Source of the DNA: Patescibacteria group bacterium
GTDB taxonomy: Bacteria; Patescibacteriota; Minisyncoccia; Moranbacterales; UBA1568
Length of the DNA: 51,090 nt
Direction of reading: 5' to 3'
Assembly: GCA_038062975.1 (NCBI GenBank)
Contig: JBBTWC010000017.1
Coordinates: forward strand, 1-51,090
Part shown: piece by piece, positions 1-51,090 of the stretch
How positions within the stretch are numbered: position 1 is the stretch's first letter
Layout of the letters: the number at the start of each line of letters is the position of its first letter
Position numbers and translations under genes: made by a program
Notes under the pieces: generated by a model
Told to the model about the DNA's origin: nothing
What the model saw: the letters and a program-made list of their open reading frames with translations, nothing else
The model's database searches: none

Positions 1-549
1 CGAATTCACATTCTGTCCCAAGAGCATAATCTCTTCATATCCTGCTTCGAGCGCTTCTTTTGTTTCCTGAATAATATCTTCAAAAGGACGTGAACGCTCC
101 CGTCCACGAGAAAACGGAACGATACAGAACGCGCAAAAATTATTACATCCATTGGAAATAACGATCGAGGCCATTTTTCCAGAAGCTCGATGTGGCGCGT
201 ATTCAAAACCTACTTCTTCTAACGGTAAAATCTCAGCATCCGGTAAACGACTCGTAAGACGCTTCATCAACTTGCCACTTGGTTCACGTGCGGCTGCACC
301 GATAAGACACCCCGTCACAACAATACGCGGAGACTTTTCCCCGAGCCTTTCTTTCAGGCTCTTGAGCATTCCATACACCTTCTCTTCTGCACGATCACGG
401 ATGACACATGTATTCACAACCAAAACATCCGCCTCCTCGAGTGAAGAAGCGGGTAATAATCCACGTGATTCATAGAAGGCTGCCAAGCGCTCAGAGTCGG
501 CCACGTTTTGCTGACAACCAAAGGTTTTGATGAAGTATTTTTCAGGCAT
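1..549 (-). CDS. miaB: Radical-SAM methylthiotransferase, MiaB-like (N-terminal part; 3' end runs off the window)
   Basis: The frame is open to the window edge, so it is absent from the ORF track. My translation from the ATG at 547-549: MPEKYFIKTFGCQQNVADSERLAAFYES...VVNTCVIRD...ISNGCNNFCAFCIVP. It shows the FGCQxN..DSE N-domain and the CxxxCxxC radical-SAM cluster. Confidence 0.85.
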   Translation of the reverse strand, partial: MPEKYFIKTFGCQQNVADSERLAAFYESRGLLPASSLEEADVLVVNTCVIRDRAEEKVYGMLKSLKERLGEKSPRIVVTGCLIGAAAREPSGKLMKRLTSRLPDAEILPLEEVGFEYAPHRASGKMASIVISNGCNNFCAFCIVPFSRGRERSRPFEDIIQETKEALEAGYEEIMLLGQNVNS

Positions 550-583
550 AGCCGTCCAATTCTAGCCCGAAGAAACCCTTCTG

Positions 584-922
584 TCAACGAACCTCTTCTG
601 CTCCATCAAAGATATTCCTCTCCACCACAGGAGCGGTTTTGTACTCTTCTGCTCGATCCCGCAAACCCTGGACCAGCGTTTGAAATTCTTTTTCCTTCAA
701 AGAAGTTTCCTTGAAATGACTCTGGAGATATTCCTTCTTTTGGGCATCACTCCAACGGTACTGATAGATATTGAAATACCACAAATATCCTCCCCAAAGG
801 AGGGTACCGAGAAAGAGGATTGCAAACCAAAGTTTATAGTGCCGGTACCACACATACGTTAATACACGCGAAGAGAAACGCGGGTTATGAGTAATCTTGG
901 TTATAAAAGGCGGGAGTTTCAT
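584..922 (-). CDS. Hypothetical single-pass membrane protein, last gene of the pilus block
   Basis: 112-aa ORF with one hydrophobic segment (LWFAILFLGTLLWGGYLWYF). It lies 10 nt downstream of the pilO-like gene on the same strand. Confidence 0.5.
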   Translation of the reverse strand: MKLPPFITKITHNPRFSSRVLTYVWYRHYKLWFAILFLGTLLWGGYLWYFNIYQYRWSDAQKKEYLQSHFKETSLKEKEFQTLVQGLRDRAEEYKTAPVVERNIFDGAEEVR

Positions 923-931
923 AGCAAAATA

Positions 932-1693
932 TTACTTGGCTTTCTCAAGCTTATCAACATACACAACCATATTAATAAAGGCTTCGAGGGGTTTCTTTGA
1001 AGGTTCGCTCTCCACAACTACTTCCTCTGTAGCTCCTGGAGCCTCATCCGCATTCACATCACCCTGACTTGGAGAAAGCGAGAATGGATTCTTGCGATCA
1101 GGACTACTCGAAGAAGGCGTTTTCGTCTCTGTGTTTCTTGGATGAATATCTATGCTCGTAACATCCAGCGCAAAAGGCGCGGTCTCAAGCTTGTGCAAAA
1201 ATGCTAACAGAGATGCATAGTCGCCAGTCAGTGTGAGCTTTAAAGAAATATACTGATCCGAAGGGAGTTGTTCAACGAGAGTCTTTTTTACCTGCTCTGT
1301 TTTTGCTTCTGTTTCTGTACCATCTGTTTTCGCAGGAGCCTTCTTTTTAACTACTTCCGGATTTTCTTCTGATTTAATAGCGATTGTCACGTCGGTTTCT
1401 TGAGCGAGCCCCTCGAGCACTTTGATAAAGTCAACGATCCGATCTCGGGTCAATAAAATATCCAAACTCCCTTCATCTTTCCGTACGGCATCAAACTGAT
1501 TCCGGATATCCGGCAGACGAGAAAATTGTTCATTGCGATACTCACGACCAGCGTAAAATTGCTGTATCTCATCACGAATCTCACGAATGTGTCCATAAAA
1601 GGGCACAACACCAAACCACCCAATACCCCCCATCATCGAAAGAAGGACGAGGGCAATAATTAACCGTAAGTGTTTGTTGGTAAATTTATTCAT
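932..1693 (-). CDS. pilO: PilO-like type IV pilus assembly protein
   Basis: N-terminal TM helix followed by a coiled segment. It sits directly after the pilM and pilN homologs. The C-terminus is a low-complexity Ser/Pro/Glu tail. The assignment rests on position and architecture only. Confidence 0.55.
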   Translation of the reverse strand: MNKFTNKHLRLIIALVLLSMMGGIGWFGVVPFYGHIREIRDEIQQFYAGREYRNEQFSRLPDIRNQFDAVRKDEGSLDILLTRDRIVDFIKVLEGLAQETDVTIAIKSEENPEVVKKKAPAKTDGTETEAKTEQVKKTLVEQLPSDQYISLKLTLTGDYASLLAFLHKLETAPFALDVTSIDIHPRNTETKTPSSSSPDRKNPFSLSPSQGDVNADEAPGATEEVVVESEPSKKPLEAFINMVVYVDKLEKAK

Positions 1694-1696
1694 AAA

Positions 1697-2245
1697 CTAC
1701 TTTCGAAGACAGGTTGGTTTGATATCGAAATCCATTTGAAAATCAACATTCTCTTGTGAAAAGAGATTTGAGAGTGGCAAATTCACCCGAGAAACACATT
1801 CGTTACTTTTCAGCTCAGACTCTAACGTTAACGCATCCTCACGTTTGTCAGCTATACCCGTGAGGGTCACGGTATAATCCTTGGTTGTGAGACGATTGAG
1901 ATGGATACCTTCTGGGAGCGTTTCATTGAGCAAAAGAAATACATTGGTAAAAGAAAGGTGTGTCATATGAAACTTCCCGATAACATCTATAGCCTCATTG
2001 ACGCCACGAAATTTACCTTCAAACTCATTCAACTTTTTCTCCTGAGGAAGCATGGAGGTATGCGCTACACTCTGGAGACTGCGAAGCTGCATATCCAAAA
2101 CCATGTACACTCCCAAGAGAATACTGAGAATAAAAATTTCAAGCATGAAAATAAGAAAAAGCTGCCACAAAATAAAACGCGAACGGATCCCTTTGTGGAC
2201 CTCGCGCTTCTTTTCTTCTGGTAACAGATTAAGCAAAGTCTTCAT
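1697..2245 (-). CDS. pilN: PilN-like fimbrial assembly protein
   Basis: N-terminal LLNLLPEEKK (the PilN NLLP signature) followed by a TM helix. The ORF overlaps the pilM stop. Confidence 0.7.
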   Translation of the reverse strand: MKTLLNLLPEEKKREVHKGIRSRFILWQLFLIFMLEIFILSILLGVYMVLDMQLRSLQSVAHTSMLPQEKKLNEFEGKFRGVNEAIDVIGKFHMTHLSFTNVFLLLNETLPEGIHLNRLTTKDYTVTLTGIADKREDALTLESELKSNECVSRVNLPLSNLFSQENVDFQMDFDIKPTCLRK

Positions 2246-3323
2246 ACTCGTCTAATCCGCGGAGTGCAAGACCGATAGCGGTCGAATACTGCACTGAGTG
2301 ATTACGTTCAATGATCGGAATACGCTTTCCGAGATGCACATTTACCCATGGATTCCCTGCTTCTACCGGACGACCCAAACGACGCGACATATATGGAAGC
2401 AGTCCATTCATATTCGATCCACCACCACAAAAAATAATAGAATCAATCGCTTCAGAATACCTCAGGTTCGTGAGATAAAAATCCATAGATTTTTCAATTT
2501 CCGTAGCGATACTCTCTAGAATTGGTTGTGCTGCCATCATGACCGGACTCTTAATAGCCACCGAACCGAGTCCATGTTTAATCTTCAAAGACTCCGCTTC
2601 TTCGAAAGAAAGATGCATGGTCTTGGAAATAGCGTCCGTAATCATCTGCGATGAAAGCGGAACACTCGAGGTAAAACACGGCATGCTTCCGATAGCAATA
2701 AGAAAGCTTGTGCGTCTATCCCCAATATCAACAATCAGTGTAGTAGACTTATCTTTTTTCTCAGGCAAGAGGCTACGTGCCTGAGCAATAGATTCCGTTT
2801 CTAATCCCAATGGTTCAAGACCAGCCGCTTCCAATATTCCCTGGAACTGATCCACAACATTGCGTGCCACAGCCACCACTAACACATTCATCTTTCCTTT
2901 TTCTTGAGTAAATGTTTTATCAATCACCTGCCAATCGTAGTACACCTGATCCAGCGTCAATGGAATATTGGCTTCGATTTCCCATTTAATAGCCTCCTTC
3001 GTCTCTTCGTGCTCCATAATCGGAAGCGATATGATACGCAAAAAAGCCTTGGTCTCTGGAAGAGAACAAATTACTTTTTTACTCTTTATCTTTCGCGGGC
3101 CAGCTTTTTGCAGAAGGCTCTTGATGGCCGCCTCCACTGCTGAGGGATTGATAATCTCCCCGTCCATCACACTCCCTGGTGGCAATGGAACCGATCCAAA
3201 ACTCGCAATAAAATCCTGCTTCCCTTCACGATCAAGCCACACGGCCTTGATAGACAGGTCGCTCAAATCGAGACCAAAAGAACTCGGAAAGAGATCAAAA
3301 ACTTTTTTCTGAAGAAGACTCAT
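2229..3323 (-). CDS. pilM: Type IV pilus assembly ATPase-fold protein PilM
   Basis: Actin/HSP70-like pattern: FGLDLSDLSIKAV, LIVDIGDRRTSF, IIFCGGGSNMNGL. I moved the start to the internal MSLLQKKVF (track ORF 2229..3368). Confidence 0.85.
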   Translation of the reverse strand: MSLLQKKVFDLFPSSFGLDLSDLSIKAVWLDREGKQDFIASFGSVPLPPGSVMDGEIINPSAVEAAIKSLLQKAGPRKIKSKKVICSLPETKAFLRIISLPIMEHEETKEAIKWEIEANIPLTLDQVYYDWQVIDKTFTQEKGKMNVLVVAVARNVVDQFQGILEAAGLEPLGLETESIAQARSLLPEKKDKSTTLIVDIGDRRTSFLIAIGSMPCFTSSVPLSSQMITDAISKTMHLSFEEAESLKIKHGLGSVAIKSPVMMAAQPILESIATEIEKSMDFYLTNLRYSEAIDSIIFCGGGSNMNGLLPYMSRRLGRPVEAGNPWVNVHLGKRIPIIERNHSVQYSTAIGLALRGLDEYEDFA

Positions 3324-3377
3324 CTGTTTTATTTTGATGTTACGTATATCATAACATATTTCCTGCACATCCTTTGA

Positions 3378-4790
3378 CTACCTCTCTTCCCACAAATCCA
3401 TTTCATACTGCGTTCCTGTTGGGAAATATGGCGGAGGACAGTAGAGAAGATTGTTGTCGTAATACAAATTGCGAGTCGTATATCCTGTCCCATCGGTCCA
3501 TGCAAATCCGTACCGCTGATTCGATGCAATGGCGCCATAAATAGTCAGCACACTCTTGGTTGCTCCCGCGCCAGTATAATGATCTCGTCCGGCACGCCCA
3601 GTCTGAGCAATCATCGCACCATCAATACGAAGGTCGTTTTCACTCCCCTGATAAATCTCTACATCATTTTGTCCAATGATACCGATGATATCCGAACAAT
3701 CATAACTCGTATACCGAATATCTTTTCCAATATATATACTCTTTTGCGAAGATGAGATAAGATTCGCAGCTACTATCGTCACTCGCTTTCCATTCACCGC
3801 GCCTTCGAGCCAAACATTGTTTTCCACAAAAATCACCCCGTCATTTGGTATCTGATAGGTTGACCAGCCTCCTTGGTAACTATTTATTTCATTATTAGAA
3901 GCGTTAAAACTACGAACGGTACGAATACTAAACGTATCGTTCACATTGAGAATGACATGTCGTCCTTGATGAGCGTTGTCAAAATACAAACTTCCGTCTG
4001 TTCCTGCCTGAGCAACGCTCTTTATATAACTCAGGTCTCCCAAAACCCCATTAAAATCTGTCGTTGCTGTCGGAAAAGAACGCCCACCCCCAAAAACATC
4101 AGAACGATCAGGGACCGCCGTGGGTGGCAAAGGATCCGTCGGACTATCATGTGTATGCACACCAAACTCATCCCCACCTGTATGATCTGGATCATTATAC
4201 TGCGAAAGAGAACTACTAATCACGTTGTGTGCAAAACCATCAAACCGAATACCATAGTTGGAATGAATCTTCCCAAATACTTCCGTACCCGCTCCAAAGC
4301 GCAAGTTGTCATTAGAAAGTACGATATACTCACTCCACACCGGCTTTCGGAAACGCACCTCTATCACACGTGTAATCGTCGGGTATCGATACGTCCAGCC
4401 CGTTGCTTCTACTGTAACCAATGAAGACCCATTAGACGGTGGCGTCACAACTAAGCGATACCTTCCTACAGGACTTCCTCCTGGATCCGTGTACTCTACT
4501 TCATATGGCGTTGCTACTCCGTATGGACTTCCCGTTGCCCAAAAATCCGCTATCTGCTGTGCCGTTCGTCCCTCTACCTGATGCGCCAGATACCAACGGT
4601 AAAATTGAATCCCTGTTTCTGCAATTTGAAACGACTGCTCTCTGGCATGCACCTTGAGTGCATACTGCGTTTGCCCAATAATAAATGTCACAATGGAACT
4701 GAGAAGAATAGCCACCATAGTCATAACGACGAGTCCGTAGGCGAGAGCCGAAGCCTTCACTGTATATGTTTGCTTCATACCCTTACTCAT
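3378..4790 (-). CDS. Large pilus-associated protein with PilX_N-like hydrophobic N-terminus
   Basis: N-terminus is MSKGMKQTYTVKASALAYGLVVMTMVAILLSSIV. The ATG at 4790 overlaps the upstream pilin stop (ATGAGTAA). It sits in the pilin gene series. Confidence 0.6.
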   Translation of the reverse strand: MSKGMKQTYTVKASALAYGLVVMTMVAILLSSIVTFIIGQTQYALKVHAREQSFQIAETGIQFYRWYLAHQVEGRTAQQIADFWATGSPYGVATPYEVEYTDPGGSPVGRYRLVVTPPSNGSSLVTVEATGWTYRYPTITRVIEVRFRKPVWSEYIVLSNDNLRFGAGTEVFGKIHSNYGIRFDGFAHNVISSSLSQYNDPDHTGGDEFGVHTHDSPTDPLPPTAVPDRSDVFGGGRSFPTATTDFNGVLGDLSYIKSVAQAGTDGSLYFDNAHQGRHVILNVNDTFSIRTVRSFNASNNEINSYQGGWSTYQIPNDGVIFVENNVWLEGAVNGKRVTIVAANLISSSQKSIYIGKDIRYTSYDCSDIIGIIGQNDVEIYQGSENDLRIDGAMIAQTGRAGRDHYTGAGATKSVLTIYGAIASNQRYGFAWTDGTGYTTRNLYYDNNLLYCPPPYFPTGTQYEMDLWEER

Positions 4791-5412
4791 AATTATGTAG
4801 GTTGCGAAGATCAACAAATGATTCAATATTGATATTGTTTGGAGCATTGATAGGATCAATGTTTACCAAAAGATGTACTCGAACAAGCTGGATACTCGCT
4901 ATACTCGCCGGTGTCGTAAGAGGATTTGTGGTCGTGTCTCCAGGATAATCATCATTATAATAATAGAAAACAGGATCATCACTTTCGTTCACTACATAAT
5001 TCGTCATAACCGTTACTGTTTCAACTCCAGTATATGTAGGAGGTTGCACTGAAGTATCTGGTTCGGTAATACCGATTTTCATTTGATCATTTGGTTGATC
5101 CAAGAAATAACGCACCTTCTCGGTAACCCCGTCATCATCCGCATCTGCATAAATAGTCAGACTAAAATCATCTGCTGCGTCAATAGGATAGTCCCCATTG
5201 TCAGCCTGCTTCACACCGCGCAGTTGAATAACGATCTGATTCGTGGCACGAGAAGCAGCGGCCGAAGCCATCCCTGCTTCAAGGATAAAGCCGTTCGTTG
5301 CCCACACCTTCGTAAAGAGATAGGTAAATCCCTGCATCGCAATCATCATAACCGCAATGGCTACGAGTGTTTCTATAAGGGTCATTGCCTTGAAGGAGCG
5401 TTTGATACGCAT
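4783..5412 (-). CDS. Prepilin-type N-terminal cleavage/methylation domain protein (minor pilin-like)
   Basis: N-terminus MRIKRSFKAMTLIETLVAIAVMMIA matches the class III signal pattern (short basic leader, TLIE, hydrophobic helix). Confidence 0.8.
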   Translation of the reverse strand: MRIKRSFKAMTLIETLVAIAVMMIAMQGFTYLFTKVWATNGFILEAGMASAAASRATNQIVIQLRGVKQADNGDYPIDAADDFSLTIYADADDDGVTEKVRYFLDQPNDQMKIGITEPDTSVQPPTYTGVETVTVMTNYVVNESDDPVFYYYNDDYPGDTTTNPLTTPASIASIQLVRVHLLVNIDPINAPNNINIESFVDLRNLHNYE

Positions 5413-5416
5413 ACGC

Positions 5417-6802
5417 TTAGTTTGCAGTCATTTGAATATTCGCAACCTGGAGAGCGCCACTCACATCAACCGTATCACTCTCACTTCCATACCCGCTCGC
5501 CGTCACAGCAAGATCGTACGTTCCGGCCGTAAGCTCTGGCAACGCTTCTGGAAAATAGGCATACCCATACTGATCCGTTGTAACAGTTGCATCGTATACT
5601 AAAGTGGCATTGGAAAGCTGGACACTCGCACCAGAAACAGGGCTTCCATCCGCTTGATTTGTCACCTCTACTTTCACCGACCCAATATTCTTATCCAAAA
5701 GAACCGCATGCAAAGTAGTGGTTGACCCAGGAGCAGCATCATAGATGGTATTCGTCGTTCCTTCTGGAGAAAGCTTGTAAAAAGAATAATCCGTCACGCC
5801 AGAACCAAGGGCAAAGGTATATTGTCCATAGCTTTCATTAGTATACGACTCCTGTCCCGAGGAATCGGTAGATCCCGTCTGACTGAAACCGTAGACTAAA
5901 GAACTATCGCTTGGATCCGTACCAAGCACTCGTCCCCCATTGAGCGAAAAACTTATACTCGGAATAGCGGTTCCAAAAGGATCTTCGGTTTGGAGAGTGA
6001 TATCTGCATCCTGATCCATAACGATCGTTTTTTGATTTAAAACATTCGCTACCACAGAGGCATGGACATCCACTGGATTATAGGCGGTCGTCGGATAGGA
6101 CGGGAACGTACTGGCCCCAAAATAGCTATTCTTGCTAACAGTAATAACGTAGGCTTCGGTGCCTGCTGGGGCTCCGGGAAGGGTAAGGTTTCCAGTTGAG
6201 TCCGTCATTCCGGTTGTATCAACACCTGCAGCTGAGTTCACAATATGCACACTTGCACCACTCACTCCACTTCCGGTGGCATCCAAAACATTTATCGACA
6301 ACACCCCTCCACCACTCGAAGCTTCTATTCCGTTCGGAGAAAAGTTTCCAAACAAAACCACCTGCTGATCAGCTCCTTCATCACCCCAACTTACGGTTAT
6401 ACGAACACGCTTGTAGTCTGTTGGAATAGTATCGCTCGGGGTTTGACCATCAAATGCATCATCAACGTATTGAACGAATGTATAGACATTGTAACTATGC
6501 GTATTCACACTCACCGTCTCATCTTCTAGAAGGTCTCCCGCAGGGATACCGTACACCCAAGCCGACCCATTCCAATGCTTCGTTCCAATAGTGTCATAGT
6601 CGACACTCCGCACGATTTCCATTTTTTGGTTTGCTAAAGCCGTGGCCCCCAAACGGTTCTTCGACTCGATAATAAGTCGTGTCCCAGCAAAATAAACCTG
6701 AAAGAAAATAGCCGAGACAATAGCAAAAATAAACAACAATACCAAAGACTCCACCAAAGTGAATCCTTTCAAGACCCTGACGTTTTTATTTTTCTTTTGC
6801 AT
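5417..6802 (-). CDS. Large prepilin-type protein with carboxypeptidase-regulatory-like (Ig-like) repeats
   Basis: MQKKNKNVRVLKGFTLVESLVLLFIFAIV is a G|FTLVE prepilin motif. Two internal segments resemble CarboxypepD_reg repeats: VLDATGSGVSGASVHI...TDSTGNLTL and VTNQADGSPVSGASVQL...TDQYGYAYF. The start is taken at the internal MQKK. Confidence 0.75.
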   Translation of the reverse strand: MQKKNKNVRVLKGFTLVESLVLLFIFAIVSAIFFQVYFAGTRLIIESKNRLGATALANQKMEIVRSVDYDTIGTKHWNGSAWVYGIPAGDLLEDETVSVNTHSYNVYTFVQYVDDAFDGQTPSDTIPTDYKRVRITVSWGDEGADQQVVLFGNFSPNGIEASSGGGVLSINVLDATGSGVSGASVHIVNSAAGVDTTGMTDSTGNLTLPGAPAGTEAYVITVSKNSYFGASTFPSYPTTAYNPVDVHASVVANVLNQKTIVMDQDADITLQTEDPFGTAIPSISFSLNGGRVLGTDPSDSSLVYGFSQTGSTDSSGQESYTNESYGQYTFALGSGVTDYSFYKLSPEGTTNTIYDAAPGSTTTLHAVLLDKNIGSVKVEVTNQADGSPVSGASVQLSNATLVYDATVTTDQYGYAYFPEALPELTAGTYDLAVTASGYGSESDTVDVSGALQVANIQMTAN

Positions 6803-6882
6803 TTTTCTTTTTCTTTCAAAATTCTCCGCTTTGAAAAAAGTTCGAAACAGAATCAAAGCCAAGGAGAAGCACTAAAAAATAT

Positions 6883-8106
6883 CTACTTGATATTCTCCAA
6901 AACGCTATACATTGGCTGCAGCATAGCTACCGCAAAAAATCCCACACCTCCACCAATAAAGAGCATGAGGATTGGCTCAATAATAGACGACATATTCTTG
7001 GTAATCTGAGAGACCTCTTCTTCGTAAAATTCAGCCAAACGTTGCAATACCATTTCTGTTTTTCCTGTCTCCTCACCTACTTCAATAATCTGTGGGACAA
7101 GAATAGGAAAGAGCTTTGGATAGCGTCCAATAACCTTGGAAAGCTCAACACCCTTTTGAATCTCTGAAATAGCTTCTTGTAATGCCTCTCGATAATGCAC
7201 ATTTCCGAGTGTCTTTGAAACGATAGTAAGAGCGGTTACTACGGAGATACCACTTTTCAAAAGTGAGCTGTAAATACGAGCAAAACGAGCACAGTTCACC
7301 TTGATAACAATATTCCCCACAATAGGGAGTCGAATATAAATAAAGGCCAAAATTCGCTTTCCGATAGGTGTTGATGCAAATACCTTTCCACCAACAATAA
7401 CAATAAAAGCAAAAGCAAAGCTAAATACTGGATGCTGTCGCAAGGCATCACTCATTCCAATAATAAACTGAGTGGTTGCTGGAAGCTCGACGTCCATGTC
7501 CTGAAAAACACTCGTAATTTTTGGAAGAATATAGAGCAACATCAAAAGCCCAATACCAATCATGGCGACTACGATTACCAATGGGTAAATCAAAGCGCCT
7601 CGTACCTTACTCAAAAGATCATTTTCTTTCTCCAATTGTGTTGCCAGAATATCCAACACGTCTTCCAGGTTTCCGGAAATTTCTCCCACGGAAATCATGT
7701 TTGTAAATAACTCACTGAAAACAGCTGGATAGCGCGCCAGTCCTTCAGAAAGAGATTTTCCACCCTGAATGTCCTCATACACGGACTTGAGTATTTTCTG
7801 AAACGTGCGGTTCCGCGTCTGAACAGACAAATTGCTAATAGCGCGCGAAATCGTCAAACCAGAAGAAACCATAACAGCCAGGTTTCTCGTAAAAACCATC
7901 TTTTCTTTCAGAGGCACAGACTGAAAATGATCCAAGAATTTAATCTTCAACCCATCACTCGCCTCTTCAATTTCTTTATGTGAAGTGAGAAGATAGCCCT
8001 TGCTTCGCAAATCTTGCGCCAAGAACTTCTCGTCCTTTGCTTCCAGTTCGCCACCCATAGTCTCGCCCGTCGAACTGTTTTTTGCAGTATACAAAAATTT
8101 CGGCAT
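6883..8106 (-). CDS. pilC: Type IV pilus platform protein PilC (GspF family)
   Basis: Typical N-terminus MPKFLYTAKNSSTGE..GELEA. It has two GspF-type repeats with polytopic TM segments. The start is taken at MPKF (track ORF to 8172). Confidence 0.9.
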   Translation of the reverse strand: MPKFLYTAKNSSTGETMGGELEAKDEKFLAQDLRSKGYLLTSHKEIEEASDGLKIKFLDHFQSVPLKEKMVFTRNLAVMVSSGLTISRAISNLSVQTRNRTFQKILKSVYEDIQGGKSLSEGLARYPAVFSELFTNMISVGEISGNLEDVLDILATQLEKENDLLSKVRGALIYPLVIVVAMIGIGLLMLLYILPKITSVFQDMDVELPATTQFIIGMSDALRQHPVFSFAFAFIVIVGGKVFASTPIGKRILAFIYIRLPIVGNIVIKVNCARFARIYSSLLKSGISVVTALTIVSKTLGNVHYREALQEAISEIQKGVELSKVIGRYPKLFPILVPQIIEVGEETGKTEMVLQRLAEFYEEEVSQITKNMSSIIEPILMLFIGGGVGFFAVAMLQPMYSVLENIK

Positions 8107-8174
8107 ATTCCGATGTGTTTGTTTTGTTTTTCTTTTAAAATTATACCACGCTTTCCTCTCGTTCAATAGCACAT

Positions 8175-9098
8175 TTAGGCAGAGAAGCGCTCTTTAAATT
8201 TCTCAAAAACACGCGGACCTCTCGGGTGCGGTAAAAAGATAAGAGCTCGGTCCGTAGCCTCAATAAGACTCCCTTCCAAACGCGTATTTGGATTACGTTC
8301 AATTTTGACCTGCTGCCAAGAACGGAGCCAACTCTCCAAAGAAAAAAAATCAAACAACTTTTCTAAAAGAGACTGCACGAAAGAAGTAAATCGATTCGGC
8401 GCCACCAGAAACCGATTCGAAAGGCTCGCTGGAAGCATATTGGGCTTATACTTTTGGATCCACGTGTTTGCCAATTCAAATTTCTGAAACATCTTCGCAT
8501 TCAGAAGCGGTATGATAAAACGATATTCGTGTGCGGAGTACAGATCCTTTGTGCCAATCTCTAGGTTTTCATCCGTCACAAAATAATTAAGGCAAGCCCG
8601 ATCCACAATCTTCCTTCCGTGGCGTCGTTTTCCAATAAGATGCAAAAATCCTGTCAAAAGCGTTCTACCGATCCAAATACGCCCAGAAGCCAGAACAACA
8701 AACATATCCCAATCACTCTTTACGCTCCCGTGCTTCATAGCCAAACTCCCAGTTGCCCCTACCATACGTACGTAGGGTACGCAGGCAATCAGTCGTGCGA
8801 GACGCTTCATGCCTTTCAGTTTCTGAACGGAAATTTTTTCCTTTTGGATGCGCTCTTGTATCAATACCTCTCTCCCGGGAAGAGTATAGAATCCATTCTT
8901 CTCTACCAGTTTTCCAGAAAGCAACACGGAGGGAAGCGCTGCCTCGACGGCGTCCAAGGAACAAGCGGTATTATGCCCTACCGTGTCTCTGTCATATGAA
9001 ATCAAATGCTTCCAAATCTCGAAACTGGTCACCGGAAAATCCAATACATCATAGTACGTCACAGTGGCCAGGATATTTTTTCCCAACACGTATGCCAT
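8175..9098 (-). CDS. Hypothetical protein with possible Pol-beta-type nucleotidyltransferase motif
   Basis: 307-aa ORF. GATGSLAMKHGSVKSDWDMFVV fits the G-S...D-x-D nucleotidyltransferase pattern. I recognised no other motif. Confidence 0.5.
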   Translation of the reverse strand: MAYVLGKNILATVTYYDVLDFPVTSFEIWKHLISYDRDTVGHNTACSLDAVEAALPSVLLSGKLVEKNGFYTLPGREVLIQERIQKEKISVQKLKGMKRLARLIACVPYVRMVGATGSLAMKHGSVKSDWDMFVVLASGRIWIGRTLLTGFLHLIGKRRHGRKIVDRACLNYFVTDENLEIGTKDLYSAHEYRFIIPLLNAKMFQKFELANTWIQKYKPNMLPASLSNRFLVAPNRFTSFVQSLLEKLFDFFSLESWLRSWQQVKIERNPNTRLEGSLIEATDRALIFLPHPRGPRVFEKFKERFSA

Positions 9099-9107
9099 AG
9101 GTATTGC

Positions 9108-11933
9108 TTACGGAAGGTATTTAGCAGTAAAGCTTTTCTTACACGTTTTGAGTTTCAGTGGTGGCCCAGCAAAAACAAGTTCTCCTCCTTTTTCACCACC
9201 TTCAGGTCCAAGTTCCAGTACCCAATCGGAAGAAGCAATGACATCAATATTATGTTCTACCACGAGTACCGTATTTCCCTTGTCTACCAAGGCTTCCAGT
9301 ACTTCCAAGAGCCTGCGCACATCTTCAAAGTGCAAACCAATCGTTGGTTCATCAAGGATATAGAGCGTCTTGCCAGTTGATTTTCTCGCAAGCTCGGTCG
9401 CAAGCTTGATACGTTGAGCTTCACCACCAGAAAGATTCGTTGCACTCTGCCCCAGAACCAAGTATCCAAGACCCACTTCTTCAAGTACTCGAAGCTTCTC
9501 TTCAATCAGTGGTTGATCCAAGAAAAATCTCCGAGCATCGGTTACCGTCATTTGGAGTACCTGAGAAATATTCACTCCACGATACTCAATAGAGAGTGTC
9601 TTCGCATTGTAGCGAGTTCCCTGACAGACTTCACACGGCACATACACATCTGGTAACAGGTACATTTCAATCTTCTTCAGTCCCCCACCCTGACAAGCCT
9701 CGCACCGTCCACCACGCATATTAAAAGAAAAATGACTGGCAGAATATTTGTCACGCTCTGCCTCTGGAGTTTCAGCAAACAAATCACGAATAAGACTAAA
9801 GACACCCGTATAGGTTGCTGCATTAGATCGTGGTGTACGCCCAATCGGATCCTGCGTCACAGTAATCACTTTATCAATATTGGAAAGACCTTCAATTTTC
9901 TTGTGCTCCCCTGGTTCCGCTTTGGCATGATAAAAATGCTTCGAAAGAGCTCGCGAAAGAATATCGTGCACCAAAGATGATTTTCCTGATCCCGAAACAC
10001 CTGAGACAGCAACCAGCATTCCGAGGGGAATTTCTACATCAACGTTTTTCAAATTATGCTCTTTAGCACCTGTAATCTTGATCACTTCACCACTCATCTT
10101 GCGTGCCTTTTTCTTTTCAGAAACAGAACGTTTTCCAGAAAGGTACTGTCCCGTCAAAAGCTTGGACTTCATAAGTTCCGAAGAAGTACCCGCGAAAATA
10201 ACTTCGCCACCTTCCACGCCAGCACCCGGACCCATATCAATAACGTAGTCTGCTTTACGCATGATAGCCACATCGTGTTCTACGATCACGAGCGAATTGT
10301 TTCCAGCTCGCAAATCTTCCAATGCATGAATTAATTTTTCAGTATCACGACTATGCAGTCCTACCGAAGGCTCATCGAGAACATAAATAATACCCGAAAG
10401 ACCAGACTTCATCTGAACAGACAGTCGTATACGTTGAGCCTCTCCTCCCGAAAGCGTATCTGCTCCACGGCAAATCTCCAGATACCCAAGACCTACCTTT
10501 TCCACAGCCTGCAATCGTGTTTCCATTTCTCGAAACAAAGGCTCGATCATTTCACGATCTCCTTTTTTCAAAAGTGTATCACGCAATTTTGGAAGAGCGA
10601 GCAAAAGTTTTTCTACACTCTGAATAACCAAATCATTAATCGAAACATTTCCTACCTTTACCGCTAAACTTTCTGGCTTCAAACGTTTTCCAAGACAGGC
10701 TGGACACACCTGGGTCAGCATATAGGCCTCAATCTCTGCACGCAGGTGCTCAGACTTTGTTTCTTTATACTTGCGTTCCAACAAAGCGATCACTCCTGGG
10801 AAGTCACTACTTTTTTCATCTGTCTTTTGTGACAAGCTCTCATTTCCCTCTCCAAACAAAATAGCATCCAGCTGCTTCTTCGAAAGTTTCTTGATTGGAG
10901 TATCCAACGTAAAGCGCATTTTCTTTCCAAGCTCACGAAGCATCTGCATTGGTCCATTCCCATTGGATCGATCGCTATTCATTTTGCTCCACGGACGAAT
11001 AGCTCCTTCCGCGAGAGCCAGATTTTTATTGGGAATAACCAACACTGGGTCAAACTCAAGTGTCACTCCAAGACCAGAACACTTTTTACAAGCACCCTCT
11101 GGACTATTGAAAGAAAAATGACTTGGTGTCGGCTCTGGGAGACGAATATCGCAGTGTTCGCAGTGATATTCTTCGTTATAATCCCACTCTTCACCACTGC
11201 CATTAATCCGTAACGTGAGCGCTCCTTGTCCAACATGAAATGCGGTCTGCAAAGAATCCAAAATACGCTCTTTATCAGGACGATCTTTAGAAAGCACGAG
11301 GCGATCAACGACTACACCGAGCGTTTCATTTGGTTCATCACTCGCCCCAGAAAGTGCTTCTGCAATTGGTTGAATCTCGCCATTTAAAACAACTCGTGGA
11401 TAGCCCCAAGTGCTGATAAGTGAAAGAGCATCTTTTTCGGTCTTGCCGACTAACTGAGGATGATACGCAACAAACACAAGCGGAGTCTCATCAGGAAGCG
11501 TCAAAATTTCATCCAAGATTTGGCGCACTCCTTTGCGCGAAAGTGTTTCACCGCAATTCGGACAATGTGGAACACCAAGCTTGGCGTACAACACACGCAA
11601 GAAATCGTACACTTCAGTCATGGTGCCCACCGTTGAACGCGGACTACGTGATACGCTTTTCTGATCAATAGAAATAGCCGGGGAAAGATTGTGAATCGCA
11701 TCGACATCCGGCTTATCAAAACCATCAAGAAAATTGCGCGCATACGAAGAAAGCGACTCAACATAGCGCCGATTCGCTTCCGCAAAAAGAGTATCAAAAG
11801 CTAAAGATGATTTTCCTGATCCCGAGAGCCCGGTTATAACGACGAGGGAATTTCGTGGGATATCAACATCCACGTTTTTCAAATTGTTTACTCGTGCACC
11901 CCGAATTTCTATGACCGATTTTTTTTCTGGCAT
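9108..11933 (-). CDS. uvrA: Excinuclease ABC subunit A (full-length type with insertion domain)
   Basis: Motifs seen: [14 protein letters not shown], two Walker A sites ([20 protein letters not shown]), LSGGEAQR signatures, CxxC zinc modules. About 100 aa lie between CKKCSGLG and CPACLGKR. The ATG at MPEKK is preferred over the upstream GTG at 11984. Confidence 0.95.
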
Positions 11934-12036
11934 ACCCCGTAAAGCTCGTAAGAAAAAAGTAAACAGTTGTCTCCCAGCATACACCCTTTTTCAGCGACTG
12001 TAAATACAGAGGTATCTGTGGATAACCCAAGGGGTA

Positions 12037-13308
12037 TTATGCAGATAGAAATTCCTTCCCCCGACGCTTGCGATGGAACGTAATAGCAAAGCGATGCGCT
12101 TCATTGTTCGCCAAAAGGATCTCTCGCTTAAAACGTTCTCTGAGCGCCTCCGGACCAATGAGGCGTTCCGGTTGATGGCGTTCATTTTTCACCACACCAA
12201 TAATAGGAATGGTGAGTTCTGATCCCAAAAGCGCCTGTTCGGCCACACCAAACTGAAGTTTGGCACCATCCACCACAATAAGTTCTGGCAGTGTCCACTC
12301 CGGATGCTGCAACCGACGTTTCAAAATTTCATCGAGCGCAGAAAGATCATTACCATTATGTTCACCGCGCAGTTTAAACTGTCGATACTCACTCGGATTT
12401 GGTCGACCATTTTCTACTACCGTCATCACACCCACACTTGCTGATCCACCAAGATGCGCTACATCATAGGCTTCGATTCGATGTCGCGAGAGTTCACGAA
12501 TATCATCCTTAATAAGCGCCATATCCTGAATGTGCTGAATACCAAACAGTGTTCCTTTTATTTCAGAAGCCCGTTCAAAGTACTGTCCCTTCGCAGCTGC
12601 TTTCATCTCTTTTGTCAGCTGTCGTACCAATGCGCTCTTTCTTCCTTCAAAAAACAATCGGATATGATTAATAGAACGCGCATAGCCTTTAGCCGATACT
12701 TCCGCCATACACACCCCTGGACACAGTCCAATCTGCGCCGAAAAACAAGGTTTTGCTTTCGTCTTTTGTTTCTCGGATAACTCTTCGTATGGCGTACATT
12801 TATCCCGAAAAGGAAAGAGTTTCCGTACAATCTTGAGCGCTTCTTTCAGCCCGCTCCCCGAAGGAAACGGTCCATACATATACTTCACCGGAAATGAAAA
12901 CTTCCCCTGCTCAATATCTCTTCCCCGCACAATCAACACTCGAGGATAGGTTTCCTTTGTAATAACAATCTGATTGTAACTCTTGTCGTCTTTGGCATCA
13001 GAATTATGTATTGGTTGATGCTTCTTGATAAGCTCTGATTCCAACAAGAGAGCTTCCAATACGGAATCCGTTTTCCGGTATCCAATAAAAGTAATCTTTC
13101 CCATCATGAGCTCGATCTTGGGCCCACGAGTTGTTGCGATATCTTGGATAAAATAACTCTTCACTCGATCCCGAAGAGAGGTTGCCTTTCCGATATACAA
13201 AATACTTTTCTGTTCATCCAAGAAAAAATACACTCCCGGAGTTTCCGGCAATGGATTCTTTTTCAGAAATGATTTTAGGCTCACAGCCTTTTCCCACTCA
13301 AACGCCAT
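12037..13308 (-). CDS. uvrC: Excinuclease ABC subunit C, short form lacking the C-terminal (HhH)2 domain
   Basis: It has a GIY-YIG N-terminus (PGVYFFLD..ILYIGKA), a UVR segment (QYFERASEIKGTL) and an endonuclease core (IEAYDVAHLGG ... EAHRFAITFHRKRR). The protein stops at 423 aa. Confidence 0.9.
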   Translation of the reverse strand: MAFEWEKAVSLKSFLKKNPLPETPGVYFFLDEQKSILYIGKATSLRDRVKSYFIQDIATTRGPKIELMMGKITFIGYRKTDSVLEALLLESELIKKHQPIHNSDAKDDKSYNQIVITKETYPRVLIVRGRDIEQGKFSFPVKYMYGPFPSGSGLKEALKIVRKLFPFRDKCTPYEELSEKQKTKAKPCFSAQIGLCPGVCMAEVSAKGYARSINHIRLFFEGRKSALVRQLTKEMKAAAKGQYFERASEIKGTLFGIQHIQDMALIKDDIRELSRHRIEAYDVAHLGGSASVGVMTVVENGRPNPSEYRQFKLRGEHNGNDLSALDEILKRRLQHPEWTLPELIVVDGAKLQFGVAEQALLGSELTIPIIGVVKNERHQPERLIGPEALRERFKREILLANNEAHRFAITFHRKRRGKEFLSA

Positions 13309-13369
13309 ATCAATAACTCTTTTGATACTTCTATTGAATCAGCTCAGGTACGGAAATGCAATTATACTC

Positions 13370-13398
13370 TTGACTTTTATGGTAAAAAGATGTATAAT
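13370..13398 (+). promoter_or_regulatory. Near-consensus sigma70 promoter for the 102-aa ORF
   Basis: TTGACT (13370-13375), 17 nt spacer, TATAAT (13393-13398). A GGAGG RBS lies at 13443-13447, 5 nt before the ATG at 13453. Confidence 0.7.
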
Positions 13399-13452
13399 GC
13401 ATATTAAGTACCTTGACTACCTGTTTTCATCCCCCAGCCTAGGGAGGGCTTT

Positions 13453-13761
13453 ATGCCCCACAAAGAGCTTGAACTTGTCTGCGAAGAAGTTGTCGCGAGC
13501 CTCCGTTCCGATACGAACGAAACGTTCGACTTCTACACCCTCTTCGCGAAAGTCGCCCACAGTCATGGCATCTTCCATGGCACCGACAGACAGCGCTACA
13601 ACTCCTACTTCAGACAGGCCAAGAAAGCCTGTAAAAAGGCTCTCGGCGATCTACGGATGAAGCGAGCGCTCATCAAGAAAGAGCAACGCCCAGCATTCTC
13701 CATCTCTCCTGAGCGGGCCTACGCCATCAATCAGCGCATGAGCGGCGAACGGGACGACTAA
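13453..13761 (+). CDS. Orphan hypothetical protein (102 aa) in GC-rich islet 1
   Basis: It has its own promoter, RBS and terminator. I recognised no motif. It is one of only two plausible + strand genes before 48 kb. Confidence 0.55.
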   Translation: MPHKELELVCEEVVASLRSDTNETFDFYTLFAKVAHSHGIFHGTDRQRYNSYFRQAKKACKKALGDLRMKRALIKKEQRPAFSISPERAYAINQRMSGERDD

Positions 13762-13790
13762 GAACAACAAGGTCCAAAGGACCAAAGGAA

Positions 13791-13830
13791 AAGCGTCGAC
13801 GCGAACACGTGTCTGGCGCTTTTTTCTTTT
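13791..13830 (+). terminator. Rho-independent terminator of the 102-aa ORF
   Basis: AAGCGTCGAC ... GTCTGGCGCTT forms a roughly 10-bp stem with one bulge and two G-U pairs. It is followed by TTTTTCTTTT. Confidence 0.6.
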
Positions 13831-13966
13831 GTAATAAAAAAGGAGATAGGCTACATTGAGCTTCTCTCCAGTTGCGCCAATTTTCGGCGTCTTTCTCAAA
13901 TCTATACTGCTCTTCTTCTGAGAGCTTTCTTATTCTTTCCCCCTCGAAATGTTCGAGGTGTCGGCG

Positions 13967-14374
13967 CTAGTGCCGGAGCCTCTTCTTCGGAGGCAGGCTT
14001 TCGGCCGACTCTTTCACTGCCCGCTTATAGGCCGTCTTGACCAACTGGTCACGGGCGTTCTTGCGGTAGGTCTTGAAGGTGATCCGGCCGTTGTGCGCCT
14101 GAGCGGCGGCGAGGTCGGAAAGGAACGACGAGTCCACCGGAAAGACCTTGTGCGGCTTGCCGTAGTTGTCGAGGAGCCGAACACGGTGGTCCGTCTCTTC
14201 GTCATCCTTGGCGGCCGGCAGGTTCTTCTTGATCCACTCGTAGGCGGCATCGCTCGTCCCCTTGACGAACCAGTTGTCGAGCGCCGAGACCAGACTCAGG
14301 TGAGCCCGGGGACGACGATCTTCTTGGCTCGGGCCACGATCACGCACCCGCAGAGCGGAATTTTGTACCTGCAT
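13967..14374 (-). CDS. Orphan hypothetical protein (135 aa), paralog of 14570..14956
   Basis: AAGGGG lies upstream of the ATG. It shares NWFVKGTSDAAYEWIKKNL / AWFVVPQSDAATIWLRSHL and AAAQAHNGRITFKTYRKN / CRAHQAHAEIRFEIFREE with its neighbour. Differences at conserved residues are synonymous (GAT/GAC, GCC/GCT). Confidence 0.6.
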   Translation of the reverse strand: MQVQNSALRVRDRGPSQEDRRPRAHLSLVSALDNWFVKGTSDAAYEWIKKNLPAAKDDEETDHRVRLLDNYGKPHKVFPVDSSFLSDLAAAQAHNGRITFKTYRKNARDQLVKTAYKRAVKESAESLPPKKRLRH

Positions 14375-14434
14375 TTCTAATAACCCCTTGTTTTGCTTGC
14401 AGAGAATACAAAAAGCGTCCGAAAACGCCTCCTG

Positions 14435-14463
14435 AGAATACCCGAAAGAGTACCCTCTGTCAA
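14435..14463 (-). promoter_or_regulatory. Candidate sigma70 promoter for 13967..14374
   Basis: Minus strand reads TTGACA (14463-14458), 17 nt spacer, TATTCT (14440-14435). Confidence 0.5.
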
Positions 14464-14475
14464 TGTTTTATGGCC

Positions 14476-14517
14476 TAATAAAAGGTTCGAGGGAGAGGCG
14501 CCGTTGGCACCCCTCCC
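14476..14517 (-). terminator. Rho-independent terminator of 14570..14956
   Basis: 12-bp GC-rich stem (GGGAGGGGTGCC / GGCGCCTCTCCC on the minus strand, two G-U pairs) with a 3-nt loop. It is followed by TCGAACCTTTTATT. Confidence 0.6.
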
Positions 14518-14569
14518 TTCTGTCGCTTCCTCTTTCGCTGATCTTTGTCAGCTTTCTTCTTGTGGTCAA

Positions 14570-14956
14570 CTACTGGTTGCAGCCGCAGGCCTGCTGGTAG
14601 GACTTCGGAATGATCGCTCCTCCGGGATGTTCTTCCCGAAAGATTTCGAACCGAATTTCTGCGTGAGCCTGATGAGCCCTGCAGAGTTCGGTCATACGCG
14701 AATCCATCAGACGATAGGCCCGATATTCTCCGCCAGCCTTGTCCCTCTTGGTAACCCGGATATCTTCGCCGGGCTTTTCCTTCAGGTGACTACGCAGCCA
14801 AATAGTAGCGGCGTCGCTCTGCGGAACGACGAACCACGCGAGCTCGGGCGCAACCGCGAGCTTGGCCCGTTTCTGCTTAGCCTTGGATCCAGGAGCCCCC
14901 TGGGTGCGAAGCGAAGCAGTGTTTGTACCACCCTTACGCGCAACTTGGAATTTCAT
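14570..14956 (-). CDS. Orphan hypothetical protein (128 aa from MKFQV), paralog of 13967..14374
   Basis: A GAGGG RBS lies 5 nt before the ATG at 14956. The track ORF extends to a TTG at 14977. The protein ends in ...QQACGCNQ. The 10-nt TATTAGAAAT found upstream of its paralog also occurs here. Confidence 0.6.
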   Translation of the reverse strand: MKFQVARKGGTNTASLRTQGAPGSKAKQKRAKLAVAPELAWFVVPQSDAATIWLRSHLKEKPGEDIRVTKRDKAGGEYRAYRLMDSRMTELCRAHQAHAEIRFEIFREEHPGGAIIPKSYQQACGCNQ

Positions 14957-15003
14957 TTTGCCCTCGCTTATTTCCAAGATTTCTAATACGCATTCCGGAT
15001 GGA

Positions 15004-15034
15004 GTTCCTAGACACTTCACACCTGTCTAGGAAC
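15004..15034. repeat. Perfect 11-bp inverted repeat (hairpin) in the GC-rich non-coding stretch
   Basis: GTTCCTAGACA, then cttcacacc, then TGTCTAGGAAC. Other hairpins lie at 15099-15131 (10 of 11 bp), 15160-15187 and 15232-15250. Confidence 0.85.
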
Positions 15035-15289
15035 CCCGGGTGTTAAGAGCGCCACAGTGCGCGATCATGCGCCAGGCACTCAAAAGGGAAAAGTCTTTCT
15101 TACCTCAGGGTCCCTCGAGTCCTCAGGTAAGCGCGTGCCGTTTTCGACATCGCGAAGAATTGATGGCGAAGATCAGACTTCGATCAATCACCGTGATACC
15201 CATCACAAACCCCTATTCTAAGTTACTCCGAGAAGCCAAACTTCGGCTTCACCCCTATCCTACTCCCAGAGACAAAACTGTCAAACCTC

Positions 15290-16372
15290 TTATTTTCCAA
15301 ACCGACTATGAAAAAAGCTACTCGTACGTTCCATAAAAATTGGCCACTGCGAAGCAAATTCGTGTCCTTCTCCTTGGTACACAAAGTATTCAACATTCTT
15401 TCCTTTAGACTGCAGAAGCTCATAGGTTTCTTGTGACCATTCGATCGGTACATCCTCATCTCGTGTGCCATGATGAATCTGAACCGCTTGATTAATACGA
15501 TCTACATACGCAGTCGCAGAAATTGCGTTCCAGAAATCCGGATTTTCTTCAGGAGCACCGTAGATCCGTCGTATTTGCTCTTCTGTCTCCGGTCGCTCTT
15601 TCATCCAGCGCTCATAGCTGTCCCGGTAATCCATGCTCACAGGCGCATACAACACAAAACCTTTTACCAAATCCGGAAAAGTCACCATAATTGTCTCAGC
15701 AATTCCACCTCCCATAGAGTGTCCCATGATTCCAATATTTTCTTTATCTATATATTCAAGCGAAGAACCTCGAAGAGCATAGATAGCGTTTACAACGTCT
15801 TCTACATATCCGAGCCTCTCTTCGAGAGGGTCTTCATCGGTCTTGGTTGATTGCGCATGATTACGATAGTCGGGATGAAAAACAACGAAACCTTGTTTCG
15901 CAAGATAATCCTGCTCCCTACGCAGCCCTCGGCCGTTGGTATAAATGCTTGTATCAATATGTCCATGAGCAAGAATAAGTACAGGAAACCCTCCCTCTGG
16001 AGGCGTACTTGTCGGCACATTCATAATCCCAGAAAGAGTAAGTTCTCCACCTGTATAGGTAACGTAGTAACGAGTATAGGATGTATTTTTCTCCTGAACC
16101 TCACCAAATACAAGGTCGCGCCCGTCAAACTTCTTTACCGCTAGAAGTCGAAGGGTAAATGACGGAACCTCACCATTCTTCATCGCTCCAGTGATAGTAT
16201 CTTCTGTCTTTTCCGAAACTTCATCCTTCACTGTCTGCTTCCCTATATCTAAGTTTTTATCAAAATTCATCTCACTTTTCGGAGTTTTCTGATCTCGCAT
16301 CAGAAATAATCCAACTGAAAGGAAAACGAAAAGGAACAATACTCCAACAATGATTGTCTGTTGCTTATTCAT
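15290..16372 (-). CDS. Alpha/beta hydrolase, S9/dienelactone-hydrolase-like serine hydrolase with N-terminal anchor
   Basis: Nucleophile elbow GIMGHSMGGG, later HGTRDEDVP and GEGHEF. The N-terminus has a TM/signal segment. Confidence 0.8.
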   Translation of the reverse strand: MNKQQTIIVGVLFLFVFLSVGLFLMRDQKTPKSEMNFDKNLDIGKQTVKDEVSEKTEDTITGAMKNGEVPSFTLRLLAVKKFDGRDLVFGEVQEKNTSYTRYYVTYTGGELTLSGIMNVPTSTPPEGGFPVLILAHGHIDTSIYTNGRGLRREQDYLAKQGFVVFHPDYRNHAQSTKTDEDPLEERLGYVEDVVNAIYALRGSSLEYIDKENIGIMGHSMGGGIAETIMVTFPDLVKGFVLYAPVSMDYRDSYERWMKERPETEEQIRRIYGAPEENPDFWNAISATAYVDRINQAVQIHHGTRDEDVPIEWSQETYELLQSKGKNVEYFVYQGEGHEFASQWPIFMERTSSFFHSRFGK

Positions 16373-16393
16373 ATATCCTTTATACAGGAATAT

Positions 16394-16798
16394 TTATCCA
16401 GTAAGTTTTGCAATCCATTTCACACCAAGAGACACGAGCGCTGTGGCTGATGTTCCCCAGAAAATATCTACTAAAAGAAAACGAAGGGTCCACCCAGAAA
16501 GCGTTGCCATATTGGTCAAGTCATACACCGCATACGAAACAAATCCCAAGAGCGCTCCGTACAAAAGAGCCTGTGGCAATGAGTGAGCTTGTGGTAAAAC
16601 AAAGATCATCACCCCAATCGCCAGAACCACATACGTGAGGACTCCAGCCCACAAACGTATATTCCAGGAACCATCAGGGTGGAGACGAAGGATTGATCCA
16701 AGCTCTGCCTTAAAAAAACTCCCCATAAAACTAAACCAAAAAAGATCGAGGAGGATAAAAAGTACAAAGGCTGCTAAAAAAAGAATCATCGTTTTCAT
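16394..16798 (-). CDS. DUF2177-like integral membrane protein
   Basis: The start is taken at the internal MKTMILFLAAFVLFILLDLFWF. There are four hydrophobic helices, and YAVYDLTN is typical of the family as I recall it. Confidence 0.6.
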   Translation of the reverse strand: MKTMILFLAAFVLFILLDLFWFSFMGSFFKAELGSILRLHPDGSWNIRLWAGVLTYVVLAIGVMIFVLPQAHSLPQALLYGALLGFVSYAVYDLTNMATLSGWTLRFLLVDIFWGTSATALVSLGVKWIAKLTG

Positions 16799-16808
16799 AG
16801 TCTTATAT

Positions 16809-17078
16809 TTACTTTTTACGCTTCTGATACTTCTTCCACCATGATGGATATTCACCAAAGCGAAAACAAAGAAGATCAAACAAAGCCAGTATCGTAATCA
16901 TCCAAGGAGCAAGCGCGATAAGAGTGTCCGTTGCAGAATGTGACCGACTTTCAAAAAAGAAAAAGAGTGAGACCAAAAGAGCGCCGAGTAAAAACGTCGC
17001 GATCACACCGGCAAGCGACGCCGGATAATAGCAAGCAAAATAGTTCCAAAAACGCAGTGGTCGAAACCAGTATTTCAT
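16809..17078 (-). CDS. Small membrane protein
   Basis: The start is taken at MKYWFRP. AAAGGAA lies 7 nt upstream. A TATAAT box at 17097-17102 (minus) overlaps the upstream in-frame ATG, which argues against the longer form. Confidence 0.55.
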   Translation of the reverse strand: MKYWFRPLRFWNYFACYYPASLAGVIATFLLGALLVSLFFFFESRSHSATDTLIALAPWMITILALFDLLCFRFGEYPSWWKKYQKRKK

Positions 17079-17366
17079 ATAAATTCCTTTTTCTGCATTA
17101 TACAACAGAAAAAAGTGGAGTATTTCAAATATGCTATACTATTATCGAAAGCCTTCAGAACGGCGATGATGGTAGTTCACCCTGAGTGAACACCTACCTG
17201 GAACCCACCTGGATATTCAGGGAAAAAAATGAAAAATTTTTTCCGACACTATCATTTTAGGGATCCAAATACATTCGCCTGCATTGAGGGCTTTCTTTAT
17301 ACAAAAAAACTCTCTACAAAAAATCTCCAAACCCGAAAGGGTCTTTTTTTATACATTCTTTATACA

Positions 17367-17406
17367 AAAGTAACATAATTTCTCGATCGAGAAATTATGT
17401 TACTTT
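17367..17406. repeat. Perfect 40-bp palindrome
   Basis: AAAGTAACATAATTTCTCGA|TCGAGAAATTATGTTACTTT. I checked it base by base around the centre at 17386/17387. On the + strand it is followed by CTTTTTT. Confidence 0.95.
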
Positions 17407-17410
17407 CTTT

Positions 17411-17455
17411 TTTAGGTAAAGAAAAGAGCGGGCCTGATGTTTCAGGTCACCGCTC
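17411..17455 (-). terminator. Rho-independent terminator of 17505..17909
   Basis: Nested stem GAGCGG / CCGCTC with inner CCTGA / TCAGG (17426-17455). On the minus strand it is followed by TTTTCTTT. Confidence 0.6.
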
Positions 17456-17504
17456 TCGCAGGTTTGTTGATTCGGCGCATTCGCGCTCTTTTCAAAGAAG
17501 GGCT

Positions 17505-17909
17505 TTACGCCTTGTCGTGGTACAAGACGTGATTGGAATACACAGCCGGGAAAAAGAAGATCTCGTGCTCCCAGATCAGCGAATCTTCGGCGGTGCAGTC
17601 CTGACTCGTAAAGCCATAACGGCCGATCAGGATGAGGAAGTCTTCGAGGTTCAACCTCTCTACATCACCAGACGGCATTCTCGCGAACTGATCGGTCACG
17701 AAAACAGTCGGCGGGTCGCCTTGAGCGATACTCCGCGCGAGCACATCTTCGAACTCGACCAGATTGGTGCAGAAATCGATTTGCGTGTCTGGAAGCCTTT
17801 CATCGACCTCAACCAGGAAATGCATCCTGGCCTCTCCATAGCAACCGCGACCGGTATGCCAATGCGGGAGACCAAACAAGAACAACATACGTACCCTCTT
17901 CGTCATCAA
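17505..17909 (-). CDS. Orphan hypothetical protein (134 aa), member A of a 3-member paralog family
   Basis: A GAGGGAAGG RBS lies upstream. It shares RMLFLFGLPHW and GDPPTVFVTDQF with 21008..21397 and 21431..21907. The sequence is GC-rich (32/60 G+C at 17641-17700). Confidence 0.6.
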   Translation of the reverse strand: MMTKRVRMLFLFGLPHWHTGRGCYGEARMHFLVEVDERLPDTQIDFCTNLVEFEDVLARSIAQGDPPTVFVTDQFARMPSGDVERLNLEDFLILIGRYGFTSQDCTAEDSLIWEHEIFFFPAVYSNHVLYHDKA

Positions 17910-17983
17910 GTACCTTCCCTCTTCTATATTTTGTCAACGAAACTAGGCTCTTATGGTGACACGAAATGATTAAAAAGTCAATA

Positions 17984-18013
17984 CAAAAAACACCTCCCTC
18001 GAAAGGAAGGTGT
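17984..18013 (-). terminator. Rho-independent terminator of the cold-shock gene
   Basis: Minus strand reads ACACCTTCC, tttcga, GGGAGGTGT, then TTTTTTG. Confidence 0.7.
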
Positions 18014-18031
18014 TTCTTAAAAGACGAGAGA

Positions 18032-18232
18032 CTACGCGCGTGAAACGTTTGTAGCTGCAGGTCCTTTGTCACCGTTGACAACTTCGAAAGTGACTGCGTC
18101 ACCTTGCTGAAGTTCATCAAACTGGACGCCGTTCAATTCTGAAGAATGAAAGAAGAGATCCTTCTCCTCACCCTCACGAGAAATGAAACCAAAGTGCTTC
18201 TCGCGGACGAGAGTCTTGATTGTTCCGTTCAT
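18032..18232 (-). CDS. cspA: Cold-shock domain protein
   Basis: 66 aa, with RNP1-like KHFGFI and RNP2-like LFFHS. Confidence 0.9.
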   Translation of the reverse strand: MNGTIKTLVREKHFGFISREGEEKDLFFHSSELNGVQFDELQQGDAVTFEVVNGDKGPAATNVSRA

Positions 18233-18330
18233 AATGAATGTGTGCTTGTCTAATTACTTTGCGAAACTCGACTACTTTTCCGCGTTACCAACATTCGTAG
18301 TATAAACTACTTTCCCGATTTCTCCTAATT

Positions 18331-19842
18331 TTAAGCCTTTCTCTCCTCTCCTAACCCCAGTTTCTTGATCCGAGAGCTAATAGCCCCTCGCTTTCGGCCA
18401 AAGACCGCCATAAGACTCTTTACTGGTGTTTTCGTCCGATACAGTCGAATCAGTTCCATATCTTCTGCTTCAGTCCACTTTTGATAGGCTTTTGGCGCAA
18501 CAGGATCAGCTCCTTTTTTCTCAGTACCGCCAGAAATAATGATAAAGTTGCGGAAAAGCTCAGCCAGTCTCTCTTTGGGCATCGCCTCATAGCGTGCCTC
18601 GGCATGAAGCGAGAGATTTCGGAACTCTTCATCTTTTACTGATACTTCTGGATGTACCTCCAAGGCACGCTGATTCATTCCCAAAAGATGTACACCAGAT
18701 AAACTCCGCACCCGAGAAAGTGCTACATATCCTTGGCCGTATTCAAACGCTTGCGACAAATCAATAACTGCGGCATCCAAACTCACCCCCTGACTCTTGT
18801 GAATAGTCATCGCCCACGCCAATCGCAGTGGCAACTGAGTAACCTTGGCTACCACTTCATCGCCTTCAGCGATCGTCCACTCCATAGGCTCAGCGGTAAT
18901 ACGCTTCCCACTCTTTGTTTCAACAATAGGATACTTTCGTCCTTCTTCAAATCCAACTACTACTCCAAGGGTTCCATTTACAAAGCCCTCGCTCGGATTA
19001 TTTTTGGTAAACATAACCGCTGCACCTTCCTTCAGCTCCAGCGCCTCAGGTGAAAGGCATCCTCGTTTCAACGCATCCGTCAAAACCTCTGGTCCACGAC
19101 GAGCCATGACAAAGGAACGCTGTTTCCCAGGAAGTCGCTTCAGTTCAGTTGCATTGATAGCATCGACATCTACATTCTTTGGAAACAACCTCGTCGTATC
19201 ATCCGGGAGCTCTTCTTTGGTTACCAAGCGCTCGCGAATTGTTTCAAAATGATCTTCATCACAAGCGCTCTTACGGATAGCAGTCAGCACTTCCAAGAAT
19301 CGACTATCATCTTGGCGATACTGTTCAGAAAGATAGCAAACGGTCGGCGAAAGAGACTGCCAGGCTTCAGAATCAAAAGCAAACTGTACCGGTCGACCCT
19401 GAGAGGCTACCGGCGGAAGCTGAAAAAAGTCTCCCACCAAAATAACCTGTAGACCTCCAAAAGGTAACGTTGCTTTTCGTACTTTCCGACAAACCCGTTC
19501 CACGAGTGAAAGCACGTTGCCATCAAGCATCGATATTTCGTCGATAATAAGCACTTTCGCTTTTTTGATACGTTTTGCCACAAAAGAATTTTCTCCCAAA
19601 TGCTTCAAATCATCTTCACTCAGCTCGCTCGCAATACCAATACCACTCCACGAATGAATCGTCATGCCCCCGATATGTGTCGCCGCAATACCCGTGGATG
19701 CAGTCACCGCAAAATCAATCTTCTGTTCACGAAGATATTCAGTATAACGATTAATAGTATGTGTCTTTCCAGAACCAGCTTCACCGGTCAGAAAAACACT
19801 GGCACCCGTTTTCAATATAACGAGCGCTTGATCTTGAGTCAT
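18331..19842 (-). CDS. PIF1/RecD-like SF1B DNA helicase with C-terminal HTH tail
   Basis: Walker A is GEAGSGKTH and Walker B is LIIDEISML. Also seen: GDFFQLPPV, TIHKSQG, and a basic helical C-terminus. Confidence 0.85.
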   Translation of the reverse strand: MTQDQALVILKTGASVFLTGEAGSGKTHTINRYTEYLREQKIDFAVTASTGIAATHIGGMTIHSWSGIGIASELSEDDLKHLGENSFVAKRIKKAKVLIIDEISMLDGNVLSLVERVCRKVRKATLPFGGLQVILVGDFFQLPPVASQGRPVQFAFDSEAWQSLSPTVCYLSEQYRQDDSRFLEVLTAIRKSACDEDHFETIRERLVTKEELPDDTTRLFPKNVDVDAINATELKRLPGKQRSFVMARRGPEVLTDALKRGCLSPEALELKEGAAVMFTKNNPSEGFVNGTLGVVVGFEEGRKYPIVETKSGKRITAEPMEWTIAEGDEVVAKVTQLPLRLAWAMTIHKSQGVSLDAAVIDLSQAFEYGQGYVALSRVRSLSGVHLLGMNQRALEVHPEVSVKDEEFRNLSLHAEARYEAMPKERLAELFRNFIIISGGTEKKGADPVAPKAYQKWTEAEDMELIRLYRTKTPVKSLMAVFGRKRGAISSRIKKLGLGEERKA

Positions 19843-19854
19843 TGCGGTCTATGT

Positions 19855-20097
19855 CTATGAATGTATGAGAGCGAGTTTTTGAGCTCGCGTGAGACGCTTT
19901 ATCCTCGCCTCTTCCTTAGAAGCCAGGGAACGCGTCTGATACTCTCTTGAGTATACCAAAACCGCTGGCGTCCGTCCCCGGACGTATTTTGCTCCTAAGG
20001 CAGATGCGTTATGCTCCCCCACGCGTCTCTCAAGATCAGTGGTAATTCCCGTATACAACGTATCATCAGCACAACGGAGAATATAGACAAAATACAT
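19855..20097 (-). CDS. Stand-alone GIY-YIG nuclease-domain protein (YhbQ-like)
   Basis: MYFVYILRCADDTLYTGITTDLERRVGEHN. Confidence 0.85.
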   Translation of the reverse strand: MYFVYILRCADDTLYTGITTDLERRVGEHNASALGAKYVRGRTPAVLVYSREYQTRSLASKEEARIKRLTRAQKLALIHS

Positions 20098-20102
20098 AGA
20101 TT

Positions 20103-20363
20103 CTATTTATCTTTCCAATTCCACCACTTCAACTTCTCTGGGTCGTGCTTCTTGTGTTCCACAAAGTACACAGCACCACGGAAGACGTACAGCATACAAC
20201 GATCAATATGTTGCCCGCGCAATTTGCACAGCTTATCATACAACTTCTCAGGATTCTTTCCCTTCAGACAGCTTGGTCGATCAATCCCCAGGTCTCGCAA
20301 ATCCTGCGCGATACTTTTTCCAACACCCGGGATACTTTGTAATCCTCGTTCTTCTTTTTTCAT
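20103..20363 (-). CDS. Small helix-hairpin-helix DNA-binding protein
   Basis: LQSIPGVGKSIAQDLRDLGI is an HhH motif. The protein is 86 aa. Confidence 0.65.
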   Translation of the reverse strand: MKKEERGLQSIPGVGKSIAQDLRDLGIDRPSCLKGKNPEKLYDKLCKLRGQHIDRCMLYVFRGAVYFVEHKKHDPEKLKWWNWKDK

Positions 20364-20364
20364 A

Positions 20365-20664
20365 CTACAGAATGCGAAACGTTACACTTACTACATCGCC
20401 ATCAAATATTCCCTCAGCTTTGCGTACAGCAGCCTTCAGAGCAATCAAATACTTTTTCTCTTTAGTCGGAAACAGTGTTGTCTTCCAGGTAGTTTTCCTA
20501 ACCGTTACTTCTACTGGGACATATCGAAACCCTACTGTCTTTACCACATTCTTTCGTACCTCCTCTGCCATCTTAGAATCCACATACACAAAATACCAGC
20601 TTGCCGGCTCTACCGTATATTTCCATACCTTTCCCCTGAGTTTGAAAATCTTCTTTACAGCCAT
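20365..20664 (-). CDS. DUF1905-like protein
   Basis: The start is taken at MAVKK. WYFVYVDSKMAEEV...VEVTVRKTTWKTTLFP resembles the DUF1905 beta-barrel family. Confidence 0.55.
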   Translation of the reverse strand: MAVKKIFKLRGKVWKYTVEPASWYFVYVDSKMAEEVRKNVVKTVGFRYVPVEVTVRKTTWKTTLFPTKEKKYLIALKAAVRKAEGIFDGDVVSVTFRIL

Positions 20665-20671
20665 ACTCGTA

Positions 20672-20890
20672 TTATAAAATTTCAAATACCTTCTTTTTCC
20701 CAGTCGCACCAGAACGTAGTACTATCTGCGACTTCGGAATTTTCAAAAACCGAGAAAGAATTTTGATGAGCGCAATATTTGCTTTCCCCTCTACTGGAGA
20801 TGCCTTTACGGAAACTACAAAATGCGTCTCGTCTATCTTTTGCACAGCTTCTTCGCGTGCGTTCGTCTTAGCGGTTACGAAAATTCTCAT
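20672..20890 (-). CDS. DUF167 / YggU-like protein
   Basis: VSVKASPVEGKANIALIKILSRFLKIPKSQIVLRSGATGKKKVFEI matches the conserved YggU core. Confidence 0.75.
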   Translation of the reverse strand: MRIFVTAKTNAREEAVQKIDETHFVVSVKASPVEGKANIALIKILSRFLKIPKSQIVLRSGATGKKKVFEIL

Positions 20891-20941
20891 ATATTTCACA
20901 CAAAGTTCCTAAGAAAAGCATAGCACAGCTCGTTTCTGGGT

Positions 20942-20972
20942 AAAAAAAGACGACCACTTAGAGGCGGGTCGT
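20942..20972 (-). terminator. Rho-independent terminator of the 21431..21008 gene pair
   Basis: Minus strand reads ACGACC, an 11-nt loop, GGTCGT, then CTTTTTTT. Confidence 0.6.
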
Positions 20973-21007
20973 AAAAGCTTCAGTTGAAGCGGCCTTGGGA
21001 AAATAGT

Positions 21008-21397
21008 TCACGAGTAGAGTGGGTCGAGCGGATGCCGGACTTTATATTTGTAAACGGTGTAACCAGAAAGCGTGTCCAGACCGATCGGAAGAACTTCTTG
21101 TTCTATAAACTCAAATCCGTATCCGCCATGCATCATCCGCTTGAAGTCATCCGAAAAGATCGGCTGAACCTCGCCTTCTCGCCACGCATGGCCATCGGAA
21201 ACGAAGACTTGCGGAGGTTCTCCGAGACAAATCATTTGCGTAAGCATGTTCATAAAGCCAAAAAACTCAGGAGTGGCCTTAACATCTGATCCGTGAGGCA
21301 GGCTTTGGTGCATGACGCTCGCAAAAGCCTCTCTCGCCTCGTCACTCCTCCACAACGGCAGGCCGAGGAGGCAAAAAGCGCGAACAGGGATTATCAT
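21008..21397 (-). CDS. Orphan hypothetical protein (129 aa), paralog family member B
   Basis: A strong RBS, AAGGAGGAGGTGAG, lies directly upstream. Family motifs are RAFCLLGLPLW and GEPPQVFVSDGH. Confidence 0.65.
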   Translation of the reverse strand: MIIPVRAFCLLGLPLWRSDEAREAFASVMHQSLPHGSDVKATPEFFGFMNMLTQMICLGEPPQVFVSDGHAWREGEVQPIFSDDFKRMMHGGYGFEFIEQEVLPIGLDTLSGYTVYKYKVRHPLDPLYS

Positions 21398-21430
21398 CTC
21401 ACCTCCTCCTTTTCTTTGGTGCGTGTGAAG

Positions 21431-21907
21431 TTAGACTCTCTGCCCAGTCAGCCCACGCCGAAGGCGCGAGAAAAATCCAGGCCCTGTTGGTTTGCAGTAC
21501 GCCGTGTTCGGAACAACGGCAAAGTAGCCAAGTGATCCAAACATGAAAAAGTCGGGAAAGGACCTCTCTCCGGGTTGCACGGCGATTTGCATTTCCTGAA
21601 GCGCCAGAATCTCCGTCTCTTCGAAAATGAGCTCGAGAGTCTTGCGCGACAGGATACTCGAATAGTCGTAGTCAAACAGCACAAAGTCCGTCACGAAAAA
21701 TTTCGGGATAATGCCTTGGGTAATATCTTCCGCTAGGACCGAGTCGATCGCCGGCATCTGCCGAACGAAAACCGGGGCGATACTTTGCCCGAGGTGCTTC
21801 TCCAGAAATCCACGGAGTTGAATCCGTAGCTCCCGGCTCTGCCATGCATCATCCCCCAAAAGGCAGATGACGCGGAGTGGCGCTTGGCCACTTTGTACCG
21901 TTTCCAT
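21431..21907 (-). CDS. Orphan hypothetical protein (158 aa), paralog family member C
   Basis: GGAGAAAGG lies upstream. Family motifs are RVICLLGDDAW and GIIPKFFVTDFV. It lies 33 nt upstream of member B on the same strand. Confidence 0.6.
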   Translation of the reverse strand: METVQSGQAPLRVICLLGDDAWQSRELRIQLRGFLEKHLGQSIAPVFVRQMPAIDSVLAEDITQGIIPKFFVTDFVLFDYDYSSILSRKTLELIFEETEILALQEMQIAVQPGERSFPDFFMFGSLGYFAVVPNTAYCKPTGPGFFSRLRRGLTGQRV

Positions 21908-21980
21908 CTGCCTTTCTCCATCTCGGGGTTGTTAAGCAACAATATATCAAGATGTCACAAAAAAAGACCCTCGTCAAAGC

Positions 21981-22262
21981 CTAAGCCAAAAAGAGGGAAA
22001 TCACGTACAAAGTGGCTATATTTTGAAGAATCACCACGGGAATACCAACAATGAAATACCATTTCCGTGTCTTGTGCCGAAAGGCCAGCATCCCCAGATA
22101 CACCCCAATACTTCCAAACATCACCGCCATGAAAAAAAGCATTCCTTCGGATATCCGCTCCGCTCCCGCTACCCGTGACCGAGACTTATCCCACAACATT
22201 ACCAAAAACGTTGCAAGATTAATTGCAAGAAAAATAGCTAGTAAAATAATCTGGATATTCAT
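21981..22262 (-). CDS. DUF1294 membrane protein
   Basis: The start is taken at MNIQII. LWDKSRSRVAGAERISEGMLFFMAVMFGSIGVYLGMLAFRHKTRKWYF is the DUF1294 core. Confidence 0.8.
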   Translation of the reverse strand: MNIQIILLAIFLAINLATFLVMLWDKSRSRVAGAERISEGMLFFMAVMFGSIGVYLGMLAFRHKTRKWYFIVGIPVVILQNIATLYVISLFLA

Positions 22263-22304
22263 ACTAAAATAAAATTTAGCATTAGCATCAATAAGCACCA
22301 TTCT

Positions 22305-24629
22305 TTACTTATTTTGACTTACTTGCGGGGCTTTTTGATAAAGATTTTTCTGAAAAGAAAAGAATGTTGAACGAATTTCCTCTACGCTACCCAAGGACTG
22401 CTCTGCATTTGCAATAGCATGATATTTCAGATTAAGAAGTACCGGGAGCTTCTCTTCTCCTAACTCTTCTACACCCTTCTCTTTATACTTTGACAATATG
22501 AAATCCAAAAACTCCTTATTTTCATCATCAGCTCCTTCAAAAATCTTTTCTTTAGTACTTTCTACTCTTTCTTCTCTTGTAACAGTAGGCGTCAAGAAAG
22601 AAATGTACGAAAGCACATCCAAGAGATCGCACTGCTCTGCATCAATAACTTTCTGCAATTGCTCCAAATCATTCTTCTGATATCCAGCATCAGCCAATTT
22701 ATCAAATAATATCTGCCTCTCTACCGGGTCTGACCATATTTTTCGCAGCTCTTCTTCAGAGCTAAAAAACTCTGGCATCACACCTATTAAGTTATCCATA
22801 AACTCCTGAATAGACAGAGGCTTACCATCCGCACTCCAAAAAGAGGTTGAAATCATGTGCTGAATTTCTCGTTCTTTTCCGTCTCGTAGTTTAATCTTCA
22901 GTCTTTGCGGTCGCTCGACCGGATCCTCTGAAGGTACAGAAATTGGCTTATCAACAATGCCCATAGGTTTGACAGCCTTAGGTTCTCCGGCAACTTCAAT
23001 CACCTCTGCTGCATCACCATCCCATTCTGGATCAGCAAAGTGATGATAAGCATCCACAAAGTCATAAATGGTAAAATATTCCTTCCCGTCAAACAGTCTT
23101 GTGCCGCGCCCAATAATCTGCTTGAACTCAATCATGGAATTCACCAGGCGCATCAGAACTATATTCCGCACATTCCTTGCATCTACACCCGTAGAGAGCT
23201 TCTGCGAAGTTGTTAAAATAGTTGGGATAGTCTTTTCGTTGTCCTGAAATTCTCGGAGGTATTCCTCTCCCCTCGCCCCATCGTTTGCTGTCACCCTTAC
23301 ACAGTATTTAGGATTTTTACTTTTACTCATCTGATTAACCAGATCTCGTACCAATGCTGCGTGCCCCTGATTAGCGCAGAAAATAATTGTCTTTTCATCT
23401 TGGTTAATATCATCCAATACAATACGAACGCGCTTAGCCTCTCGTTCTGTTATGACAATCGTGCGATTAAAATCACCTTCCTCATATATTTTTCCTTCTT
23501 CTACCTCTCCTTCTATAATCTGATCATCGCTAGTATACACATAATCATCCAGTGTAGTCTGAATACGCTTCACTTTGAATGGAGTCAGGAACCCATCATT
23601 GACGCCTTGCTTGAGAGAATAAGTATAGACTGGCTCACCAAAATATTTGTAAGTATCTACATTATCTTGCCGCTTTGGAGTGGCTGTGAGACCGAGCTGT
23701 ACCGCTGGTGAGAAATACTCAAGGATTTTCCGCCAATTCCCCTCATCATTGGCCCCTCCGCGATGACACTCGTCTATAATAATCAGATCAAAAAAATCAG
23801 CTGGATATTCACCAAAATACGGCGAACCGTTAGTCCCGCTCATAAAAGTTTGGAAGATGGTGAAAAATACACTCCCGCCCATAGGTACGCTACCAGTCCT
23901 ACGGATATCAAGTGGGTTGATACGCACTAGAGCATCCTGTGGAAATGAGGAAAATGAATTGAAAGCCTGGTCAGCCAGGATATTGCGGTCAGCCAGGAAA
24001 AGTATTCTCGGTCGACGGCTCCCATCTCGATTCAGATTCCAACGTGAATGAAAGAGCTTCCAAACTATCTGAAAAGCCACTGCCGTCTTGCCGGTCCCCG
24101 TCGCCATAGTAAGGAGTATCCGATCTTTTTCTTCTGCCACAGCAGAAAGGACATTATTGATAGCAATTTCCTGATAGTAACGCTTACCTATCTCCCCTTC
24201 GGGCATGACAGAGGCAAATTTCTCCTTCCATTCATTCTGGTCTGAGTAGGTCTTGCGCCACAGCTCCTCAGGCGTTGGAAATTTCTCTATATCACTCTCC
24301 TTGCCACTTTTCATGGACATCTCGTAGATATCTCTGCCATTAGTAGCATAGGTATAGTCAATCTGCAGTTTTTCGGCATAGGCCTTTGCCTGCATCACTC
24401 CCTCACTCACCAGCAACCCCTCCTGTTTAGCCTCTATCACGGCCATCTTCTGGTTCTTATAGACAAGAATATAGTCAGCTATTTCTGGTCGTGAGCGAAT
24501 CCCGCCTGGATTGATCTTGCCATCAGTAATACGAAACTCCCGAAGAACCTTGGATTCCTCGACTTCTCCCCAACCACTAGCCTTGAGCTTAGGGTCTATG
24601 TATTCTGCTCGTGTTTCTGCTTCATTCAT
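22305..24629 (-). CDS. hsdR: Type I restriction enzyme R subunit (EcoEI-like short HsdR)
   Basis: HsdR_N start MNEAETRAEYIDPKLKASGWG. Helicase motifs are MATGTGKTAVAF, IIDECHRG and TATPKR. The C-terminal tail is helical. Confidence 0.93.
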   Translation of the reverse strand: MNEAETRAEYIDPKLKASGWGEVEESKVLREFRITDGKINPGGIRSRPEIADYILVYKNQKMAVIEAKQEGLLVSEGVMQAKAYAEKLQIDYTYATNGRDIYEMSMKSGKESDIEKFPTPEELWRKTYSDQNEWKEKFASVMPEGEIGKRYYQEIAINNVLSAVAEEKDRILLTMATGTGKTAVAFQIVWKLFHSRWNLNRDGSRRPRILFLADRNILADQAFNSFSSFPQDALVRINPLDIRRTGSVPMGGSVFFTIFQTFMSGTNGSPYFGEYPADFFDLIIIDECHRGGANDEGNWRKILEYFSPAVQLGLTATPKRQDNVDTYKYFGEPVYTYSLKQGVNDGFLTPFKVKRIQTTLDDYVYTSDDQIIEGEVEEGKIYEEGDFNRTIVITEREAKRVRIVLDDINQDEKTIIFCANQGHAALVRDLVNQMSKSKNPKYCVRVTANDGARGEEYLREFQDNEKTIPTILTTSQKLSTGVDARNVRNIVLMRLVNSMIEFKQIIGRGTRLFDGKEYFTIYDFVDAYHHFADPEWDGDAAEVIEVAGEPKAVKPMGIVDKPISVPSEDPVERPQRLKIKLRDGKEREIQHMISTSFWSADGKPLSIQEFMDNLIGVMPEFFSSEEELRKIWSDPVERQILFDKLADAGYQKNDLEQLQKVIDAEQCDLLDVLSYISFLTPTVTREERVESTKEKIFEGADDENKEFLDFILSKYKEKGVEELGEEKLPVLLNLKYHAIANAEQSLGSVEEIRSTFFSFQKNLYQKAPQVSQNK

Positions 24630-24641
24630 AGGTTTATCATA

Positions 24642-25778
24642 TTACAGTTCTCCAGCAAAAGCTTTTTGGAGAACGGACTTCTTGAGCTCTTCTAAATCTA
24701 CCAATTTTTGTTTGTAGATAGCTTCTAGATTTTTAGTTTCAGCGGATAAAGCGTCCAGCTTTTTGACAATGACTTTTTGATCAGGCACTGACGGAAAAGA
24801 AATTCTAATACTTCTGATGATAGGCATATTCAGACCACGCCTATCATTACCCGCATCTCCAGTTAATTTCCTTATCTCTTGATAACGACTATTTAGAGCT
24901 TGATAGAGATATTCTGGTAGCAGCTCTTCTATTTTTTTAGGATAAATACTAACTAAAGACTGATTACAGGTAGCTTTCACTCTTAACAAAGCTACTGATC
25001 CTCTTGTTTTTCCTTGACCATTAAGAGCGATTAAAACAGAATTAATCGGAAGAAATTTAGCATTAGAACTTTCATATCCCTCTTTTGTAATTCTCCCTTC
25101 ACAATCAAATATCTCTTTCTTGTGAATATCTCCAGAAACAAGCCATTTGATCTTTCCATTTTGAAAATATTCCAAATGACCCCTACTAGGAGTACCTCCT
25201 GTCATAAGATCACACACTTCACCTATAGACTTAGAACTCCAATCTTTTTTTGAATCCAGAAAAATACTTTGTGCATACGACTCAAAAAGCTCGCGAGAAT
25301 TTTTTATTTGCTGTTCAGTAATTCTCTTCAACTCTTCAATCTGAGCAAACTTCTCATCCAAAATCTTTACGGTCCTTTTTTGTTCTGCAAGTAGTGGAAT
25401 TGGAACTTGAATCTCTTTCAACAATCTATAATGTCTTGCATAACCCAACTGCTTAAAAGTGACACTCTGTAGAAAGTAGAAGAAAAATTTCGAATCAATA
25501 CCATCTTTTGTTTGTAATATCTTTACTCCATCTGCACCTAAAACAAAATCAAAATCTATATACTTAAGGATCTGCGTGTGATCACCGAAAATTATCACTG
25601 GTTTTTTCACCAAGAATAAGTCTCTCTTATCATTCCAATAGCCATTTATAGTCCCTATCTCCTGTGAGACTACTGGGAATTCTCCCGATTCCAAAAAGTT
25701 CTTACGCTGAATCTTATTCGTGTAAGTTAGTTTAGTCAAACAGTCCTCAAAATCTCTTAATTGCCAGCTTGTTCTCAT
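24642..25778 (-). CDS. hsdS: Type I R-M specificity subunit (two target-recognition domains)
   Basis: Two repeated TRD halves are separated by helical spacers (LAEQKRTVKILDEKFAQIEEL and the C-terminal KKLDALSAETKNLEAIYKQKLVDLEELKKSVLQKAF). Confidence 0.88.
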   Translation of the reverse strand: MRTSWQLRDFEDCLTKLTYTNKIQRKNFLESGEFPVVSQEIGTINGYWNDKRDLFLVKKPVIIFGDHTQILKYIDFDFVLGADGVKILQTKDGIDSKFFFYFLQSVTFKQLGYARHYRLLKEIQVPIPLLAEQKRTVKILDEKFAQIEELKRITEQQIKNSRELFESYAQSIFLDSKKDWSSKSIGEVCDLMTGGTPSRGHLEYFQNGKIKWLVSGDIHKKEIFDCEGRITKEGYESSNAKFLPINSVLIALNGQGKTRGSVALLRVKATCNQSLVSIYPKKIEELLPEYLYQALNSRYQEIRKLTGDAGNDRRGLNMPIIRSIRISFPSVPDQKVIVKKLDALSAETKNLEAIYKQKLVDLEELKKSVLQKAFAGEL

Positions 25779-26839
25779 ATTTTAGATGAATCACTCCCCT
25801 GATCTGTTTCTTTGTCTTCGATAAAGCTACTCTTCTCTTCAAGCGCTAAAATTTCCTGATCGAGATTAATACGATCTTCTTCTTTGGGCCAGATATAGTC
25901 ACCCACCTGTTTCCATATTTCTATGTCAAACTTTTCACTTTTATCTTGAAGATGGTTAAGATAAAATTTATTTATATCGGAGTCACTTGCAATCCAATTA
26001 ACTTGTTGATTATTAAGCAACGCTGTAACTAAGCCAGCTAATTGTTCATCAGAAAAACTAGCATATTTATTTAGTCTACTGATTATCCCGTGGGTTGATA
26101 AAAAGTTTTCAGAATTAATTAAATCTTCTATTAAACTATTTTTCTCTTCTTCTATTTTAAATTCAATTTTAATATCATGTTCGGTAAAAAAACTTGTTAA
26201 TCTATGATAAAAATAAATTTCACTAGTCTTTTTTTTATGCCACTCATCAACAAGATAGTCTTTCAATTCATCTTTATTTATTGCACTTGAGTAATCACCG
26301 TCAGTACTCACTATAATAAAATCACCTTCTTCTGTAACTTCAGCCAATAAACTCTCCCAATTTATTTCATCACCGAAGCTACGGTCTTTCTTCCCTGGAG
26401 GACGACCTAATCTATGCCTCTCGACAGCTAAGTGCAGGTATTTATCTGATTCAATTAAAATACTTTTTTCTTTTAATGTTTCAATAACTATATCCGCCTT
26501 AAGCTGCTTACTTTGAATATCATTATTAATTGTTTTACTAAGTTTTGATTTCAACCCATTAAGTACCTTCTGAGCCCTATTGATATCAGCATATTCTTTA
26601 TAACTTTTACAAAAAACTGGCATAGGTACTGCTGATGTGTATTCAGTAAATTTTTTATAAGCCTGACCAAGCCTATTGTCACGATTTTTCATGACTTCGT
26701 GTTGAACCTGAGTCGTAAGAAACAATTTAATGTCACCAGAATCAATCAAGTCTGCTAACTTATTTAATTGATCTAAATCTTCATCATGAAAATCATAAAA
26801 ATTCAGAAGTATATTTGAATCTAAAAAGAGTAATTTCAT
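25775..26839 (-). CDS. PIN-like (DUF4935-like) predicted nuclease embedded in the type I R-M operon
   Basis: ATGA overlaps occur at both ends (25775-25778 with hsdS, 26836-26839 with hsdM). The N-terminal acidic pattern is FLDSN, QVQHEV, FGDEINWE, VSTDGD. The PIN call is motif-level only. Confidence 0.6.
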   Translation of the reverse strand: MKLLFLDSNILLNFYDFHDEDLDQLNKLADLIDSGDIKLFLTTQVQHEVMKNRDNRLGQAYKKFTEYTSAVPMPVFCKSYKEYADINRAQKVLNGLKSKLSKTINNDIQSKQLKADIVIETLKEKSILIESDKYLHLAVERHRLGRPPGKKDRSFGDEINWESLLAEVTEEGDFIIVSTDGDYSSAINKDELKDYLVDEWHKKKTSEIYFYHRLTSFFTEHDIKIEFKIEEEKNSLIEDLINSENFLSTHGIISRLNKYASFSDEQLAGLVTALLNNQQVNWIASDSDINKFYLNHLQDKSEKFDIEIWKQVGDYIWPKEEDRINLDQEILALEEKSSFIEDKETDQGSDSSKI

Positions 26840-28287
26840 ACCATTTTTTTAATTCCTGTTTGAATTTTTTCAATCTCTTTATCTATCCTTTCCATATCGT
26901 TCAAAATCTCCCTCGGACTACGCAAAGCAACTTCTTCCGCTTTATTCGGATTCTTGACTGACAAATCCCAGGTCTTTTCATTAATATTCGCTACATCTAC
27001 TGACCATGAATTTCCACTTTCTCCCTGAGTTTTCTGTAATTTCACAAATTCCTCTAAGTCTTTCTCATTAAGAGAGTTAGTCTTTCCGAGATTACGCCCT
27101 GGATTGAGTTGATAGTACCAGATTTTCTTGGTTGGAATTCCTTTCTCAAAAAAAAGCACTACTGTCTTTACTCCGGCCCCCTGAAAGGCTCCTCCAGGTA
27201 AATCTAGTACCGTATACAAATTACAACTCTCCAAAAGCATTTTACGAAGACTCACTGAAGCATTGTCAGTATTCGAGAGAAAGGTATTTTTGATAACTAT
27301 CCCTGCTCTGCCCTTAGCTTTAAGCATCTTGATAAAATGCTGCAGAAAGAGAGAGGCAGTCTCTCCTGTTTTAATAGGAAAATTCTGTTGGATTTCTCGT
27401 CCTATACCTGCTCCAAAGGGCGGGTTGGCAAGAATAATATTATATCGATCCTTTTCTTGAATATCGTTGAGATTTTCTGCCAGGGTATTCGTATGTCTTA
27501 TATTTGGCGCTTCTATCCCGTGAAGAATCATATTCATGATACCTATGATATAGGCTAGTGACTTGATTTCTTTTCCATAAAAAGTCTCATTCTGCAGTAT
27601 CTGCATCTGTTTGGATGAGAGTCTGATCTGATTCTCAGTCAGATAGTTATATGCTTCCACCAAGAAACCCGCAGAGCCACAGGCTCCATCGTATACTTTG
27701 TCTCCAATTTTTGGATTTACTATTCTGACAATTGTCTTGATAAGCGGACGAGGCGTATAGTATTCTCCTCCATTGCGACCAGCATTGCCCATTCTTTGAA
27801 TTTTAGCTTCGTACAGATGCGAGAGCTCGTGCTTCTCCTCGTAAAGACGAAAATGCATGCCATCTACTATATTCAAAATCTCTCGCAGTTTATAACCACT
27901 TGATATTCTATTTTTCAGCTCACTAAATATCTCTCCAATTTTATACTCAATAGTATCTGGTTCTTCTGCTTTGAATTTCTTAAGATACGGAAAAAGCATG
28001 AGATTCACAAAATCATTCAAGTCATCACCATCTAAGGCCTTATGGTGATCTAATTTTCCATCTTTAGTCTTGGGGCATGCCCAAGAATTCCAACGATATT
28101 TCTCCTCTAGAATGTACTCGTATTGCTTACCTGACAGTGCCGCTTCTGTTTTCTTAATCTCATCAAGGTCATCAAGATATTTAAGGAAAAGAATCCAGGA
28201 AGTCTGCTCCACATAATCAAGTTCCGTGGCACATCCCGAGTCTGAACGAAGGACATTATCAATATTTTTGAAAGCTTGCTCAAACAT
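26836..28287 (-). CDS. hsdM: Type I R-M N6-adenine DNA methyltransferase subunit
   Basis: Motif I is YDGACGSAGFL and motif IV is ILANPPFG. The HsdM_N-like start is FKNIDNVLRSDSGCATELDYVEQTSWILFLKYLDD. Confidence 0.93.
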   Translation of the reverse strand: MFEQAFKNIDNVLRSDSGCATELDYVEQTSWILFLKYLDDLDEIKKTEAALSGKQYEYILEEKYRWNSWACPKTKDGKLDHHKALDGDDLNDFVNLMLFPYLKKFKAEEPDTIEYKIGEIFSELKNRISSGYKLREILNIVDGMHFRLYEEKHELSHLYEAKIQRMGNAGRNGGEYYTPRPLIKTIVRIVNPKIGDKVYDGACGSAGFLVEAYNYLTENQIRLSSKQMQILQNETFYGKEIKSLAYIIGIMNMILHGIEAPNIRHTNTLAENLNDIQEKDRYNIILANPPFGAGIGREIQQNFPIKTGETASLFLQHFIKMLKAKGRAGIVIKNTFLSNTDNASVSLRKMLLESCNLYTVLDLPGGAFQGAGVKTVVLFFEKGIPTKKIWYYQLNPGRNLGKTNSLNEKDLEEFVKLQKTQGESGNSWSVDVANINEKTWDLSVKNPNKAEEVALRSPREILNDMERIDKEIEKIQTGIKKMV

Positions 28288-28373
28288 GCCTTGTACTTCA
28301 TTAAATACTTCGACAAAATTAGATTACCATAAAAATGACCTTTAATATAGCCTTTTTCTGTCTTAATTTAAGC

Positions 28374-28397
28374 AAAAAACCTGCCGAAGCAGGTTTT
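28374..28397 (-). terminator. Rho-independent terminator separating the HD-like gene from the R-M operon
   Basis: AAAACCTGC, cgaa, GCAGGTTTT. On the minus strand it is followed by TTTTTTG. Confidence 0.75.
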
Positions 28398-28405
28398 GGA
28401 AGGAA

Positions 28406-29320
28406 TCAAACTTGGTCTGTGGATTCTGCAGGAAGGAAGCGTTTGTAGCCCATGTCGTCTAGCAGGATCTGAAGATTCTCTTTGGTACTCTTGGATTCAT
28501 CGTAGAGCTTCTGACGGCGTTCGGCGCGTTCTTCGCAGAGCTTGATACTCTCATCAAAACGAGTAAGCTTGTTTTTTACAAACTCTGGAACTTCTTCGCG
28601 ATTCCAATATATTTTCTGGCCACCGGCATACGCCACCTGACTATTGGTCCAACGAATAACTTCTTGGTACAAGGCTTTCAAGGTTTCTTCATCCAAAGTG
28701 TCGAGCTGTGGGAGAAATCGATCTTCATTAAATACATTGTCACCATCTTTGAGAAAGTGTTCTGGATCACGTCCGGCTGTCCCGAGATCGGCTGCGGCTA
28801 CTGCCCAGGTAACGGGATGAGATTCTTTTGTCAGACTTGGCTGAATAACTGTCATCAACGTTACCTCGAAGCTTGGGATTGTTCCCTCAACTCCCTCGTC
28901 AATAAGACGAATATCTTTTTCATCAAGCTCGAGTCCTTCTTCCTTCAACAGCTCTTGAATATGCTTTCCGCTTCGCATTTCAATAGCACCTGTTTCTCTG
29001 GCTCGGCGCATACCGATACCGTTTAATGCCGGTTGCATGGTATAGGTCTGATCAATATCATGACCACGACCAATAGTCTTGGCAATCATCTTTTCTTTTG
29101 CGCTCACTTGTTCTTCTGGGAGCTCTTCGAGAAAATCTACTGCTACATCCCCTACCCCGACGCTATGGTCAGGATTGTGATATTCCATCTCACTAAAGTT
29201 CTCTTGAAGTTCGGCCAAAAGACGCTCGTTTACTTTTTCACAAGCTTGTCGAACTTTTTCCAATTTTGCTTCCGGACTTTCCTGATTCGGTGCAGCAGGA
29301 GGCATTTCAAATCTGTTCAT
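28406..29320 (-). CDS. Hypothetical protein with possible HD-type metal-dependent phosphohydrolase motif
   Basis: YHNPDHSVGV ... GRGHDIDQ fits the H...HD pattern. The rest is unrecognised. Confidence 0.5.
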   Translation of the reverse strand: MNRFEMPPAAPNQESPEAKLEKVRQACEKVNERLLAELQENFSEMEYHNPDHSVGVGDVAVDFLEELPEEQVSAKEKMIAKTIGRGHDIDQTYTMQPALNGIGMRRARETGAIEMRSGKHIQELLKEEGLELDEKDIRLIDEGVEGTIPSFEVTLMTVIQPSLTKESHPVTWAVAAADLGTAGRDPEHFLKDGDNVFNEDRFLPQLDTLDEETLKALYQEVIRWTNSQVAYAGGQKIYWNREEVPEFVKNKLTRFDESIKLCEERAERRQKLYDESKSTKENLQILLDDMGYKRFLPAESTDQV

Positions 29321-29381
29321 ACTGATTGTATTAAGGTGTAAGTCATAGCTATTTTAGCAAAAATAGCTCTTTTCAGCCAAA

Positions 29382-29942
29382 TTACATTTTATTCGCCCGA
29401 AGCGTTGCTCGATGCTCCAAATATCTTGGAAGAGTCTTTTCCATTAATTTCCAGAATTTCTGAGAGTGATTAAACTCCTTCAAATGACACAGTTCGTGGA
29501 CAATAACATAGTCTGCGAGTTCAGGGGCAATGATGGCAATCTTGTAGTTAAACGACAGATTCCCCTGCTTTGAACAACTACCCCAACGAGTCTTCTGATT
29601 ACGAATTGAAACCCTGTTCCACTGGAAGCCGTAAAATTGATTGAAGTGCTCCAATCGTTCCTCTGCTAATTTTCTCGCCTGTTCTTTGTACTGCTTATAT
29701 TCCTTATCACTGCCTTTGATAAACGTATGCGCTGGATGCTTGATAAAATAGTCGAGCTTTTCAAAAATCCATGTAGCACGACTGACAAGAAAACGCTCAA
29801 CCGCTCTCTGGCTCATACGCCACGGAACAGAGACAGAAACAGAGCCGTCTGGATAGACGGAGAGGCGCATATACCGCGTTCGGCGATTCTTCCGAAGGGT
29901 ATATTTCATCTTTTGCTCTTGGATGATAATTTCCTGTTTCAT
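29382..29942 (-). CDS. DUF45 / YgjP-like zinc metallopeptidase (M48-related)
   Basis: Motifs seen: HELCHLKEFNHSQKFW (HExxH), RWGSCS, and LRKNRRTRYMRLSV. Confidence 0.85.
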   Translation of the reverse strand: MKQEIIIQEQKMKYTLRKNRRTRYMRLSVYPDGSVSVSVPWRMSQRAVERFLVSRATWIFEKLDYFIKHPAHTFIKGSDKEYKQYKEQARKLAEERLEHFNQFYGFQWNRVSIRNQKTRWGSCSKQGNLSFNYKIAIIAPELADYVIVHELCHLKEFNHSQKFWKLMEKTLPRYLEHRATLRANKM

Positions 29943-30045
29943 ACGGTAATTGACTCACTTCCTCCTCTATTATAGACTGTAGCTGCATGTGCCGTACACT
30001 CCCTTGCTGAAAATGCCCTTGGGAGTTCTTTTTTTCAAAACCCCT

Positions 30046-30576
30046 ATGACCCGAAATAGAAGCGAAAAAACACAGGAAGAAAAGGCAGAAAGCCTGGAAC
30101 TTTTGGCCCTGACAGCTACCAAGTATATCGGTTCACTTCCCTCCCTCATTGCTCATTCCCTCTTTTTCGTCGGTATTTTTTCCTTGTCTCTCTTTGGGTT
30201 TGGGTTTGATCAGATCCTCCTTATACTCACTACGGTCGTCTCACTCGAGGCTATCTATCTTTCCATCTTTATTCAGATGACCGTCAATCACCAGAGTAAA
30301 CAGATTGCTGAAGTCAGTGAAGATGTGGAAGATATCGTAGAAGACATTGAAGGGATTTCCGAAGACATGGAAGAAATTTCCAAAGACATTGATGATATCC
30401 AAGAAGACGTTGAAGAAATCAGCGATGATGTGGAAGAGCTGGGAGAAGAGATTGAAAAAGATGATCAAGAAGATGCCAAAGAACACGCTTTGGAAGTTGA
30501 AAAGATTGAAAAGATCGAGGTCCTCTTAAACACCCTCCTGACCGAAATCAAAGACATCAAAGAAAAGAAGGGTTAA
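30046..30576 (+). CDS. DUF1003-like membrane protein with acidic heptad-repeat tail
   Basis: Two TM helices end in SLEAIYLSIFIQMTVNHQ. Then comes EDVEDIVEDIEGISEDMEEISKDIDDIQEDVEEISDDVEELGEEIE. The start is uncertain (GTG at 29989 or ATG at 30046). Confidence 0.6.
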   Translation: MTRNRSEKTQEEKAESLELLALTATKYIGSLPSLIAHSLFFVGIFSLSLFGFGFDQILLILTTVVSLEAIYLSIFIQMTVNHQSKQIAEVSEDVEDIVEDIEGISEDMEEISKDIDDIQEDVEEISDDVEELGEEIEKDDQEDAKEHALEVEKIEKIEVLLNTLLTEIKDIKEKKG

Positions 30577-32222
30577 TAAGTGAGGCACCCCGCAGGGAAA
30601 GTCACTTCTTCAGAAACAATATCAGCTATCGTAAACGAAGCGCTCAGAGTTCCGAAAGGAAGAGACTCTGGAGCGTTTTTTTCTGGTTTGTTTTCTGAAA
30701 GAAAGAGGTGATGCAATCCAGCTGGCACGGACTCTTCTCCACGCATATAGCAACTCGGGTAGCCAAGCTCTTTCGAAAGGACATAGTACATAGATTTCGT
30801 ATAGCGACTTTCTCCAGAAATGAACACGGGCTCGCCCTTGGGAAAATGTTGGCTCGCCCCTTTCCCAATAGCCCTCAATTGTCCCAGAGTTACCTTGGGC
30901 TCAGAACCGAAACGAAGGTCCCGAGAACTTTCTTCAGCAGAAACTTGCGAACGAGCTAGCTCACCAAGAAACAAAAGGGTTGTCTGAAGATTAATTCCTA
31001 GAATAACAATCCCGAAAAAGAGAATAATGCGTTTCCACCACAGACTCGATGAAAGACTGAGTATACACTCTATTCCCAGACCCAAGAGAATAAAGAAGGC
31101 CGGTACAATACCGAGATAAAAGCGCGTCTGCACTTCATAGGCAACAAGGATTGTCACAAGAAAGAATCCAGCACTCCAGAGGAGAATAAACGAGAGATCC
31201 CTCTTCCGCCGAGCGTCTTTTTCTTTCTTCCATCCAAGGAAAGAAACTATCAGAACAAATGTAAACAAAACCAAAGCCGAAAGTGTATACGGCATCGCTT
31301 CGTCACACTTCTTATCACACTTGAGAGAGAAACCTTTGAAAGCAATGACATCTGTATCTTGATTTCCCGTATCCATAAGCCACAGATTCCGTGCATTGTG
31401 CTGATAGGCACGGATGACTTTCTCAATACTATTATGTCCTTTGTCTTGATATGTATCATCTTGTACCGCACCAAAAAACTTTCCCATATTTCCCCCGCCC
31501 GTCTGATACTCAGAGAGAAATATTGGACCTTGCATTACCACAATAATACTCAAAGCTAAAAGAACTTCTTTCCATTTCAAAGTTCGAGAAAAAAGAATAA
31601 AGAGAACGAGGCTGAAACCAAGTGCGACCGTTGGAACCAAATGAAGTTGCGCGATGATACCAAAGGCAAATGCCGAAGAAACTAATAACCAAAGACGCTT
31701 CCTCCCAGTTGCATCAAGCGCGGAAAGAAAAAACACCGTAAAAAGAGCTGTAAAAAACGGAAGGGAATTTGGGTTCCAAGCAAAACGTGAAAAGGTAACC
31801 AAGAGCAAAGAAACACTCGAAAGGGTCGTAAGCCACAAAGAAAGCGGTACAGAAAAAAAGCGTCTGAAGAGTAAAAAGAAAACTGGAATTACCAAGATAC
31901 CAAACAAAAGATCTGGGTACGCCAGACTCTCTACTGATCCACCAAAAATCTTTCCAGAAAGGTATTGGAAATAATATGTTGCAGGGCCAAGTTTGAATTC
32001 CGTACTCCCAGCCTGAGGACCAAGGAGCGGGAGTGTCTGAAACCCTTCCTGAAAAGCCGTGTGCATAATAAGTGCGTCGCGGGCTTGATCAGATTTCAAC
32101 ACTAACAAATCACTCTGATGCCAAACACGAAGCCCAACACCGAGAAGCAAAATAACGAAAAGCGCTCCCACAACAGGGCGCTTCATATTCTTGTGAATTG
32201 TTTCTAAAAGTATACTCATCAC
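30573..32222 (-). CDS. Polytopic membrane glycosyltransferase, GT39/ArnT-like
   Basis: 549 aa with more than 10 hydrophobic segments and a soluble C-terminal domain. The overall architecture is PMT/ArnT-like. I verified no catalytic motif. Confidence 0.5.
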   Translation of the reverse strand: MMSILLETIHKNMKRPVVGALFVILLLGVGLRVWHQSDLLVLKSDQARDALIMHTAFQEGFQTLPLLGPQAGSTEFKLGPATYYFQYLSGKIFGGSVESLAYPDLLFGILVIPVFFLLFRRFFSVPLSLWLTTLSSVSLLLVTFSRFAWNPNSLPFFTALFTVFFLSALDATGRKRLWLLVSSAFAFGIIAQLHLVPTVALGFSLVLFILFSRTLKWKEVLLALSIIVVMQGPIFLSEYQTGGGNMGKFFGAVQDDTYQDKGHNSIEKVIRAYQHNARNLWLMDTGNQDTDVIAFKGFSLKCDKKCDEAMPYTLSALVLFTFVLIVSFLGWKKEKDARRKRDLSFILLWSAGFFLVTILVAYEVQTRFYLGIVPAFFILLGLGIECILSLSSSLWWKRIILFFGIVILGINLQTTLLFLGELARSQVSAEESSRDLRFGSEPKVTLGQLRAIGKGASQHFPKGEPVFISGESRYTKSMYYVLSKELGYPSCYMRGEESVPAGLHHLFLSENKPEKNAPESLPFGTLSASFTIADIVSEEVTFPAGCLTY

Positions 32223-32266
32223 TCCTCCGAAAAGTTTCTGAGTTTATTATACCCTATGAGAGCAAT

Positions 32267-34861
32267 TTATTTCTTTTTCGGTGCCAGGACTTTGCGAAGA
32301 TAGAAGCCTGTATGAGAACCAGCTTTTCTCGCCACTTCTTCTGGTGTACCAGTAGCGACAACTTTGCCACCGCCGATTCCCCCTTCAGGTCCGATATCGA
32401 TAATATAGTCTGCGGATTTAATAAGATCCATATTGTGCTCAATAACCAATACAGTATTTCCCTTGGCTACCAGACGCTCAAGAATCTCGATAAGTTTTTT
32501 CACGTCTTCATAATGCAGACCGATCGTTGGTTCATCGAGAAGATAGATGGTGCGCTCGACGTGCTGACGGTACAGTTCTGAAGAAATCTTTACACGCTGC
32601 GCTTCTCCACCAGACAGTGTCGTGGCTGATTGCCCTAGCTTCAAATATCCAAGTCCTACTTCATTGAGTGTTTTCAAACGATCGGCGATAGCCGGAATTT
32701 CAAAGAAGAAAGCATACGCCTCTTCAATTGTCATCTCGAGCACTTCATAAATATTTTTGTGCTTGTAACGCACTTCCAATGTTTCTTTAGTAAAGCGCTT
32801 TCCATCACACACATCACACGGCACATACACCGTTGGTAAAAAGTGCATCTCTACGGCAATAAATCCATTTCCTTCACAAGTTTCACAACGTCCACCTGGG
32901 CGGTTGAATGAGAAACGCCCTGCTTTCCATCCGCGTACACGAGCTTCTTCGGATGCTGCAAACAAATCACGCACGTGCGTCCAGGCACCAGTATAGGTTG
33001 CTGGATTAGAACGAGGCGTGCGACCAATAGGGCTTTGGTCAATAAGGACTACTCGGGAAAGATACTCAGACCCCGTAAAACTCTTACAGTTGAAGACTTT
33101 GTTTGATTTGTACCGGCGATCAAAACGAGCCTGAAGGTTCTTGTGAATAATCTCGTACATCAAACTCGACTTTCCTGATCCAGAAACTCCAGTAATCACA
33201 TTGAACCGACCGAGAGGAATCTCGACATTCATGTCTTGAATATTGAACAAGTTTCCGCCACGGATTTTGATTTCTCCTTTTTCTTTGGCGCGACGCTTCT
33301 CGGGAATTGGTACTGATTCTTCTCCACGCAGGTACGCGAGTGTCAGTGATCCTGATTTATTCTTCGGTGCCGTCAGGAGATCATCTAAATAGCCGGAAAC
33401 AACAATCTCTCCTCCGTGCACACCGGCTCCTGGTCCAATATCAACGATATAGTCAGAAGCGTAGATGGTGTCTTCGTCGTGCTCAACAATAATAATAGTA
33501 TTCCCCAAACTTCGCAGTGCCTGAAGCGTTTCGATAAGGCGCTCGTTGTCACGCTGATGAAGGCCAATGGTTGGTTCATCCAGCACATACAATGCTCCTA
33601 CCAATTGAGAACCAAGTTGGCTCGCCAAACGAATACGCTGAGCCTCTCCACCAGAAAGCGTGTTGGCACGACGATCCAAGGTAAGATAATTTAAACCAAC
33701 ATTTAAGAGGAAGCGTAAACGACTCCCAATTTCACGCAGAACCACGGAGGCAATTTGACGTTCTCGTTCCGTAAGCTCAAGTCCATCCAAAAATTCAAGA
33801 GTAGCGTCCGTCATCATTTTAGTGACTTCTACAATATTCTTGCCACCAATCTTGATATGTAACGCTTCTTCACGTAAACGAGAGCCGTGACACACTTCGC
33901 AAGGTTCATCTCCAAAAAAATGTTTTGTCCCAAGTCCATTACAAGCTTCACAGGCTCCGTACGGAGAGTTGAATGAGAAAAGACGAGGCTCAACTTCTGG
34001 ATATGAAAATCCATCATACGGACAAGAAAACTTTGAAGACATAACAAATTTTTCTTTGCCCATGTGCACCTGAACCAACCCTTCGCTTTCGAGGATAGCT
34101 CGTTCCACTGCTTCGGCCAGACGCTCTTCTGATGTCTGGGGAAATTTTTCAAATTCTTGCAATGGTATTTCATCGACAATTAAATCAATATCATGCTTTT
34201 TGTTTTTTGAAAGCACTACCTGCTCACGAAGACTTTTCCGTGCACCATCGAGAAGAATTTCTGAATATCCACGACCAAGCGCATTGTACAAAAGCTGATA
34301 GTATTCCCCTTTGCGACCACGCACCACTGGTGCGGTAATCAAGAGCACCGCCTTCTTATCTTTTTCTTTGGACAACGTTTCGTGCACACGCTCTGATACT
34401 GTCTCCAGCATTTCTTCTGGAGAAAGTTTTTTGATTTCTCGCTCACAGATAAGACAATGTGGACGTCCTAAGCGCGCATAAAAAACACGTAAGTAATCAT
34501 AAATTTCCGTTACCGTTGCCACGGTAGAACGCGGATTGCGACTGGCGGATTTTTGATCAATAGAAATAGCTGGGGAAAGACCAATAATCTCATCCACATC
34601 CGGCTTTTGCATGGTATTTAAAAACTGACGAGCGTAGGCCGAAAGAGACTCAACATAGCGACGCTGTCCTTCGGCAAAAATAGTATCAAACGCAAGTGAT
34701 GACTTCCCTGAGCCAGAAAGACCCGTAAAGACAACCATCTTATTCCGTGGCATTTCCACGGTCACATTTTTGAGATTGTGGGTACGAGCACCTTTAACAA
34801 TGATGAGCTCGCTTGGCTCAATCTTATGTGAAGCATTTTTTCGTTCAGTTTTTTGTGCCAT
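32267..34861 (-). CDS. UvrA paralog lacking the insertion domain
   Basis: Motifs seen: [32 protein letters not shown], two LSGGEAQR. Only about 12 aa lie between CEACNGLG and CEVCHGSR, versus about 100 aa in the copy at 9108..11933. Confidence 0.9.
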
Positions 34862-34922
34862 AGAAACGTCTCAAGATGAACAGAAAGTATACCCTATTTT
34901 ATGAAAAGAATCAAGTCTCGAT

Positions 34923-35636
34923 TTATGCCATTCGGACTGCAAAGAAGTCGAGCACCTTGCGATATTCTTCTTCGCGCTCTGGATGAATAACCAGTTCAAT
35001 ACTGCCCTCGGGAAGCGTCTTGGAAAAACTCTCAAAATCACGCACCCAATCAAAACTCATTAAATAGTCCGCAGTAGCAATACCCGAATCTCGAAATTGC
35101 ATCTCTATGTTCTTATGCAAAAAGGAAAGCACGCTTCCAACGATAGGTGCCTCGGGACCCAAGAGCATCCCCTTTTTTCCAAAACGTATATATTGCGCAC
35201 CAAATTCTTTTGCCAGACGCAAAAAGACTTTGGCAAAACTCGGAAAAAAATGCATATGCTCATGAGAATTCAGACCGTCGGGATATCGTCCAAACAAAAG
35301 ATGAAAGCGCTCAATCTGCAGACGCCACTCTCGCTCCACTGAGACAGCATTCACTCTCCCAAGCAAAAAACGAAGTCCAAAATTTAATCCGCGTGTAATG
35401 GCACTCTCTCTTACTTTCTCGCCACTCTTCACAAGATTGATAAGCTCAAGATGAAGATCAATCTGTACTCCCATCTCCAAAAGAGCTTTTGCTTGCTCTT
35501 CGGAAACATAGTGAATGAGGACTGCAACTCGATCCACTTTACCTTCACGAGCAAGACGCAAAATTGGCTCCGCCGTCTGGCGGATACCGTAATCATCAGC
35601 ACAAATAATAAACTTCCGACGAAGTGCTTCCGTCAT
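34923..35636 (-). CDS. ChbG/YdjC-family carbohydrate deacetylase
   Basis: Motifs seen: ICADDYG, NSHEHMHFFP, IELVIHP. Confidence 0.75.
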   Translation of the reverse strand: MTEALRRKFIICADDYGIRQTAEPILRLAREGKVDRVAVLIHYVSEEQAKALLEMGVQIDLHLELINLVKSGEKVRESAITRGLNFGLRFLLGRVNAVSVEREWRLQIERFHLLFGRYPDGLNSHEHMHFFPSFAKVFLRLAKEFGAQYIRFGKKGMLLGPEAPIVGSVLSFLHKNIEMQFRDSGIATADYLMSFDWVRDFESFSKTLPEGSIELVIHPEREEEYRKVLDFFAVRMA

Positions 35637-35652
35637 AAGAAGAAAGTCAAAG

Positions 35653-35961
35653 TTACTTTTGTTTTTGTATCACGACACGAGTTCCATCAAATACTACTCC
35701 TTCTTTTTTGAGGAGCTTAGCTTTTGCGACACTCCCTCCTCGATTGTACTCACCGATTGATCCATCTGAACGCACTACACGATGACAAGGAATATCTGCT
35801 GCATAATTCCCCTTCATCATTGTTCCTACAGCCCGAGCAGCTTTTGGCGAACCAGCTTTCCGTGCTACCTCACCATACGTCAAAACTTTTCCTTTGGGAA
35901 TACTGCGTACAATGTTTCGTACTTTCTCTGAAAAATCTTTTTGATCTGTATGCTTCTTCAT
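35653..35961 (-). CDS. ogt: Single-domain O6-alkylguanine-DNA alkyltransferase (MGMT C-terminal domain only)
   Basis: Motifs seen: VLTYGEVA, the active-site IPCHRVV, and GEYNRGG. The protein is 102 aa. Confidence 0.85.
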   Translation of the reverse strand: MKKHTDQKDFSEKVRNIVRSIPKGKVLTYGEVARKAGSPKAARAVGTMMKGNYAADIPCHRVVRSDGSIGEYNRGGSVAKAKLLKKEGVVFDGTRVVIQKQK

Positions 35962-36018
35962 ACTCTTTGTTTACTCTCTATACATACAGAAGTATACAAC
36001 CAACAAAAAGAAAATGCA

Positions 36019-36048
36019 AAGCCCCGCTCTTTTCCAAGTGCGGGGCTT
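36019..36048 (-). terminator. Rho-independent terminator of 36069..36917
   Basis: AAGCCCCGC, a 12-nt loop, GCGGGGCTT. On the minus strand it is followed by TGCATTTTCTTTTT. Confidence 0.7.
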
Positions 36049-36068
36049 GCCACCAAGAAAAGAGGTTT

Positions 36069-36917
36069 TTACTCAGTTTCTCCAAAAGCAGCCTTCAGCT
36101 CTACTCGAGCTGTTTCTACTGTTGTCTTAAATGTCTCAAGCGCAGCTGCCAAAGAAGTCTTCTTTGTTGCGGCAAGTGCCTTTACCTGCTCCCCTACCTT
36201 ATCAGCATCTTGTCGTTCTGTCTGAAGAGCCTTTCTTGCTGACTCAAGTGCAGACTTGAAATTTGAACGTACGGTTTCTGGATCAGTTCCGTTGGCACAA
36301 TCACTCTTCGCTTTGGCGACAGCGGCATCAACAGCTGACTGAAATGTACTCGCTGCTCCGTTTATATCATCCTTTCGTCCACCAATCGCATTATCAACTC
36401 CCGTACGGAAAGCTGTAATAGCGGCATCAACAGCGGCTCGACGAGCCTCTACTGCCTTTTCAACCGTCTTTTGGAATTTCTCTACAGCATCTTTTTGCTC
36501 ATCAGTCGTTGCCTTTTCCAAAAGCTTGGCATACATGGCTTCACGCTTCTCATCTGCCTTCGTTCGGTTTTCATCAAGACGAGCATCGCGATCTGCGCGG
36601 TTCCCATCCATTTTTTCACCACGATTTGTTTTGCGTTCTTCAAACTTGTCCTTACGCTCTGAAAGGTTACTTGAAATCTTTCCAGCAGTTTCTGTAAACC
36701 GTGAACAAAAAGCTGCTTGGCGGTCATCCTTCCTCTCTTCCATTTTTTCATCACGCACCTCTTTTCTCTCGGCCATCTTTTCATCGCGAGCCTCTTTGCG
36801 CTCTGCCTGACGATCCTGCCAAGGAGTCTCTGCAGATACTGGGCCGACAGATACAAAGAGCGCTGCTATTACGGCCAATATCCCAATACTATATTTATTA
36901 GTAAGCATTTTCATCAT
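36069..36917 (-). CDS. Secreted alpha-helical repeat protein
   Basis: A signal peptide ends at VSA|ETP. Charged repeats follow (ERKEARDEKMAERKEVRDEKMEERKDDR). The start could be one of several Met in MMKM. Confidence 0.65.
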   Translation of the reverse strand: MMKMLTNKYSIGILAVIAALFVSVGPVSAETPWQDRQAERKEARDEKMAERKEVRDEKMEERKDDRQAAFCSRFTETAGKISSNLSERKDKFEERKTNRGEKMDGNRADRDARLDENRTKADEKREAMYAKLLEKATTDEQKDAVEKFQKTVEKAVEARRAAVDAAITAFRTGVDNAIGGRKDDINGAASTFQSAVDAAVAKAKSDCANGTDPETVRSNFKSALESARKALQTERQDADKVGEQVKALAATKKTSLAAALETFKTTVETARVELKAAFGETE

Positions 36918-37218
36918 AAGAAGTTCCTAAATTATTAACGCTTTCGCTATCAGCCTTGATCTCAGCTGTTTCTCCAGCGGACTCGTCTTCTAAGGCAGAG
37001 AGGTCCATCTCTGTCTCGGCCTGAATTGTTTCTGTGACACTATTAACGCTCGAAGGTACTTCGGCAGCTGGCGTATTTTGGGTAGTGTGACCCGTAGGCA
37101 CCTCAGATGAAGTCATCTGATCTTTTTGTTGTCCTGCGTAGAACTTATAGACCAAGATCCCAAGGAGTCCTGCGACTGCAAGTCCTGCCACAACCATGAC
37201 AATCTGTTTTTGTGACAT
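36898..37218 (-). CDS. Small membrane-anchored acidic protein
   Basis: An N-terminal TM helix (VMVVAGLAVAGLLGILVY) is followed by an acidic Ser/Thr/Glu tail. Confidence 0.55.
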   Translation of the reverse strand: MSQKQIVMVVAGLAVAGLLGILVYKFYAGQQKDQMTSSEVPTGHTTQNTPAAEVPSSVNSVTETIQAETEMDLSALEDESAGETAEIKADSESVNNLGTSYDENAY

Positions 37219-37274
37219 AGGTTTCTTTTTAGTGTTTAGCGTTTCTCTATTATACCCCGTTTTGAAGGGGTAAC

Positions 37275-37302
37275 AAAAAGCGCCTATTCTAAGGCGCTTT
37301 TC
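37275..37302 (-). terminator. Rho-independent terminator of uvrB
   Basis: AGCGCC, an 8-nt loop, GGCGCT, flanked by A/T runs on both sides. Confidence 0.7.
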
Positions 37303-37311
37303 TTCTCTTTT

Positions 37312-39357
37312 TTATCTCTTTTTCTTCACTTTTTTCGGAGCATTACTCTCCTCCAGAGCCCGGATCTCATCTCGCAAGATGGCCGCTGTCTCAAAATCCA
37401 ACAACTTCACCGCAGCCTGCATCTCTTTTTCCTTCAGACGAATAAGCTTTGCTGGATCTTTGGCAAAGATTTCCTGATCCAAAACAAGATTGGCACGCAC
37501 CGCTTTATCGTGCTCGCTTTCCAAATGCTCCGTGATATCTCCAAACTTCTTCTTGATCGTTTGTGGAGTGATACCGTGCTCTACATTATATGCAGTTTGA
37601 AGCGCTCGACGTCGATTTGTCTCATCCAGTGATCGCTTCATAGAATCAGTCATACGATCTGCATACAAAATGACTCTTCCCGCTGAGTTTCTCGCAGCTC
37701 GTCCAATCGTTTGAATGAGTGAAGTTTCTGAACGAAGAAATCCTTCTTTGTCGGCATCCAAAATTCCAATAAAGGTTACTTCTGGAAGATCGAGTCCTTC
37801 ACGAAGTAGGTTTACACCCACCAGACAGTCAAACTCTCCCTTACGGAATTGTGTGAGAATTTTGATACGATCAATTGTTTTGATATCACTGTGCAGATAT
37901 TCGGCTTTGATACTTTTCTCTTTGAGATACACAGATAGATCTTCTGCCATCTTTTTGGTCAGCGTCGTAGCAATCACTCGGCCACCCTTCTTCACTTCTT
38001 TCTCGGTTTCAGCAATGAAGTCACCAATTTGACCTGGATATTCACCTTCTTCTTTGGATGCCAGAATGGGACGCACTTCTACTTCTGGATCCGTGAGTCC
38101 CGTTGGACGAATCACTTGCTCGGTAATATTCTCACTGATTTCTCGTTCATAGTCAGCTGGAGTAGCTGAGGTAAAAATCATCCCACCGACGCGCTCATAA
38201 AATTCTTCATAGCGTAATGGTCGGTTATCCAAAGCGCTTGGCAAACGGAAACCAAATTCTACGAGCGTCTTTTTACGAGACTGATCTCCTGCGTACATTC
38301 CCCGAAGCTGTGGCAAGGTTACGTGAGACTCATCGATAATCGTGAGAAAGTCTGGCTTTCCATCCGGAGTATGCGGGAAATATGAAAGCAATGTCTCTGG
38401 TGCTTCTCCTGGCTTCTTCCCAGAGAGATGACGCGAATAATTTTCGATACCATTACAATACCCAATCTCTTGGATCATAGCCAAATCATAATTTGTTCGG
38501 CGCTTCAGACGCTCAACTTCCAAGAGCTTGCCTTCTTTTTCTAACACAGCGAGGCGTTCTGTAAGTTCAGCGCGAATAGATTCCACAGCGCGTTTCTGCT
38601 GTTCTTTATCCGTAATGAAGTGCTTGGCTGGAAACATAAAGATTGTTTCCGGTGTCCCTAAAATGGTTTGTGAGACTGGATCAATCTTCGTAATACTTTC
38701 AATTCTTCCTCCAACAAGTTCGAGTAAGTAAATGTATTTTTCCGAAATAGGCATGATCTCGATACGATTGCCCAGACTACGAAATTGACCTGGGTTAATA
38801 TCCGCGTTGGTCCGCTCAAAGAAAATAGAAACGAGGTTATGTAAAAGTTCCGTACGCGAAATCTCCATACCCACCTCGAGATGCATATTCTCTTTTTTGT
38901 ATTCCTCTGGAGATCCCAAACCATAGATACACGAAACTGATGCAACGATAATAACGTCGCGTCGCGTCAACAACGCTTGGGTAGAGGCATGACGCAAACG
39001 ATCGATTTCTTCATTGATCTGAGCATCCTTTTCAATGTAGGTATCAGAAACCGGCATGTAGGCTTCTGGTTGGTAGTAATCGTAGTACGAAACAAAATAA
39101 TGTACCGCGTGATCTGGAAAAAATGCTTGGTACTCCTGCGCCAATTGAGCGGCCAAAGTTTTATTGTGTGCAATAACGAGCGTTGGCTTATCGAGACGCG
39201 CAATCACATTGGCCATGGTAAACGTCTTCCCTGACCCCGTCACGCCCAAAAGCGTCTGGAAGCGCTTCCCTGCTTGGTAGCTCTTTACCAGAGATTCAAT
39301 AGCCTTGGGCTGATCGCCGGCTGGCTCGTACGGATGATTGAGAGTAAAAACAGACAC
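37312..39357 (-). CDS. uvrB: Excinuclease ABC subunit B
   Basis: Motifs seen: GVTGSGKTFT, IIDESHVT, helicase C motifs, and the C-terminal UVR motif LDFETAAILRDEIRALE. Confidence 0.95.
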   Translation of the reverse strand: MSVFTLNHPYEPAGDQPKAIESLVKSYQAGKRFQTLLGVTGSGKTFTMANVIARLDKPTLVIAHNKTLAAQLAQEYQAFFPDHAVHYFVSYYDYYQPEAYMPVSDTYIEKDAQINEEIDRLRHASTQALLTRRDVIIVASVSCIYGLGSPEEYKKENMHLEVGMEISRTELLHNLVSIFFERTNADINPGQFRSLGNRIEIMPISEKYIYLLELVGGRIESITKIDPVSQTILGTPETIFMFPAKHFITDKEQQKRAVESIRAELTERLAVLEKEGKLLEVERLKRRTNYDLAMIQEIGYCNGIENYSRHLSGKKPGEAPETLLSYFPHTPDGKPDFLTIIDESHVTLPQLRGMYAGDQSRKKTLVEFGFRLPSALDNRPLRYEEFYERVGGMIFTSATPADYEREISENITEQVIRPTGLTDPEVEVRPILASKEEGEYPGQIGDFIAETEKEVKKGGRVIATTLTKKMAEDLSVYLKEKSIKAEYLHSDIKTIDRIKILTQFRKGEFDCLVGVNLLREGLDLPEVTFIGILDADKEGFLRSETSLIQTIGRAARNSAGRVILYADRMTDSMKRSLDETNRRRALQTAYNVEHGITPQTIKKKFGDITEHLESEHDKAVRANLVLDQEIFAKDPAKLIRLKEKEMQAAVKLLDFETAAILRDEIRALEESNAPKKVKKKR

Positions 39358-39413
39358 GTGATTTTCTTTAGTAATTCAGTATAGCAAATTCCCCTCTTCT
39401 TGTTCTCTATTCT

Positions 39414-40121
39414 TTATCGAATAAATGGAGCAACCTTTTCATACCACAGTGCATAACCATCTCCTGATGGATGGAGCATATCTTTGGAATAATACCTGGC
39501 CGTATCCGTCCGAAACACCTGCCCAACTTTCTCGGCATAGAGATCAACATACTCTACCCCGTGACGTTTCGCAGCCGCTAAAAAGATTTCACGTACAGCT
39601 AAAGTTTGCTTACTCCAAAAATACCCAAATGGATACGAGAAAAATGGTGCTTCACCTACATCACCTGCCGTCACCAAGACGACATGCGCACTTCTTTTCT
39701 TGGCTTCGGTAAGTACCGCCTCTATATCCTTTTCCAAAGCCTGCCTCGCAGTAAAGTACAAAACATCATTTCCTCCAATTTGAATGACAATCACATCAAA
39801 TGTCTCCCGAAGAGAAGTAAGCTCCGAAATAACTTCTCGTGTCTTCTTTCCATTTCGACTGATATTTACCACGGAAGCCCGAGGAAAGTCTGCTCCGATT
39901 CTTCCGGCAACTGACTCTGTCGGCTGATCGGCGCCCGTTCCGACACCGGTACTGTCACCAATAACTAATATATTCTTTTCTGCATTTTCCAGCTTTCTTT
40001 CATAGGGTACCGCGTTTTTCTGAATGCTCGTACCCACCTGAATAAGAAAGAAAGCACGCAAAACAGCAAAGCCGAGCCACAGCGAGGCAAGAAGAATGAA
40101 AAAAAGAAGATATTTCACCAT
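39414..40121 (-). CDS. SGNH/GDSL-family hydrolase with N-terminal anchor
   Basis: The start is taken at MVKYLLFF (track ORF to 40328). Block I is VIGDSTGVG. Also seen: QIGGNDVL and the C-terminal DMLHPSGDGY. Confidence 0.75.
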   Translation of the reverse strand: MVKYLLFFILLASLWLGFAVLRAFFLIQVGTSIQKNAVPYERKLENAEKNILVIGDSTGVGTGADQPTESVAGRIGADFPRASVVNISRNGKKTREVISELTSLRETFDVIVIQIGGNDVLYFTARQALEKDIEAVLTEAKKRSAHVVLVTAGDVGEAPFFSYPFGYFWSKQTLAVREIFLAAAKRHGVEYVDLYAEKVGQVFRTDTARYYSKDMLHPSGDGYALWYEKVAPFIR

Positions 40122-40182
40122 AGTATCTATTATAACGAAAAAAAGAGCCCGCAGATAGCTCTGGGACTCTTTTCTCTTTTCC

Positions 40183-41409
40183 CTAGTTGATGAAGGTAAA
40201 CGCGTGACCGTGTTTGTCTCCACGACCAGTACGGCCGATACGGTGGACGTAGTCCTCGTAATTTTCTGGGAGTTCAAAGTTGATAACGTGAGTAACATCT
40301 GGAATATCCAAACCACGAGCAGCCACATCGGTCGCTACGAGGATGGTTACTTCATTGTTCGTGAAGCGACGAAGTGATCGCTGACGCTGGGATTGTGATT
40401 TGTCTCCATGGATAGAATCAGCTGAAAATCCACGCTCTTCCAAAGTACGTGCGAGCTTGTCTACGCCGTGTTTGGTGCGACCAAAGATCATCACCTTATC
40501 AAATCCTGGACGGAGCAAAAGATTGTGCAATACTTCGATCTTTTGTTCACCAGGACCAACTTTGATAATATCTTGTTCTACATTCTCAGAAGTAGCACGA
40601 TTCTTGATAGTGATCGTAATTGGATCCTTCAAAAAGTGTCTTGCGAGATCAGAGATTTCTCGTGGCATTGTTGCCGAGAAAAACAAAGACTGTCGTGGTT
40701 CCTGCATCAATGCAACAAGATACTTAATGTCCTTGATAAACCCCATGTCGAGCATGCGATCTACTTCATCGAGTACAATGTTGTTGAACTGCGTCAAATC
40801 AAGATTTTTTCTTTCAATAAGATCTTTGAGACGTCCTGGAGTTCCAATAACAAAATTTGGATTGCGAGAAAGAATACGAATCTGTTGATCAATTCTTGCA
40901 CCACCAATGATGATAGCGGACTGCAATCCAGAACCCATAGCAAAGCTTTTGAATTCTTCGTCAATCTGCTGAGCAAGCTCACGAGTTGGAACGATAATCA
41001 AAGCCTTTTGGGCTGGAAATTTAAAGGTCTTGTGAATGAGAGGCAACAAAAAGGCAGCGGTCTTTCCGGTACCCGTATTGGCAATACCAATCAGGTCACG
41101 TCCCTGCAAAATATGAGGGATAGCACCATCTTGGATTGGAGTTGGGTGAACATAACCCTTCTTGGCAACGTTTGCTTTGAGCTTGCTATGCATCTCAAAA
41201 TCCGCAAACTTGTGTTCTGGGTTAAAGGCTTCTACCTCTGTTGTCTGAATCGCCTTTTTTACAAACTGTGTAAAATCGAATTTTGGCTCGAGACGACCAT
41301 GCTGTTTAATAGAACCTCGTTTTTGACGAGATCCTCCGTAACCACGGCTCTTGGCCGGTCCGGAATTGCGCTTCGAAAACGAACGCGTCTTAGTACTTCG
41401 TGTGTTCAT
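40183..41409 (-). CDS. DEAD-box RNA helicase
   Basis: Q motif PTPIQ, plus ANTGTGKTAAF, DEVD, SAT and HRIGRTGRG. The N-terminus is basic. Confidence 0.93.
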   Translation of the reverse strand: MNTRSTKTRSFSKRNSGPAKSRGYGGSRQKRGSIKQHGRLEPKFDFTQFVKKAIQTTEVEAFNPEHKFADFEMHSKLKANVAKKGYVHPTPIQDGAIPHILQGRDLIGIANTGTGKTAAFLLPLIHKTFKFPAQKALIIVPTRELAQQIDEEFKSFAMGSGLQSAIIIGGARIDQQIRILSRNPNFVIGTPGRLKDLIERKNLDLTQFNNIVLDEVDRMLDMGFIKDIKYLVALMQEPRQSLFFSATMPREISDLARHFLKDPITITIKNRATSENVEQDIIKVGPGEQKIEVLHNLLLRPGFDKVMIFGRTKHGVDKLARTLEERGFSADSIHGDKSQSQRQRSLRRFTNNEVTILVATDVAARGLDIPDVTHVINFELPENYEDYVHRIGRTGRGDKHGHAFTFIN

Positions 41410-41656
41410 CTATACTTTCTTAAAGATAACGGGCAATTAGGCACAAAGATCTTTTGTACATAATCCGCCGTAGCAAAGCCACGGGCATTCCCCGATTTTT
41501 CATCCCGTAAGCTCTGAAATGAATACATGCTTTCATTTCATCTGTGCTTTCCTGGGAAAACAAAAACCCCTTTTCCCACCAAAAAAGAAAAGGAGTTTCT
41601 TGTAAGTGAGAGTCTGCTATGAGTCACGTAATATGGACTCTATAGGAGGAAATCTA

Positions 41657-41685
41657 ATTAAAGCAGAAAAAGTATATACTGTCAA
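41657..41685 (-). promoter_or_regulatory. Candidate sigma70 promoter of the DEAD-box helicase gene
   Basis: Minus strand reads TTGACA (41685-41680), 17 nt spacer, TTTAAT (41662-41657). This implies a leader of roughly 240 nt. Confidence 0.55.
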
Positions 41686-41708
41686 CCCGAAGCCAGAAAT
41701 AAGCCTCT

Positions 41709-41987
41709 TTAGAGCTTTCCGCTCAGTGTTTTGTCGAGTGTATCTAGGTCGTGATCGCTTAGCCCATTTGAGGCATGATTCTTGCGAAGCGTGTCGAGGA
41801 GCTGGTCTTTCTCATGACGATCCATCCCATAATTGGTCCCTCGCTCGTTCAAAGAAGCATCTGCGACCTCGGAAACCCGCTCAATATCACGGTGTGTGAG
41901 CCCTCCTTTTTGGAGGTCGCTACGAACCGATTCTTTAAATTCCTTTGGAGTGACTCGTTTTTTACTTGGCAAAAGAAGTCCTAACAT
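41709..41987 (-). CDS. Hypothetical protein (92 aa)
   Basis: The ORF has a coding-like composition. I recognised no motif. Confidence 0.45.
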   Translation of the reverse strand: MLGLLLPSKKRVTPKEFKESVRSDLQKGGLTHRDIERVSEVADASLNERGTNYGMDRHEKDQLLDTLRKNHASNGLSDHDLDTLDKTLSGKL

Positions 41988-42017
41988 ATGTGTATATTTA
42001 CTTGCCTCCAGTATACC

Positions 42018-42800
42018 CTATTTTATCTTTGAAACAACAATAGCGGCTTTTTGCTTGGTATCCACATTCACGTGTTTTCCAGTAGGATAGTCCCCTATCG
42101 CGGAATACAGAACATTTTCCGCATATCGGTACATCTTTCCATGTCGCGTACCAGGATCGTTGACAATAAACTCTTTCGTCTTCGTATCATACCCAATCAC
42201 TAAAAGCATATGCACCGGAGGCCCCGGCTGTGTAAAATGCGGATTTCCTAATTTTCGTCCATCCGCCGGAACAATAAAAATTGATCCTTCTTGGACAATA
42301 TTCTTCATGTCCTGAAGCGTGAGGTCGTACAGAACCTCAGATGGTACTCCATACACATCCTTGAGCATCTGCTTGGTATCTTTGGACGATGTATCAATAG
42401 AATGGCCGAACTTTTTCTTTTGATACTCGACCAACGCCAGGATTTCTTTCTTCCCCTGCTCTGGAGTCACTCCTGTTCCCTCTATCCAATGCCGGGCCAT
42501 AATAATTGACGCTTCTTCGCAGGCATTCTCAAAGATTGGATCCGCCCATTCTCCAAACGGAGCCTGCACCAGAAAAGGTACTTCTAATGGAATCACCTTT
42601 TCTTGAACAACAGGTTCCTCTGGTTGCACTACGACGGGTTCTTCCACGACAGGAGTCACGTCTTCTATTGGTTCAACACTTGGTTCCAATGGAAGCACGA
42701 CACTACTCTCCTCTTTCGGCTTCGAAAAATCTGAATACCAGAAAAAGCCTCCCAATGAAATGAGAATAATAAACAAAAGAAGAAACGTTCGTTTAATCAT
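42018..42800 (-). CDS. Membrane-anchored C39-like peptidase domain protein
   Basis: The start is taken at MIKRTFLLLF. VPFLVQAPFGEW...ENACEEASIIMA resembles the C39_2 catalytic-Cys region, with a later His in HMLLVIGYD. Confidence 0.5.
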   Translation of the reverse strand: MIKRTFLLLFIILISLGGFFWYSDFSKPKEESSVVLPLEPSVEPIEDVTPVVEEPVVVQPEEPVVQEKVIPLEVPFLVQAPFGEWADPIFENACEEASIIMARHWIEGTGVTPEQGKKEILALVEYQKKKFGHSIDTSSKDTKQMLKDVYGVPSEVLYDLTLQDMKNIVQEGSIFIVPADGRKLGNPHFTQPGPPVHMLLVIGYDTKTKEFIVNDPGTRHGKMYRYAENVLYSAIGDYPTGKHVNVDTKQKAAIVVSKIK

Positions 42801-42813
42801 GAGGCTTATACTT

Positions 42814-43785
42814 TTACAAAGAAGAGAAAAAAGACTTCCATGGCGCAAGGAATGTCGTTACAAGAACCTGAAAAGAAGAAAATTCTCCGCTCCCACAAAC
42901 CTGCTGAAGTTGTTGCTTATCCTCTGATGAAAGCGTGATGGTATCAATGTCCTGTCCGCCCATCAGATAGTACATTATAGAGGCTGTATTTTCTATGTGA
43001 TTCAACCCAAGCGAATGTCCGAGCTCATGCGCCAAAACAAGACGCAGTTCCGAAAGATCTCGAAATTGGTACACGTTAATCTCGGCACCCGTATAGACGC
43101 CTTGATCAAACTCTCGAGACTCTCCGTAGCGTGAAACGTAATTATTTAGATGCGTATTGTACTTTTCGATGACCGCTGTTTCTTTCCCAGAAAAAGTATT
43201 CATCTTTTCTACTAGTACATTCACAGCCTGACGCGCAGACTCAACCTCTTTCCCTAGAGAATCGAGTGCTTTGGATTCTTTTTGAAGTCGTTCATACTCA
43301 TCTTTTGGAGCTCCTCCCTTTTCATTCCATTTTTCGACATCAGTATTGTATCGATCAAGACGCTTTGTAAAGGTGGCTAACAAGAGCTCGTATCCATTCT
43401 TCTTTTTCTTGTACTCTGTCTCAATAGAAGCATAATCCTGACCGATCTTTTGTTGCACTGCTTTTGTTTGATCTAGTTCTGCTTCTAAGCGCTTCGAAGC
43501 ATCTGTCTGCTCCTGACGTTCATCGTACACAAGATTGATACGAAACTCTGCGTCCGGAACAAAACGAAACAGTTCTCGTCCTGTTTCTTTTTCCCACGGC
43601 TTACTCGCATCTTTGATAGCATCCTGAAAGGTCTCTTGATCTATCCCAAAACGCTCATCAAAAGTCCCAATTGAATATTCAATCGGACGAATACACGGCG
43701 ACTTCTCCCAGAGCATCCAGAGAGATGTACCCAAGAGAGTCAGCAAAAAAACGAGAGTGAGTAAACGACGCATAGTCAAAAGCAA
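42814..43785 (-). CDS. Matrixin-type (M10) zinc metalloprotease with coiled-coil insert
   Basis: LAHELGHSLGLNHIENTASIMYY carries HExxHxxGxxH plus a Met-turn. The N-terminus has an anchor. Confidence 0.8.
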   Translation of the reverse strand: MLLTMRRLLTLVFLLTLLGTSLWMLWEKSPCIRPIEYSIGTFDERFGIDQETFQDAIKDASKPWEKETGRELFRFVPDAEFRINLVYDERQEQTDASKRLEAELDQTKAVQQKIGQDYASIETEYKKKKNGYELLLATFTKRLDRYNTDVEKWNEKGGAPKDEYERLQKESKALDSLGKEVESARQAVNVLVEKMNTFSGKETAVIEKYNTHLNNYVSRYGESREFDQGVYTGAEINVYQFRDLSELRLVLAHELGHSLGLNHIENTASIMYYLMGGQDIDTITLSSEDKQQLQQVCGSGEFSSFQVLVTTFLAPWKSFFSSL

Positions 43786-43790
43786 AGAAA

Positions 43791-44183
43791 CTATTCTGAT
43801 TCGTGAGCATGTTTTTCTGCCTCGTCAGCTTCTGCCTTCGTTTTGTGTACGGTGCCCTGCGCATGCTGTGGCGGAGCGTACAAAGTATAGAGCTTGAGCT
43901 TTTCAGTCTCTGAAGCATTGATAATGTTGTGCAGTGTCCCAGCAGGCACGATAGCTGCACCACCAGCTTGCACTGTTTTTTCTTCACCACCAATCAAGAC
44001 TTTTGCCTCTCCTTCCTCAAAACGAAAGAATTGATCATGTCCATCATGTGTTTCCGCGCCAATTTCTTCTCCTGGTTGCAAAGTCATCAGTACCAATTGA
44101 ATATTTGGACCCGTAAAAACAACGGTACGAAAATTTTCATTATCGAGTGTTTGTTGCTCGACATTGCCAGTATATCCTTGCAT
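43791..44183 (-). CDS. Cupin-domain protein
   Basis: GEEIGAETHDGHDQFFRFEEGEAKV ... VPAGTLHNI is the two-motif cupin pattern. Confidence 0.75.
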   Translation of the reverse strand: MQGYTGNVEQQTLDNENFRTVVFTGPNIQLVLMTLQPGEEIGAETHDGHDQFFRFEEGEAKVLIGGEEKTVQAGGAAIVPAGTLHNIINASETEKLKLYTLYAPPQHAQGTVHKTKAEADEAEKHAHESE

Positions 44184-44373
44184 ATGTTTATAGCTACAAA
44201 TTACCTCTCTAGTCTACCCTGTAGTACAATTTCGAACAATTCTTTTAAACCTTCCCTTCAGACTACTCTAATAAGATCATTGACACCCTACTCTAGCAAA
44301 AGACTCTCAACAACCCTTTCGAAATTGTCATACGGGGTATACCATTTTCCCAAAAACAAAAACCGAGCTCACC

Positions 44374-44793
44374 TTAGGAGCCCGGGATAAATTCTTCTTT
44401 TGCGCTTTCCTTCTCTTCTTTCTTGGCTATTCTCTCCGAAGTCTTTCGACTCAGATCAAGAAATTCATCTTGGAGCTGCTTGAGCTCCACATCCGAAAAA
44501 TCTTCTATATCGATCAATTGATTGCGGGCCTTCTTAATAGAACGGATAAGCTCATCCAGCTTCAGATGCGTCGCTTTCGCGTCTCGATTCTGCGTATTCT
44601 GAACCAAAAAAACAATCAAAAACGTGAGGATAGTGGTGCCAGTATTAATCACGAGTTGCCATGTGTCCGAGTATCCAAACAGTGGACCAGATGTAGCCCA
44701 GATAAGTACAACAATAATGGCCGTCACAAAAGCCCACGGTGAGCCTACAGCATCAGAAGTTTTTTGTGCAATTTTATGAAAGAGGTCGTGCAT
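44374..44793 (-). CDS. Low-affinity iron permease family-like membrane protein
   Basis: GSPWAFVTAIIVVLIWATSGP...LTFLIVFLVQNTQNRDAKATHLKLDELIRS. Confidence 0.65.
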   Translation of the reverse strand: MHDLFHKIAQKTSDAVGSPWAFVTAIIVVLIWATSGPLFGYSDTWQLVINTGTTILTFLIVFLVQNTQNRDAKATHLKLDELIRSIKKARNQLIDIEDFSDVELKQLQDEFLDLSRKTSERIAKKEEKESAKEEFIPGS

Positions 44794-44834
44794 ATCAAAA
44801 TAATACTAGAGTACTAGGAGAAAGTAAACGTTCT

Positions 44835-45281
44835 TTATTCCAAATCCAAGTGTCGGATTGGCGCCATGACTGCTTCTGGATGCTCTTTCCACTCATCTGA
44901 TACATCCGCATACAATTCCAATTCATTTCCATCAGGATCAAGGATATACAAACTGTGTGTCACCGTATGATCCGATGCTCCAATAAACGGCACTCCTTTT
45001 TCTTGTAGCTCTTTGTAGGCGCGCTGTATATCTTCGGGAGTGTCACCAATCTTAAACCCGATATGATACAGCCCTGGCTCTGGAGCATGCTTTTCACGAG
45101 GACTTCCCCCTACTTCAATCAACAACATTTCATGATGCGTACGGCCAGACGAGTATGCAGCCATCCCCGGCTTTCGTACAATTTCGCGAAACCCCAACGT
45201 ATCACGATAAAAATTCGCTGAGCGCTCCAAATTACTGACATAAAGCACAACGTGCCCAAGTTCTTTGATTTCCATATCCAT
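44835..45281 (-). CDS. VOC/glyoxalase-bleomycin resistance family protein
   Basis: Motifs seen: LGHVVLYVSNLERSANFYRDTLGF, LYHIGFKI, SLYILDPDGNELELY. Confidence 0.8.
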   Translation of the reverse strand: MDMEIKELGHVVLYVSNLERSANFYRDTLGFREIVRKPGMAAYSSGRTHHEMLLIEVGGSPREKHAPEPGLYHIGFKIGDTPEDIQRAYKELQEKGVPFIGASDHTVTHSLYILDPDGNELELYADVSDEWKEHPEAVMAPIRHLDLE

Positions 45282-45507
45282 AGTGTATCACTTCTTTTAT
45301 GATATAAAAAAAACGCCCTTCGCCTGTATCCCAAAGCAGAGAGCATTTTCTTTTTCTTCGAAGAACTTTTATCGATACAACGAAAAAAGTCCGACAGCAC
45401 ACACGGTGATGAAAGCTACTGCTTCCGCAACGTATAAGTACTTCTTCATCTTCTTCATATTTTTTATTTTACTCCTTTCGCTTAGTATATCACTGCTTCT
45501 CCCTTTT

Positions 45508-45984
45508 TTACATACCCCCTTCCAAAGAAAGAATGATTTGAAATTCTTTTTCCGTTACTGGAGTAATAGACAGCCTACTTCCCGGTTGCAGAAGCGCCAA
45601 AGAACCAAGACTTTTCTCCTTCCGGAGCTCAGACAAAGTCACGGTACGCTGAAACTTTTTTTGAAACTGTATTTCTCGAGAGATCCAGCGTGGATTTTCT
45701 TTAGTGCTTTTGGGATCGTAATAGTCACTCCCTTTTCGGAACTGTTCGCTGTCTGGAAGTGGGCCACTGATAACCTTGGCTATCCCGACAATCCCGATTT
45801 CTTTCGTATTCGAATGATATATCAAAACAAGGTCGCCAGGATGCAGAGCGTCCCGCAAGAAATTGCGCACCTGGTAATTCCGTACACCATACCACTCGGT
45901 CCTCTGATCCTTTTTGAGATCATCAATAGAGTATGCACTCGGCTCTGTTTTGAAAATCCAATATTGAGGTGTCTCTTTTTTCAT
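45508..45984 (-). CDS. EVE (PUA-like) domain protein
   Basis: The start is taken at MKKETPQYWIFKTEP. Also seen: WYGVRNYQVRNFLRDALHPGDLVLIYHS. Confidence 0.8.
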   Translation of the reverse strand: MKKETPQYWIFKTEPSAYSIDDLKKDQRTEWYGVRNYQVRNFLRDALHPGDLVLIYHSNTKEIGIVGIAKVISGPLPDSEQFRKGSDYYDPKSTKENPRWISREIQFQKKFQRTVTLSELRKEKSLGSLALLQPGSRLSITPVTEKEFQIILSLEGGM

Positions 45985-46010
45985 ATATACAGAGTATACC
46001 AAATGAATGC

Positions 46011-46053
46011 AAAAATCTCCGTACCAACATGTTCGTCAGTACGGAGATTTTTT
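46011..46053. terminator. Bidirectional rho-independent terminator
   Basis: AAAAATCTCCGTAC, a 14-nt loop, GTACGGAGATTTTTT. It lies 19 nt past the stop of 46072..46671. Confidence 0.8.
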
Positions 46054-46071
46054 GGGAGCCCAGGTTCGGGC

Positions 46072-46671
46072 TTAGTGCGCCAGTTGGTTCCGGCGACGGA
46101 AAATGAATTGGGTGTCCGACGGGAACTCGTGGTGCGCGTCGAGAAGCGTGCCACACAGCCAACGATCGCCCTGGAAGCACGAAATGCGAGGCATCACGTA
46201 CTTCCCGTTTGAAAGAAGGAGCGGCTGCGTTGCCACGATGAAGTTTTCCCCTTCCGGTTGGTCTTCATAGTTCTGACGCAGGATCGGCGACGCATCCCCC
46301 GGGCAGAACTCGAACGAAAACTTATCCCAGGCTCGATCGAAAATCTGATCGATCCGAGCCGTGAAGACAAATCCGAGATCCCACACGGATACCCTTTCGA
46401 AGCTGGCCACCTCTCCTTCCGGGGAGATGACAAATTCCGAATGATGAAACATGTGGCGTGCCCAGTAATTGACACGGTTACCCGAGCGAAGAAGCACGGG
46501 TTCGAACTGGCTCGGCTCTTGGATAAGGCCAAGCTCAGCGGACTTCCATGACCTTTGCACAAGTTGGAGCGAAGGACGCAAAGCGCGTTCCCCTTCGCGG
46601 TTATGGAACAAAGAACTGGTTGGTTCCCGAGATTGTTCAAGCGGGAGCCCTTCGAGCATGGATTGCGCCAT
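46072..46671 (-). CDS. Orphan hypothetical protein (199 aa) in GC-rich islet 4
   Basis: It has a GAGGAG RBS, its own consensus promoter and its own terminator. G+C is 34/60 at 46261-46320. I recognised no motif. Confidence 0.6.
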   Translation of the reverse strand: MAQSMLEGLPLEQSREPTSSLFHNREGERALRPSLQLVQRSWKSAELGLIQEPSQFEPVLLRSGNRVNYWARHMFHHSEFVISPEGEVASFERVSVWDLGFVFTARIDQIFDRAWDKFSFEFCPGDASPILRQNYEDQPEGENFIVATQPLLLSNGKYVMPRISCFQGDRWLCGTLLDAHHEFPSDTQFIFRRRNQLAH

Positions 46672-46798
46672 GTCGTTCTCCTCATTGTAATGCTAGTAGG
46701 CTGTCGGAACCGTACCAGGCAGTCCTAGCCAGAAAGCTCTGAAATATCCAGGACCTTTTGGCTGAGGCTGACTCAAAGAGAAACTGACTATATCTTAT

Positions 46799-46827
46799 AT
46801 TATACACCTTTTTTGGTGATTTGTCAA
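46799..46827 (-). promoter_or_regulatory. Perfect-consensus sigma70 promoter for 46072..46671
   Basis: Minus strand reads TTGACA (46827-46822), exactly 17 nt spacer, TATAAT (46804-46799). The implied leader is about 120 nt. Confidence 0.75.
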
Positions 46828-46887
46828 CATAAGAAAATATCTTTTGTCAAGCAATATGAAGAAAAATCGTTTTATAGCGACCCTTCT

Positions 46888-47703
46888 TTACTCCACTTCT
46901 TCATCTTCTTGTTCCTCTTGCTTTTCCTCTTCTTCGTGGTCATCTACATCTTCTTCGTCATCTCCTTCTTCGTCTCCTTCTTCGTCCTCTTCTCGTACAG
47001 TTACATTCTTCCACTCCCGAATTTCTTCCGCAGTAAATGTATCTTCGTCTTCTTGCTCTCCAATAACCTTAATAGATTTCCCCGAAGAAAGTTCTACGTC
47101 TTTGGAGACAGATGTTTCTTCATACTCAATCTCCCAGGTCTTCCCGTTGAGATCTTCAAGCTGTATCTCTTGCTCGTGTGTTTGAGTGATCTCCCCTCCC
47201 AAAAGACCCCGCTCCGGATCTGACCATTGGCGATTCTCTCCAGGAAAAAGTTCGTCGCTCAGACCTTCCGAGTGCGGAAATGAACGCATGAAAAAATGCT
47301 CCAGAGGTTCATCGACAGGAGAATCTTCTATAAGATATCCCCCCACAGCTGAAACAAAAAGGAAACATCCAAGTATCGGTACCCAAGAGTGACGATACCC
47401 TCGCTTCGTCCGCTGGAAAAAGAGAAGCGCTCCTCCAAGGAAAAAAATCAAGAAGAGGAGCCACAAAAGCGGGACTCCTGAAAGCAAAGTATCGTACCAA
47501 GAAAATTGAGCCTTCTGGTAAGCATCCCAATCAATCTCTACAAAAATATGCACAGCCAAAGCCGCCATCAGTCCGGCGAGAATAGAAGCCGATACAGAGA
47601 TTATCCAAAATACGACATTAGAAATCGTCCCCTTCCACCTTGCTTCGGGACGGATCTTCTCTTCTCGTATTTTCTCCAATGTTTTTTCGATGAGGGTAGA
47701 CAT
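46888..47703 (-). CDS. Candidate membrane anti-sigma factor with poly-acidic C-terminus
   Basis: The start is taken at MSTLIEK, 5 nt from the sigma gene stop. It has several TM helices and the tail REEDEEGDEEGDDEEDVDDHEEEEKQEEQEDEEVE. The role is assigned from position only. Confidence 0.5.
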   Translation of the reverse strand: MSTLIEKTLEKIREEKIRPEARWKGTISNVVFWIISVSASILAGLMAALAVHIFVEIDWDAYQKAQFSWYDTLLSGVPLLWLLFLIFFLGGALLFFQRTKRGYRHSWVPILGCFLFVSAVGGYLIEDSPVDEPLEHFFMRSFPHSEGLSDELFPGENRQWSDPERGLLGGEITQTHEQEIQLEDLNGKTWEIEYEETSVSKDVELSSGKSIKVIGEQEDEDTFTAEEIREWKNVTVREEDEEGDEEGDDEEDVDDHEEEEKQEEQEDEEVE

Positions 47704-47707
47704 AGAT

Positions 47708-48301
47708 TTATTCAATACTTTCAAGTTTTTTCAAAAGAAGCGCTCGCCCCCTCCGGATGAGTGTCGCAACCGAACCCTTTGGTTTTTTCAAAATATCCAT
47801 TATTTCCTCATAACTCCGATCTTCCAAGAAGCGCAAGATGAGTACCTCTCGATACTGCAACGGAAGATTTGCAATAGCCTTTTGGACACGGGCACTATCT
47901 TCCTGTATCTCAAGTGTTTTCCCGATATCCCCTTCTGAAGAAAGAATCTTGGTAGCCTCTTCAAGTGGAAGCGCAGAAAAAATCGGACGAACGCGCTCCT
48001 TACGGATAGTGTCAATCGCCTGATTATGAGTAATACGGTATATCCAGCTAGAAAATTTCAAATCCCTATCGTAATCATTTAATGCTCGATACGCCTTGAT
48101 AAAAGACTCTTGAAGAATATCCACTATTTCTTCCTCTCCCCAACCCGTAAGCCGCATGAGATACCGCTTCAACGGCTTCTCATACCGTGCCATAAGAATA
48201 CCAAAAACTTCCGGATCTTTCTTGGCGGCCTCTATCAATTCCTGATCGCTCCAAGAATCAGTGTTTTGGGCTACTGGCACGGGTACTCCTAACTCCTTCA
48301 T
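47708..48301 (-). CDS. ECF-type sigma-70 family RNA polymerase sigma factor
   Basis: Region 2 is DILQESFIKAYRALNDYD...FSSWIYRITHNQAIDTIRK. Region 4 is LPLQYREVLILRFLEDRSYEEIMDILKKPKGSVATLIRRGR. Confidence 0.88.
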   Translation of the reverse strand: MKELGVPVPVAQNTDSWSDQELIEAAKKDPEVFGILMARYEKPLKRYLMRLTGWGEEEIVDILQESFIKAYRALNDYDRDLKFSSWIYRITHNQAIDTIRKERVRPIFSALPLEEATKILSSEGDIGKTLEIQEDSARVQKAIANLPLQYREVLILRFLEDRSYEEIMDILKKPKGSVATLIRRGRALLLKKLESIE

Positions 48302-48379
48302 AAGAGAGTGTATGATGAAAACTTTTCAGAACAAGAAGCGTTCTACTGTATGAACTCCTAAGATGTCTCATTCTAACAT

Positions 48380-48760
48380 ATGAATACGAAAAAAATTATC
48401 ACTCGGTTCCTTATATTTACTCTTGCTGGCGTTGGATTTTTTGGTCCATTTGCCGCAGTCGTTGCGGTAGAAAATAGCAAAAAGGCAGAGAAAATAGTAA
48501 ACGAACAGCAAGAAAACGAAGAAGCTCGACTTCAGTACCTCTCGGACCTCGCAGCTCAAAAAGCACATCTCACTCAGTACATGACAGATGCCAAAACAGA
48601 ATACGAGAAACTCCTTCAGGACCAGCCAGCTCTTATTGCCGCCAATCAGAAGCAAGTAGATCAAAAAACTACGGTACCCGTGGTCACAAAGAAAGCAGTT
48701 ACCAAACCAGCGACTACGACCAGTAAACCCAAGAGTTCATCGAAAACAAAAACATCGTAA
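48380..48760 (+). CDS. Secreted/anchored hypothetical protein
   Basis: It has an N-terminal hydrophobic segment, a helical middle and a basic Thr/Lys/Ser tail. Confidence 0.55.
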   Translation: MNTKKIITRFLIFTLAGVGFFGPFAAVVAVENSKKAEKIVNEQQENEEARLQYLSDLAAQKAHLTQYMTDAKTEYEKLLQDQPALIAANQKQVDQKTTVPVVTKKAVTKPATTTSKPKSSSKTKTS

Positions 48761-48762
48761 CT

Positions 48763-49251
48763 ATGAAAACACCTCTTCTTTCACGCTTTCGATTTCCTTT
48801 CGTCTTTGGCTTCGTAGCAGTGCTTTCGTTTGCCTTTATCTTGTTACCAATTTCGCCAGCACCCCTTCTTCTCCAAACTGTTTCTGCAGAAGAGGATGAA
48901 GACGAGGAAGAATATGAGGATGAGGAGGAAGATGAAGAGGAAGATGAAAAAGAAACCACCACTTCTAGCTCAAAAAAAGCAGAAACAGTCATTGTAGAAA
49001 CGGTAGAGTACAAGGAAGTCACTAAAACAGTCACTGTCCTCAATCCTGGATACGACACTGACAAGGATGAAGACGGACTTGTTGATGCGATCGATCCTGA
49101 TCCCGAAAAGCACCAGAAAGAATACTTTACTGATACTGATGGCGATAGCGTGCCAGATGCTTTCGATCAGCATCATGATGAAGATGATTTTGCCTATCTT
49201 GAAAACGAAACAGATGAAAACAATAACGGAATACTCGACTCCTATGAATAA
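48763..49251 (+). CDS. Secreted acidic protein with thrombospondin type-3-like calcium-binding repeats
   Basis: A signal-like N-terminus and a poly-Glu/Asp run are followed by DTDKDEDGLVDAIDPDPE and DTDGDSVPDAFD. Confidence 0.6.
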   Translation: MKTPLLSRFRFPFVFGFVAVLSFAFILLPISPAPLLLQTVSAEEDEDEEEYEDEEEDEEEDEKETTTSSSKKAETVIVETVEYKEVTKTVTVLNPGYDTDKDEDGLVDAIDPDPEKHQKEYFTDTDGDSVPDAFDQHHDEDDFAYLENETDENNNGILDSYE

Positions 49252-50179
49252 AAATACTTCTCTCGATTGGTGTAGCATCACAAAAAAGTCCCAAGAAAAA
49301 ATAATGGGTACAGATATTTTCTGTGAAATCATTTGCGAGCCAGAGGAACGTGGACTCGCGAAAAAAGCGCTCGAGGAAGCCTTTGATTTTTTTACATCTT
49401 TCGAAAAACGTTTCAGTCGTTTCAAAACGCACAACGAACTCTGGGAACTCAATGAAAGTGAAGGAGGAAAAGTTTCTCATGAACTGTTTGCGCTCCTCAA
49501 AACAGCCCGGCAGTACTTTTACGAAACCAACGGACTCTTTGACCCAAGCATCCTTCCAGCGCTTGAAAGCGAAGGGTACGCTGGCGCGTATCAAAACATA
49601 CCAGGAGAGAAACAAAGCTTTTCTGATCTCATTCTCGATACCATAAACGAAACAGCTACGAAACCACAGGGTCTCAAAATTGATCTGGGCGGTATCGGAA
49701 AAGGATTCGCTGTCGATATGCTTGTCGCGACACTCTCGAAACACTTTGATCATTTTCTTATCGACGCTGGAGGAGACATCTATCTCCGGGGTGCCAACAA
49801 AAAAGATGGCTATTCGTTTTGGGCAATAGACATCGAGAATCCTCTCGAGAAAGAAACATCTCCTGCCACGCTCCTCCTTCGTGATACTGCCGTAGCAACT
49901 TCTGGAATCAATCGACGAAGCTGGGAGAAGGATGGGGAACAAAAACACCACATTATCGATCCACACACTCAAAAAAGTTCACTTTCAGATCTTGTCACTG
50001 TCACTGTCATTGCTCCAGAGACAACCCGGGCTGATATCTTGGCGAAAACACTCTTCCTAAAAGGAAAACAAGCTGGACTTACATTTGCAAATACCGAGCA
50101 CATACCAGCAGTCTTTGTCGATCAAACTGGAAAAGCATTTTTTTCTCATGCAATGAAACCCTATGTTTGGAAAGCCTAA
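49244..50179 (+). CDS. apbE: FAD:protein FMN transferase (ApbE family)
   Basis: IDLGGIGKGFAVD, DAGGDIY and TSGINRR are family motifs. The ATG at 49244 overlaps the upstream stop. An alternative start is MGTDIF. Confidence 0.85.
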   Translation: MNKNTSLDWCSITKKSQEKIMGTDIFCEIICEPEERGLAKKALEEAFDFFTSFEKRFSRFKTHNELWELNESEGGKVSHELFALLKTARQYFYETNGLFDPSILPALESEGYAGAYQNIPGEKQSFSDLILDTINETATKPQGLKIDLGGIGKGFAVDMLVATLSKHFDHFLIDAGGDIYLRGANKKDGYSFWAIDIENPLEKETSPATLLLRDTAVATSGINRRSWEKDGEQKHHIIDPHTQKSSLSDLVTVTVIAPETTRADILAKTLFLKGKQAGLTFANTEHIPAVFVDQTGKAFFSHAMKPYVWKA

Positions 50180-51041
50180 ACTCATCCAACACATTTTCTC
50201 ATTTCTCGTAGTACTCACACTCACGCTCCCTTTGGCTACTCATGCTGCCATAAAAGACACGGATGTCGACGGACTGACTGATCAGGCAGAACAAGAGATA
50301 TACTCTACGTCACCAGAAGAATACGATACCGACTACGATGGCATATCTGATGGACAAGAAGTACTTGCCGGTACCAATCCACTGATTACCGAGATCAATC
50401 AACCAAAGGGACTTTCGTCTCCCGAAACTCCCCTTGCTTGGTATATTGGACGCGCCAGCGGAATCCTCGCCTTTATCCTCCTCACTATCGTTGTCGTAAA
50501 CGGACTCCTTATTTCAACACGATTGGTATCACACTTCTTCCCTCCAGCCCTCAACTATGAAGTGCACCGTTTTGTTGCCTGGGCCGCGCTCCTTGCAACC
50601 ATCGGACACTTTGCAAGCTTTACGTTTGATAAATACCTGCACCTCACATGGATCGAAGCCCTGATTCCATTTGTGCTTCGTCGTGATTTTACTTCTCTCT
50701 TGGGAATAAATCTCAGTTGGAGTATAGGAATAGGAACGCTTGCCTTTTACATGATTGCTACGCTCATCATTACTTCCGAGCTCAAAAACAAATTCATCTC
50801 GCTGAAAAAATGGCGTTCACTCCACTATATGAGCTTTGTTGCCTATCTTCTCTTTCTGGGACACGGGATATTTGCCGGATCAGATTCCACAGCCTGGTGG
50901 ATGATTTGGATCTATTCTCTTTCTGGAACTCTTGTACTCACACTCACTGCGACTCGCATATTTCTGGCCATCAAGAAGAAACCCCTGATTCCGCGACCCC
51001 TTCCAAAAGCCGTTCCGCCATCCGTCCGTCCGGGTGTATAA
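50163..51041 (+). CDS. Ferric-reductase-like transmembrane haem-binding domain protein with N-terminal TSP3-like repeats
   Basis: DTDVDGLTDQAE and DTDYDGISDGQE are followed by about 6 TM helices with spaced His residues (HRFVAW...GHF, HYMSF...GHG). It overlaps the apbE stop. Confidence 0.6.
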   Translation: MFGKPKLIQHIFSFLVVLTLTLPLATHAAIKDTDVDGLTDQAEQEIYSTSPEEYDTDYDGISDGQEVLAGTNPLITEINQPKGLSSPETPLAWYIGRASGILAFILLTIVVVNGLLISTRLVSHFFPPALNYEVHRFVAWAALLATIGHFASFTFDKYLHLTWIEALIPFVLRRDFTSLLGINLSWSIGIGTLAFYMIATLIITSELKNKFISLKKWRSLHYMSFVAYLLFLGHGIFAGSDSTAWWMIWIYSLSGTLVLTLTATRIFLAIKKKPLIPRPLPKAVPPSVRPGV

Positions 51042-51090
51042 TAGAAGCGTTATCTTTAAGCTCTTCTTATGAAAAAATCTCTTCTTATAG

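What the first reader, a model, noticed from the sequence alone, without database searches (positions are those of the whole stretch)
13309..15289. 2-kb GC-rich islet upstream of uvrC with three autonomous transcription units, including a tandem paralog pair
**Composition and context**
- Between the hydrolase gene and uvrC the composition jumps. I hand-counted 37/60 G+C at 14041-14100.
- Several overlapping ORFs appear on both strands, as expected when GC is high.

**The three supported ORFs, each with its own signals**
- 13453..13761 (+): TTGACT-17-TATAAT promoter, GGAGG RBS and a terminator.
- 13967..14374 (-): TTGACA-17-TATTCT promoter.
- 14570..14956 (-): GAGGG RBS and a 12-bp GC-rich terminator.

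**Evidence that the two minus-strand ORFs are coding paralogs**
- They share WFV..SDAA..W and AH..I.F blocks, with synonymous codon differences.
- They share the 10-nt TATTAGAAAT just upstream, so the duplication included the 5' region.
- One ends in a Cys-Gly-Cys motif (ACGCNQ).

**Not found**
- No integrase, transposase or flanking direct repeat was seen. The way the islet was acquired is unclear.
Basis: partly seen in the sequence, partly recalled or inferred. Interest (0 to 1): 0.65.

Follow-up and report, generated by a model that had tools for sequence, protein, structure and literature searches.

The report
Orphan small-gene cassette beside uvrC
The GC-rich 2-kb stretch holds three real small genes from two protein families seen only in Moranbacteria; they sit at a conserved spot next to the DNA-repair gene uvrC, use the codon style of a GC-richer relative, and have no known function.

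Summary
GC rises from about 0.44 to 0.53-0.64 across roughly 13430-15220. Third-codon-position GC is 0.62-0.79, against 0.37-0.42 in uvrA, uvrC and the hydrolase gene. All three ORFs are real genes with near-consensus promoters and hairpin terminators, and orf2 and orf3 are true paralogs (BLASTP E=5e-10).

It is not a random foreign insertion. The genome is a Moranbacteria (Patescibacteria/CPR) genome. orf1 (family B) and orf2/orf3 (family A) belong to two orphan families found only in Moranbacteria-like contigs. A related 55%-GC Moranbacteria genome has the same layout: S9 hydrolase, A, B, B, uvrC, uvrA. A B or weakly B-like gene is read divergently from uvrC in six of the seven genomes compared.

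Here the cassette's codon usage matches that GC-rich relative (r=0.67-0.79) and not its host (r=-0.20). I infer lateral replacement at a conserved locus, which needs no integrase.

All members are basic (pI 9.4-10.4). Family A models as a beta-alpha-beta-beta-alpha-beta(-beta) core with a disordered basic tail, and family B as a helical bundle. No match was found in any library, so nucleic-acid binding is only an inference.

New finding: orf3 has a roughly 295-nt strongly folded leader with its own promoter.

Moderate interest.

The parts
13370..13398 (+). Promoter of orf1 (family B): TTGACT-17-TATAAT.
   Evidence: It matches 11 of 12 consensus positions. The same TTGAC(T/A)-17-TATAAT promoter, with a similar A-rich ...AAAAG(A/G)T spacer, stands in front of B genes in six loci, although the proteins are only 13-41% identical. 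The -35 hexamer is TTGACA in L002.
13453..13761 (+). orf1: 102-aa family B protein. It is basic (pI 9.4), is predicted as a helical bundle with a disordered tail, and is read divergently from uvrC.
   Evidence: Homologues are in L002, L003, L018 (two copies), L019 (two copies) and L024, with HMM E-values from 1e-23 to 1e-41. GC3 is 0.69. The AF2 model has helices at 3-19, 27-37 and 46-78, with core pLDDT 75-83. The exact protein is found on 9 Hainich groundwater contigs.
13783..13830 (+). Intrinsic terminator of orf1, lying between the convergent orf1 and orf2. It is much weaker when read on the minus strand.
   Evidence: It folds at -24.9 kcal/mol, z -4.9, on the plus strand, followed by UUUUUUCUUUU. 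On the minus strand it folds at -14.5 kcal/mol, z -1.2. It gives a sub-threshold resemblance to Rfam ctRNA_p42d (29.4 bits against a gathering score of 50), which I read as terminator likeness only.
13967..14374 (-). orf2: 135-aa family A protein. It has a disordered basic N-terminal tail and a beta-alpha-beta-beta-alpha-beta-beta core.
   Evidence: It is a paralog of orf3. Its closest relative is the A gene in L018 (35% identity, E=3e-20). GC3 is 0.79. The AF2 model has mean pLDDT 72.8, with the core at 80-90.
14409..14434 (-). Hairpin followed by a U-run, placed directly after the orf2 promoter. It may be an attenuator or a 5' stabiliser.
   Evidence: The terminator-like scan found it. It folds at -13.6 kcal/mol, z -2.8. 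Its function was not tested.
14435..14463 (-). Promoter of orf2: TTGACA-17-TATTCT.
   Evidence: It matches 10 of 12 consensus positions. It is identical in strain L017.
14490..14518 (-). GC-rich 13-bp hairpin downstream of orf3, terminator-like but with a weak U-tract.
   Evidence: It folds at -26.1 kcal/mol, z -3.0.
14570..14956 (-). orf3: 128-aa family A protein (GAGGG ribosome-binding site, ATG at 14956). An in-frame TTG at 14977 is an alternative start.
   Evidence: The ORF is listed. It is a paralog of orf2. GC3 is 0.62. It is 98% identical to strain L017 at the DNA level, with pN/pS 0.31 (4 synonymous and 4 non-synonymous changes).
14957..15252 (-). Roughly 295-nt highly structured leader of orf3, or possibly a separate RNA. 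No terminator separates it from orf3.
   Evidence: Its minimum free energy is -115.8 kcal/mol, z -4.7, with 0 of 100 shuffles as stable. Against strain L017, 11 substitutions fall in 188 paired positions and 18 in 115 unpaired positions (p=0.002). Eight of 10 changed pairs stay paired, including one A-U to G-C double change. The G-U intermediates fit only the minus strand. It has no Rfam match.
15123..15203 (-). Possible 26-codon upstream ORF inside the leader (MGITVIDRSLIFAINSSRCRKRHALT), with AGGGG 7 nt upstream.
   Evidence: Reading frame and stop codon are kept in L017, with one synonymous and one non-synonymous change. This is the best-conserved piece of the leader. It is unproven and could simply reflect RNA structure.
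15257..15284 (-). Promoter at the outer edge of the cassette: TTGACA-16-TAGGAT.
   Evidence: It matches 10 of 12 consensus positions. Homology with strain L017, which lacks the hydrolase gene, starts exactly at this TTTGACA.

Best explanation
**What it is**
- The stretch is a cassette of three small genes specific to Moranbacteria.
- The genes belong to two orphan protein families. I call them A (orf2 and orf3) and B (orf1).
- The cassette occupies a conserved slot between an S9 hydrolase gene and uvrC-uvrA.
- B is read divergently from uvrC, and the A genes converge on B.

**Shown**
- The genes are real.
- The families exist in a handful of related genomes, and copy number varies. This genome has A twice and B once. 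L018 and L019 have A once and B twice. L002 and L003 have B only.
- The slot is shared with a related genome.
- Each gene has its own near-consensus sigma-70-type promoter. orf1 and orf3 have clear hairpin terminators. For orf2 the only candidate is the orf1 hairpin read on the minus strand, where it folds weakly.
- orf3 is preceded by a roughly 295-nt strongly folded leader.

**Inferred: how it got here**
- The copies in this 44%-GC genome came by lateral transfer from a Moranbacterium of about 55-60% GC.
- The transfer replaced the resident version by recombination in or near the conserved flanks.
- That would explain why there is no integrase, transposase or direct repeat.

**Inferred, weaker: what the products do**
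- The products are small, abundant, basic nucleic-acid-binding proteins.
- Family A has a ferredoxin- or RRM-like alpha/beta core with a disordered Lys/Arg tail. Family B is a helical bundle with a basic tail.
- The orf3 leader may be a cis-regulatory RNA, possibly bound by its own product.
For: **Organism**
- UvrC is 60-71% identical to Moraniibacteriota MAGs.

**The genes are real**
- A and B homologues have conserved motifs.
- HMM E-values against related loci run from 1e-23 to 1e-55.
- Within each gene the third codon position has the highest GC.
- orf3 gives pN/pS 0.31 between strains.

**The families are rare**
- An exhaustive HMM scan of 1.84 billion cluster representatives found only three other true A clusters.
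- The profile search for B found 7 proteins, all from Moranbacteria-like or unnamed metagenome contigs.

**Synteny**
- L019 and L020 read hydrolase(+), A(+), B(-), B(-), uvrC(+), uvrA(+).
- L019 UvrC is 68.6% and its hydrolase 62.5% identical to the window's.
- B lies divergently upstream of uvrC in L002 and L003.
- Weak B-like ORFs occupy the same position in L001 and L005.

**Foreign composition**
- GC3 is 0.62-0.79 in the cassette and 0.37-0.42 in the flanking genes.
- Codon-usage (RSCU) correlation of the cassette is -0.20 with 15 host genes, 0.67 with L019 core genes and 0.79 with the L019 cassette.
- In L019, L002 and L003 the homologues match their own genome's composition.

**Transcription signals**
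- Promoters and terminators are documented.
- The B promoter is conserved in six loci.

**Protein properties**
- All 12 family members examined have pI 9.4-10.4.

**Leader**

**Stability in the population**
- The same arrangement recurs at 99-100% identity in contigs from Hainich wells H14, H41 and H43.
Against: **Against lateral transfer as stated**
- No donor is known. The nearest relatives of orf1 and orf2 (in L018) are only 40% and 35% identical.
- Transfer is therefore inferred from composition alone.
- If it was ancient, the GC should have drifted towards the host's.

**Against a nucleic-acid-binding role**
- This role rests only on charge, disorder and a generic fold.
- Foldseek found nothing below E=0.08 in PDB or BFVD.
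- Profile searches of Pfam, PHROGs, PADLOC, NCBIfam and PDB sequences were empty.

**Against a settled leader structure**
- Only two leader sequences exist, so the covariation evidence is thin. The shuffle control is uninformative with two rows.
- No long leader precedes the A genes in L018, L019 or L024.

**Other gaps**
- No expression data could be consulted.
Confidence: 0.55

Rival explanations
1. The stretch is a foreign islet newly inserted between the hydrolase gene and uvrC, which would otherwise be adjacent. It came from an unrelated donor such as a phage, plasmid or other mobile element.
For: - The composition jump is sharp and its edges lie in intergenic DNA.
- Codon usage is unlike the host's.
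- The neighbourhood is plastic. Strain L017 lacks the hydrolase gene next to the cassette. L003 and L005 carry IS or transposase ORFs between B and uvrC.
Against: - Both families are found at the same locus in other Moranbacteria.
- They were found nowhere else among 1.84 billion cluster representatives.
- Searches of phage genomes, IMG/VR, PHROGs (one 20.7-bit match to a family of unknown function in the low-complexity tail of orf1) and PADLOC gave no significant match. Plasmid records were not searched.
- There is no integrase, tRNA gene or direct repeat.
Confidence: 0.1
2. There was no transfer. The cassette is vertically inherited and its high GC is kept by selection or a local mutational bias. 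Possible causes are very high expression with a preference for G/C-ending codons, a need for stable mRNA structure, or GC-biased gene conversion between copies.
For: - The three genes have unusually strong promoters.
- Other GC-rich orphan genes in the same window behave alike. These are the three paralogs at 17505-17909, 21008-21397 and 21431-21907, and the ORF at 46072-46671.
- The ORF at 46072-46671 has the same AAAAAGGTGTATAAT promoter style as the B genes.
- In L001 and L005 the weakly B-like genes are also somewhat GC-richer than uvrC (GC3 0.61-0.67 against 0.51).
- The locus itself is ancestral.
Against: - A GC3 of 0.79 in a genome at about 0.40 is far beyond normal translational selection.
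- B homologues in the low-GC genomes L002 and L003 are not clearly enriched (GC3 0.54 and 0.43 against 0.47 and 0.43 for uvrC).
- The non-coding leader and spacers inside the cassette are also GC-enriched (0.45-0.50, against 0.31-0.49, mostly 0.36-0.45, in other spacers).
- Codon usage matches a real relative's genome-wide usage (r=0.67).
Confidence: 0.2
3. A and B form a selfish two-component module, either toxin-antitoxin-like or a defence or anti-defence pair. Being selfish, it spreads laterally among Moranbacteria and varies in copy number.
For: - A was never seen without B next to it. The four loci with readable flanks are the window, L018, L019 and L024.
- Copy number varies and the composition here is foreign.
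- The genes are small, fast-evolving and confined to one lineage.
- The top, non-significant Foldseek hits for A include GhoS and Cas2, which are ferredoxin-like RNases.
Against: - The genes converge and have separate promoters and a terminator between them, so they are not an operon.
- B occurs alone in L002 and L003.
- B always sits at one fixed chromosomal position beside uvrC, which is not how mobile modules behave.
- There is no PADLOC, Pfam or PHROGs match.
- The Foldseek hits have E of 0.1 or worse and TM-scores of about 0.25.
Confidence: 0.1
4. The ORFs are artefacts of high GC, and the region is non-coding or a decayed pseudogene field.
For: Several long ORFs overlap on both strands, as expected in GC-rich DNA.
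Against: - The chosen frames have homologues with conserved motifs in other genomes.
- The paralogy is significant.
- GC is highest at the third codon position in the chosen frames.
- Ribosome-binding sites, promoters and terminators fit these frames.
- AF2 gives confident cores.
Confidence: 0.02

Closest known systems
Compositionally atypical genomic islets acquired by lateral transfer and homologous (allelic or xenologous) replacement
   Same: The stretch has sharp GC and codon-usage discontinuities that end in intergenic DNA. Its codon usage resembles a related, GC-richer lineage.
   Different: It has no integrase, tRNA gene or direct repeats. The locus itself is conserved in relatives, so this is a replacement at an existing slot and not an insertion. 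No donor has been identified.
Lineage-specific 'hypothetical protein' families of Patescibacteria/CPR. Members are deposited as, for example, NCBI AAB615_03425 (Patescibacteria group bacterium) and A2808_02375 (Candidatus Moranbacteria RIFCSPHIGHO2_01_FULL).
   Same: orf2 is 99% identical to AAB615_03425. The L019 B2 protein is A2808_02375. Both are named only 'hypothetical protein'.
   Different: No database groups these proteins into families, links A with B, or notes their fixed position beside uvrC. No Pfam, NCBIfam, PHROGs or PADLOC model matches them.
Small ferredoxin-like or RRM-like alpha/beta proteins (GhoS, Cas2, qRRM, PII)
   Same: The AF2 model of orf2 has a beta-alpha-beta-beta-alpha-beta(-beta) order of elements. 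These folds head the Foldseek list.
   Different: All the matches are non-significant (E of 0.1 or worse, TM-scores 0.23-0.32, rmsd 6-12 Angstrom). There is no sequence similarity and no catalytic motif. This is a likeness of topology only.
Long structured 5' leaders that autoregulate RNA-binding proteins (ribosomal-protein leaders) or act as riboswitches
   Same: A roughly 295-nt leader with a very stable fold lies between a strong promoter and the ribosome-binding site of a small basic protein gene. Strain-level substitutions spare its stems.
   Different: It matches no Rfam family. Only two sequences are known. No ligand or protein partner is known. The A genes in other genomes have short leaders.

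Membership tests
Horizontally acquired genomic island | Composition or codon usage deviates from the host genome. | tested here: met
   GC3 is 0.62-0.79 in the cassette and 0.37-0.42 in the flanking genes. The codon-usage (RSCU) correlation with host genes is -0.20.
Horizontally acquired genomic island | Mobility genes (integrase, transposase) or an insertion site at a tRNA gene with flanking direct repeats. | tested here: not met
   No such ORF is present. The window has no tRNA gene. There are no flanking direct repeats.
Horizontally acquired genomic island | Absent from the same locus in related genomes. | tested here: not met
   Homologous A and B genes lie between the hydrolase gene and uvrC in L019 and L020. 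B lies upstream of uvrC in L002 and L003.
Tandem paralog pair (gene duplication) | Statistically significant protein similarity between adjacent genes on the same strand. | tested here: met
   BLASTP gives E=5e-10 and 27% identity over 113 residues. Both match the family A profile at E of 1e-44 or better.
Tandem paralog pair (gene duplication) | The duplication is recent, so that flanking non-coding DNA is still shared. | tested here: not met
   The paralogs are as diverged from each other as from homologues in other genomes. Only a 10-mer is shared, and it is disrupted in L017.
Type II toxin-antitoxin or defence module | Two adjacent genes that are co-transcribed. | tested here: not met
   A and B converge, and have separate promoters and a terminator between them.
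Type II toxin-antitoxin or defence module | Homology to a known toxin, antitoxin or defence protein family. | tested here: not met
   PADLOC, Pfam, NCBIfam and PHROGs gave no significant match.
Independent sigma-70 transcription units | A -35/-10 promoter upstream and an intrinsic terminator downstream of each gene. | tested here: inconclusive
   Consensus promoter sites are present for all three genes and exceed the shuffle expectation (5 against 1.6). Hairpins follow orf1 and orf3. orf2 has no convincing terminator of its own, because the orf1 hairpin read on the minus strand folds at only -14.5 kcal/mol, z -1.2. Transcription start and end points cannot be tested with these tools.
Known RNA families (Rfam 15), for the orf3 leader | A covariance-model score at or above the family's gathering threshold. 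| tested here: not met
   There were no matches at the gathering threshold. With the E-value threshold, only chance-level matches appeared in the leader.
Ferredoxin-like or RRM-like fold (family A) | Structural superposition on a solved member with a significant score. | tested here: inconclusive
   The AF2 topology is compatible. The best Foldseek E-value is 0.1 with a TM-score of about 0.25.
Phage or plasmid cargo gene | Homologues in phage or plasmid records. | tested here: not met
   tblastn against 50,697 phage records gave no match for orf2 and only E of about 0.4-0.6 for orf1. IMG/VR gave none. BFVD gave none. Plasmid records were not searched.

The most novel reading that the evidence does not exclude
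Families A and B would be a previously unrecognised Moranbacteria-specific system tied to the uvrC-uvrA repair locus.
- B would be a fast-evolving, strongly expressed small DNA-binding protein that always sits back-to-back with the uvrC promoter and may regulate it.
- A would be an RRM-like RNA-binding partner.
- One A copy (orf3) would autoregulate through a new roughly 295-nt structured leader RNA.
- The whole cassette would be exchanged laterally between Moranbacteria of very different GC content.
Probability: 0.12. Interest if true: 0.6.

Novelty: new member of a known kind. Interest (0 to 1): 0.38.

Why it matters
**If the reading is right, it shows three things**
- CPR/Patescibacteria genomes exchange small orphan-gene cassettes among relatives by replacement at conserved loci. 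No mobile-element machinery is needed, and the result is a sharp compositional islet.
- Two new protein families now have a fixed genomic address beside uvrC-uvrA, with strong and unusually conserved promoters. That makes them sensible first targets among the many 'hypothetical' CPR proteins.
- The orf3 leader is a candidate new cis-regulatory RNA.

**Why this is not high-impact on present evidence**
- The function is unknown.
- The families are tiny.
- The phenomenon, an atypical-composition islet of hypothetical genes, is a familiar one.

Tried and rejected
**Library searches for the three proteins and the family alignments, all empty or insignificant**
- Pfam, PHROGs, PADLOC and NCBIfam.
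- The phrog_36250 match of orf1 (E=0.0012, 20.7 bits) covers only the low-complexity C-terminal tail of a family of unknown function. I set it aside.

**Structure route**
- AF2 models were made for A and B.
- Foldseek against PDB and BFVD gave nothing below E=0.08.
- PDB sequence-profile searches gave only chance hits.

**Widening the families**
- The word-indexed search found only strain variants of A.
- The same search found only the window's own protein for orf1.
- The exhaustive profile search added three A clusters, plus three repeat-protein false positives (P0006, P0007, P0009), which I discarded.
- A pattern scan of JGI metagenomes for the leader found nothing.
- Scans for family B found nothing in JGI metagenomes or IMG/VR.

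**Rfam**
- Nothing reached a gathering score.
- The 29-bit ctRNA_p42d match at 13787-13832 is the orf1 terminator hairpin, so I do not count it as a ctRNA.

**Pseudogene remnants**
- Six-frame profile searches for A, B or C in the three non-coding spacers found nothing better than E=0.04.

**Family C**
- A 160-175-aa protein sits beside B, or beside A and B, in L001, L005 and L024. It is absent from this window.

**Statistics and literature**
- The shuffle control for the leader structure is uninformative with two sequences. I used a placement permutation instead.
- A literature search for Moranbacteria, Hainich and genomic islands found nothing relevant.

Full report
**1. What is in the sequence**

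Gene layout around the finding:

| Feature | Coordinates | Strand | Source |
|---|---|---|---|
| uvrA | 9108-11984 | - | |
| uvrC, short 423-aa form (GIY-YIG, UVR, UvrC RNase H domains) | 12037-13308 | - | |
| orf1 | 13453-13761 | + | |
| orf2 | 13967-14374 | - | |
| orf3 | 14570-14956 | - | |
| non-coding segment (333 nt) | 14957-15289 | | |
| S9/alpha-beta hydrolase gene | 15290-16372 | - | |
| DUF2177 membrane-protein gene | 16394-16879 | - | |

UvrC is 60-71% identical to proteins of Moraniibacteriota/Moranbacteria MAGs. The window is therefore a Patescibacteria (CPR) genome of about 44% GC.

**2.

- GC is 0.52-0.57 in the 500-nt windows 13501-15000. At 120-nt resolution it is elevated from about 13430 to 15220, with dips at the regulatory spacers.
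- The anomaly is in synonymous sites. GC3 is 0.69, 0.79 and 0.62 for orf1, orf2 and orf3. It is 0.37-0.42 for uvrA, uvrC, the hydrolase gene and the membrane-protein gene.
- A third promoter-like site, TTGACA-16-TAGGAT at 15284-15257 (-), was not named.
- The orf1 terminator is strong (-24.9 kcal/mol, z -4.9).
- The hairpin after orf3 has a 13-bp stem and a weak U-tract.
- orf2 and orf3 are paralogs (E=5e-10, 27% identity).
- TATTAGAAAT occurs only twice in the window, once upstream of each paralog.
- No tRNA gene, mobility gene or flanking repeat was found.

**3. The genes are real, and they form two orphan families**

*Searches that found nothing*
- Pfam, PHROGs, PADLOC and NCBIfam have nothing for any of the three proteins.

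*Family A (orf2, orf3)*
- A profile of orf2 and orf3 was scored against 1.84 billion cluster representatives.
- Besides strain variants, it found only three true relatives. P0004 is 158 aa (its likely true start gives 119 aa), P0005 is 123 aa and P0008 is 130 aa.
- Three other hits were repeat proteins and were discarded.

*Family B (orf1)*
- Homologues are in L002, L003, L018 (two copies), L019 (two copies) and L024, plus four near-identical Logan proteins.
- Profile searches of all six-frame ORFs in the fetched loci give E-values from 1e-23 to 1e-55 for these homologues.
- They give nothing for the overlapping antisense ORFs.

*Other support for coding*
- Between strains, orf3 has 4 synonymous and 4 non-synonymous changes, giving pN/pS 0.31.

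**4. The locus is conserved, so this is not a simple insertion**

- P0005 lies in a Moranbacteria genome of about 55% GC (RIFCSPHIGHO2_01_FULL lineage; L019-L023).
- Its layout is S9 hydrolase(+), A(+), B(-), B(-), uvrC(+), uvrA(+). That is the window's layout with A once and B twice.
- This genome is as close to the window as any other. Its UvrC is 68.6% identical, and its hydrolase, at 62.5%, is the closest found.
- L018 has A, B, B. L024 has a third small family (C), then A, then B.
- L002 and L003 have B alone, divergently upstream of uvrC.
- L001 and L005 have C plus a weakly B-like ORF in the same position. In L005 an IS30-like transposase gene lies between that ORF and uvrC.
- L003 has an integrase-like fragment between B and uvrC.
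- In short, a B or weakly B-like gene back-to-back with uvrC is seen in six of the seven genomes compared. L004 has only an undetected small ORF in that position. A and C are accessory, and copy numbers vary.

**5. Why it is GC-rich here**

- In L019 the cassette has the same composition as its genome (GC3 about 0.7-0.8 throughout). In L002 and L003, B is at those genomes' normal level.
- Only in this window is the cassette out of line with its host.
- Its relative synonymous codon usage correlates at -0.20 with 15 host genes. It correlates at +0.67 with L019 core genes and +0.79 with the L019 cassette.
- The spacers and the leader inside the cassette are also somewhat GC-enriched (0.45-0.50).
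- The simplest reading is that this genome's version was replaced by one from a GC-richer Moranbacterium. Recombination would have occurred in or near the conserved flanks.
- That accounts for the clean edges and the absence of mobility genes.
- The donor is unsampled. The closest relatives, in L018, are only 35-40% identical.
- The main rival is that high GC is maintained by selection or a local bias. That rival gains some support from other GC-rich orphan genes elsewhere in the window.

**6. The paralogs are old**

- orf2 and orf3 are 27-28% identical. That is no closer than either is to homologues in other genomes (22-35%).
- The shared 10-mer therefore cannot be a neutral relic of the duplication.
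- In orf2 it abuts the start codon. In orf3 it lies 22 nt upstream of the ATG.
- In strain L017 the orf2 copy has lost 2 nt of it.
- It is either chance (about 0.26 occurrences expected window-wide) or a short functional motif.

**7. What the proteins look like**

- All twelve family members examined are basic (pI 9.4-10.4).
- The AF2 model of orf2 used a 5-sequence alignment and has mean pLDDT 72.8, with the core at 80-90.
- It has a disordered Lys/Arg/Gly-rich N-terminal 30 residues and a beta-alpha-beta-beta-alpha-beta-beta core.
- The top Foldseek matches are ferredoxin-like proteins (GhoS, qRRM, Cas2, PII). All are at E of 0.1 or worse with TM-scores of about 0.25, so this is a likeness of topology only.
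- BFVD gave nothing.
- The orf1 model (pLDDT 65.5, core 75-83) is a helical bundle with a disordered basic tail and has no structural neighbour.
- Nucleic-acid binding is thus an inference from charge, disorder and fold class. It is not shown.

**8.

*(a) The B promoter is more conserved than the B protein*
- A TTGAC(T/A)-17-TATAAT promoter with a similar A-rich spacer (...AAAAG(A/G)T before the -10) aligns across six loci, mostly with CTC before the -35.
- An AGTACCTT element follows the -10 in the window, L018 and L019.
- The proteins in these loci are only 13-41% identical.

*(b) The 333 nt upstream of orf3 are not empty*
- A 10-of-12 promoter sits at their outer edge.
- The 303 nt from there to the orf3 start (14950-15252) fold at -115.8 kcal/mol, z -4.7.
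- Strain L017 is 91% identical in the leader, against 98% in the orf3 coding sequence.
- Its substitutions avoid the stems predicted from the window sequence alone: 11 fall in 188 paired positions and 18 in 115 unpaired positions, p=0.002.
- Eight of 10 altered pairs remain paired, including one A-U to G-C double change.
- The G-U intermediates fit only the minus strand.
- No Rfam family matches.
- A 26-codon upstream ORF (15203-15123) with a Shine-Dalgarno-like AGGGG is conserved in L017.
- A genes in other genomes have short leaders, so this leader is specific to orf3.

*(c) orf2 has a hairpin plus U-run directly after its promoter*
- It lies at 14434-14409 and may act as an attenuator.

**9. 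Population context**

- Contigs from Hainich groundwater wells H14, H41 and H43 carry the same uvrC-orf1-orf2 arrangement at 99-100% identity.
- L017 is about 90-94% identical to the window. In it the DUF2177 gene runs straight into the cassette at the leader promoter, and the hydrolase gene is absent.
- The cassette's right edge therefore coincides with a strain-level rearrangement point.

**10. Verdict**

Three autonomous genes and a true paralog pair are supported. It is not a de novo foreign insertion, and the duplication did not recently carry its 5' region along.
- The best explanation is a Moranbacteria-specific orphan-gene cassette at a conserved slot beside uvrC, present here as a laterally replaced high-GC allele. 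It encodes small basic, probably nucleic-acid-binding proteins, and one of them has a structured leader.
- The function remains unproven.
- Interest is moderate (0.38).
- On novelty, this is a new member of a known kind: a compositionally atypical islet of lineage-specific hypothetical genes.

Noticed in passing
window 17505-17909 (-), 21008-21397 (-), 21431-21907 (-): A second family of three GC-rich orphan paralogs (134, 129 and 158 aa; 27-34% identical). They share R..CLLG..W and PP.VFV(T/S)D motifs and have no Pfam match. GC is 0.50-0.54 in a 44% genome. GC-rich orphan paralog islets therefore recur in this genome.
   Followed up: partly
window 46072-46671 (-) and promoter 46827-46799 (-): Another GC-rich (0.54) orphan ORF of 199 aa with no Pfam match. 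It is preceded by TTGACA-17-TATAAT, whose spacer and -10 region (AAAAAGGTGTATAAT) match the style of the family B promoters.
   Followed up: partly
L017 1-320 against window 15285-16393: A related Hainich strain lacks the S9 hydrolase gene entirely. The stop codon of its DUF2177 gene lies 8 nt from the TTTGACA of the orf3-leader promoter. This is a clean 1.1-kb presence/absence difference exactly at the cassette edge.
   Followed up: partly
window 15123-15203 (-): A possible 26-codon upstream ORF (MGITVIDRSLIFAINSSRCRKRHALT) lies inside the orf3 leader. It is conserved in L017 with one synonymous and one non-synonymous change.
   Followed up: partly
L001 8903-9406, L005 7695-8186, L024 1143-1670: A third small orphan family (C, 163-175 aa, with conserved G(V/F)D.(L/Q)GP(Y/F) and (I/V)S.EEL motifs) sits next to B, or next to A and B, upstream of uvrC in other Moranbacteria. 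It is absent from this window.
   Followed up: partly
L005 8863-9909; L003 1616-2002: An IS30-like transposase gene (L005) and an integrase-like fragment (L003) are inserted between the B gene and uvrC. The B-uvrC spacer therefore appears to attract insertions repeatedly.
   Followed up: no
window 24642-26839: A low-GC stretch (0.30-0.35; GC3 0.23-0.29) holds two ORFs directly downstream of a 774-aa type I restriction HsdR-like gene (22305-24629). They are probably variable restriction-modification specificity or methylase genes.
   Followed up: no
window 13309-13400: The uvrC and orf1 promoters appear to be back-to-back. A minus-strand TATAAT (about 13360-13365) abuts the plus-strand CTCTTGACT -35 element of orf1. 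Parts of the uvrC 5' region (ATTCAAGCAG.TTCAC, AAGCAAT) are shared with L002 and L024.
   Followed up: no
L002 13-567, L003 27-803, L024 1-345: A second UvrA-like gene (54-57% identical to the C-terminal part of the window's UvrA in L002 and L003) lies just beyond the B gene in other Moranbacteria. The wider neighbourhood there is uvrA2 ... B | uvrC uvrA.
   Followed up: no

Follow-up and report, generated by a model that had tools for sequence, protein, structure and literature searches.

A stretch of 51,090 nucleotides of Patescibacteria DNA, hereafter the window, carries three small open reading frames, A, B and C, that an earlier note had presented as dispersed paralogs of foreign composition. 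Are these frames genes of a single family, what do they encode, and what role could explain their distribution? Our results indicate that A, B and C are real translated genes, paralogs within one family whose products are soluble, mildly acidic and about 130-160 aa long, and that they reside in promoter-to-terminator cassettes at two fixed chromosomal sites, an organization that is new in this analysis. A variable partner-recognition or immunity-type role is our best guess at their function.

Three paralogs under purifying selection

All three frames were found on the minus strand at the coordinates given for them earlier (Table 1); the listed frame of A opens at TTG 17909, one codon before the ATG at 17906 that is most likely the start codon in its place. 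BLASTP similarity is significant between A and B (E=1e-10, 33% identity across 101 aa), B and C (E=5e-6) and A and C (E=3e-4), and both of the shared blocks quoted in the earlier note align in register, with invariant R, L and G residues in block 1 and G, P and D residues in block 2. A family HMM searched against the six-frame translation of the window recovered the A, B and C frames and nothing else. The description of a three-member family therefore holds within the window, but in a related strain (L004) a fourth paralog, D, immediately precedes A. The proteins have a pI of 4.9-5.2 and no predicted transmembrane segment.

Substitution patterns show that the orthologs of all three genes are under purifying selection (dN/dS 0.04-0.20). 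A differs from its L004 ortholog by 13 synonymous and 2 nonsynonymous changes (dN/dS 0.04), B has a dN/dS of 0.20, and C compared with L001 has a dN/dS of 0.14 with a dS of 1.39, the flanking genes having a dS of 0.24-0.34. Long spurious ORFs do arise in GC-rich DNA, and an antisense ORF longer than A overlaps it (17397..17969, plus strand), as would be expected if the frames were chance ORFs in GC-rich non-coding DNA or if the true genes lay on the opposite strand. There is, however, hardly any chance that the frames are such artefacts: the antisense frame of A accumulates 2 synonymous and 13 nonsynonymous changes, the reverse of the A frame, substitutions in B show the same frame trend, and the claimed frame fits far better than any other. 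This pattern, together with the significant similarity of the paralogs, the confident AlphaFold2 models of two of them and the correct placement of ribosome-binding sites (RBSs) and terminators, refutes the artefact interpretation and upholds the earlier opinion that these are real genes.

The family is real but tiny and very narrowly distributed. An HMMER scan of 1.84 billion representative proteins returned only a few relatives, and all relatives come from short metagenome contigs. That no domain could be recognized in A, B and C agrees with sequence searches of Pfam, NCBIfam, PADLOC, PHROGs and PDB, none of which gave a match to the family. At E<=10, none of 8 members matched Pfam, including Response_reg and any methyltransferase or immunity family, and A, B, C and D had no match in PADLOC-DB at E<=1.

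Table 1. Features of the two cassette sites, in window coordinates.
Feature	Position	Strand	Details
Terminator of cassette A (intrinsic)	17418..17457	minus	from folding; right-hand conserved flank of the site
Paralog A, coding sequence	17505..17906	minus	133 aa from ATG
Upstream region of cassette A	17907..17981	minus	TTGACTTTTT, GTTTCGTTGACAA, RBS AGAGGGAAGG
GTTTCGTTGACAA	17931-17943		in the upstream region of cassette A
TTGACTTTTT	17972-17981		upstream of A; -35-like, also indel junction
csp terminator	17984..18019	minus	-20.4 kcal/mol, z=-5.6; left boundary of the cassette site
csp, cold-shock protein gene (CSD)	18032..18232	minus	Pfam CSD, E=6e-24
Terminator-like hairpin and T-run after B	20941..20972	minus	from folding
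Paralog B, coding sequence	21008..21397	minus	129 aa; second gene of the C-B pair
Paralog C, coding sequence	21431..21907	minus	158 aa; first gene of the C-B pair
Upstream region of the C-B pair	21908..21990	minus	TTGAC, GTTGCTTAACAAC, RBS GGAGAAAGG

Variable cassettes at two fixed sites

Single genes and gene pairs alike form self-contained cassettes, each made of a homologous upstream region, an RBS, the coding sequence and a terminator. The region upstream of A aligns with those of C, D, P0010, P0014 and P0009 (six cassettes) and may act as a promoter; a consensus scan made no promoter call there. The strong RBSs reported before the three genes were found as quoted, that of B (GGAGGAGGTGAG) lying 33 nt past the stop codon of C. 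Terminators had also been proposed after A and B, and both fold and are followed by a T-run: the hairpin after A (about 17425-17457) reaches -20.8 kcal/mol (z=-5.0), and the one after B (20949-20972), at -8.8 kcal/mol (z=-2.5), is weaker than the terminators of A and csp.

Close groundwater strains differ by insertion or deletion of cassettes between short direct repeats and by exchange of cassettes for highly divergent alleles within conserved flanks. The first site has csp as its conserved upstream anchor, csp being followed by family members in the window, L004, L005 and L006 (in the last, by P0014 and another paralog). In near-identical strains this site holds A alone, D and A, or P0010 and P0009. 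The extra paralog D of L004 lies inside a 634-bp indel flanked by two copies of TTGACTTTTT. Through csp and its terminator L005 matches the window at 98.2% identity, and beyond the A terminator at 87%; between those flanks it carries P0010, which has 29% protein identity and no DNA similarity to A, and next to it the extra paralog P0009. Identity is 87% between the A terminator itself and the stretch that follows P0010, whereas the coding regions that precede them have no DNA similarity.

The second site, between the DUF1294 and DUF167 genes, has flanks that are 97-100% identical in L002 and the window, whereas C and B are only 65-88% identical inside the genes; the upstream region of the pair is 97% identical, and identity falls to 65-70% in the coding sequence that follows directly. 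In L007 a C like that of the window is paired with a third B allele, at least three B alleles being found in the window, L001 and L007, and the C-B alleles are mosaic. Divergence spans the whole central part of the genes. Such presence, absence and allele replacement between near-identical strains directly supports the earlier suggestion of an accessory module.

The neighbours of both sites are csp and genes for a PIF1 helicase, GIY-YIG, Cdd1, DUF1905, DUF167 and DUF1294 proteins, and beyond DUF1294 comes a type I R-M system. Neither site borders on a toxin, nuclease-effector, integrase, transposase or phage gene. The hsdS region is also replaced between the window and L001, the hsdR/hsdM flanks being 88-89% identical at the DNA level.

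A predicted Rossmann-like fold

AlphaFold2 predicts with confidence a Rossmann-like alpha/beta fold for B (pLDDT 86.8, pTM 0.81) and A (pLDDT 81.4; 74-81 across five models), the two independent models having an identical order of secondary structures: beta1-alpha1-beta2-alpha2-beta3, a hairpin, alpha3 and three further strands. Two strands carry the few invariant residues, beta1 at both of its ends (R..CL[LF]G...W) and beta3 at its end and in the stretch before it (P..FV.D). The variable residues of B follow a helical periodicity in alpha1 (22, 23, 26, 27, 30 and 31) and alpha2 (46, 49, 50, 53 and 54), and the hydrophobic positions do not change. Because exposed helix faces always evolve fastest, this periodicity supports the structural model rather than a specific interface. 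The variable segment has a dN/dS of 0.15-0.28, well under 1, and a saturated dS, data that show old alleles and not ongoing positive selection.

Foldseek returned no match at E<=1e-3 for either model. The best neighbours of both have E values of 4e-3 to 1e-2, query-normalised TM scores of 0.40-0.46 and rmsd of 7-10 A, and these weak matches are all nucleotide- or cofactor-binding Rossmann-like enzymes. The earlier guess of a flavodoxin- or receiver-like fold was right in that the models are alpha/beta; membership in the receivers fails, and no flavodoxin is found in the top 50 Foldseek PDB matches.

Receivers have a (beta/alpha)5 fold with an acidic pair after beta1, the phospho-acceptor Asp after beta3, Thr/Ser after beta4 and Lys after beta5. 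Our proteins resemble CheY-like receivers in their size (~130 aa), their beta-alpha-beta-alpha-beta start and the invariant Asp that ends beta3, and C has Asp-Asp after beta1. It is nevertheless very improbable that they are degenerate (pseudo-)receiver or flavodoxin-like domains. Among the receiver residues only the Asp after beta3 is invariant, there is no conserved Thr/Ser or Lys column, and Asp-Asp is restricted to C-type members, being absent from A, B and D. Alignment by hhalign to CheY, Spo0F, PhoB and NtrC, whose sequences were entered by hand, gave a probability of 4.8% and was out of register; Response_reg was not matched at E<=10, the top 50 Foldseek PDB matches of either model include no receiver, and the fold has three helices only, plus the hairpin. 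A CheY-like receiver was rejected on sequence, profile and fold tests alike.

Base composition and possible roles

The 32 G+C counted earlier in the 60 nucleotides at 17641-17700 were exact on recount, and GC and GC3 agree that the three genes are GC-richer than their neighbours. The GC content of A, B and C is 0.53, 0.51 and 0.54 (window, 0.44), and the excess lies in GC3, which is 0.67, 0.55 and 0.62 compared to a mean of 0.43 in ORFs of at least 150 aa. This does not make the genes compositionally foreign in the sense of recent horizontal transfer, because high GC3 is found in every family member, lineage and allele sampled (up to 0.79), and because the site after csp persists in a relative whose flanks are only 83% identical. 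High GC3 is rather a persistent family trait and points to a long-standing property, for example GC-biased conversion linked to recombination, or a codon regime of its own.

Hence cargo recently transferred from a GC-richer donor, as remnants of a mobile element or prophage carrying, for instance, anti-restriction or anti-defence genes, appears doubtful. A donor of this kind would suit the GC3 contrast (0.55-0.67 versus about 0.43 in core genes), the acidic proteins, the differing content between strains and the location of C-B one gene away from hsdR; yet the surroundings contain no integrase, transposase or phage gene, IMG/VR and PHROGs yielded nothing for the family, no donor lineage emerged from an exhaustive protein search, every relative uses the same two sites, and the A site has no R-M system beside it. 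Somewhat unlikely, in turn, is a housekeeping or stress role specific to the lineage and linked to csp, in which the genes encode small nucleotide- or cofactor-binding Rossmann-like proteins, possibly tandem-paralog heterodimers, and the variability is neutral drift under weak constraint on the family that recombination only reshuffles. The place directly after csp is kept in four backgrounds, including the one with 83% flank identity, purifying selection on A is strong (dN/dS 0.04), tandem pairs are the rule, and the enzymes matched weakly by Foldseek, the invariant Gly after beta1 and the invariant Asp ending beta3 are all compatible with such proteins. On the contrary, co-transcription of csp and the cassette is unlikely because the strong csp terminator and a separate upstream region intervene, the C-B site has no csp, no cofactor motif such as GxGxG is found, and near-identical strains hold one or two copies and interchange 29%-identical alleles, which is unusual for housekeeping genes.

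As the best explanation of the whole, we tentatively favour variable cassettes of Rossmann-like paralogs with a role in strain-specific recognition in genetic conflict, although we would stop short of calling it probable. Conserved upstream regions and gene ends would anchor homologous or illegitimate recombination that shuffles old alleles. The invariant Gly and Asp are probably placed at the C-terminal sheet edge, where they would form a ligand- or partner-binding pocket, and the exposed faces of alpha1 and alpha2 would constitute an allele-specific surface. The product would most likely be of an immunity or sensor type, and would neutralise or detect a variable partner coming from a competitor, a phage or the host cell. 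We count against a conflict role that no toxin or mobile-element gene adjoins the cassettes and that neither PADLOC nor PHROGs gave a match.

A Patescibacteria-specific, allele-diverse recognition module is a rather unlikely proposition. Its interchangeable cassettes would encode small Rossmann-like proteins that combine a Gly/Asp pocket conferring activity with a hypervariable alpha1/alpha2 surface conferring strain specificity toward a variable partner, for example a factor of the host cell, a phage protein or the toxin of a competitor. Balancing selection would maintain the old alleles, and homologous recombination would exchange them and may also be the cause of the high GC3 via GC-biased conversion. 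Such a module, if real, would be a system of conflict or host interaction not described before in ultra-small episymbiotic bacteria.

Comparison with known systems

Class I SAM-dependent methyltransferases have a seven-stranded fold and a Gly-rich motif I (GxGxG) after beta1. Together with other Rossmann-like folds, they are the best, though weak, Foldseek neighbours of both models (NTM1, Plu4890 O-methyltransferase, TrmK, DHFR) and share with the A-D family a core of alternating beta and alpha elements and a conserved Gly after beta1. These matches have TM scores below 0.5, rmsd of 7-10 A and E values above 1e-3, and GxGxG or another cofactor motif is absent from the family, the lone invariant Gly of CL[LF]G being followed by no further Gly. 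A length of 129-158 aa also looks short for a full methyltransferase domain. TIR structures, considered with ThsB-type defence in mind, are absent from the top Foldseek matches.

The target of a diversity-generating retroelement was rejected, as the divergence covers the whole central part and not a short C-terminal variable region. No reverse transcriptase is present among the annotated neighbours, and no template/variable repeat pair of at least 30 nt involves A, B or C, with the one exception of a 33-nt match between B and C (76%) that is chance-like and out of register. Integron cassettes are promoterless and are associated with an IntI integrase and attC sites; the A-D cassettes carry their own upstream regions and T-run terminators, and no integrase was found among annotated genes within about 10 kb of them. 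The divergent core between conserved flanks at C-B and A repeats the allelic replacement seen at the type I R-M hsdS region of the window, but both the function and the domain shuffling of hsdS are known, and the A-D family has neither.

Polymorphic toxin systems possess strain-variable arrays of polyimmunity or orphan-immunity genes. In contrast to these, the A-D sites have no adjoining toxin or secretion-system gene, their members all belong to one family instead of several, every cassette has its own upstream region and terminator, and no Pfam immunity family is matched. The likeness lies in small soluble cytoplasmic proteins encoded by tandem divergent paralogs, in copy numbers that vary between close strains and in very divergent alleles between conserved flanks; tandem divergent paralogs whose content varies by strain, one mark of polyimmunity loci, are what the A-D loci display.

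Orphan paralogs with their own expression signals

The three ORFs of the earlier note (A, B and C), which lie on the minus strand, are all present, and their paralogy is significant by pairwise BLASTP (A-B, E=1e-10 with 33% identity over 101 aa; B-C, E=5e-6; A-C, E=3e-4), with both of the shared sequence blocks it had pointed out falling in register on alignment. Searching the six-frame translation of the window with a family HMM recovered A, B and C and nothing else. The RBS strings quoted for the three genes were found, and the terminators proposed after A and B each consist of a hairpin followed by a T-run (-20.8 kcal/mol, z=-5.0 for A; -8.8 kcal/mol, z=-2.5 for B). In Nei-Gojobori comparisons with orthologs, A differs by 13 synonymous against 2 nonsynonymous changes, a dN/dS of 0.04, and the values for B and C are 0.20 and 0.14, respectively. 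In the long antisense ORF that overlaps A the proportions are inverted (2 synonymous, 13 nonsynonymous); the minus-strand frames are therefore the coding ones. A, B and C are real genes that form one orphan paralog family, predicted to be Rossmann-like, and the chance that these ORFs are an artefact is practically negligible. The probable start codon of A is the ATG at 17906. The internal-Met start assigned by the metagenome gene caller to its ortholog P0004 (106 aa) was rejected because it would delete the conserved first strand.

Features of the window discussed in the text
Feature	Coordinates	Strand	Remarks
A	17505..17909	minus	ORF present, from TTG
B	21008..21397	minus	ORF present
C	21431..21907	minus	ORF present
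Second GC-rich orphan pair, first gene	13967..14374	minus	135 aa
Second GC-rich orphan pair, second gene	14570..14977	minus	135 aa
GC-rich orphan ORF	46072..46671	minus	199 aa
S9-peptidase / alpha/beta-hydrolase gene	15290..16372		gene missing from L004 (region 15286..16392)
Palindrome	17367..17406		18-bp stem
Upstream element, first copy	17931..17943		GTT(T/G)C(n)TT(A/G/T)ACAA
Upstream element, second copy	21930..21945		GTT(T/G)C(n)TT(A/G/T)ACAA
Retained copy of TTGACTTTTT	17972-17981
Region noted within the type I R-M operon	24642..26839
PIN_12-domain gene	25775..26839		between hsdM and hsdS
Large paralogous gene 1	9108..11984	minus	958 aa
Large paralogous gene 2	32267..34861	minus	864 aa
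Acidic ORF	29989..30576	plus	pI 4.2
Tandem repeat	30305..30456		within acidic ORF

The family genes had been described as GC-richer than their neighbours from a hand count of 32/60 G+C at 17641-17700, which is exact, and the claim is borne out by both GC (A 0.53, B 0.51 and C 0.54 vs 0.44 for the window) and GC3 (0.67, 0.55 and 0.62, respectively, where ORFs of 150 aa or more average 0.43). The excess resides almost wholly at third codon positions, where G3 and C3 are both raised, and GC3 is high (0.52-0.79) in every family member and every background.

The window also contains a second pair of GC-rich orphan paralogs (GC 0.62 and 0.57, GC3 0.79 and 0.62, respectively; BLASTP E=6e-10 between them), each with separate promoter-like and terminator-like signals and neither matching Pfam, PADLOC, PHROGs or NCBIfam. 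The second gene of this pair has a dN/dS of 0.19 relative to its ortholog in the related metagenome contig L004. Kinship of the pair with the A-D family, of which D is a fourth paralog carried by L004, was rejected (hhalign probability 0.3%), as was that of another GC-rich orphan ORF (GC 0.56, GC3 0.64) that has no family match (hhalign probability <1%). Two large paralogous genes, which share many 60-80% identical DNA segments and internally duplicated ATPase-like motifs, resemble a pair of UvrA-type ABC ATPase paralogs. Finally, an acidic ORF contains a 21-nt periodic tandem repeat that encodes E/D-rich heptad-like repeats.

Cassette exchange at two fixed sites

Comparison of the window with related metagenome contigs reveals that the family is organized as promoter-to-terminator cassettes (upstream region, RBS, coding sequence and terminator of a family gene or gene pair) at two fixed sites, where near-identical strains gain, lose or replace cassettes with old, mosaic alleles. 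At site 1, downstream of the cold-shock gene csp, L004 carries D (158 aa; BLASTP E=1e-6 vs B and 8e-4 vs C) between the csp terminator and A, and the resulting 634-bp difference is flanked by two copies of TTGACTTTTT, a single one of which is retained in the window. In contig L005, identity to the window is 98.2% from the helicase end through csp and its terminator, and 87% immediately past the A terminator; between these flanks lies P0010, a family member with 29% protein identity and no DNA similarity to A, followed by a further paralog, P0009. In L006, whose flank identity is only 83%, csp is followed by the family member P0014 and then by another paralog.

A perfect palindrome, AAAGTAACATAATTTCTC GATC GAGAAATTATGTTACTTT, which is kept in L004, lies just downstream of the A terminator and might serve to stop transcription in both directions or to bind a protein. 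L004 also lacks the S9-peptidase / alpha/beta-hydrolase gene and joins both of its flanks with ~7 bp between them, which constitutes another gene-sized indel between close strains.

At site 2, where the C-B pair lies between DUF1294 and DUF167, contig L002 and the window are 97-100% identical on both sides, and 100% identical over Cdd1 and GIY-YIG, vs only 65-88% inside C and B; dS is 1.39 for C and 0.61 for B vs 0.24-0.34 for the flanking genes. L007 has a C close to that of the window, with 13 synonymous against 7 nonsynonymous changes, joined to a third allele of B in which 24 of 81 residues differ. The divergence of B is concentrated at residues 22-81 (dS 0.5-1.8, dN/dS 0.15-0.28), with dN=0 over residues 1-21 and a nearly identical 3' end. 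No retroelement-style repeats were found.

Further along the window, a PIN_12-domain gene is inserted in the type I R-M operon between hsdM and hsdS. This segment is AT-rich (GC 0.31-0.35) and has no DNA similarity to its counterpart in L001, where a 213-aa ORF and another hsdS are found. The hsdM and hsdR flanks show 88-89% DNA identity.

The regions that precede A, C, D, P0010, P0014 and P0009 can be aligned, and have a common layout comprising a T-run, TTGAC, a spacer, GTT(T/G)C..TT.ACAA, an RBS and ATG. A sigma-70 consensus scan called no promoter at any cassette. Neither GTTKCNTTNACAA (4 matches vs 2.7 expected) nor TTGACTTTTT (14 vs 10.7) is enriched in the window; the upstream motif was thus rejected as a window-wide regulon signal, and its support comes solely from the alignment of the cassette upstream regions. 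The element GTT(T/G)C(n)TT(A/G/T)ACAA, found at two places in the window and also upstream of the L005 and L006 genes, sits between the RBS and the promoter-like TTGAC in six different cassettes, the coding regions of which are too diverged for DNA similarity. It is not enriched in the rest of the window, and might function as an operator or as part of the 5'UTR.

Predicted fold and invariant residues

The family proteins have pI values of 4.9-5.2 and, with a Kyte-Doolittle mean over 19 residues that peaks at 1.13, lack a transmembrane segment. AlphaFold2 produced a best model of B with a pLDDT of 86.8 and a pTM of 0.81 from a 7-sequence alignment (the other four models, 59-77), and one of A with a pLDDT of 81.4 from a 10-sequence alignment (five models, 74-81). 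Both share the element order beta1-alpha1-beta2-alpha2-beta3, hairpin, alpha3 and three more strands. Foldseek returned no match at E <= 1e-3 in PDB with either model or in BFVD with the B model, and the closest structures, at a query-normalised TM of 0.46 or less, belong to Rossmann-like enzymes: class I SAM methyltransferases, DHFR and periplasmic binding-protein lobes. Residues R6, C9, L10, G12 and W16 (A numbering), in or just after beta1, P66 before beta3 and D72 at the beta3 end are invariant or nearly so family-wide. The positions at which B alleles differ lie on a single face of alpha1 (22, 23, 26, 27, 30 and 31) and of alpha2 (46, 49, 50, 53 and 54), with hydrophobic positions fixed, a pattern that independently fits the predicted model.

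Distribution

Orthologs sit on Hainich groundwater metagenome contigs. Among 5.8 billion clustered proteins, word-indexed searching turned up close orthologs only. An exhaustive HMMER scan covering 1.84 billion representatives extended the family by two genuine, distant members, P0009 (E=6e-6) and P0010 (E=5e-5); P0014 was found in a later protein search, outside that scan. Other HMMER matches, to giant D/T/S-rich repeat proteins (P0007, P0008, P0011 and P0012) and to a PPR-like repeat protein (P0013), were discarded as repeat/composition artefacts. No family locus was confirmed in GTDB species genomes, JGI metagenomes or IMG/VR. In agreement with the earlier note, which had recognised no domain, there was no credible match in Pfam at E<=0.1, nor at E<=10 with all members, nor in NCBIfam, PADLOC, PHROGs or a PDB sequence profile, and a literature search returned nothing on the A-D family. 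Given these empty or sparse searches, the family is new to curated libraries and very narrowly distributed.

Possible role of the family

The conserved cassette ends may act as recombination anchors. On the predicted models, the invariant Gly and Asp would form a pocket for binding at the edge of the sheet, and allele specificity would arise from the variable helix faces. The proteins would act in a genetic conflict, in a role of immunity or sensor type. Taken as a whole, this combination of anchors, pocket, helix-face specificity and conflict role is the leading but tentative reading. Next to the family sites there is no gene of toxin, secretion, phage or integrase type, the dN/dS values show no trace of positive selection, and exposed helix faces change fast in any protein. 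Patescibacteria genomes are small and streamlined, and duplicated genes that persist at fixed sites as several very old alleles are therefore unlikely to be idle.

A lineage-specific stress or cofactor-binding role tied to csp would be another explanation, which we regard as unlikely. That the cassettes are recently acquired mobile cargo is quite improbable because the sites are fixed, the GC3 excess is persistent and no donor was found. The receiver-like fold guessed at in the earlier note fails on hhalign (4.8% probability, out of register), with no HMM match and no receiver among the fold matches, which makes a pseudo-receiver domain a very remote prospect.

Loci such as these, for which we favour a conflict role, are good candidates for the molecules behind strain-specific host, phage or competitor interactions. 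The family is tractable, being small and soluble, with confident models for two paralogs and so few invariant residues, a mere handful, that mutagenesis would be easy, and natural allele series are already in public groundwater metagenomes. Its lasting GC3 excess at a recombining locus may also bear on bacterial GC-biased gene conversion. Recombination-shuffled, strain-variable accessory loci are already known as a kind; the A-D protein family is undescribed and known from few short contigs, and its cassette system is well supported and better structured than a plain set of orphan paralogs.

Follow-up and report, generated by a model that had tools for sequence, protein, structure and literature searches.

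Defence genes embedded in type I restriction-modification (R-M) operons are well documented and have already been mined systematically. PrrC is no PIN protein: it combines an ABC-type NTPase with an anticodon-nuclease domain in a single chain, and its physical masking by the R-M complex has been shown. Its gene is reported to occur almost exclusively inside type I R-M operons (Payne et al. 2024, bioRxiv 10.1101/2024.01.29.577857). The PDC models of PADLOC derive from the 'guilt-by-embedding' screen of the same study, and the set comprises genes that lie within BREX, DISARM and type I R-M systems. No description of one of these candidate models, PDC-S34, was found in the literature.

In computational work, Matelska, Steczkiewicz & Ginalski 2017 (PMC5499597) described DUF4935 and 'PIN_12' clusters in the PIN-like superfamily and noted PIN-like genes coupled to type I R-M. 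DS-5 of DefensePredictor is an E. coli system of two proteins, WP_021513008.1 and WP_021513009.1 (Science 2026, PMC13092281). Anti-phage defence in E. coli depends on the PIN catalytic residues of the second DS-5 protein, DS-5B, and is abolished when they are mutated. In the same study, DS-3, a one-protein PIN system without an antitoxin, was suggested to be auto-inhibited.

Operon layout and the predicted nuclease

The window is the whole stretch of 51,090 nt that was analysed (Patescibacteria group bacterium, contig JBBTWC010000017.1). The operon comprises the following features:

26836..28287, minus strand: hsdM, 483-aa methyltransferase subunit, type I R-M (Pfam and PADLOC matches)
25775..26839, minus strand: 354-aa PIN_12-family protein, embedded cargo gene (Pfam PIN_12, PF16289)
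24642..25778, minus strand: hsdS, 378-aa specificity subunit carrying two target-recognition domains (Pfam Methylase_S, PADLOC Specificity_I)
22305..24629, minus strand: hsdR, 774-aa restriction/translocase subunit, EcoAI/EcoEI (type IB-like) family (NCBIfam and Pfam)
26836..26839, minus strand: ATGA overlap of hsdM stop and PIN start (direct sequence reading)
25775..25778, minus strand: ATGA overlap of PIN stop and hsdS start (direct sequence reading)

The four co-directional ORFs had been reported in a first-pass annotation with exact coordinates, and its hsd gene identities were backed by Pfam, PADLOC and NCBIfam matches. HsdM matched Pfam N6_Mtase (212 bits) and HsdM_N as well as PADLOC MTase_I (523 bits). 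HsdS had two Pfam Methylase_S stretches (113.5 bits) and also matched PADLOC Specificity_I (251 bits). For HsdR, NCBIfam NF046051 (EcoAI/FtnUII family) scored 827 bits at a cutoff of 550, and the Pfam domains were ResIII, EcoEI_R_C and HSDR_N_2. The host operon is best read as an EcoAI/EcoEI-like type I R-M system with which the PIN gene is co-expressed. Hundreds of HsdM relatives at 80–91% identity were found, in several phyla.

The stop/start overlaps described earlier on both sides of the middle ORF were seen in the sequence, each 4 nt long (...ATGGTATGAAATTA... and ...AAAATATGAGAACA...). Such ATGA overlaps with both neighbours typically mark genes that are co-transcribed and translationally coupled. 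The gap between hsdS and hsdR is 12 nt.

The following features were assigned within the 354-aa protein:

26174..26839, minus strand: PIN nuclease domain, residues 1 to ~222, interrupted by an extended helical insert at residues 43-125 (AF2 model and conserved columns)
26819-26821, minus strand: catalytic candidate D7 (conserved columns)
26696-26698, minus strand: catalytic candidate E48 (conserved columns)
26492-26494, minus strand: catalytic candidate D116 (conserved columns)
26369-26371, minus strand: catalytic candidate D157 (conserved columns)
26300-26302, minus strand: catalytic candidate D180 (conserved columns)
25880..26170, minus strand: C-terminal six-helix domain, residues 224-320, family-specific (domain-only AF2 model)
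25778..25879, minus strand: C-terminal tail, residues 321-354, acidic and modelled with low confidence (AF2 pLDDT)

The protein had been called PIN-like because of four spaced acidic positions, and both points were borne out. Pfam PIN_12 was matched over residues 4-183 with 67.6 bits (cutoff 32) and PIN_8 with 36.7 bits; the NCBI name is 'PIN domain-containing protein [Patescibacteria group bacterium]'. The four positions, D7, E48, D157 and D180, were invariant across 34 close homologs. Among 69 relatives from many phyla, D7, D157 and D180 were invariant, and E48 was at least 90% conserved. D116 is a fifth invariant acidic residue, and a conserved loop (G-N/R-P-P-G-K) lies at residues 145-150. 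From its profile matches and conserved columns, the 354-aa ORF is a predicted PIN nuclease with a complete active site, formed by the tetrad plus D116.

The AF2 model of the full protein had a mean pLDDT of 85.2. Its PIN domain has five strands alternating with helices (residues 2-6, 37-42, 127-129, 173-177 and 208-211). The fold check proposed earlier gave a divided result: the PIN_12 and PIN_8 profile matches and the strand order agreed with a PIN fold, but Foldseek of the full model against the PDB found no significant match (best E 0.087, the PIN-like HARP RNase P). HARP RNase P and T5 flap endonuclease were among the weak structural neighbours. The only PDB sequence match was a weak, motif-level alignment of the family profile with VapC-like AF_1683 (1w8i; E 0.4). 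Because no Foldseek PDB match was significant, the fold assignment is based on sequence profiles and on the order of secondary-structure elements.

The C-terminal part, previously described as helical and unrecognisable, proved to be both. The domain of ~100 residues is all-helical, and helices in the full AF2 model span residues 228 to 345. Modelled alone, it reached a pLDDT of 94.7 and a pTM of 0.86, and it gave no Pfam, PDB-sequence or Foldseek match (best PDB fold ARM/TPR-like, E 1.1). Conserved residues include S243, F246, T249, H250, N277, Q279, D286 and D288. A profile of the domain matched 1,312 cluster representatives, and in every full-length match the domain occupied residues ~223-320 of a chain of ~315-360 aa. 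In the tail, pLDDT was below 50 at residues 319-325 and 343-354 of the full model. One third to one half of the family members end with an acidic stretch followed by [ILVM]-P-F, resembling the SSB C-terminal tip. In the tail survey, the window protein and the E. coli copy lacked the D-I-P-F ending found in many relatives.

Cargo slot and cassette exchange

Six close HsdM relatives (81-91% identity) had a different gene after hsdM each time, and never hsdS directly. In five of the six, hsdS lay farther downstream; in the sixth, none was within reach. Most of these slot genes matched models of known or candidate defence systems; the PADLOC matches included PDC-S13 (342 bits) and SoFic (143 bits), and further AriA/GajA-like, PDC-S20 and pAgo-associated SIR2-like models. 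The hsdM/hsdS junction appears to be a swappable cargo slot, and the PIN gene seems to be no integral component of the restriction enzyme. The earlier view of the middle ORF as wired into the operon and no passenger was right about the overlaps on both sides, but the slot contents swap between close relatives.

A syntenic locus in a relative genome (L086) has ~88% nucleotide identity to the window locus, and one block is the only difference:

24785..26849, no strand: exchangeable cassette, 2,065 nt, PIN gene plus hsdS minus its last ~140 nt (blastn vs L086)

The blastn identity was 87.7% over window positions 30839..26850 and 88.9% over 24784..20385. Between these flanks, only 66 nt aligned (25304..25239), and the L086 slot holds an unrelated 213-aa gene. 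The PIN gene and most of hsdS were swapped together as a cassette.

The cassette coincides with a block of low G+C. The G+C content was 0.309 for the PIN gene, 0.351 for hsdS, 0.386 for hsdM and 0.432 for hsdR, compared with 0.44 for the window. Earlier hand counts were exact (10/60 G+C at 26101-26160 and 27/60 at 37981-38040, in uvrB; the ORF 37312..39357 is UvrB). The operon had been called the most AT-rich block of the window: the lowest 1,065-nt tile of the whole window does begin at 25801, but low G+C is spread unevenly across the operon. Likewise, acquisition as a unit applied to the PIN gene and most of hsdS, not to the whole operon. Low G+C is known for defence genes (PMC13092281), and the dip at the PIN gene fits this.

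Family distribution and alternative explanations

At least 395 relatives were present in species-representative genomes. The expected enrichment next to hsd genes was found and was strong: 22 of 80 relatives had hsd genes nearby, 14 of these on both sides, while our own rough estimate for a random gene is well under 1%. The other 58 had no hsd gene within three genes. The immediate upstream neighbour was HsdM in 12/79 and HsdS in 5/79 cases, the downstream neighbour HsdS in 7/74 and HsdR in 3/74 (Pfam); housekeeping families also adjoined some relatives. Embedding was common among the nearest genome relatives (9/10) and in a Clostridia subclade (7/9), and many embedded relatives had a 4-nt overlap with the upstream gene. 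Embedded copies occurred in unrelated type I families (HsdM about 25–30% identical), at both M/S and S/R junctions.

One of the nearest relatives had an identical M-PIN-S-R operon. The closest one (70% identity) was stand-alone, and a relative at 57% identity lay in a non-type-I defence island with GmrSD, RmuC, NYN and PIN_3. Stand-alone genes had variable flanks, and the 58 stand-alone loci revealed no conserved small partner ORF next to the gene. The E. coli relatives (34% identity, E 4e-50) occurred in 30 of 5,426 genomes and on P1-like phage-plasmids only; WP_064670748.1 is an E. coli homolog of this P1 type. There, the gene is located between lxc/ulx/darB and mat, where P1 has the EcoPI res-mod genes (type III R-M). 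By its distribution, the PIN gene appears to be a widespread, mobile defence candidate.

We consider it fairly probable that the 354-aa ORF encodes a PIN_12 nuclease that acts autonomously as a single protein, is horizontally mobile and is carried as cargo in the variable hsdM/hsdS slot, with a presumed role in defence. The nuclease would provide a second, R-M-independent layer of defence against phages or mobile elements. As there is no antitoxin partner, we propose that it is probably auto-inhibited and then switched on by an infection cue, and the C-terminal helical domain with the acidic tail would be the likely regulatory or sensing part. The active enzyme may cut RNA (tRNA, rRNA or mRNA, like VapC-like PIN enzymes) or possibly single-stranded or flap DNA. 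Cleavage would halt phage replication, perhaps at the cell's cost. The link with R-M would consist of shared expression and shared mobility, without a physical guard.

The first-pass annotation had suggested a PrrC-like guard, in which HsdM/HsdS or the full R-M complex binds the nuclease and keeps it latent until a phage anti-restriction protein disables R-M; the freed nuclease would then kill the cell or the phage. PrrC in EcoprrI is an established precedent. The ATGA overlaps on both sides, the upstream overlaps in many embedded relatives, the exchange of the PIN gene together with the hsdS target-recognition regions and the embedding in near relatives and the Clostridia subclade all argue for it. 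As a family trait, latency by the R-M complex was not supported, given the 58/80 relatives without an hsd neighbour, the stand-alone closest relative and the copies in a non-type-I island or a phage-plasmid slot without type I genes. Moreover, embedded copies pair with unrelated type I families at two different junctions, unrelated cargo fills the same slot in close relatives of the window R-M system, and the protein shows no similarity to PrrC models. We regard the guard as unlikely. Nevertheless, the coupling on both sides and the joint exchange with hsdS would also be compatible with PIN and Hsd working as functional partners in this lineage.

A genome-maintenance or RNA-processing role is very unlikely. 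A flap or RNA nuclease would be recruited to replication or repair proteins via the SSB-like tail, and its location in R-M would be incidental hitch-hiking. The SSB-like endings in part of the family, the weak similarity to T5 flap endonuclease and HARP RNase P and the housekeeping neighbours of some relatives point this way, but the window and E. coli copies lack the tail. The distribution is patchy (in E. coli, phage-plasmids only), the gene is very low in G+C and exchanged as a cassette, and it fills slots that otherwise hold R-M or defence-type genes. An addiction-module toxin (post-segregational killing) would stabilise the R-M operon or its mobile carrier, and an unrecognised antitoxin would be supplied by an RNA, by an adjacent Hsd protein or by the C-terminal domain of the toxin itself. 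In its favour, VapC-like PIN proteins are well-known toxins, phage-plasmids carry the gene, and the study that noted PIN-like genes coupled to type I R-M remarked on antitoxin elements being absent at times (PMC5499597). This reading is highly improbable in view of the missing small ORF and variable flanks at stand-alone loci, and of a fixed two-domain architecture of 315-360 aa that is unlike the VapC toxins. We give next to no credence to an accessory nuclease that processes or degrades DNA after a single HsdR cut, e.g. in CPR bacteria possibly lacking RecBCD-type exonucleases. Co-expression inside the operon and the DNA flap nucleases among PIN-like folds (a weak structural match) are consistent with it, but most relatives have no R-M neighbour, and the close R-M relatives examined hold other genes in the slot.

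Comparison with known systems

By sequence, the PIN_12 protein of DS-5 appears to be the nearest experimentally tested relative that we found. DS-5B has Pfam PIN_12 at residues 4-174, and its PIN domain aligned with that of the window family over 194 columns (hhalign Prob 79%, E 1.5e-5). DS-5, however, works only with a second protein, which has DUF5830 plus an AcrIF4-like domain, whereas the window PIN gene adjoins hsdM and hsdS and stand-alone relatives have no conserved partner ORF. No alignment was obtained between the C-terminal half of DS-5B and the helical domain of the window family, and DS-5B has no PDC-S34 match. That model was matched by all 69 window-family members tested, and the embedding origin of the PDC set is the situation of the window PIN gene. 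The match covers only residues 179-304 of the window protein and profile positions 251-374 of 384. Because the N-terminal 250 profile positions are unmatched, the window family is a sister or relative of PDC-S34, not a member.

As in EcoprrI, a nuclease gene lies inside a type I hsd operon and is co-expressed. Unlike PrrC, the window family is embedded in only about a quarter of cases, and its protein matched no PrrC model. TgvAB (Vibrio cholerae VPI-2, PMC11411939), DarTG2 (EPEC, PMC12255303) and the Campylobacter rlo genes are likewise independent defence modules between hsd genes. They belong to other protein families (GmrSD-like, ADP-ribosyltransferase toxin-antitoxin) and occupy the hsdS/hsdR junction instead of hsdM/hsdS.

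VapC toxins belong to the same superfamily and have the same acidic active-site layout. They comprise ~130 aa, and the window PIN protein is roughly 2.5 times longer, with a helical insert of ~80 residues and an extra C-terminal domain in the AF2 model. Unlike vapC in VapBC, the window gene has no adjacent antitoxin. The DUF4935/'PIN_12' clusters share more with the window protein: ~350 aa, an N-terminal PIN-like domain of the VapC group, 4-5 acidic residues that are conserved, and an extended helical insert behind strand 2 (PMC5499597). Beyond that description, the present analysis adds the R-M cargo slot, the phage-plasmid location and the C-terminal tail motif.

The operon and its predicted PIN nuclease

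The operon consists of four genes:

22305..24629, minus strand: hsdR, 774 aa, with matches to NF046051 and the EcoEI_R_C domain
24642..25778, minus strand: hsdS, 378 aa, matched twice by Methylase_S
25775..26839, minus strand: middle ORF (PIN gene), 354 aa, with PIN_12 and PIN_8 matches
26836..28287, minus strand: hsdM, 483 aa, with N6_Mtase and HsdM_N matches

The ORFs, strands and coordinates agreed with the first-pass annotation, and the profile matches confirmed its hsd identities. HsdR scored 827 bits against NF046051 (NCBIfam, EcoAI/FtnUII family; cutoff 550). HsdR, HsdM and the two-domain HsdS are all intact and co-directional, and their sizes agree with those of close relatives. Judged by these profiles, the restriction–modification (R-M) system is type I and of the EcoAI/EcoEI (type IB-like) family. 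The gap between hsdS and hsdR is 12 nt. The ATGA stop/start overlaps claimed for both junctions of the middle ORF, with hsdM and with hsdS, were confirmed by reading the sequence and are of a kind typical of translational coupling.

The G+C content was 0.309 in the PIN gene, 0.351 in hsdS, 0.386 in hsdM and 0.432 in hsdR (window: 0.44), and the lowest-G+C tile of 1,065 nt in the entire window begins at 25801. Earlier hand counts of 10/60 and 27/60 G+C were exact; the ORF used for that comparison is UvrB. Around the operon, no tRNA genes, no flanking repeats (direct or inverted) and no integrase-type borders were found, and a promoter and terminator scan returned the number expected from shuffled sequence.

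Two other parts of the window were recorded. A stretch of ~1.9 kb (13400-15250) has a G+C content of 0.50–0.62 against 0.44 for the window and contains no long convincing ORF. The genes within it and on its flanks are as follows:

12037..13308: UvrC-like gene (by sequence features), one flank
13967..14374, minus strand: ORF of 135 aa
14570..14977, minus strand: ORF of 135 aa
15290..16372: hydrolase-like gene, other flank

This stretch may be a foreign insert. An Rfam search of it gave no match at the gathering score; a sub-threshold match to ctRNA_p42d lay at 13787-13832 (29.4 bits vs 50). The other part is at 30305-30456, inside an ORF on the plus strand (29989..30576), where a 21-nt periodic repeat occurs in seven overlapping copies; these encode acidic repeats of seven residues (…EDVEDIVEDIEGISEDMEEISKDIDDIQEDVEEISDDVEELGEEIE…). 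The N-terminal half of this 195-aa protein is hydrophobic.

The proposal that the middle ORF encodes a PIN-like nuclease held. Pfam PIN_12 (PF16289) matched residues 4-183 over its full profile (1-172 of 172) with 67.6 bits (cutoff 32), and PIN_8 matched as well. An identical protein in NCBI is named 'PIN domain-containing protein [Patescibacteria group bacterium]'. D7, E48, D116, D157 and D180 were all invariant in 34 close homologs. The four aspartates were also invariant in 69 relatives from CPR bacteria, Proteobacteria, Firmicutes, Chloroflexota, Planctomycetota, Acidobacteriota, Bacteroidota, Cyanobacteria and Spirochaetes, with E48 conserved in ≥90%; the GNPPGK loop (residues 145-150) and N160-W161 were conserved too. 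Because they are conserved in both sets, the four acidic motifs picked out by the first-pass annotation correspond to the conserved PIN tetrad. The middle ORF carries an intact predicted PIN active site.

In the AF2 model of the middle ORF (pLDDT 85.2), helices alternate with five strands, strands 2 and 3 are separated by a long insert that is itself helical, and the part after the strands is all-helical as far as residue 345; this bears out the helical C-terminal part described before. Compared with the PDB by Foldseek, the full model was closest to PIN-like structures (HARP RNase P, 8ssg; T5 FEN; AF_1683, 1w8i), none of them significant (best E 0.087). A match was obtained with one viral 'PIN like domain' model (E 1.5e-4). 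The protein sequence alone had no match in the PDB or in PHROGs, and the family profile had one weak match among PDB sequences, again 1w8i (E 0.4).

The C-terminal domain (residues 224-320) alone was modelled confidently as six helices (pLDDT 94.7), and Foldseek found no significant structural neighbour for it in the PDB. Its profile matched at least 1,312 cluster representatives (50% identity clusters) in a search of 1.84 billion representatives. In every full-length match, the PIN domain comes first and the helical domain lies at ~223-320; the other matches were fragments. This uniform layout means that the helical domain is a fixed part of the family and not a shuffled module. As no other fusion partners were found among the 1.84 billion representatives, a role as a portable sensor module was dropped from consideration.

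Between a third and a half of the family members, in many phyla, finish with [ILVM]-P-F (typically D-D-I-P-F) behind an acidic stretch: 20/78 genome loci, 23/44 close homologs and 20/58 diverse full-length representatives. Examples are the relatives' loci L003, L005, L009, L011, L022, L035, L052 and L077 and the relatives' proteins P0007, P0011, P0018 and P0024. The window copy ends in …DSSKI, and neither it nor the E. coli copy has the [ILVM]-P-F tail. The C-terminal tip of E. coli SSB ends in DFDDDIPF, and we take the acidic tail of the family to be the motif of the bacterial SSB tip. The tail may serve for docking, as a bait or as an auto-inhibitory plug. By analogy with SSB, a D-I-P-F tail imitating the tip could lure phage proteins that seize host SSB, or again act as an auto-inhibitory plug. 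No paper was found on SSB-tail mimicry in defence. For the question of how a PIN nuclease without an antitoxin might be kept in check or directed to its target, the tail offers a specific lead that can be tested.

A different ending, EE[YF][YF]KH, marks a Clostridia subclade. Seven of its nine members (L015, L018, L019, L030, L034, L044 and L053, but not L033 and L078) lie between hsdM and hsdS, vs 7/71 of the rest (Fisher p = 3e-5, for a single clade and uncorrected for shared ancestry). Being peculiar to an R-M-embedded clade, this tail may serve as an interaction peptide.

Exchange of cargo between hsdM and hsdS

Comparison with L086, the locus syntenic with the window, showed which part of the operon differs. 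In blastn, the two aligned with 87.7% identity over window positions 30839..26850, ending shortly before the stop codon of hsdM, and with 88.9% identity over 24784..20385, which covers the last ~140 nt of hsdS, hsdR and beyond. Between these flanks, only a 66-nt patch inside hsdS aligned. What was exchanged is thus the PIN gene together with most of hsdS, a unit that coincides with the low-G+C block. The earlier suggestion of acquisition as a unit stands for this low-G+C cassette. It does not stand for the whole operon as one AT-rich unit, as hsdR has the average G+C content of the window and only the PIN gene and hsdS differ from L086.

HsdM of the window has hundreds of relatives at 80–91% identity in several phyla. 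The six closest on long contigs (81–91% identity) were inspected. In none of the six was hsdM directly followed by hsdS, and the intervening gene was different each time:

L086, 3987-4628, between hsdM and hsdS: 213-aa protein, no Pfam match; weak PADLOC match to PDC-M14B (E 4.5e-6)
L087, between hsdM and hsdS: KAP NTPase
L088, between hsdM and hsdS: AAA_15/AAA_21 ATPase
L089, between hsdM and hsdS: unknown genes and a transposase
L090, between hsdM and hsdS: Bro-N protein
P0201 contig, after hsdM: HTH-M78 peptidase and SMC-like ATPase; no hsdS within reach

The junction between hsdS and hsdR of these relatives also holds extra genes, SocA/Panacea-type, HTH and Fic genes among them. Several genes at the two junctions matched PADLOC models, namely PDC-S13 (342 bits), SoFic (143 bits), AriA/GajA-like, PDC-S20 and pAgo-associated SIR2-like. 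Over both junctions, the cargo of L087-L090 and the P0201 contig was recorded as KAP NTPase, AriA/GajA-like ATPase, Bro-N/PDC-S13, Fic/SoFic, HTH+SocA_Panacea, SIR2-like and transposase genes. Unrelated to the PIN protein and without annotation, the 213-aa protein of L086 is a candidate for further cargo. The EcoAI/EcoEI-like operon family is a clean natural 'cargo rack'. As a different gene follows hsdM in all six relatives, this operon family could be mined for further candidates, including the L086 protein.

Genomic contexts of the family

The family had at least 395 matches in contigs of one genome per species. For the best 80 of these loci, genes were called and hsd genes labelled with iterated HMMs. 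Co-directional hsd genes were found within three genes in 22 of the 80 loci (on both sides in 14) and were lacking in the other 58. Pfam matches of the immediate neighbours agreed: HsdM (12/79) and HsdS (5/79) upstream, HsdS (7/74) and HsdR (3/74) downstream. The enrichment of homologs beside hsd genes, which had been predicted, was thus found and is roughly estimated at a hundred-fold. When PADLOC was run on all upstream and downstream neighbours, R-M models filled the matches listed.

The embedded copies do not share one arrangement. The PIN gene lies between hsdM and hsdS in the window, L005, L009, L030 and others, and between hsdS and hsdR in L001 and L003. HsdM of L001 and L003 is only 27–28% identical to HsdM of the window; their PIN proteins are the closest in the set (57%). 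By sequence comparison, the embedded copies sit in unrelated type I families. Among close relatives of the window protein, P0005 (63% identity) has an identical M-PIN-S-R operon, and P0002 (70%) is stand-alone and adjoins cyclodipeptide-synthase and acetyltransferase genes. P0007 (57%) lies in a dense defence-type island (L083; GCA_034680565.1, JAXOUH010044171.1, 3831-13065) with an EcoRI-type methylase, GmrSD_N+HNH, PIN_12, RmuC, NYN, PIN_3 and a UvrD-PDDEXK helicase-nuclease. No conserved small partner ORF was found within 700 nt in the 58 stand-alone loci.

Relatives in E. coli (34% identity, E 4e-50) were found in 30 of 5,426 complete genomes, all on plasmids of ~90–100 kb and none on a chromosome. 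The plasmid examined in detail, p1919D3-2 (L084, NZ_CP046005.1), is P1-like and carries WP_064670748.1 (316 aa) at 5995-6945, between darB/ulx/lxc and mat. In reference P1 (L085), the EcoPI type III res-mod genes occupy the same position. The deposited phage JL22 also carries the family gene. The copy on the P1-like phage-plasmid, in the slot of P1's own R-M system, is a tractable representative of the family. Across the family, the gene is mobile among settings occupied elsewhere by R-M or defence-type genes.

Proposed function and comparison with known systems

It is fairly probable that the middle ORF encodes a nuclease effector of the PIN type that works by itself, is most likely an RNase, stays inactive until infection and adds a second defence layer beside R-M. 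The nuclease would be held inactive with the helical domain and the acidic tail as regulator. It would be co-expressed with the R-M system but act independently of it. The family would then be a large set (at least 1,312 clusters) of predicted single-protein PIN nucleases in many phyla, without a partner gene.

The first-pass annotation had proposed an R-M-guarded effector. In such a PrrC-like arrangement, the embedded PIN protein docks on HsdM/HsdS, stays latent and is set off once an anti-restriction protein of a phage has put the complex out of action. As a family trait, this did not hold: 58 of the 80 loci have no hsd genes, and stand-alone, defence-island and phage-plasmid copies exist. 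The varied R-M partners and junctions also argue against masking by the R-M complex. The tight gene coupling and the joint exchange of the PIN gene and hsdS would fit a guard in the embedded lineages (the window, its CPR relatives and the EE[YF][YF]KH Clostridia subclade), and even there we consider it unlikely. If true, the PIN protein would join PrrC as a second 'guarded' effector, of unrelated fold. A genome-maintenance nuclease recruited via the SSB-like tail is quite improbable; the tail would suit it, and the gene is found in R-M and defence-type surroundings. Slightly less credit is given to an addiction toxin: in VapBC, the antitoxin gene adjoins the toxin, whereas the PIN gene of the window is flanked by hsdM and hsdS, and no conserved small ORF was found within 700 nt in the 58 stand-alone loci. 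An accessory nuclease of the R-M enzyme, which the embedded copies would fit and the stand-alone copies would not, is the most improbable of all. The effector acting independently of R-M remains our preferred reading.

A computational study assigned PF16289/DUF4935, a domain of unknown function that it called 'usually mono-cistronic', to the PIN-like domains and also noted PIN-like genes coupled to type I R-M (Matelska 2017, PMC5499597). In our literature search, 'DUF4935' and 'PF16289' were found only there and in one unrelated genome paper. DefensePredictor work validated DS-5 in E. coli, where the PIN_12 catalytic residues of a 376-aa protein are required for defence, and suggested auto-inhibition for DS-3, an antitoxin-less one-protein PIN system (PMC13092281). 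DS-3 was rejected as the identity of the window PIN (hhalign Prob 3.7%, unrelated). The PIN domain of the family aligns with the DS-5 protein DS-5B (hhalign E 1.5e-5, 194 columns), but the alignment stops at residue 207 of 376 and the C-terminal halves do not align. DS-5 also needs a partner (DUF5830/AcrIF4-like), whereas hsdM and hsdS directly flank the PIN gene in the window and no conserved partner ORF was found in the stand-alone loci. The PADLOC candidate model PDC-S34 matched residues 179-304 of the window's PIN protein only with its profile positions 251-374 of 384, not at full length, and the match of the E. coli homolog was partial too. No mention of 'PDC-S34' was found in papers or supplements.

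PrrC consists of an ABC-type NTPase and an anticodon-nuclease domain; the middle ORF has only PIN_12 and PIN_8 in Pfam and only PDC-S34 in PADLOC. PrrC was reported almost exclusively embedded in type I R-M loci (Payne et al. 2024), in contrast to 22/80 loci with hsd genes within three genes and 58/80 without in this family. Among other embedded systems, TgvAB protects by itself (PMC11411939), and an island containing the embedded DarTG2 protects against phages (PMC12255303). PADLOC includes 145 candidates mined from genes that lie inside type I R-M, BREX and DISARM systems (Payne 2024, bioRxiv 10.1101/2024.01.29.577857). That type I R-M operons can harbour defence genes is established and systematically catalogued, and the protein family is catalogued as well, so the finding opens no new category. 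By its place between hsd genes on one strand, in a slot that holds other genes in close relatives of the R-M system, the PIN gene of the window is candidate defence cargo of this known kind.
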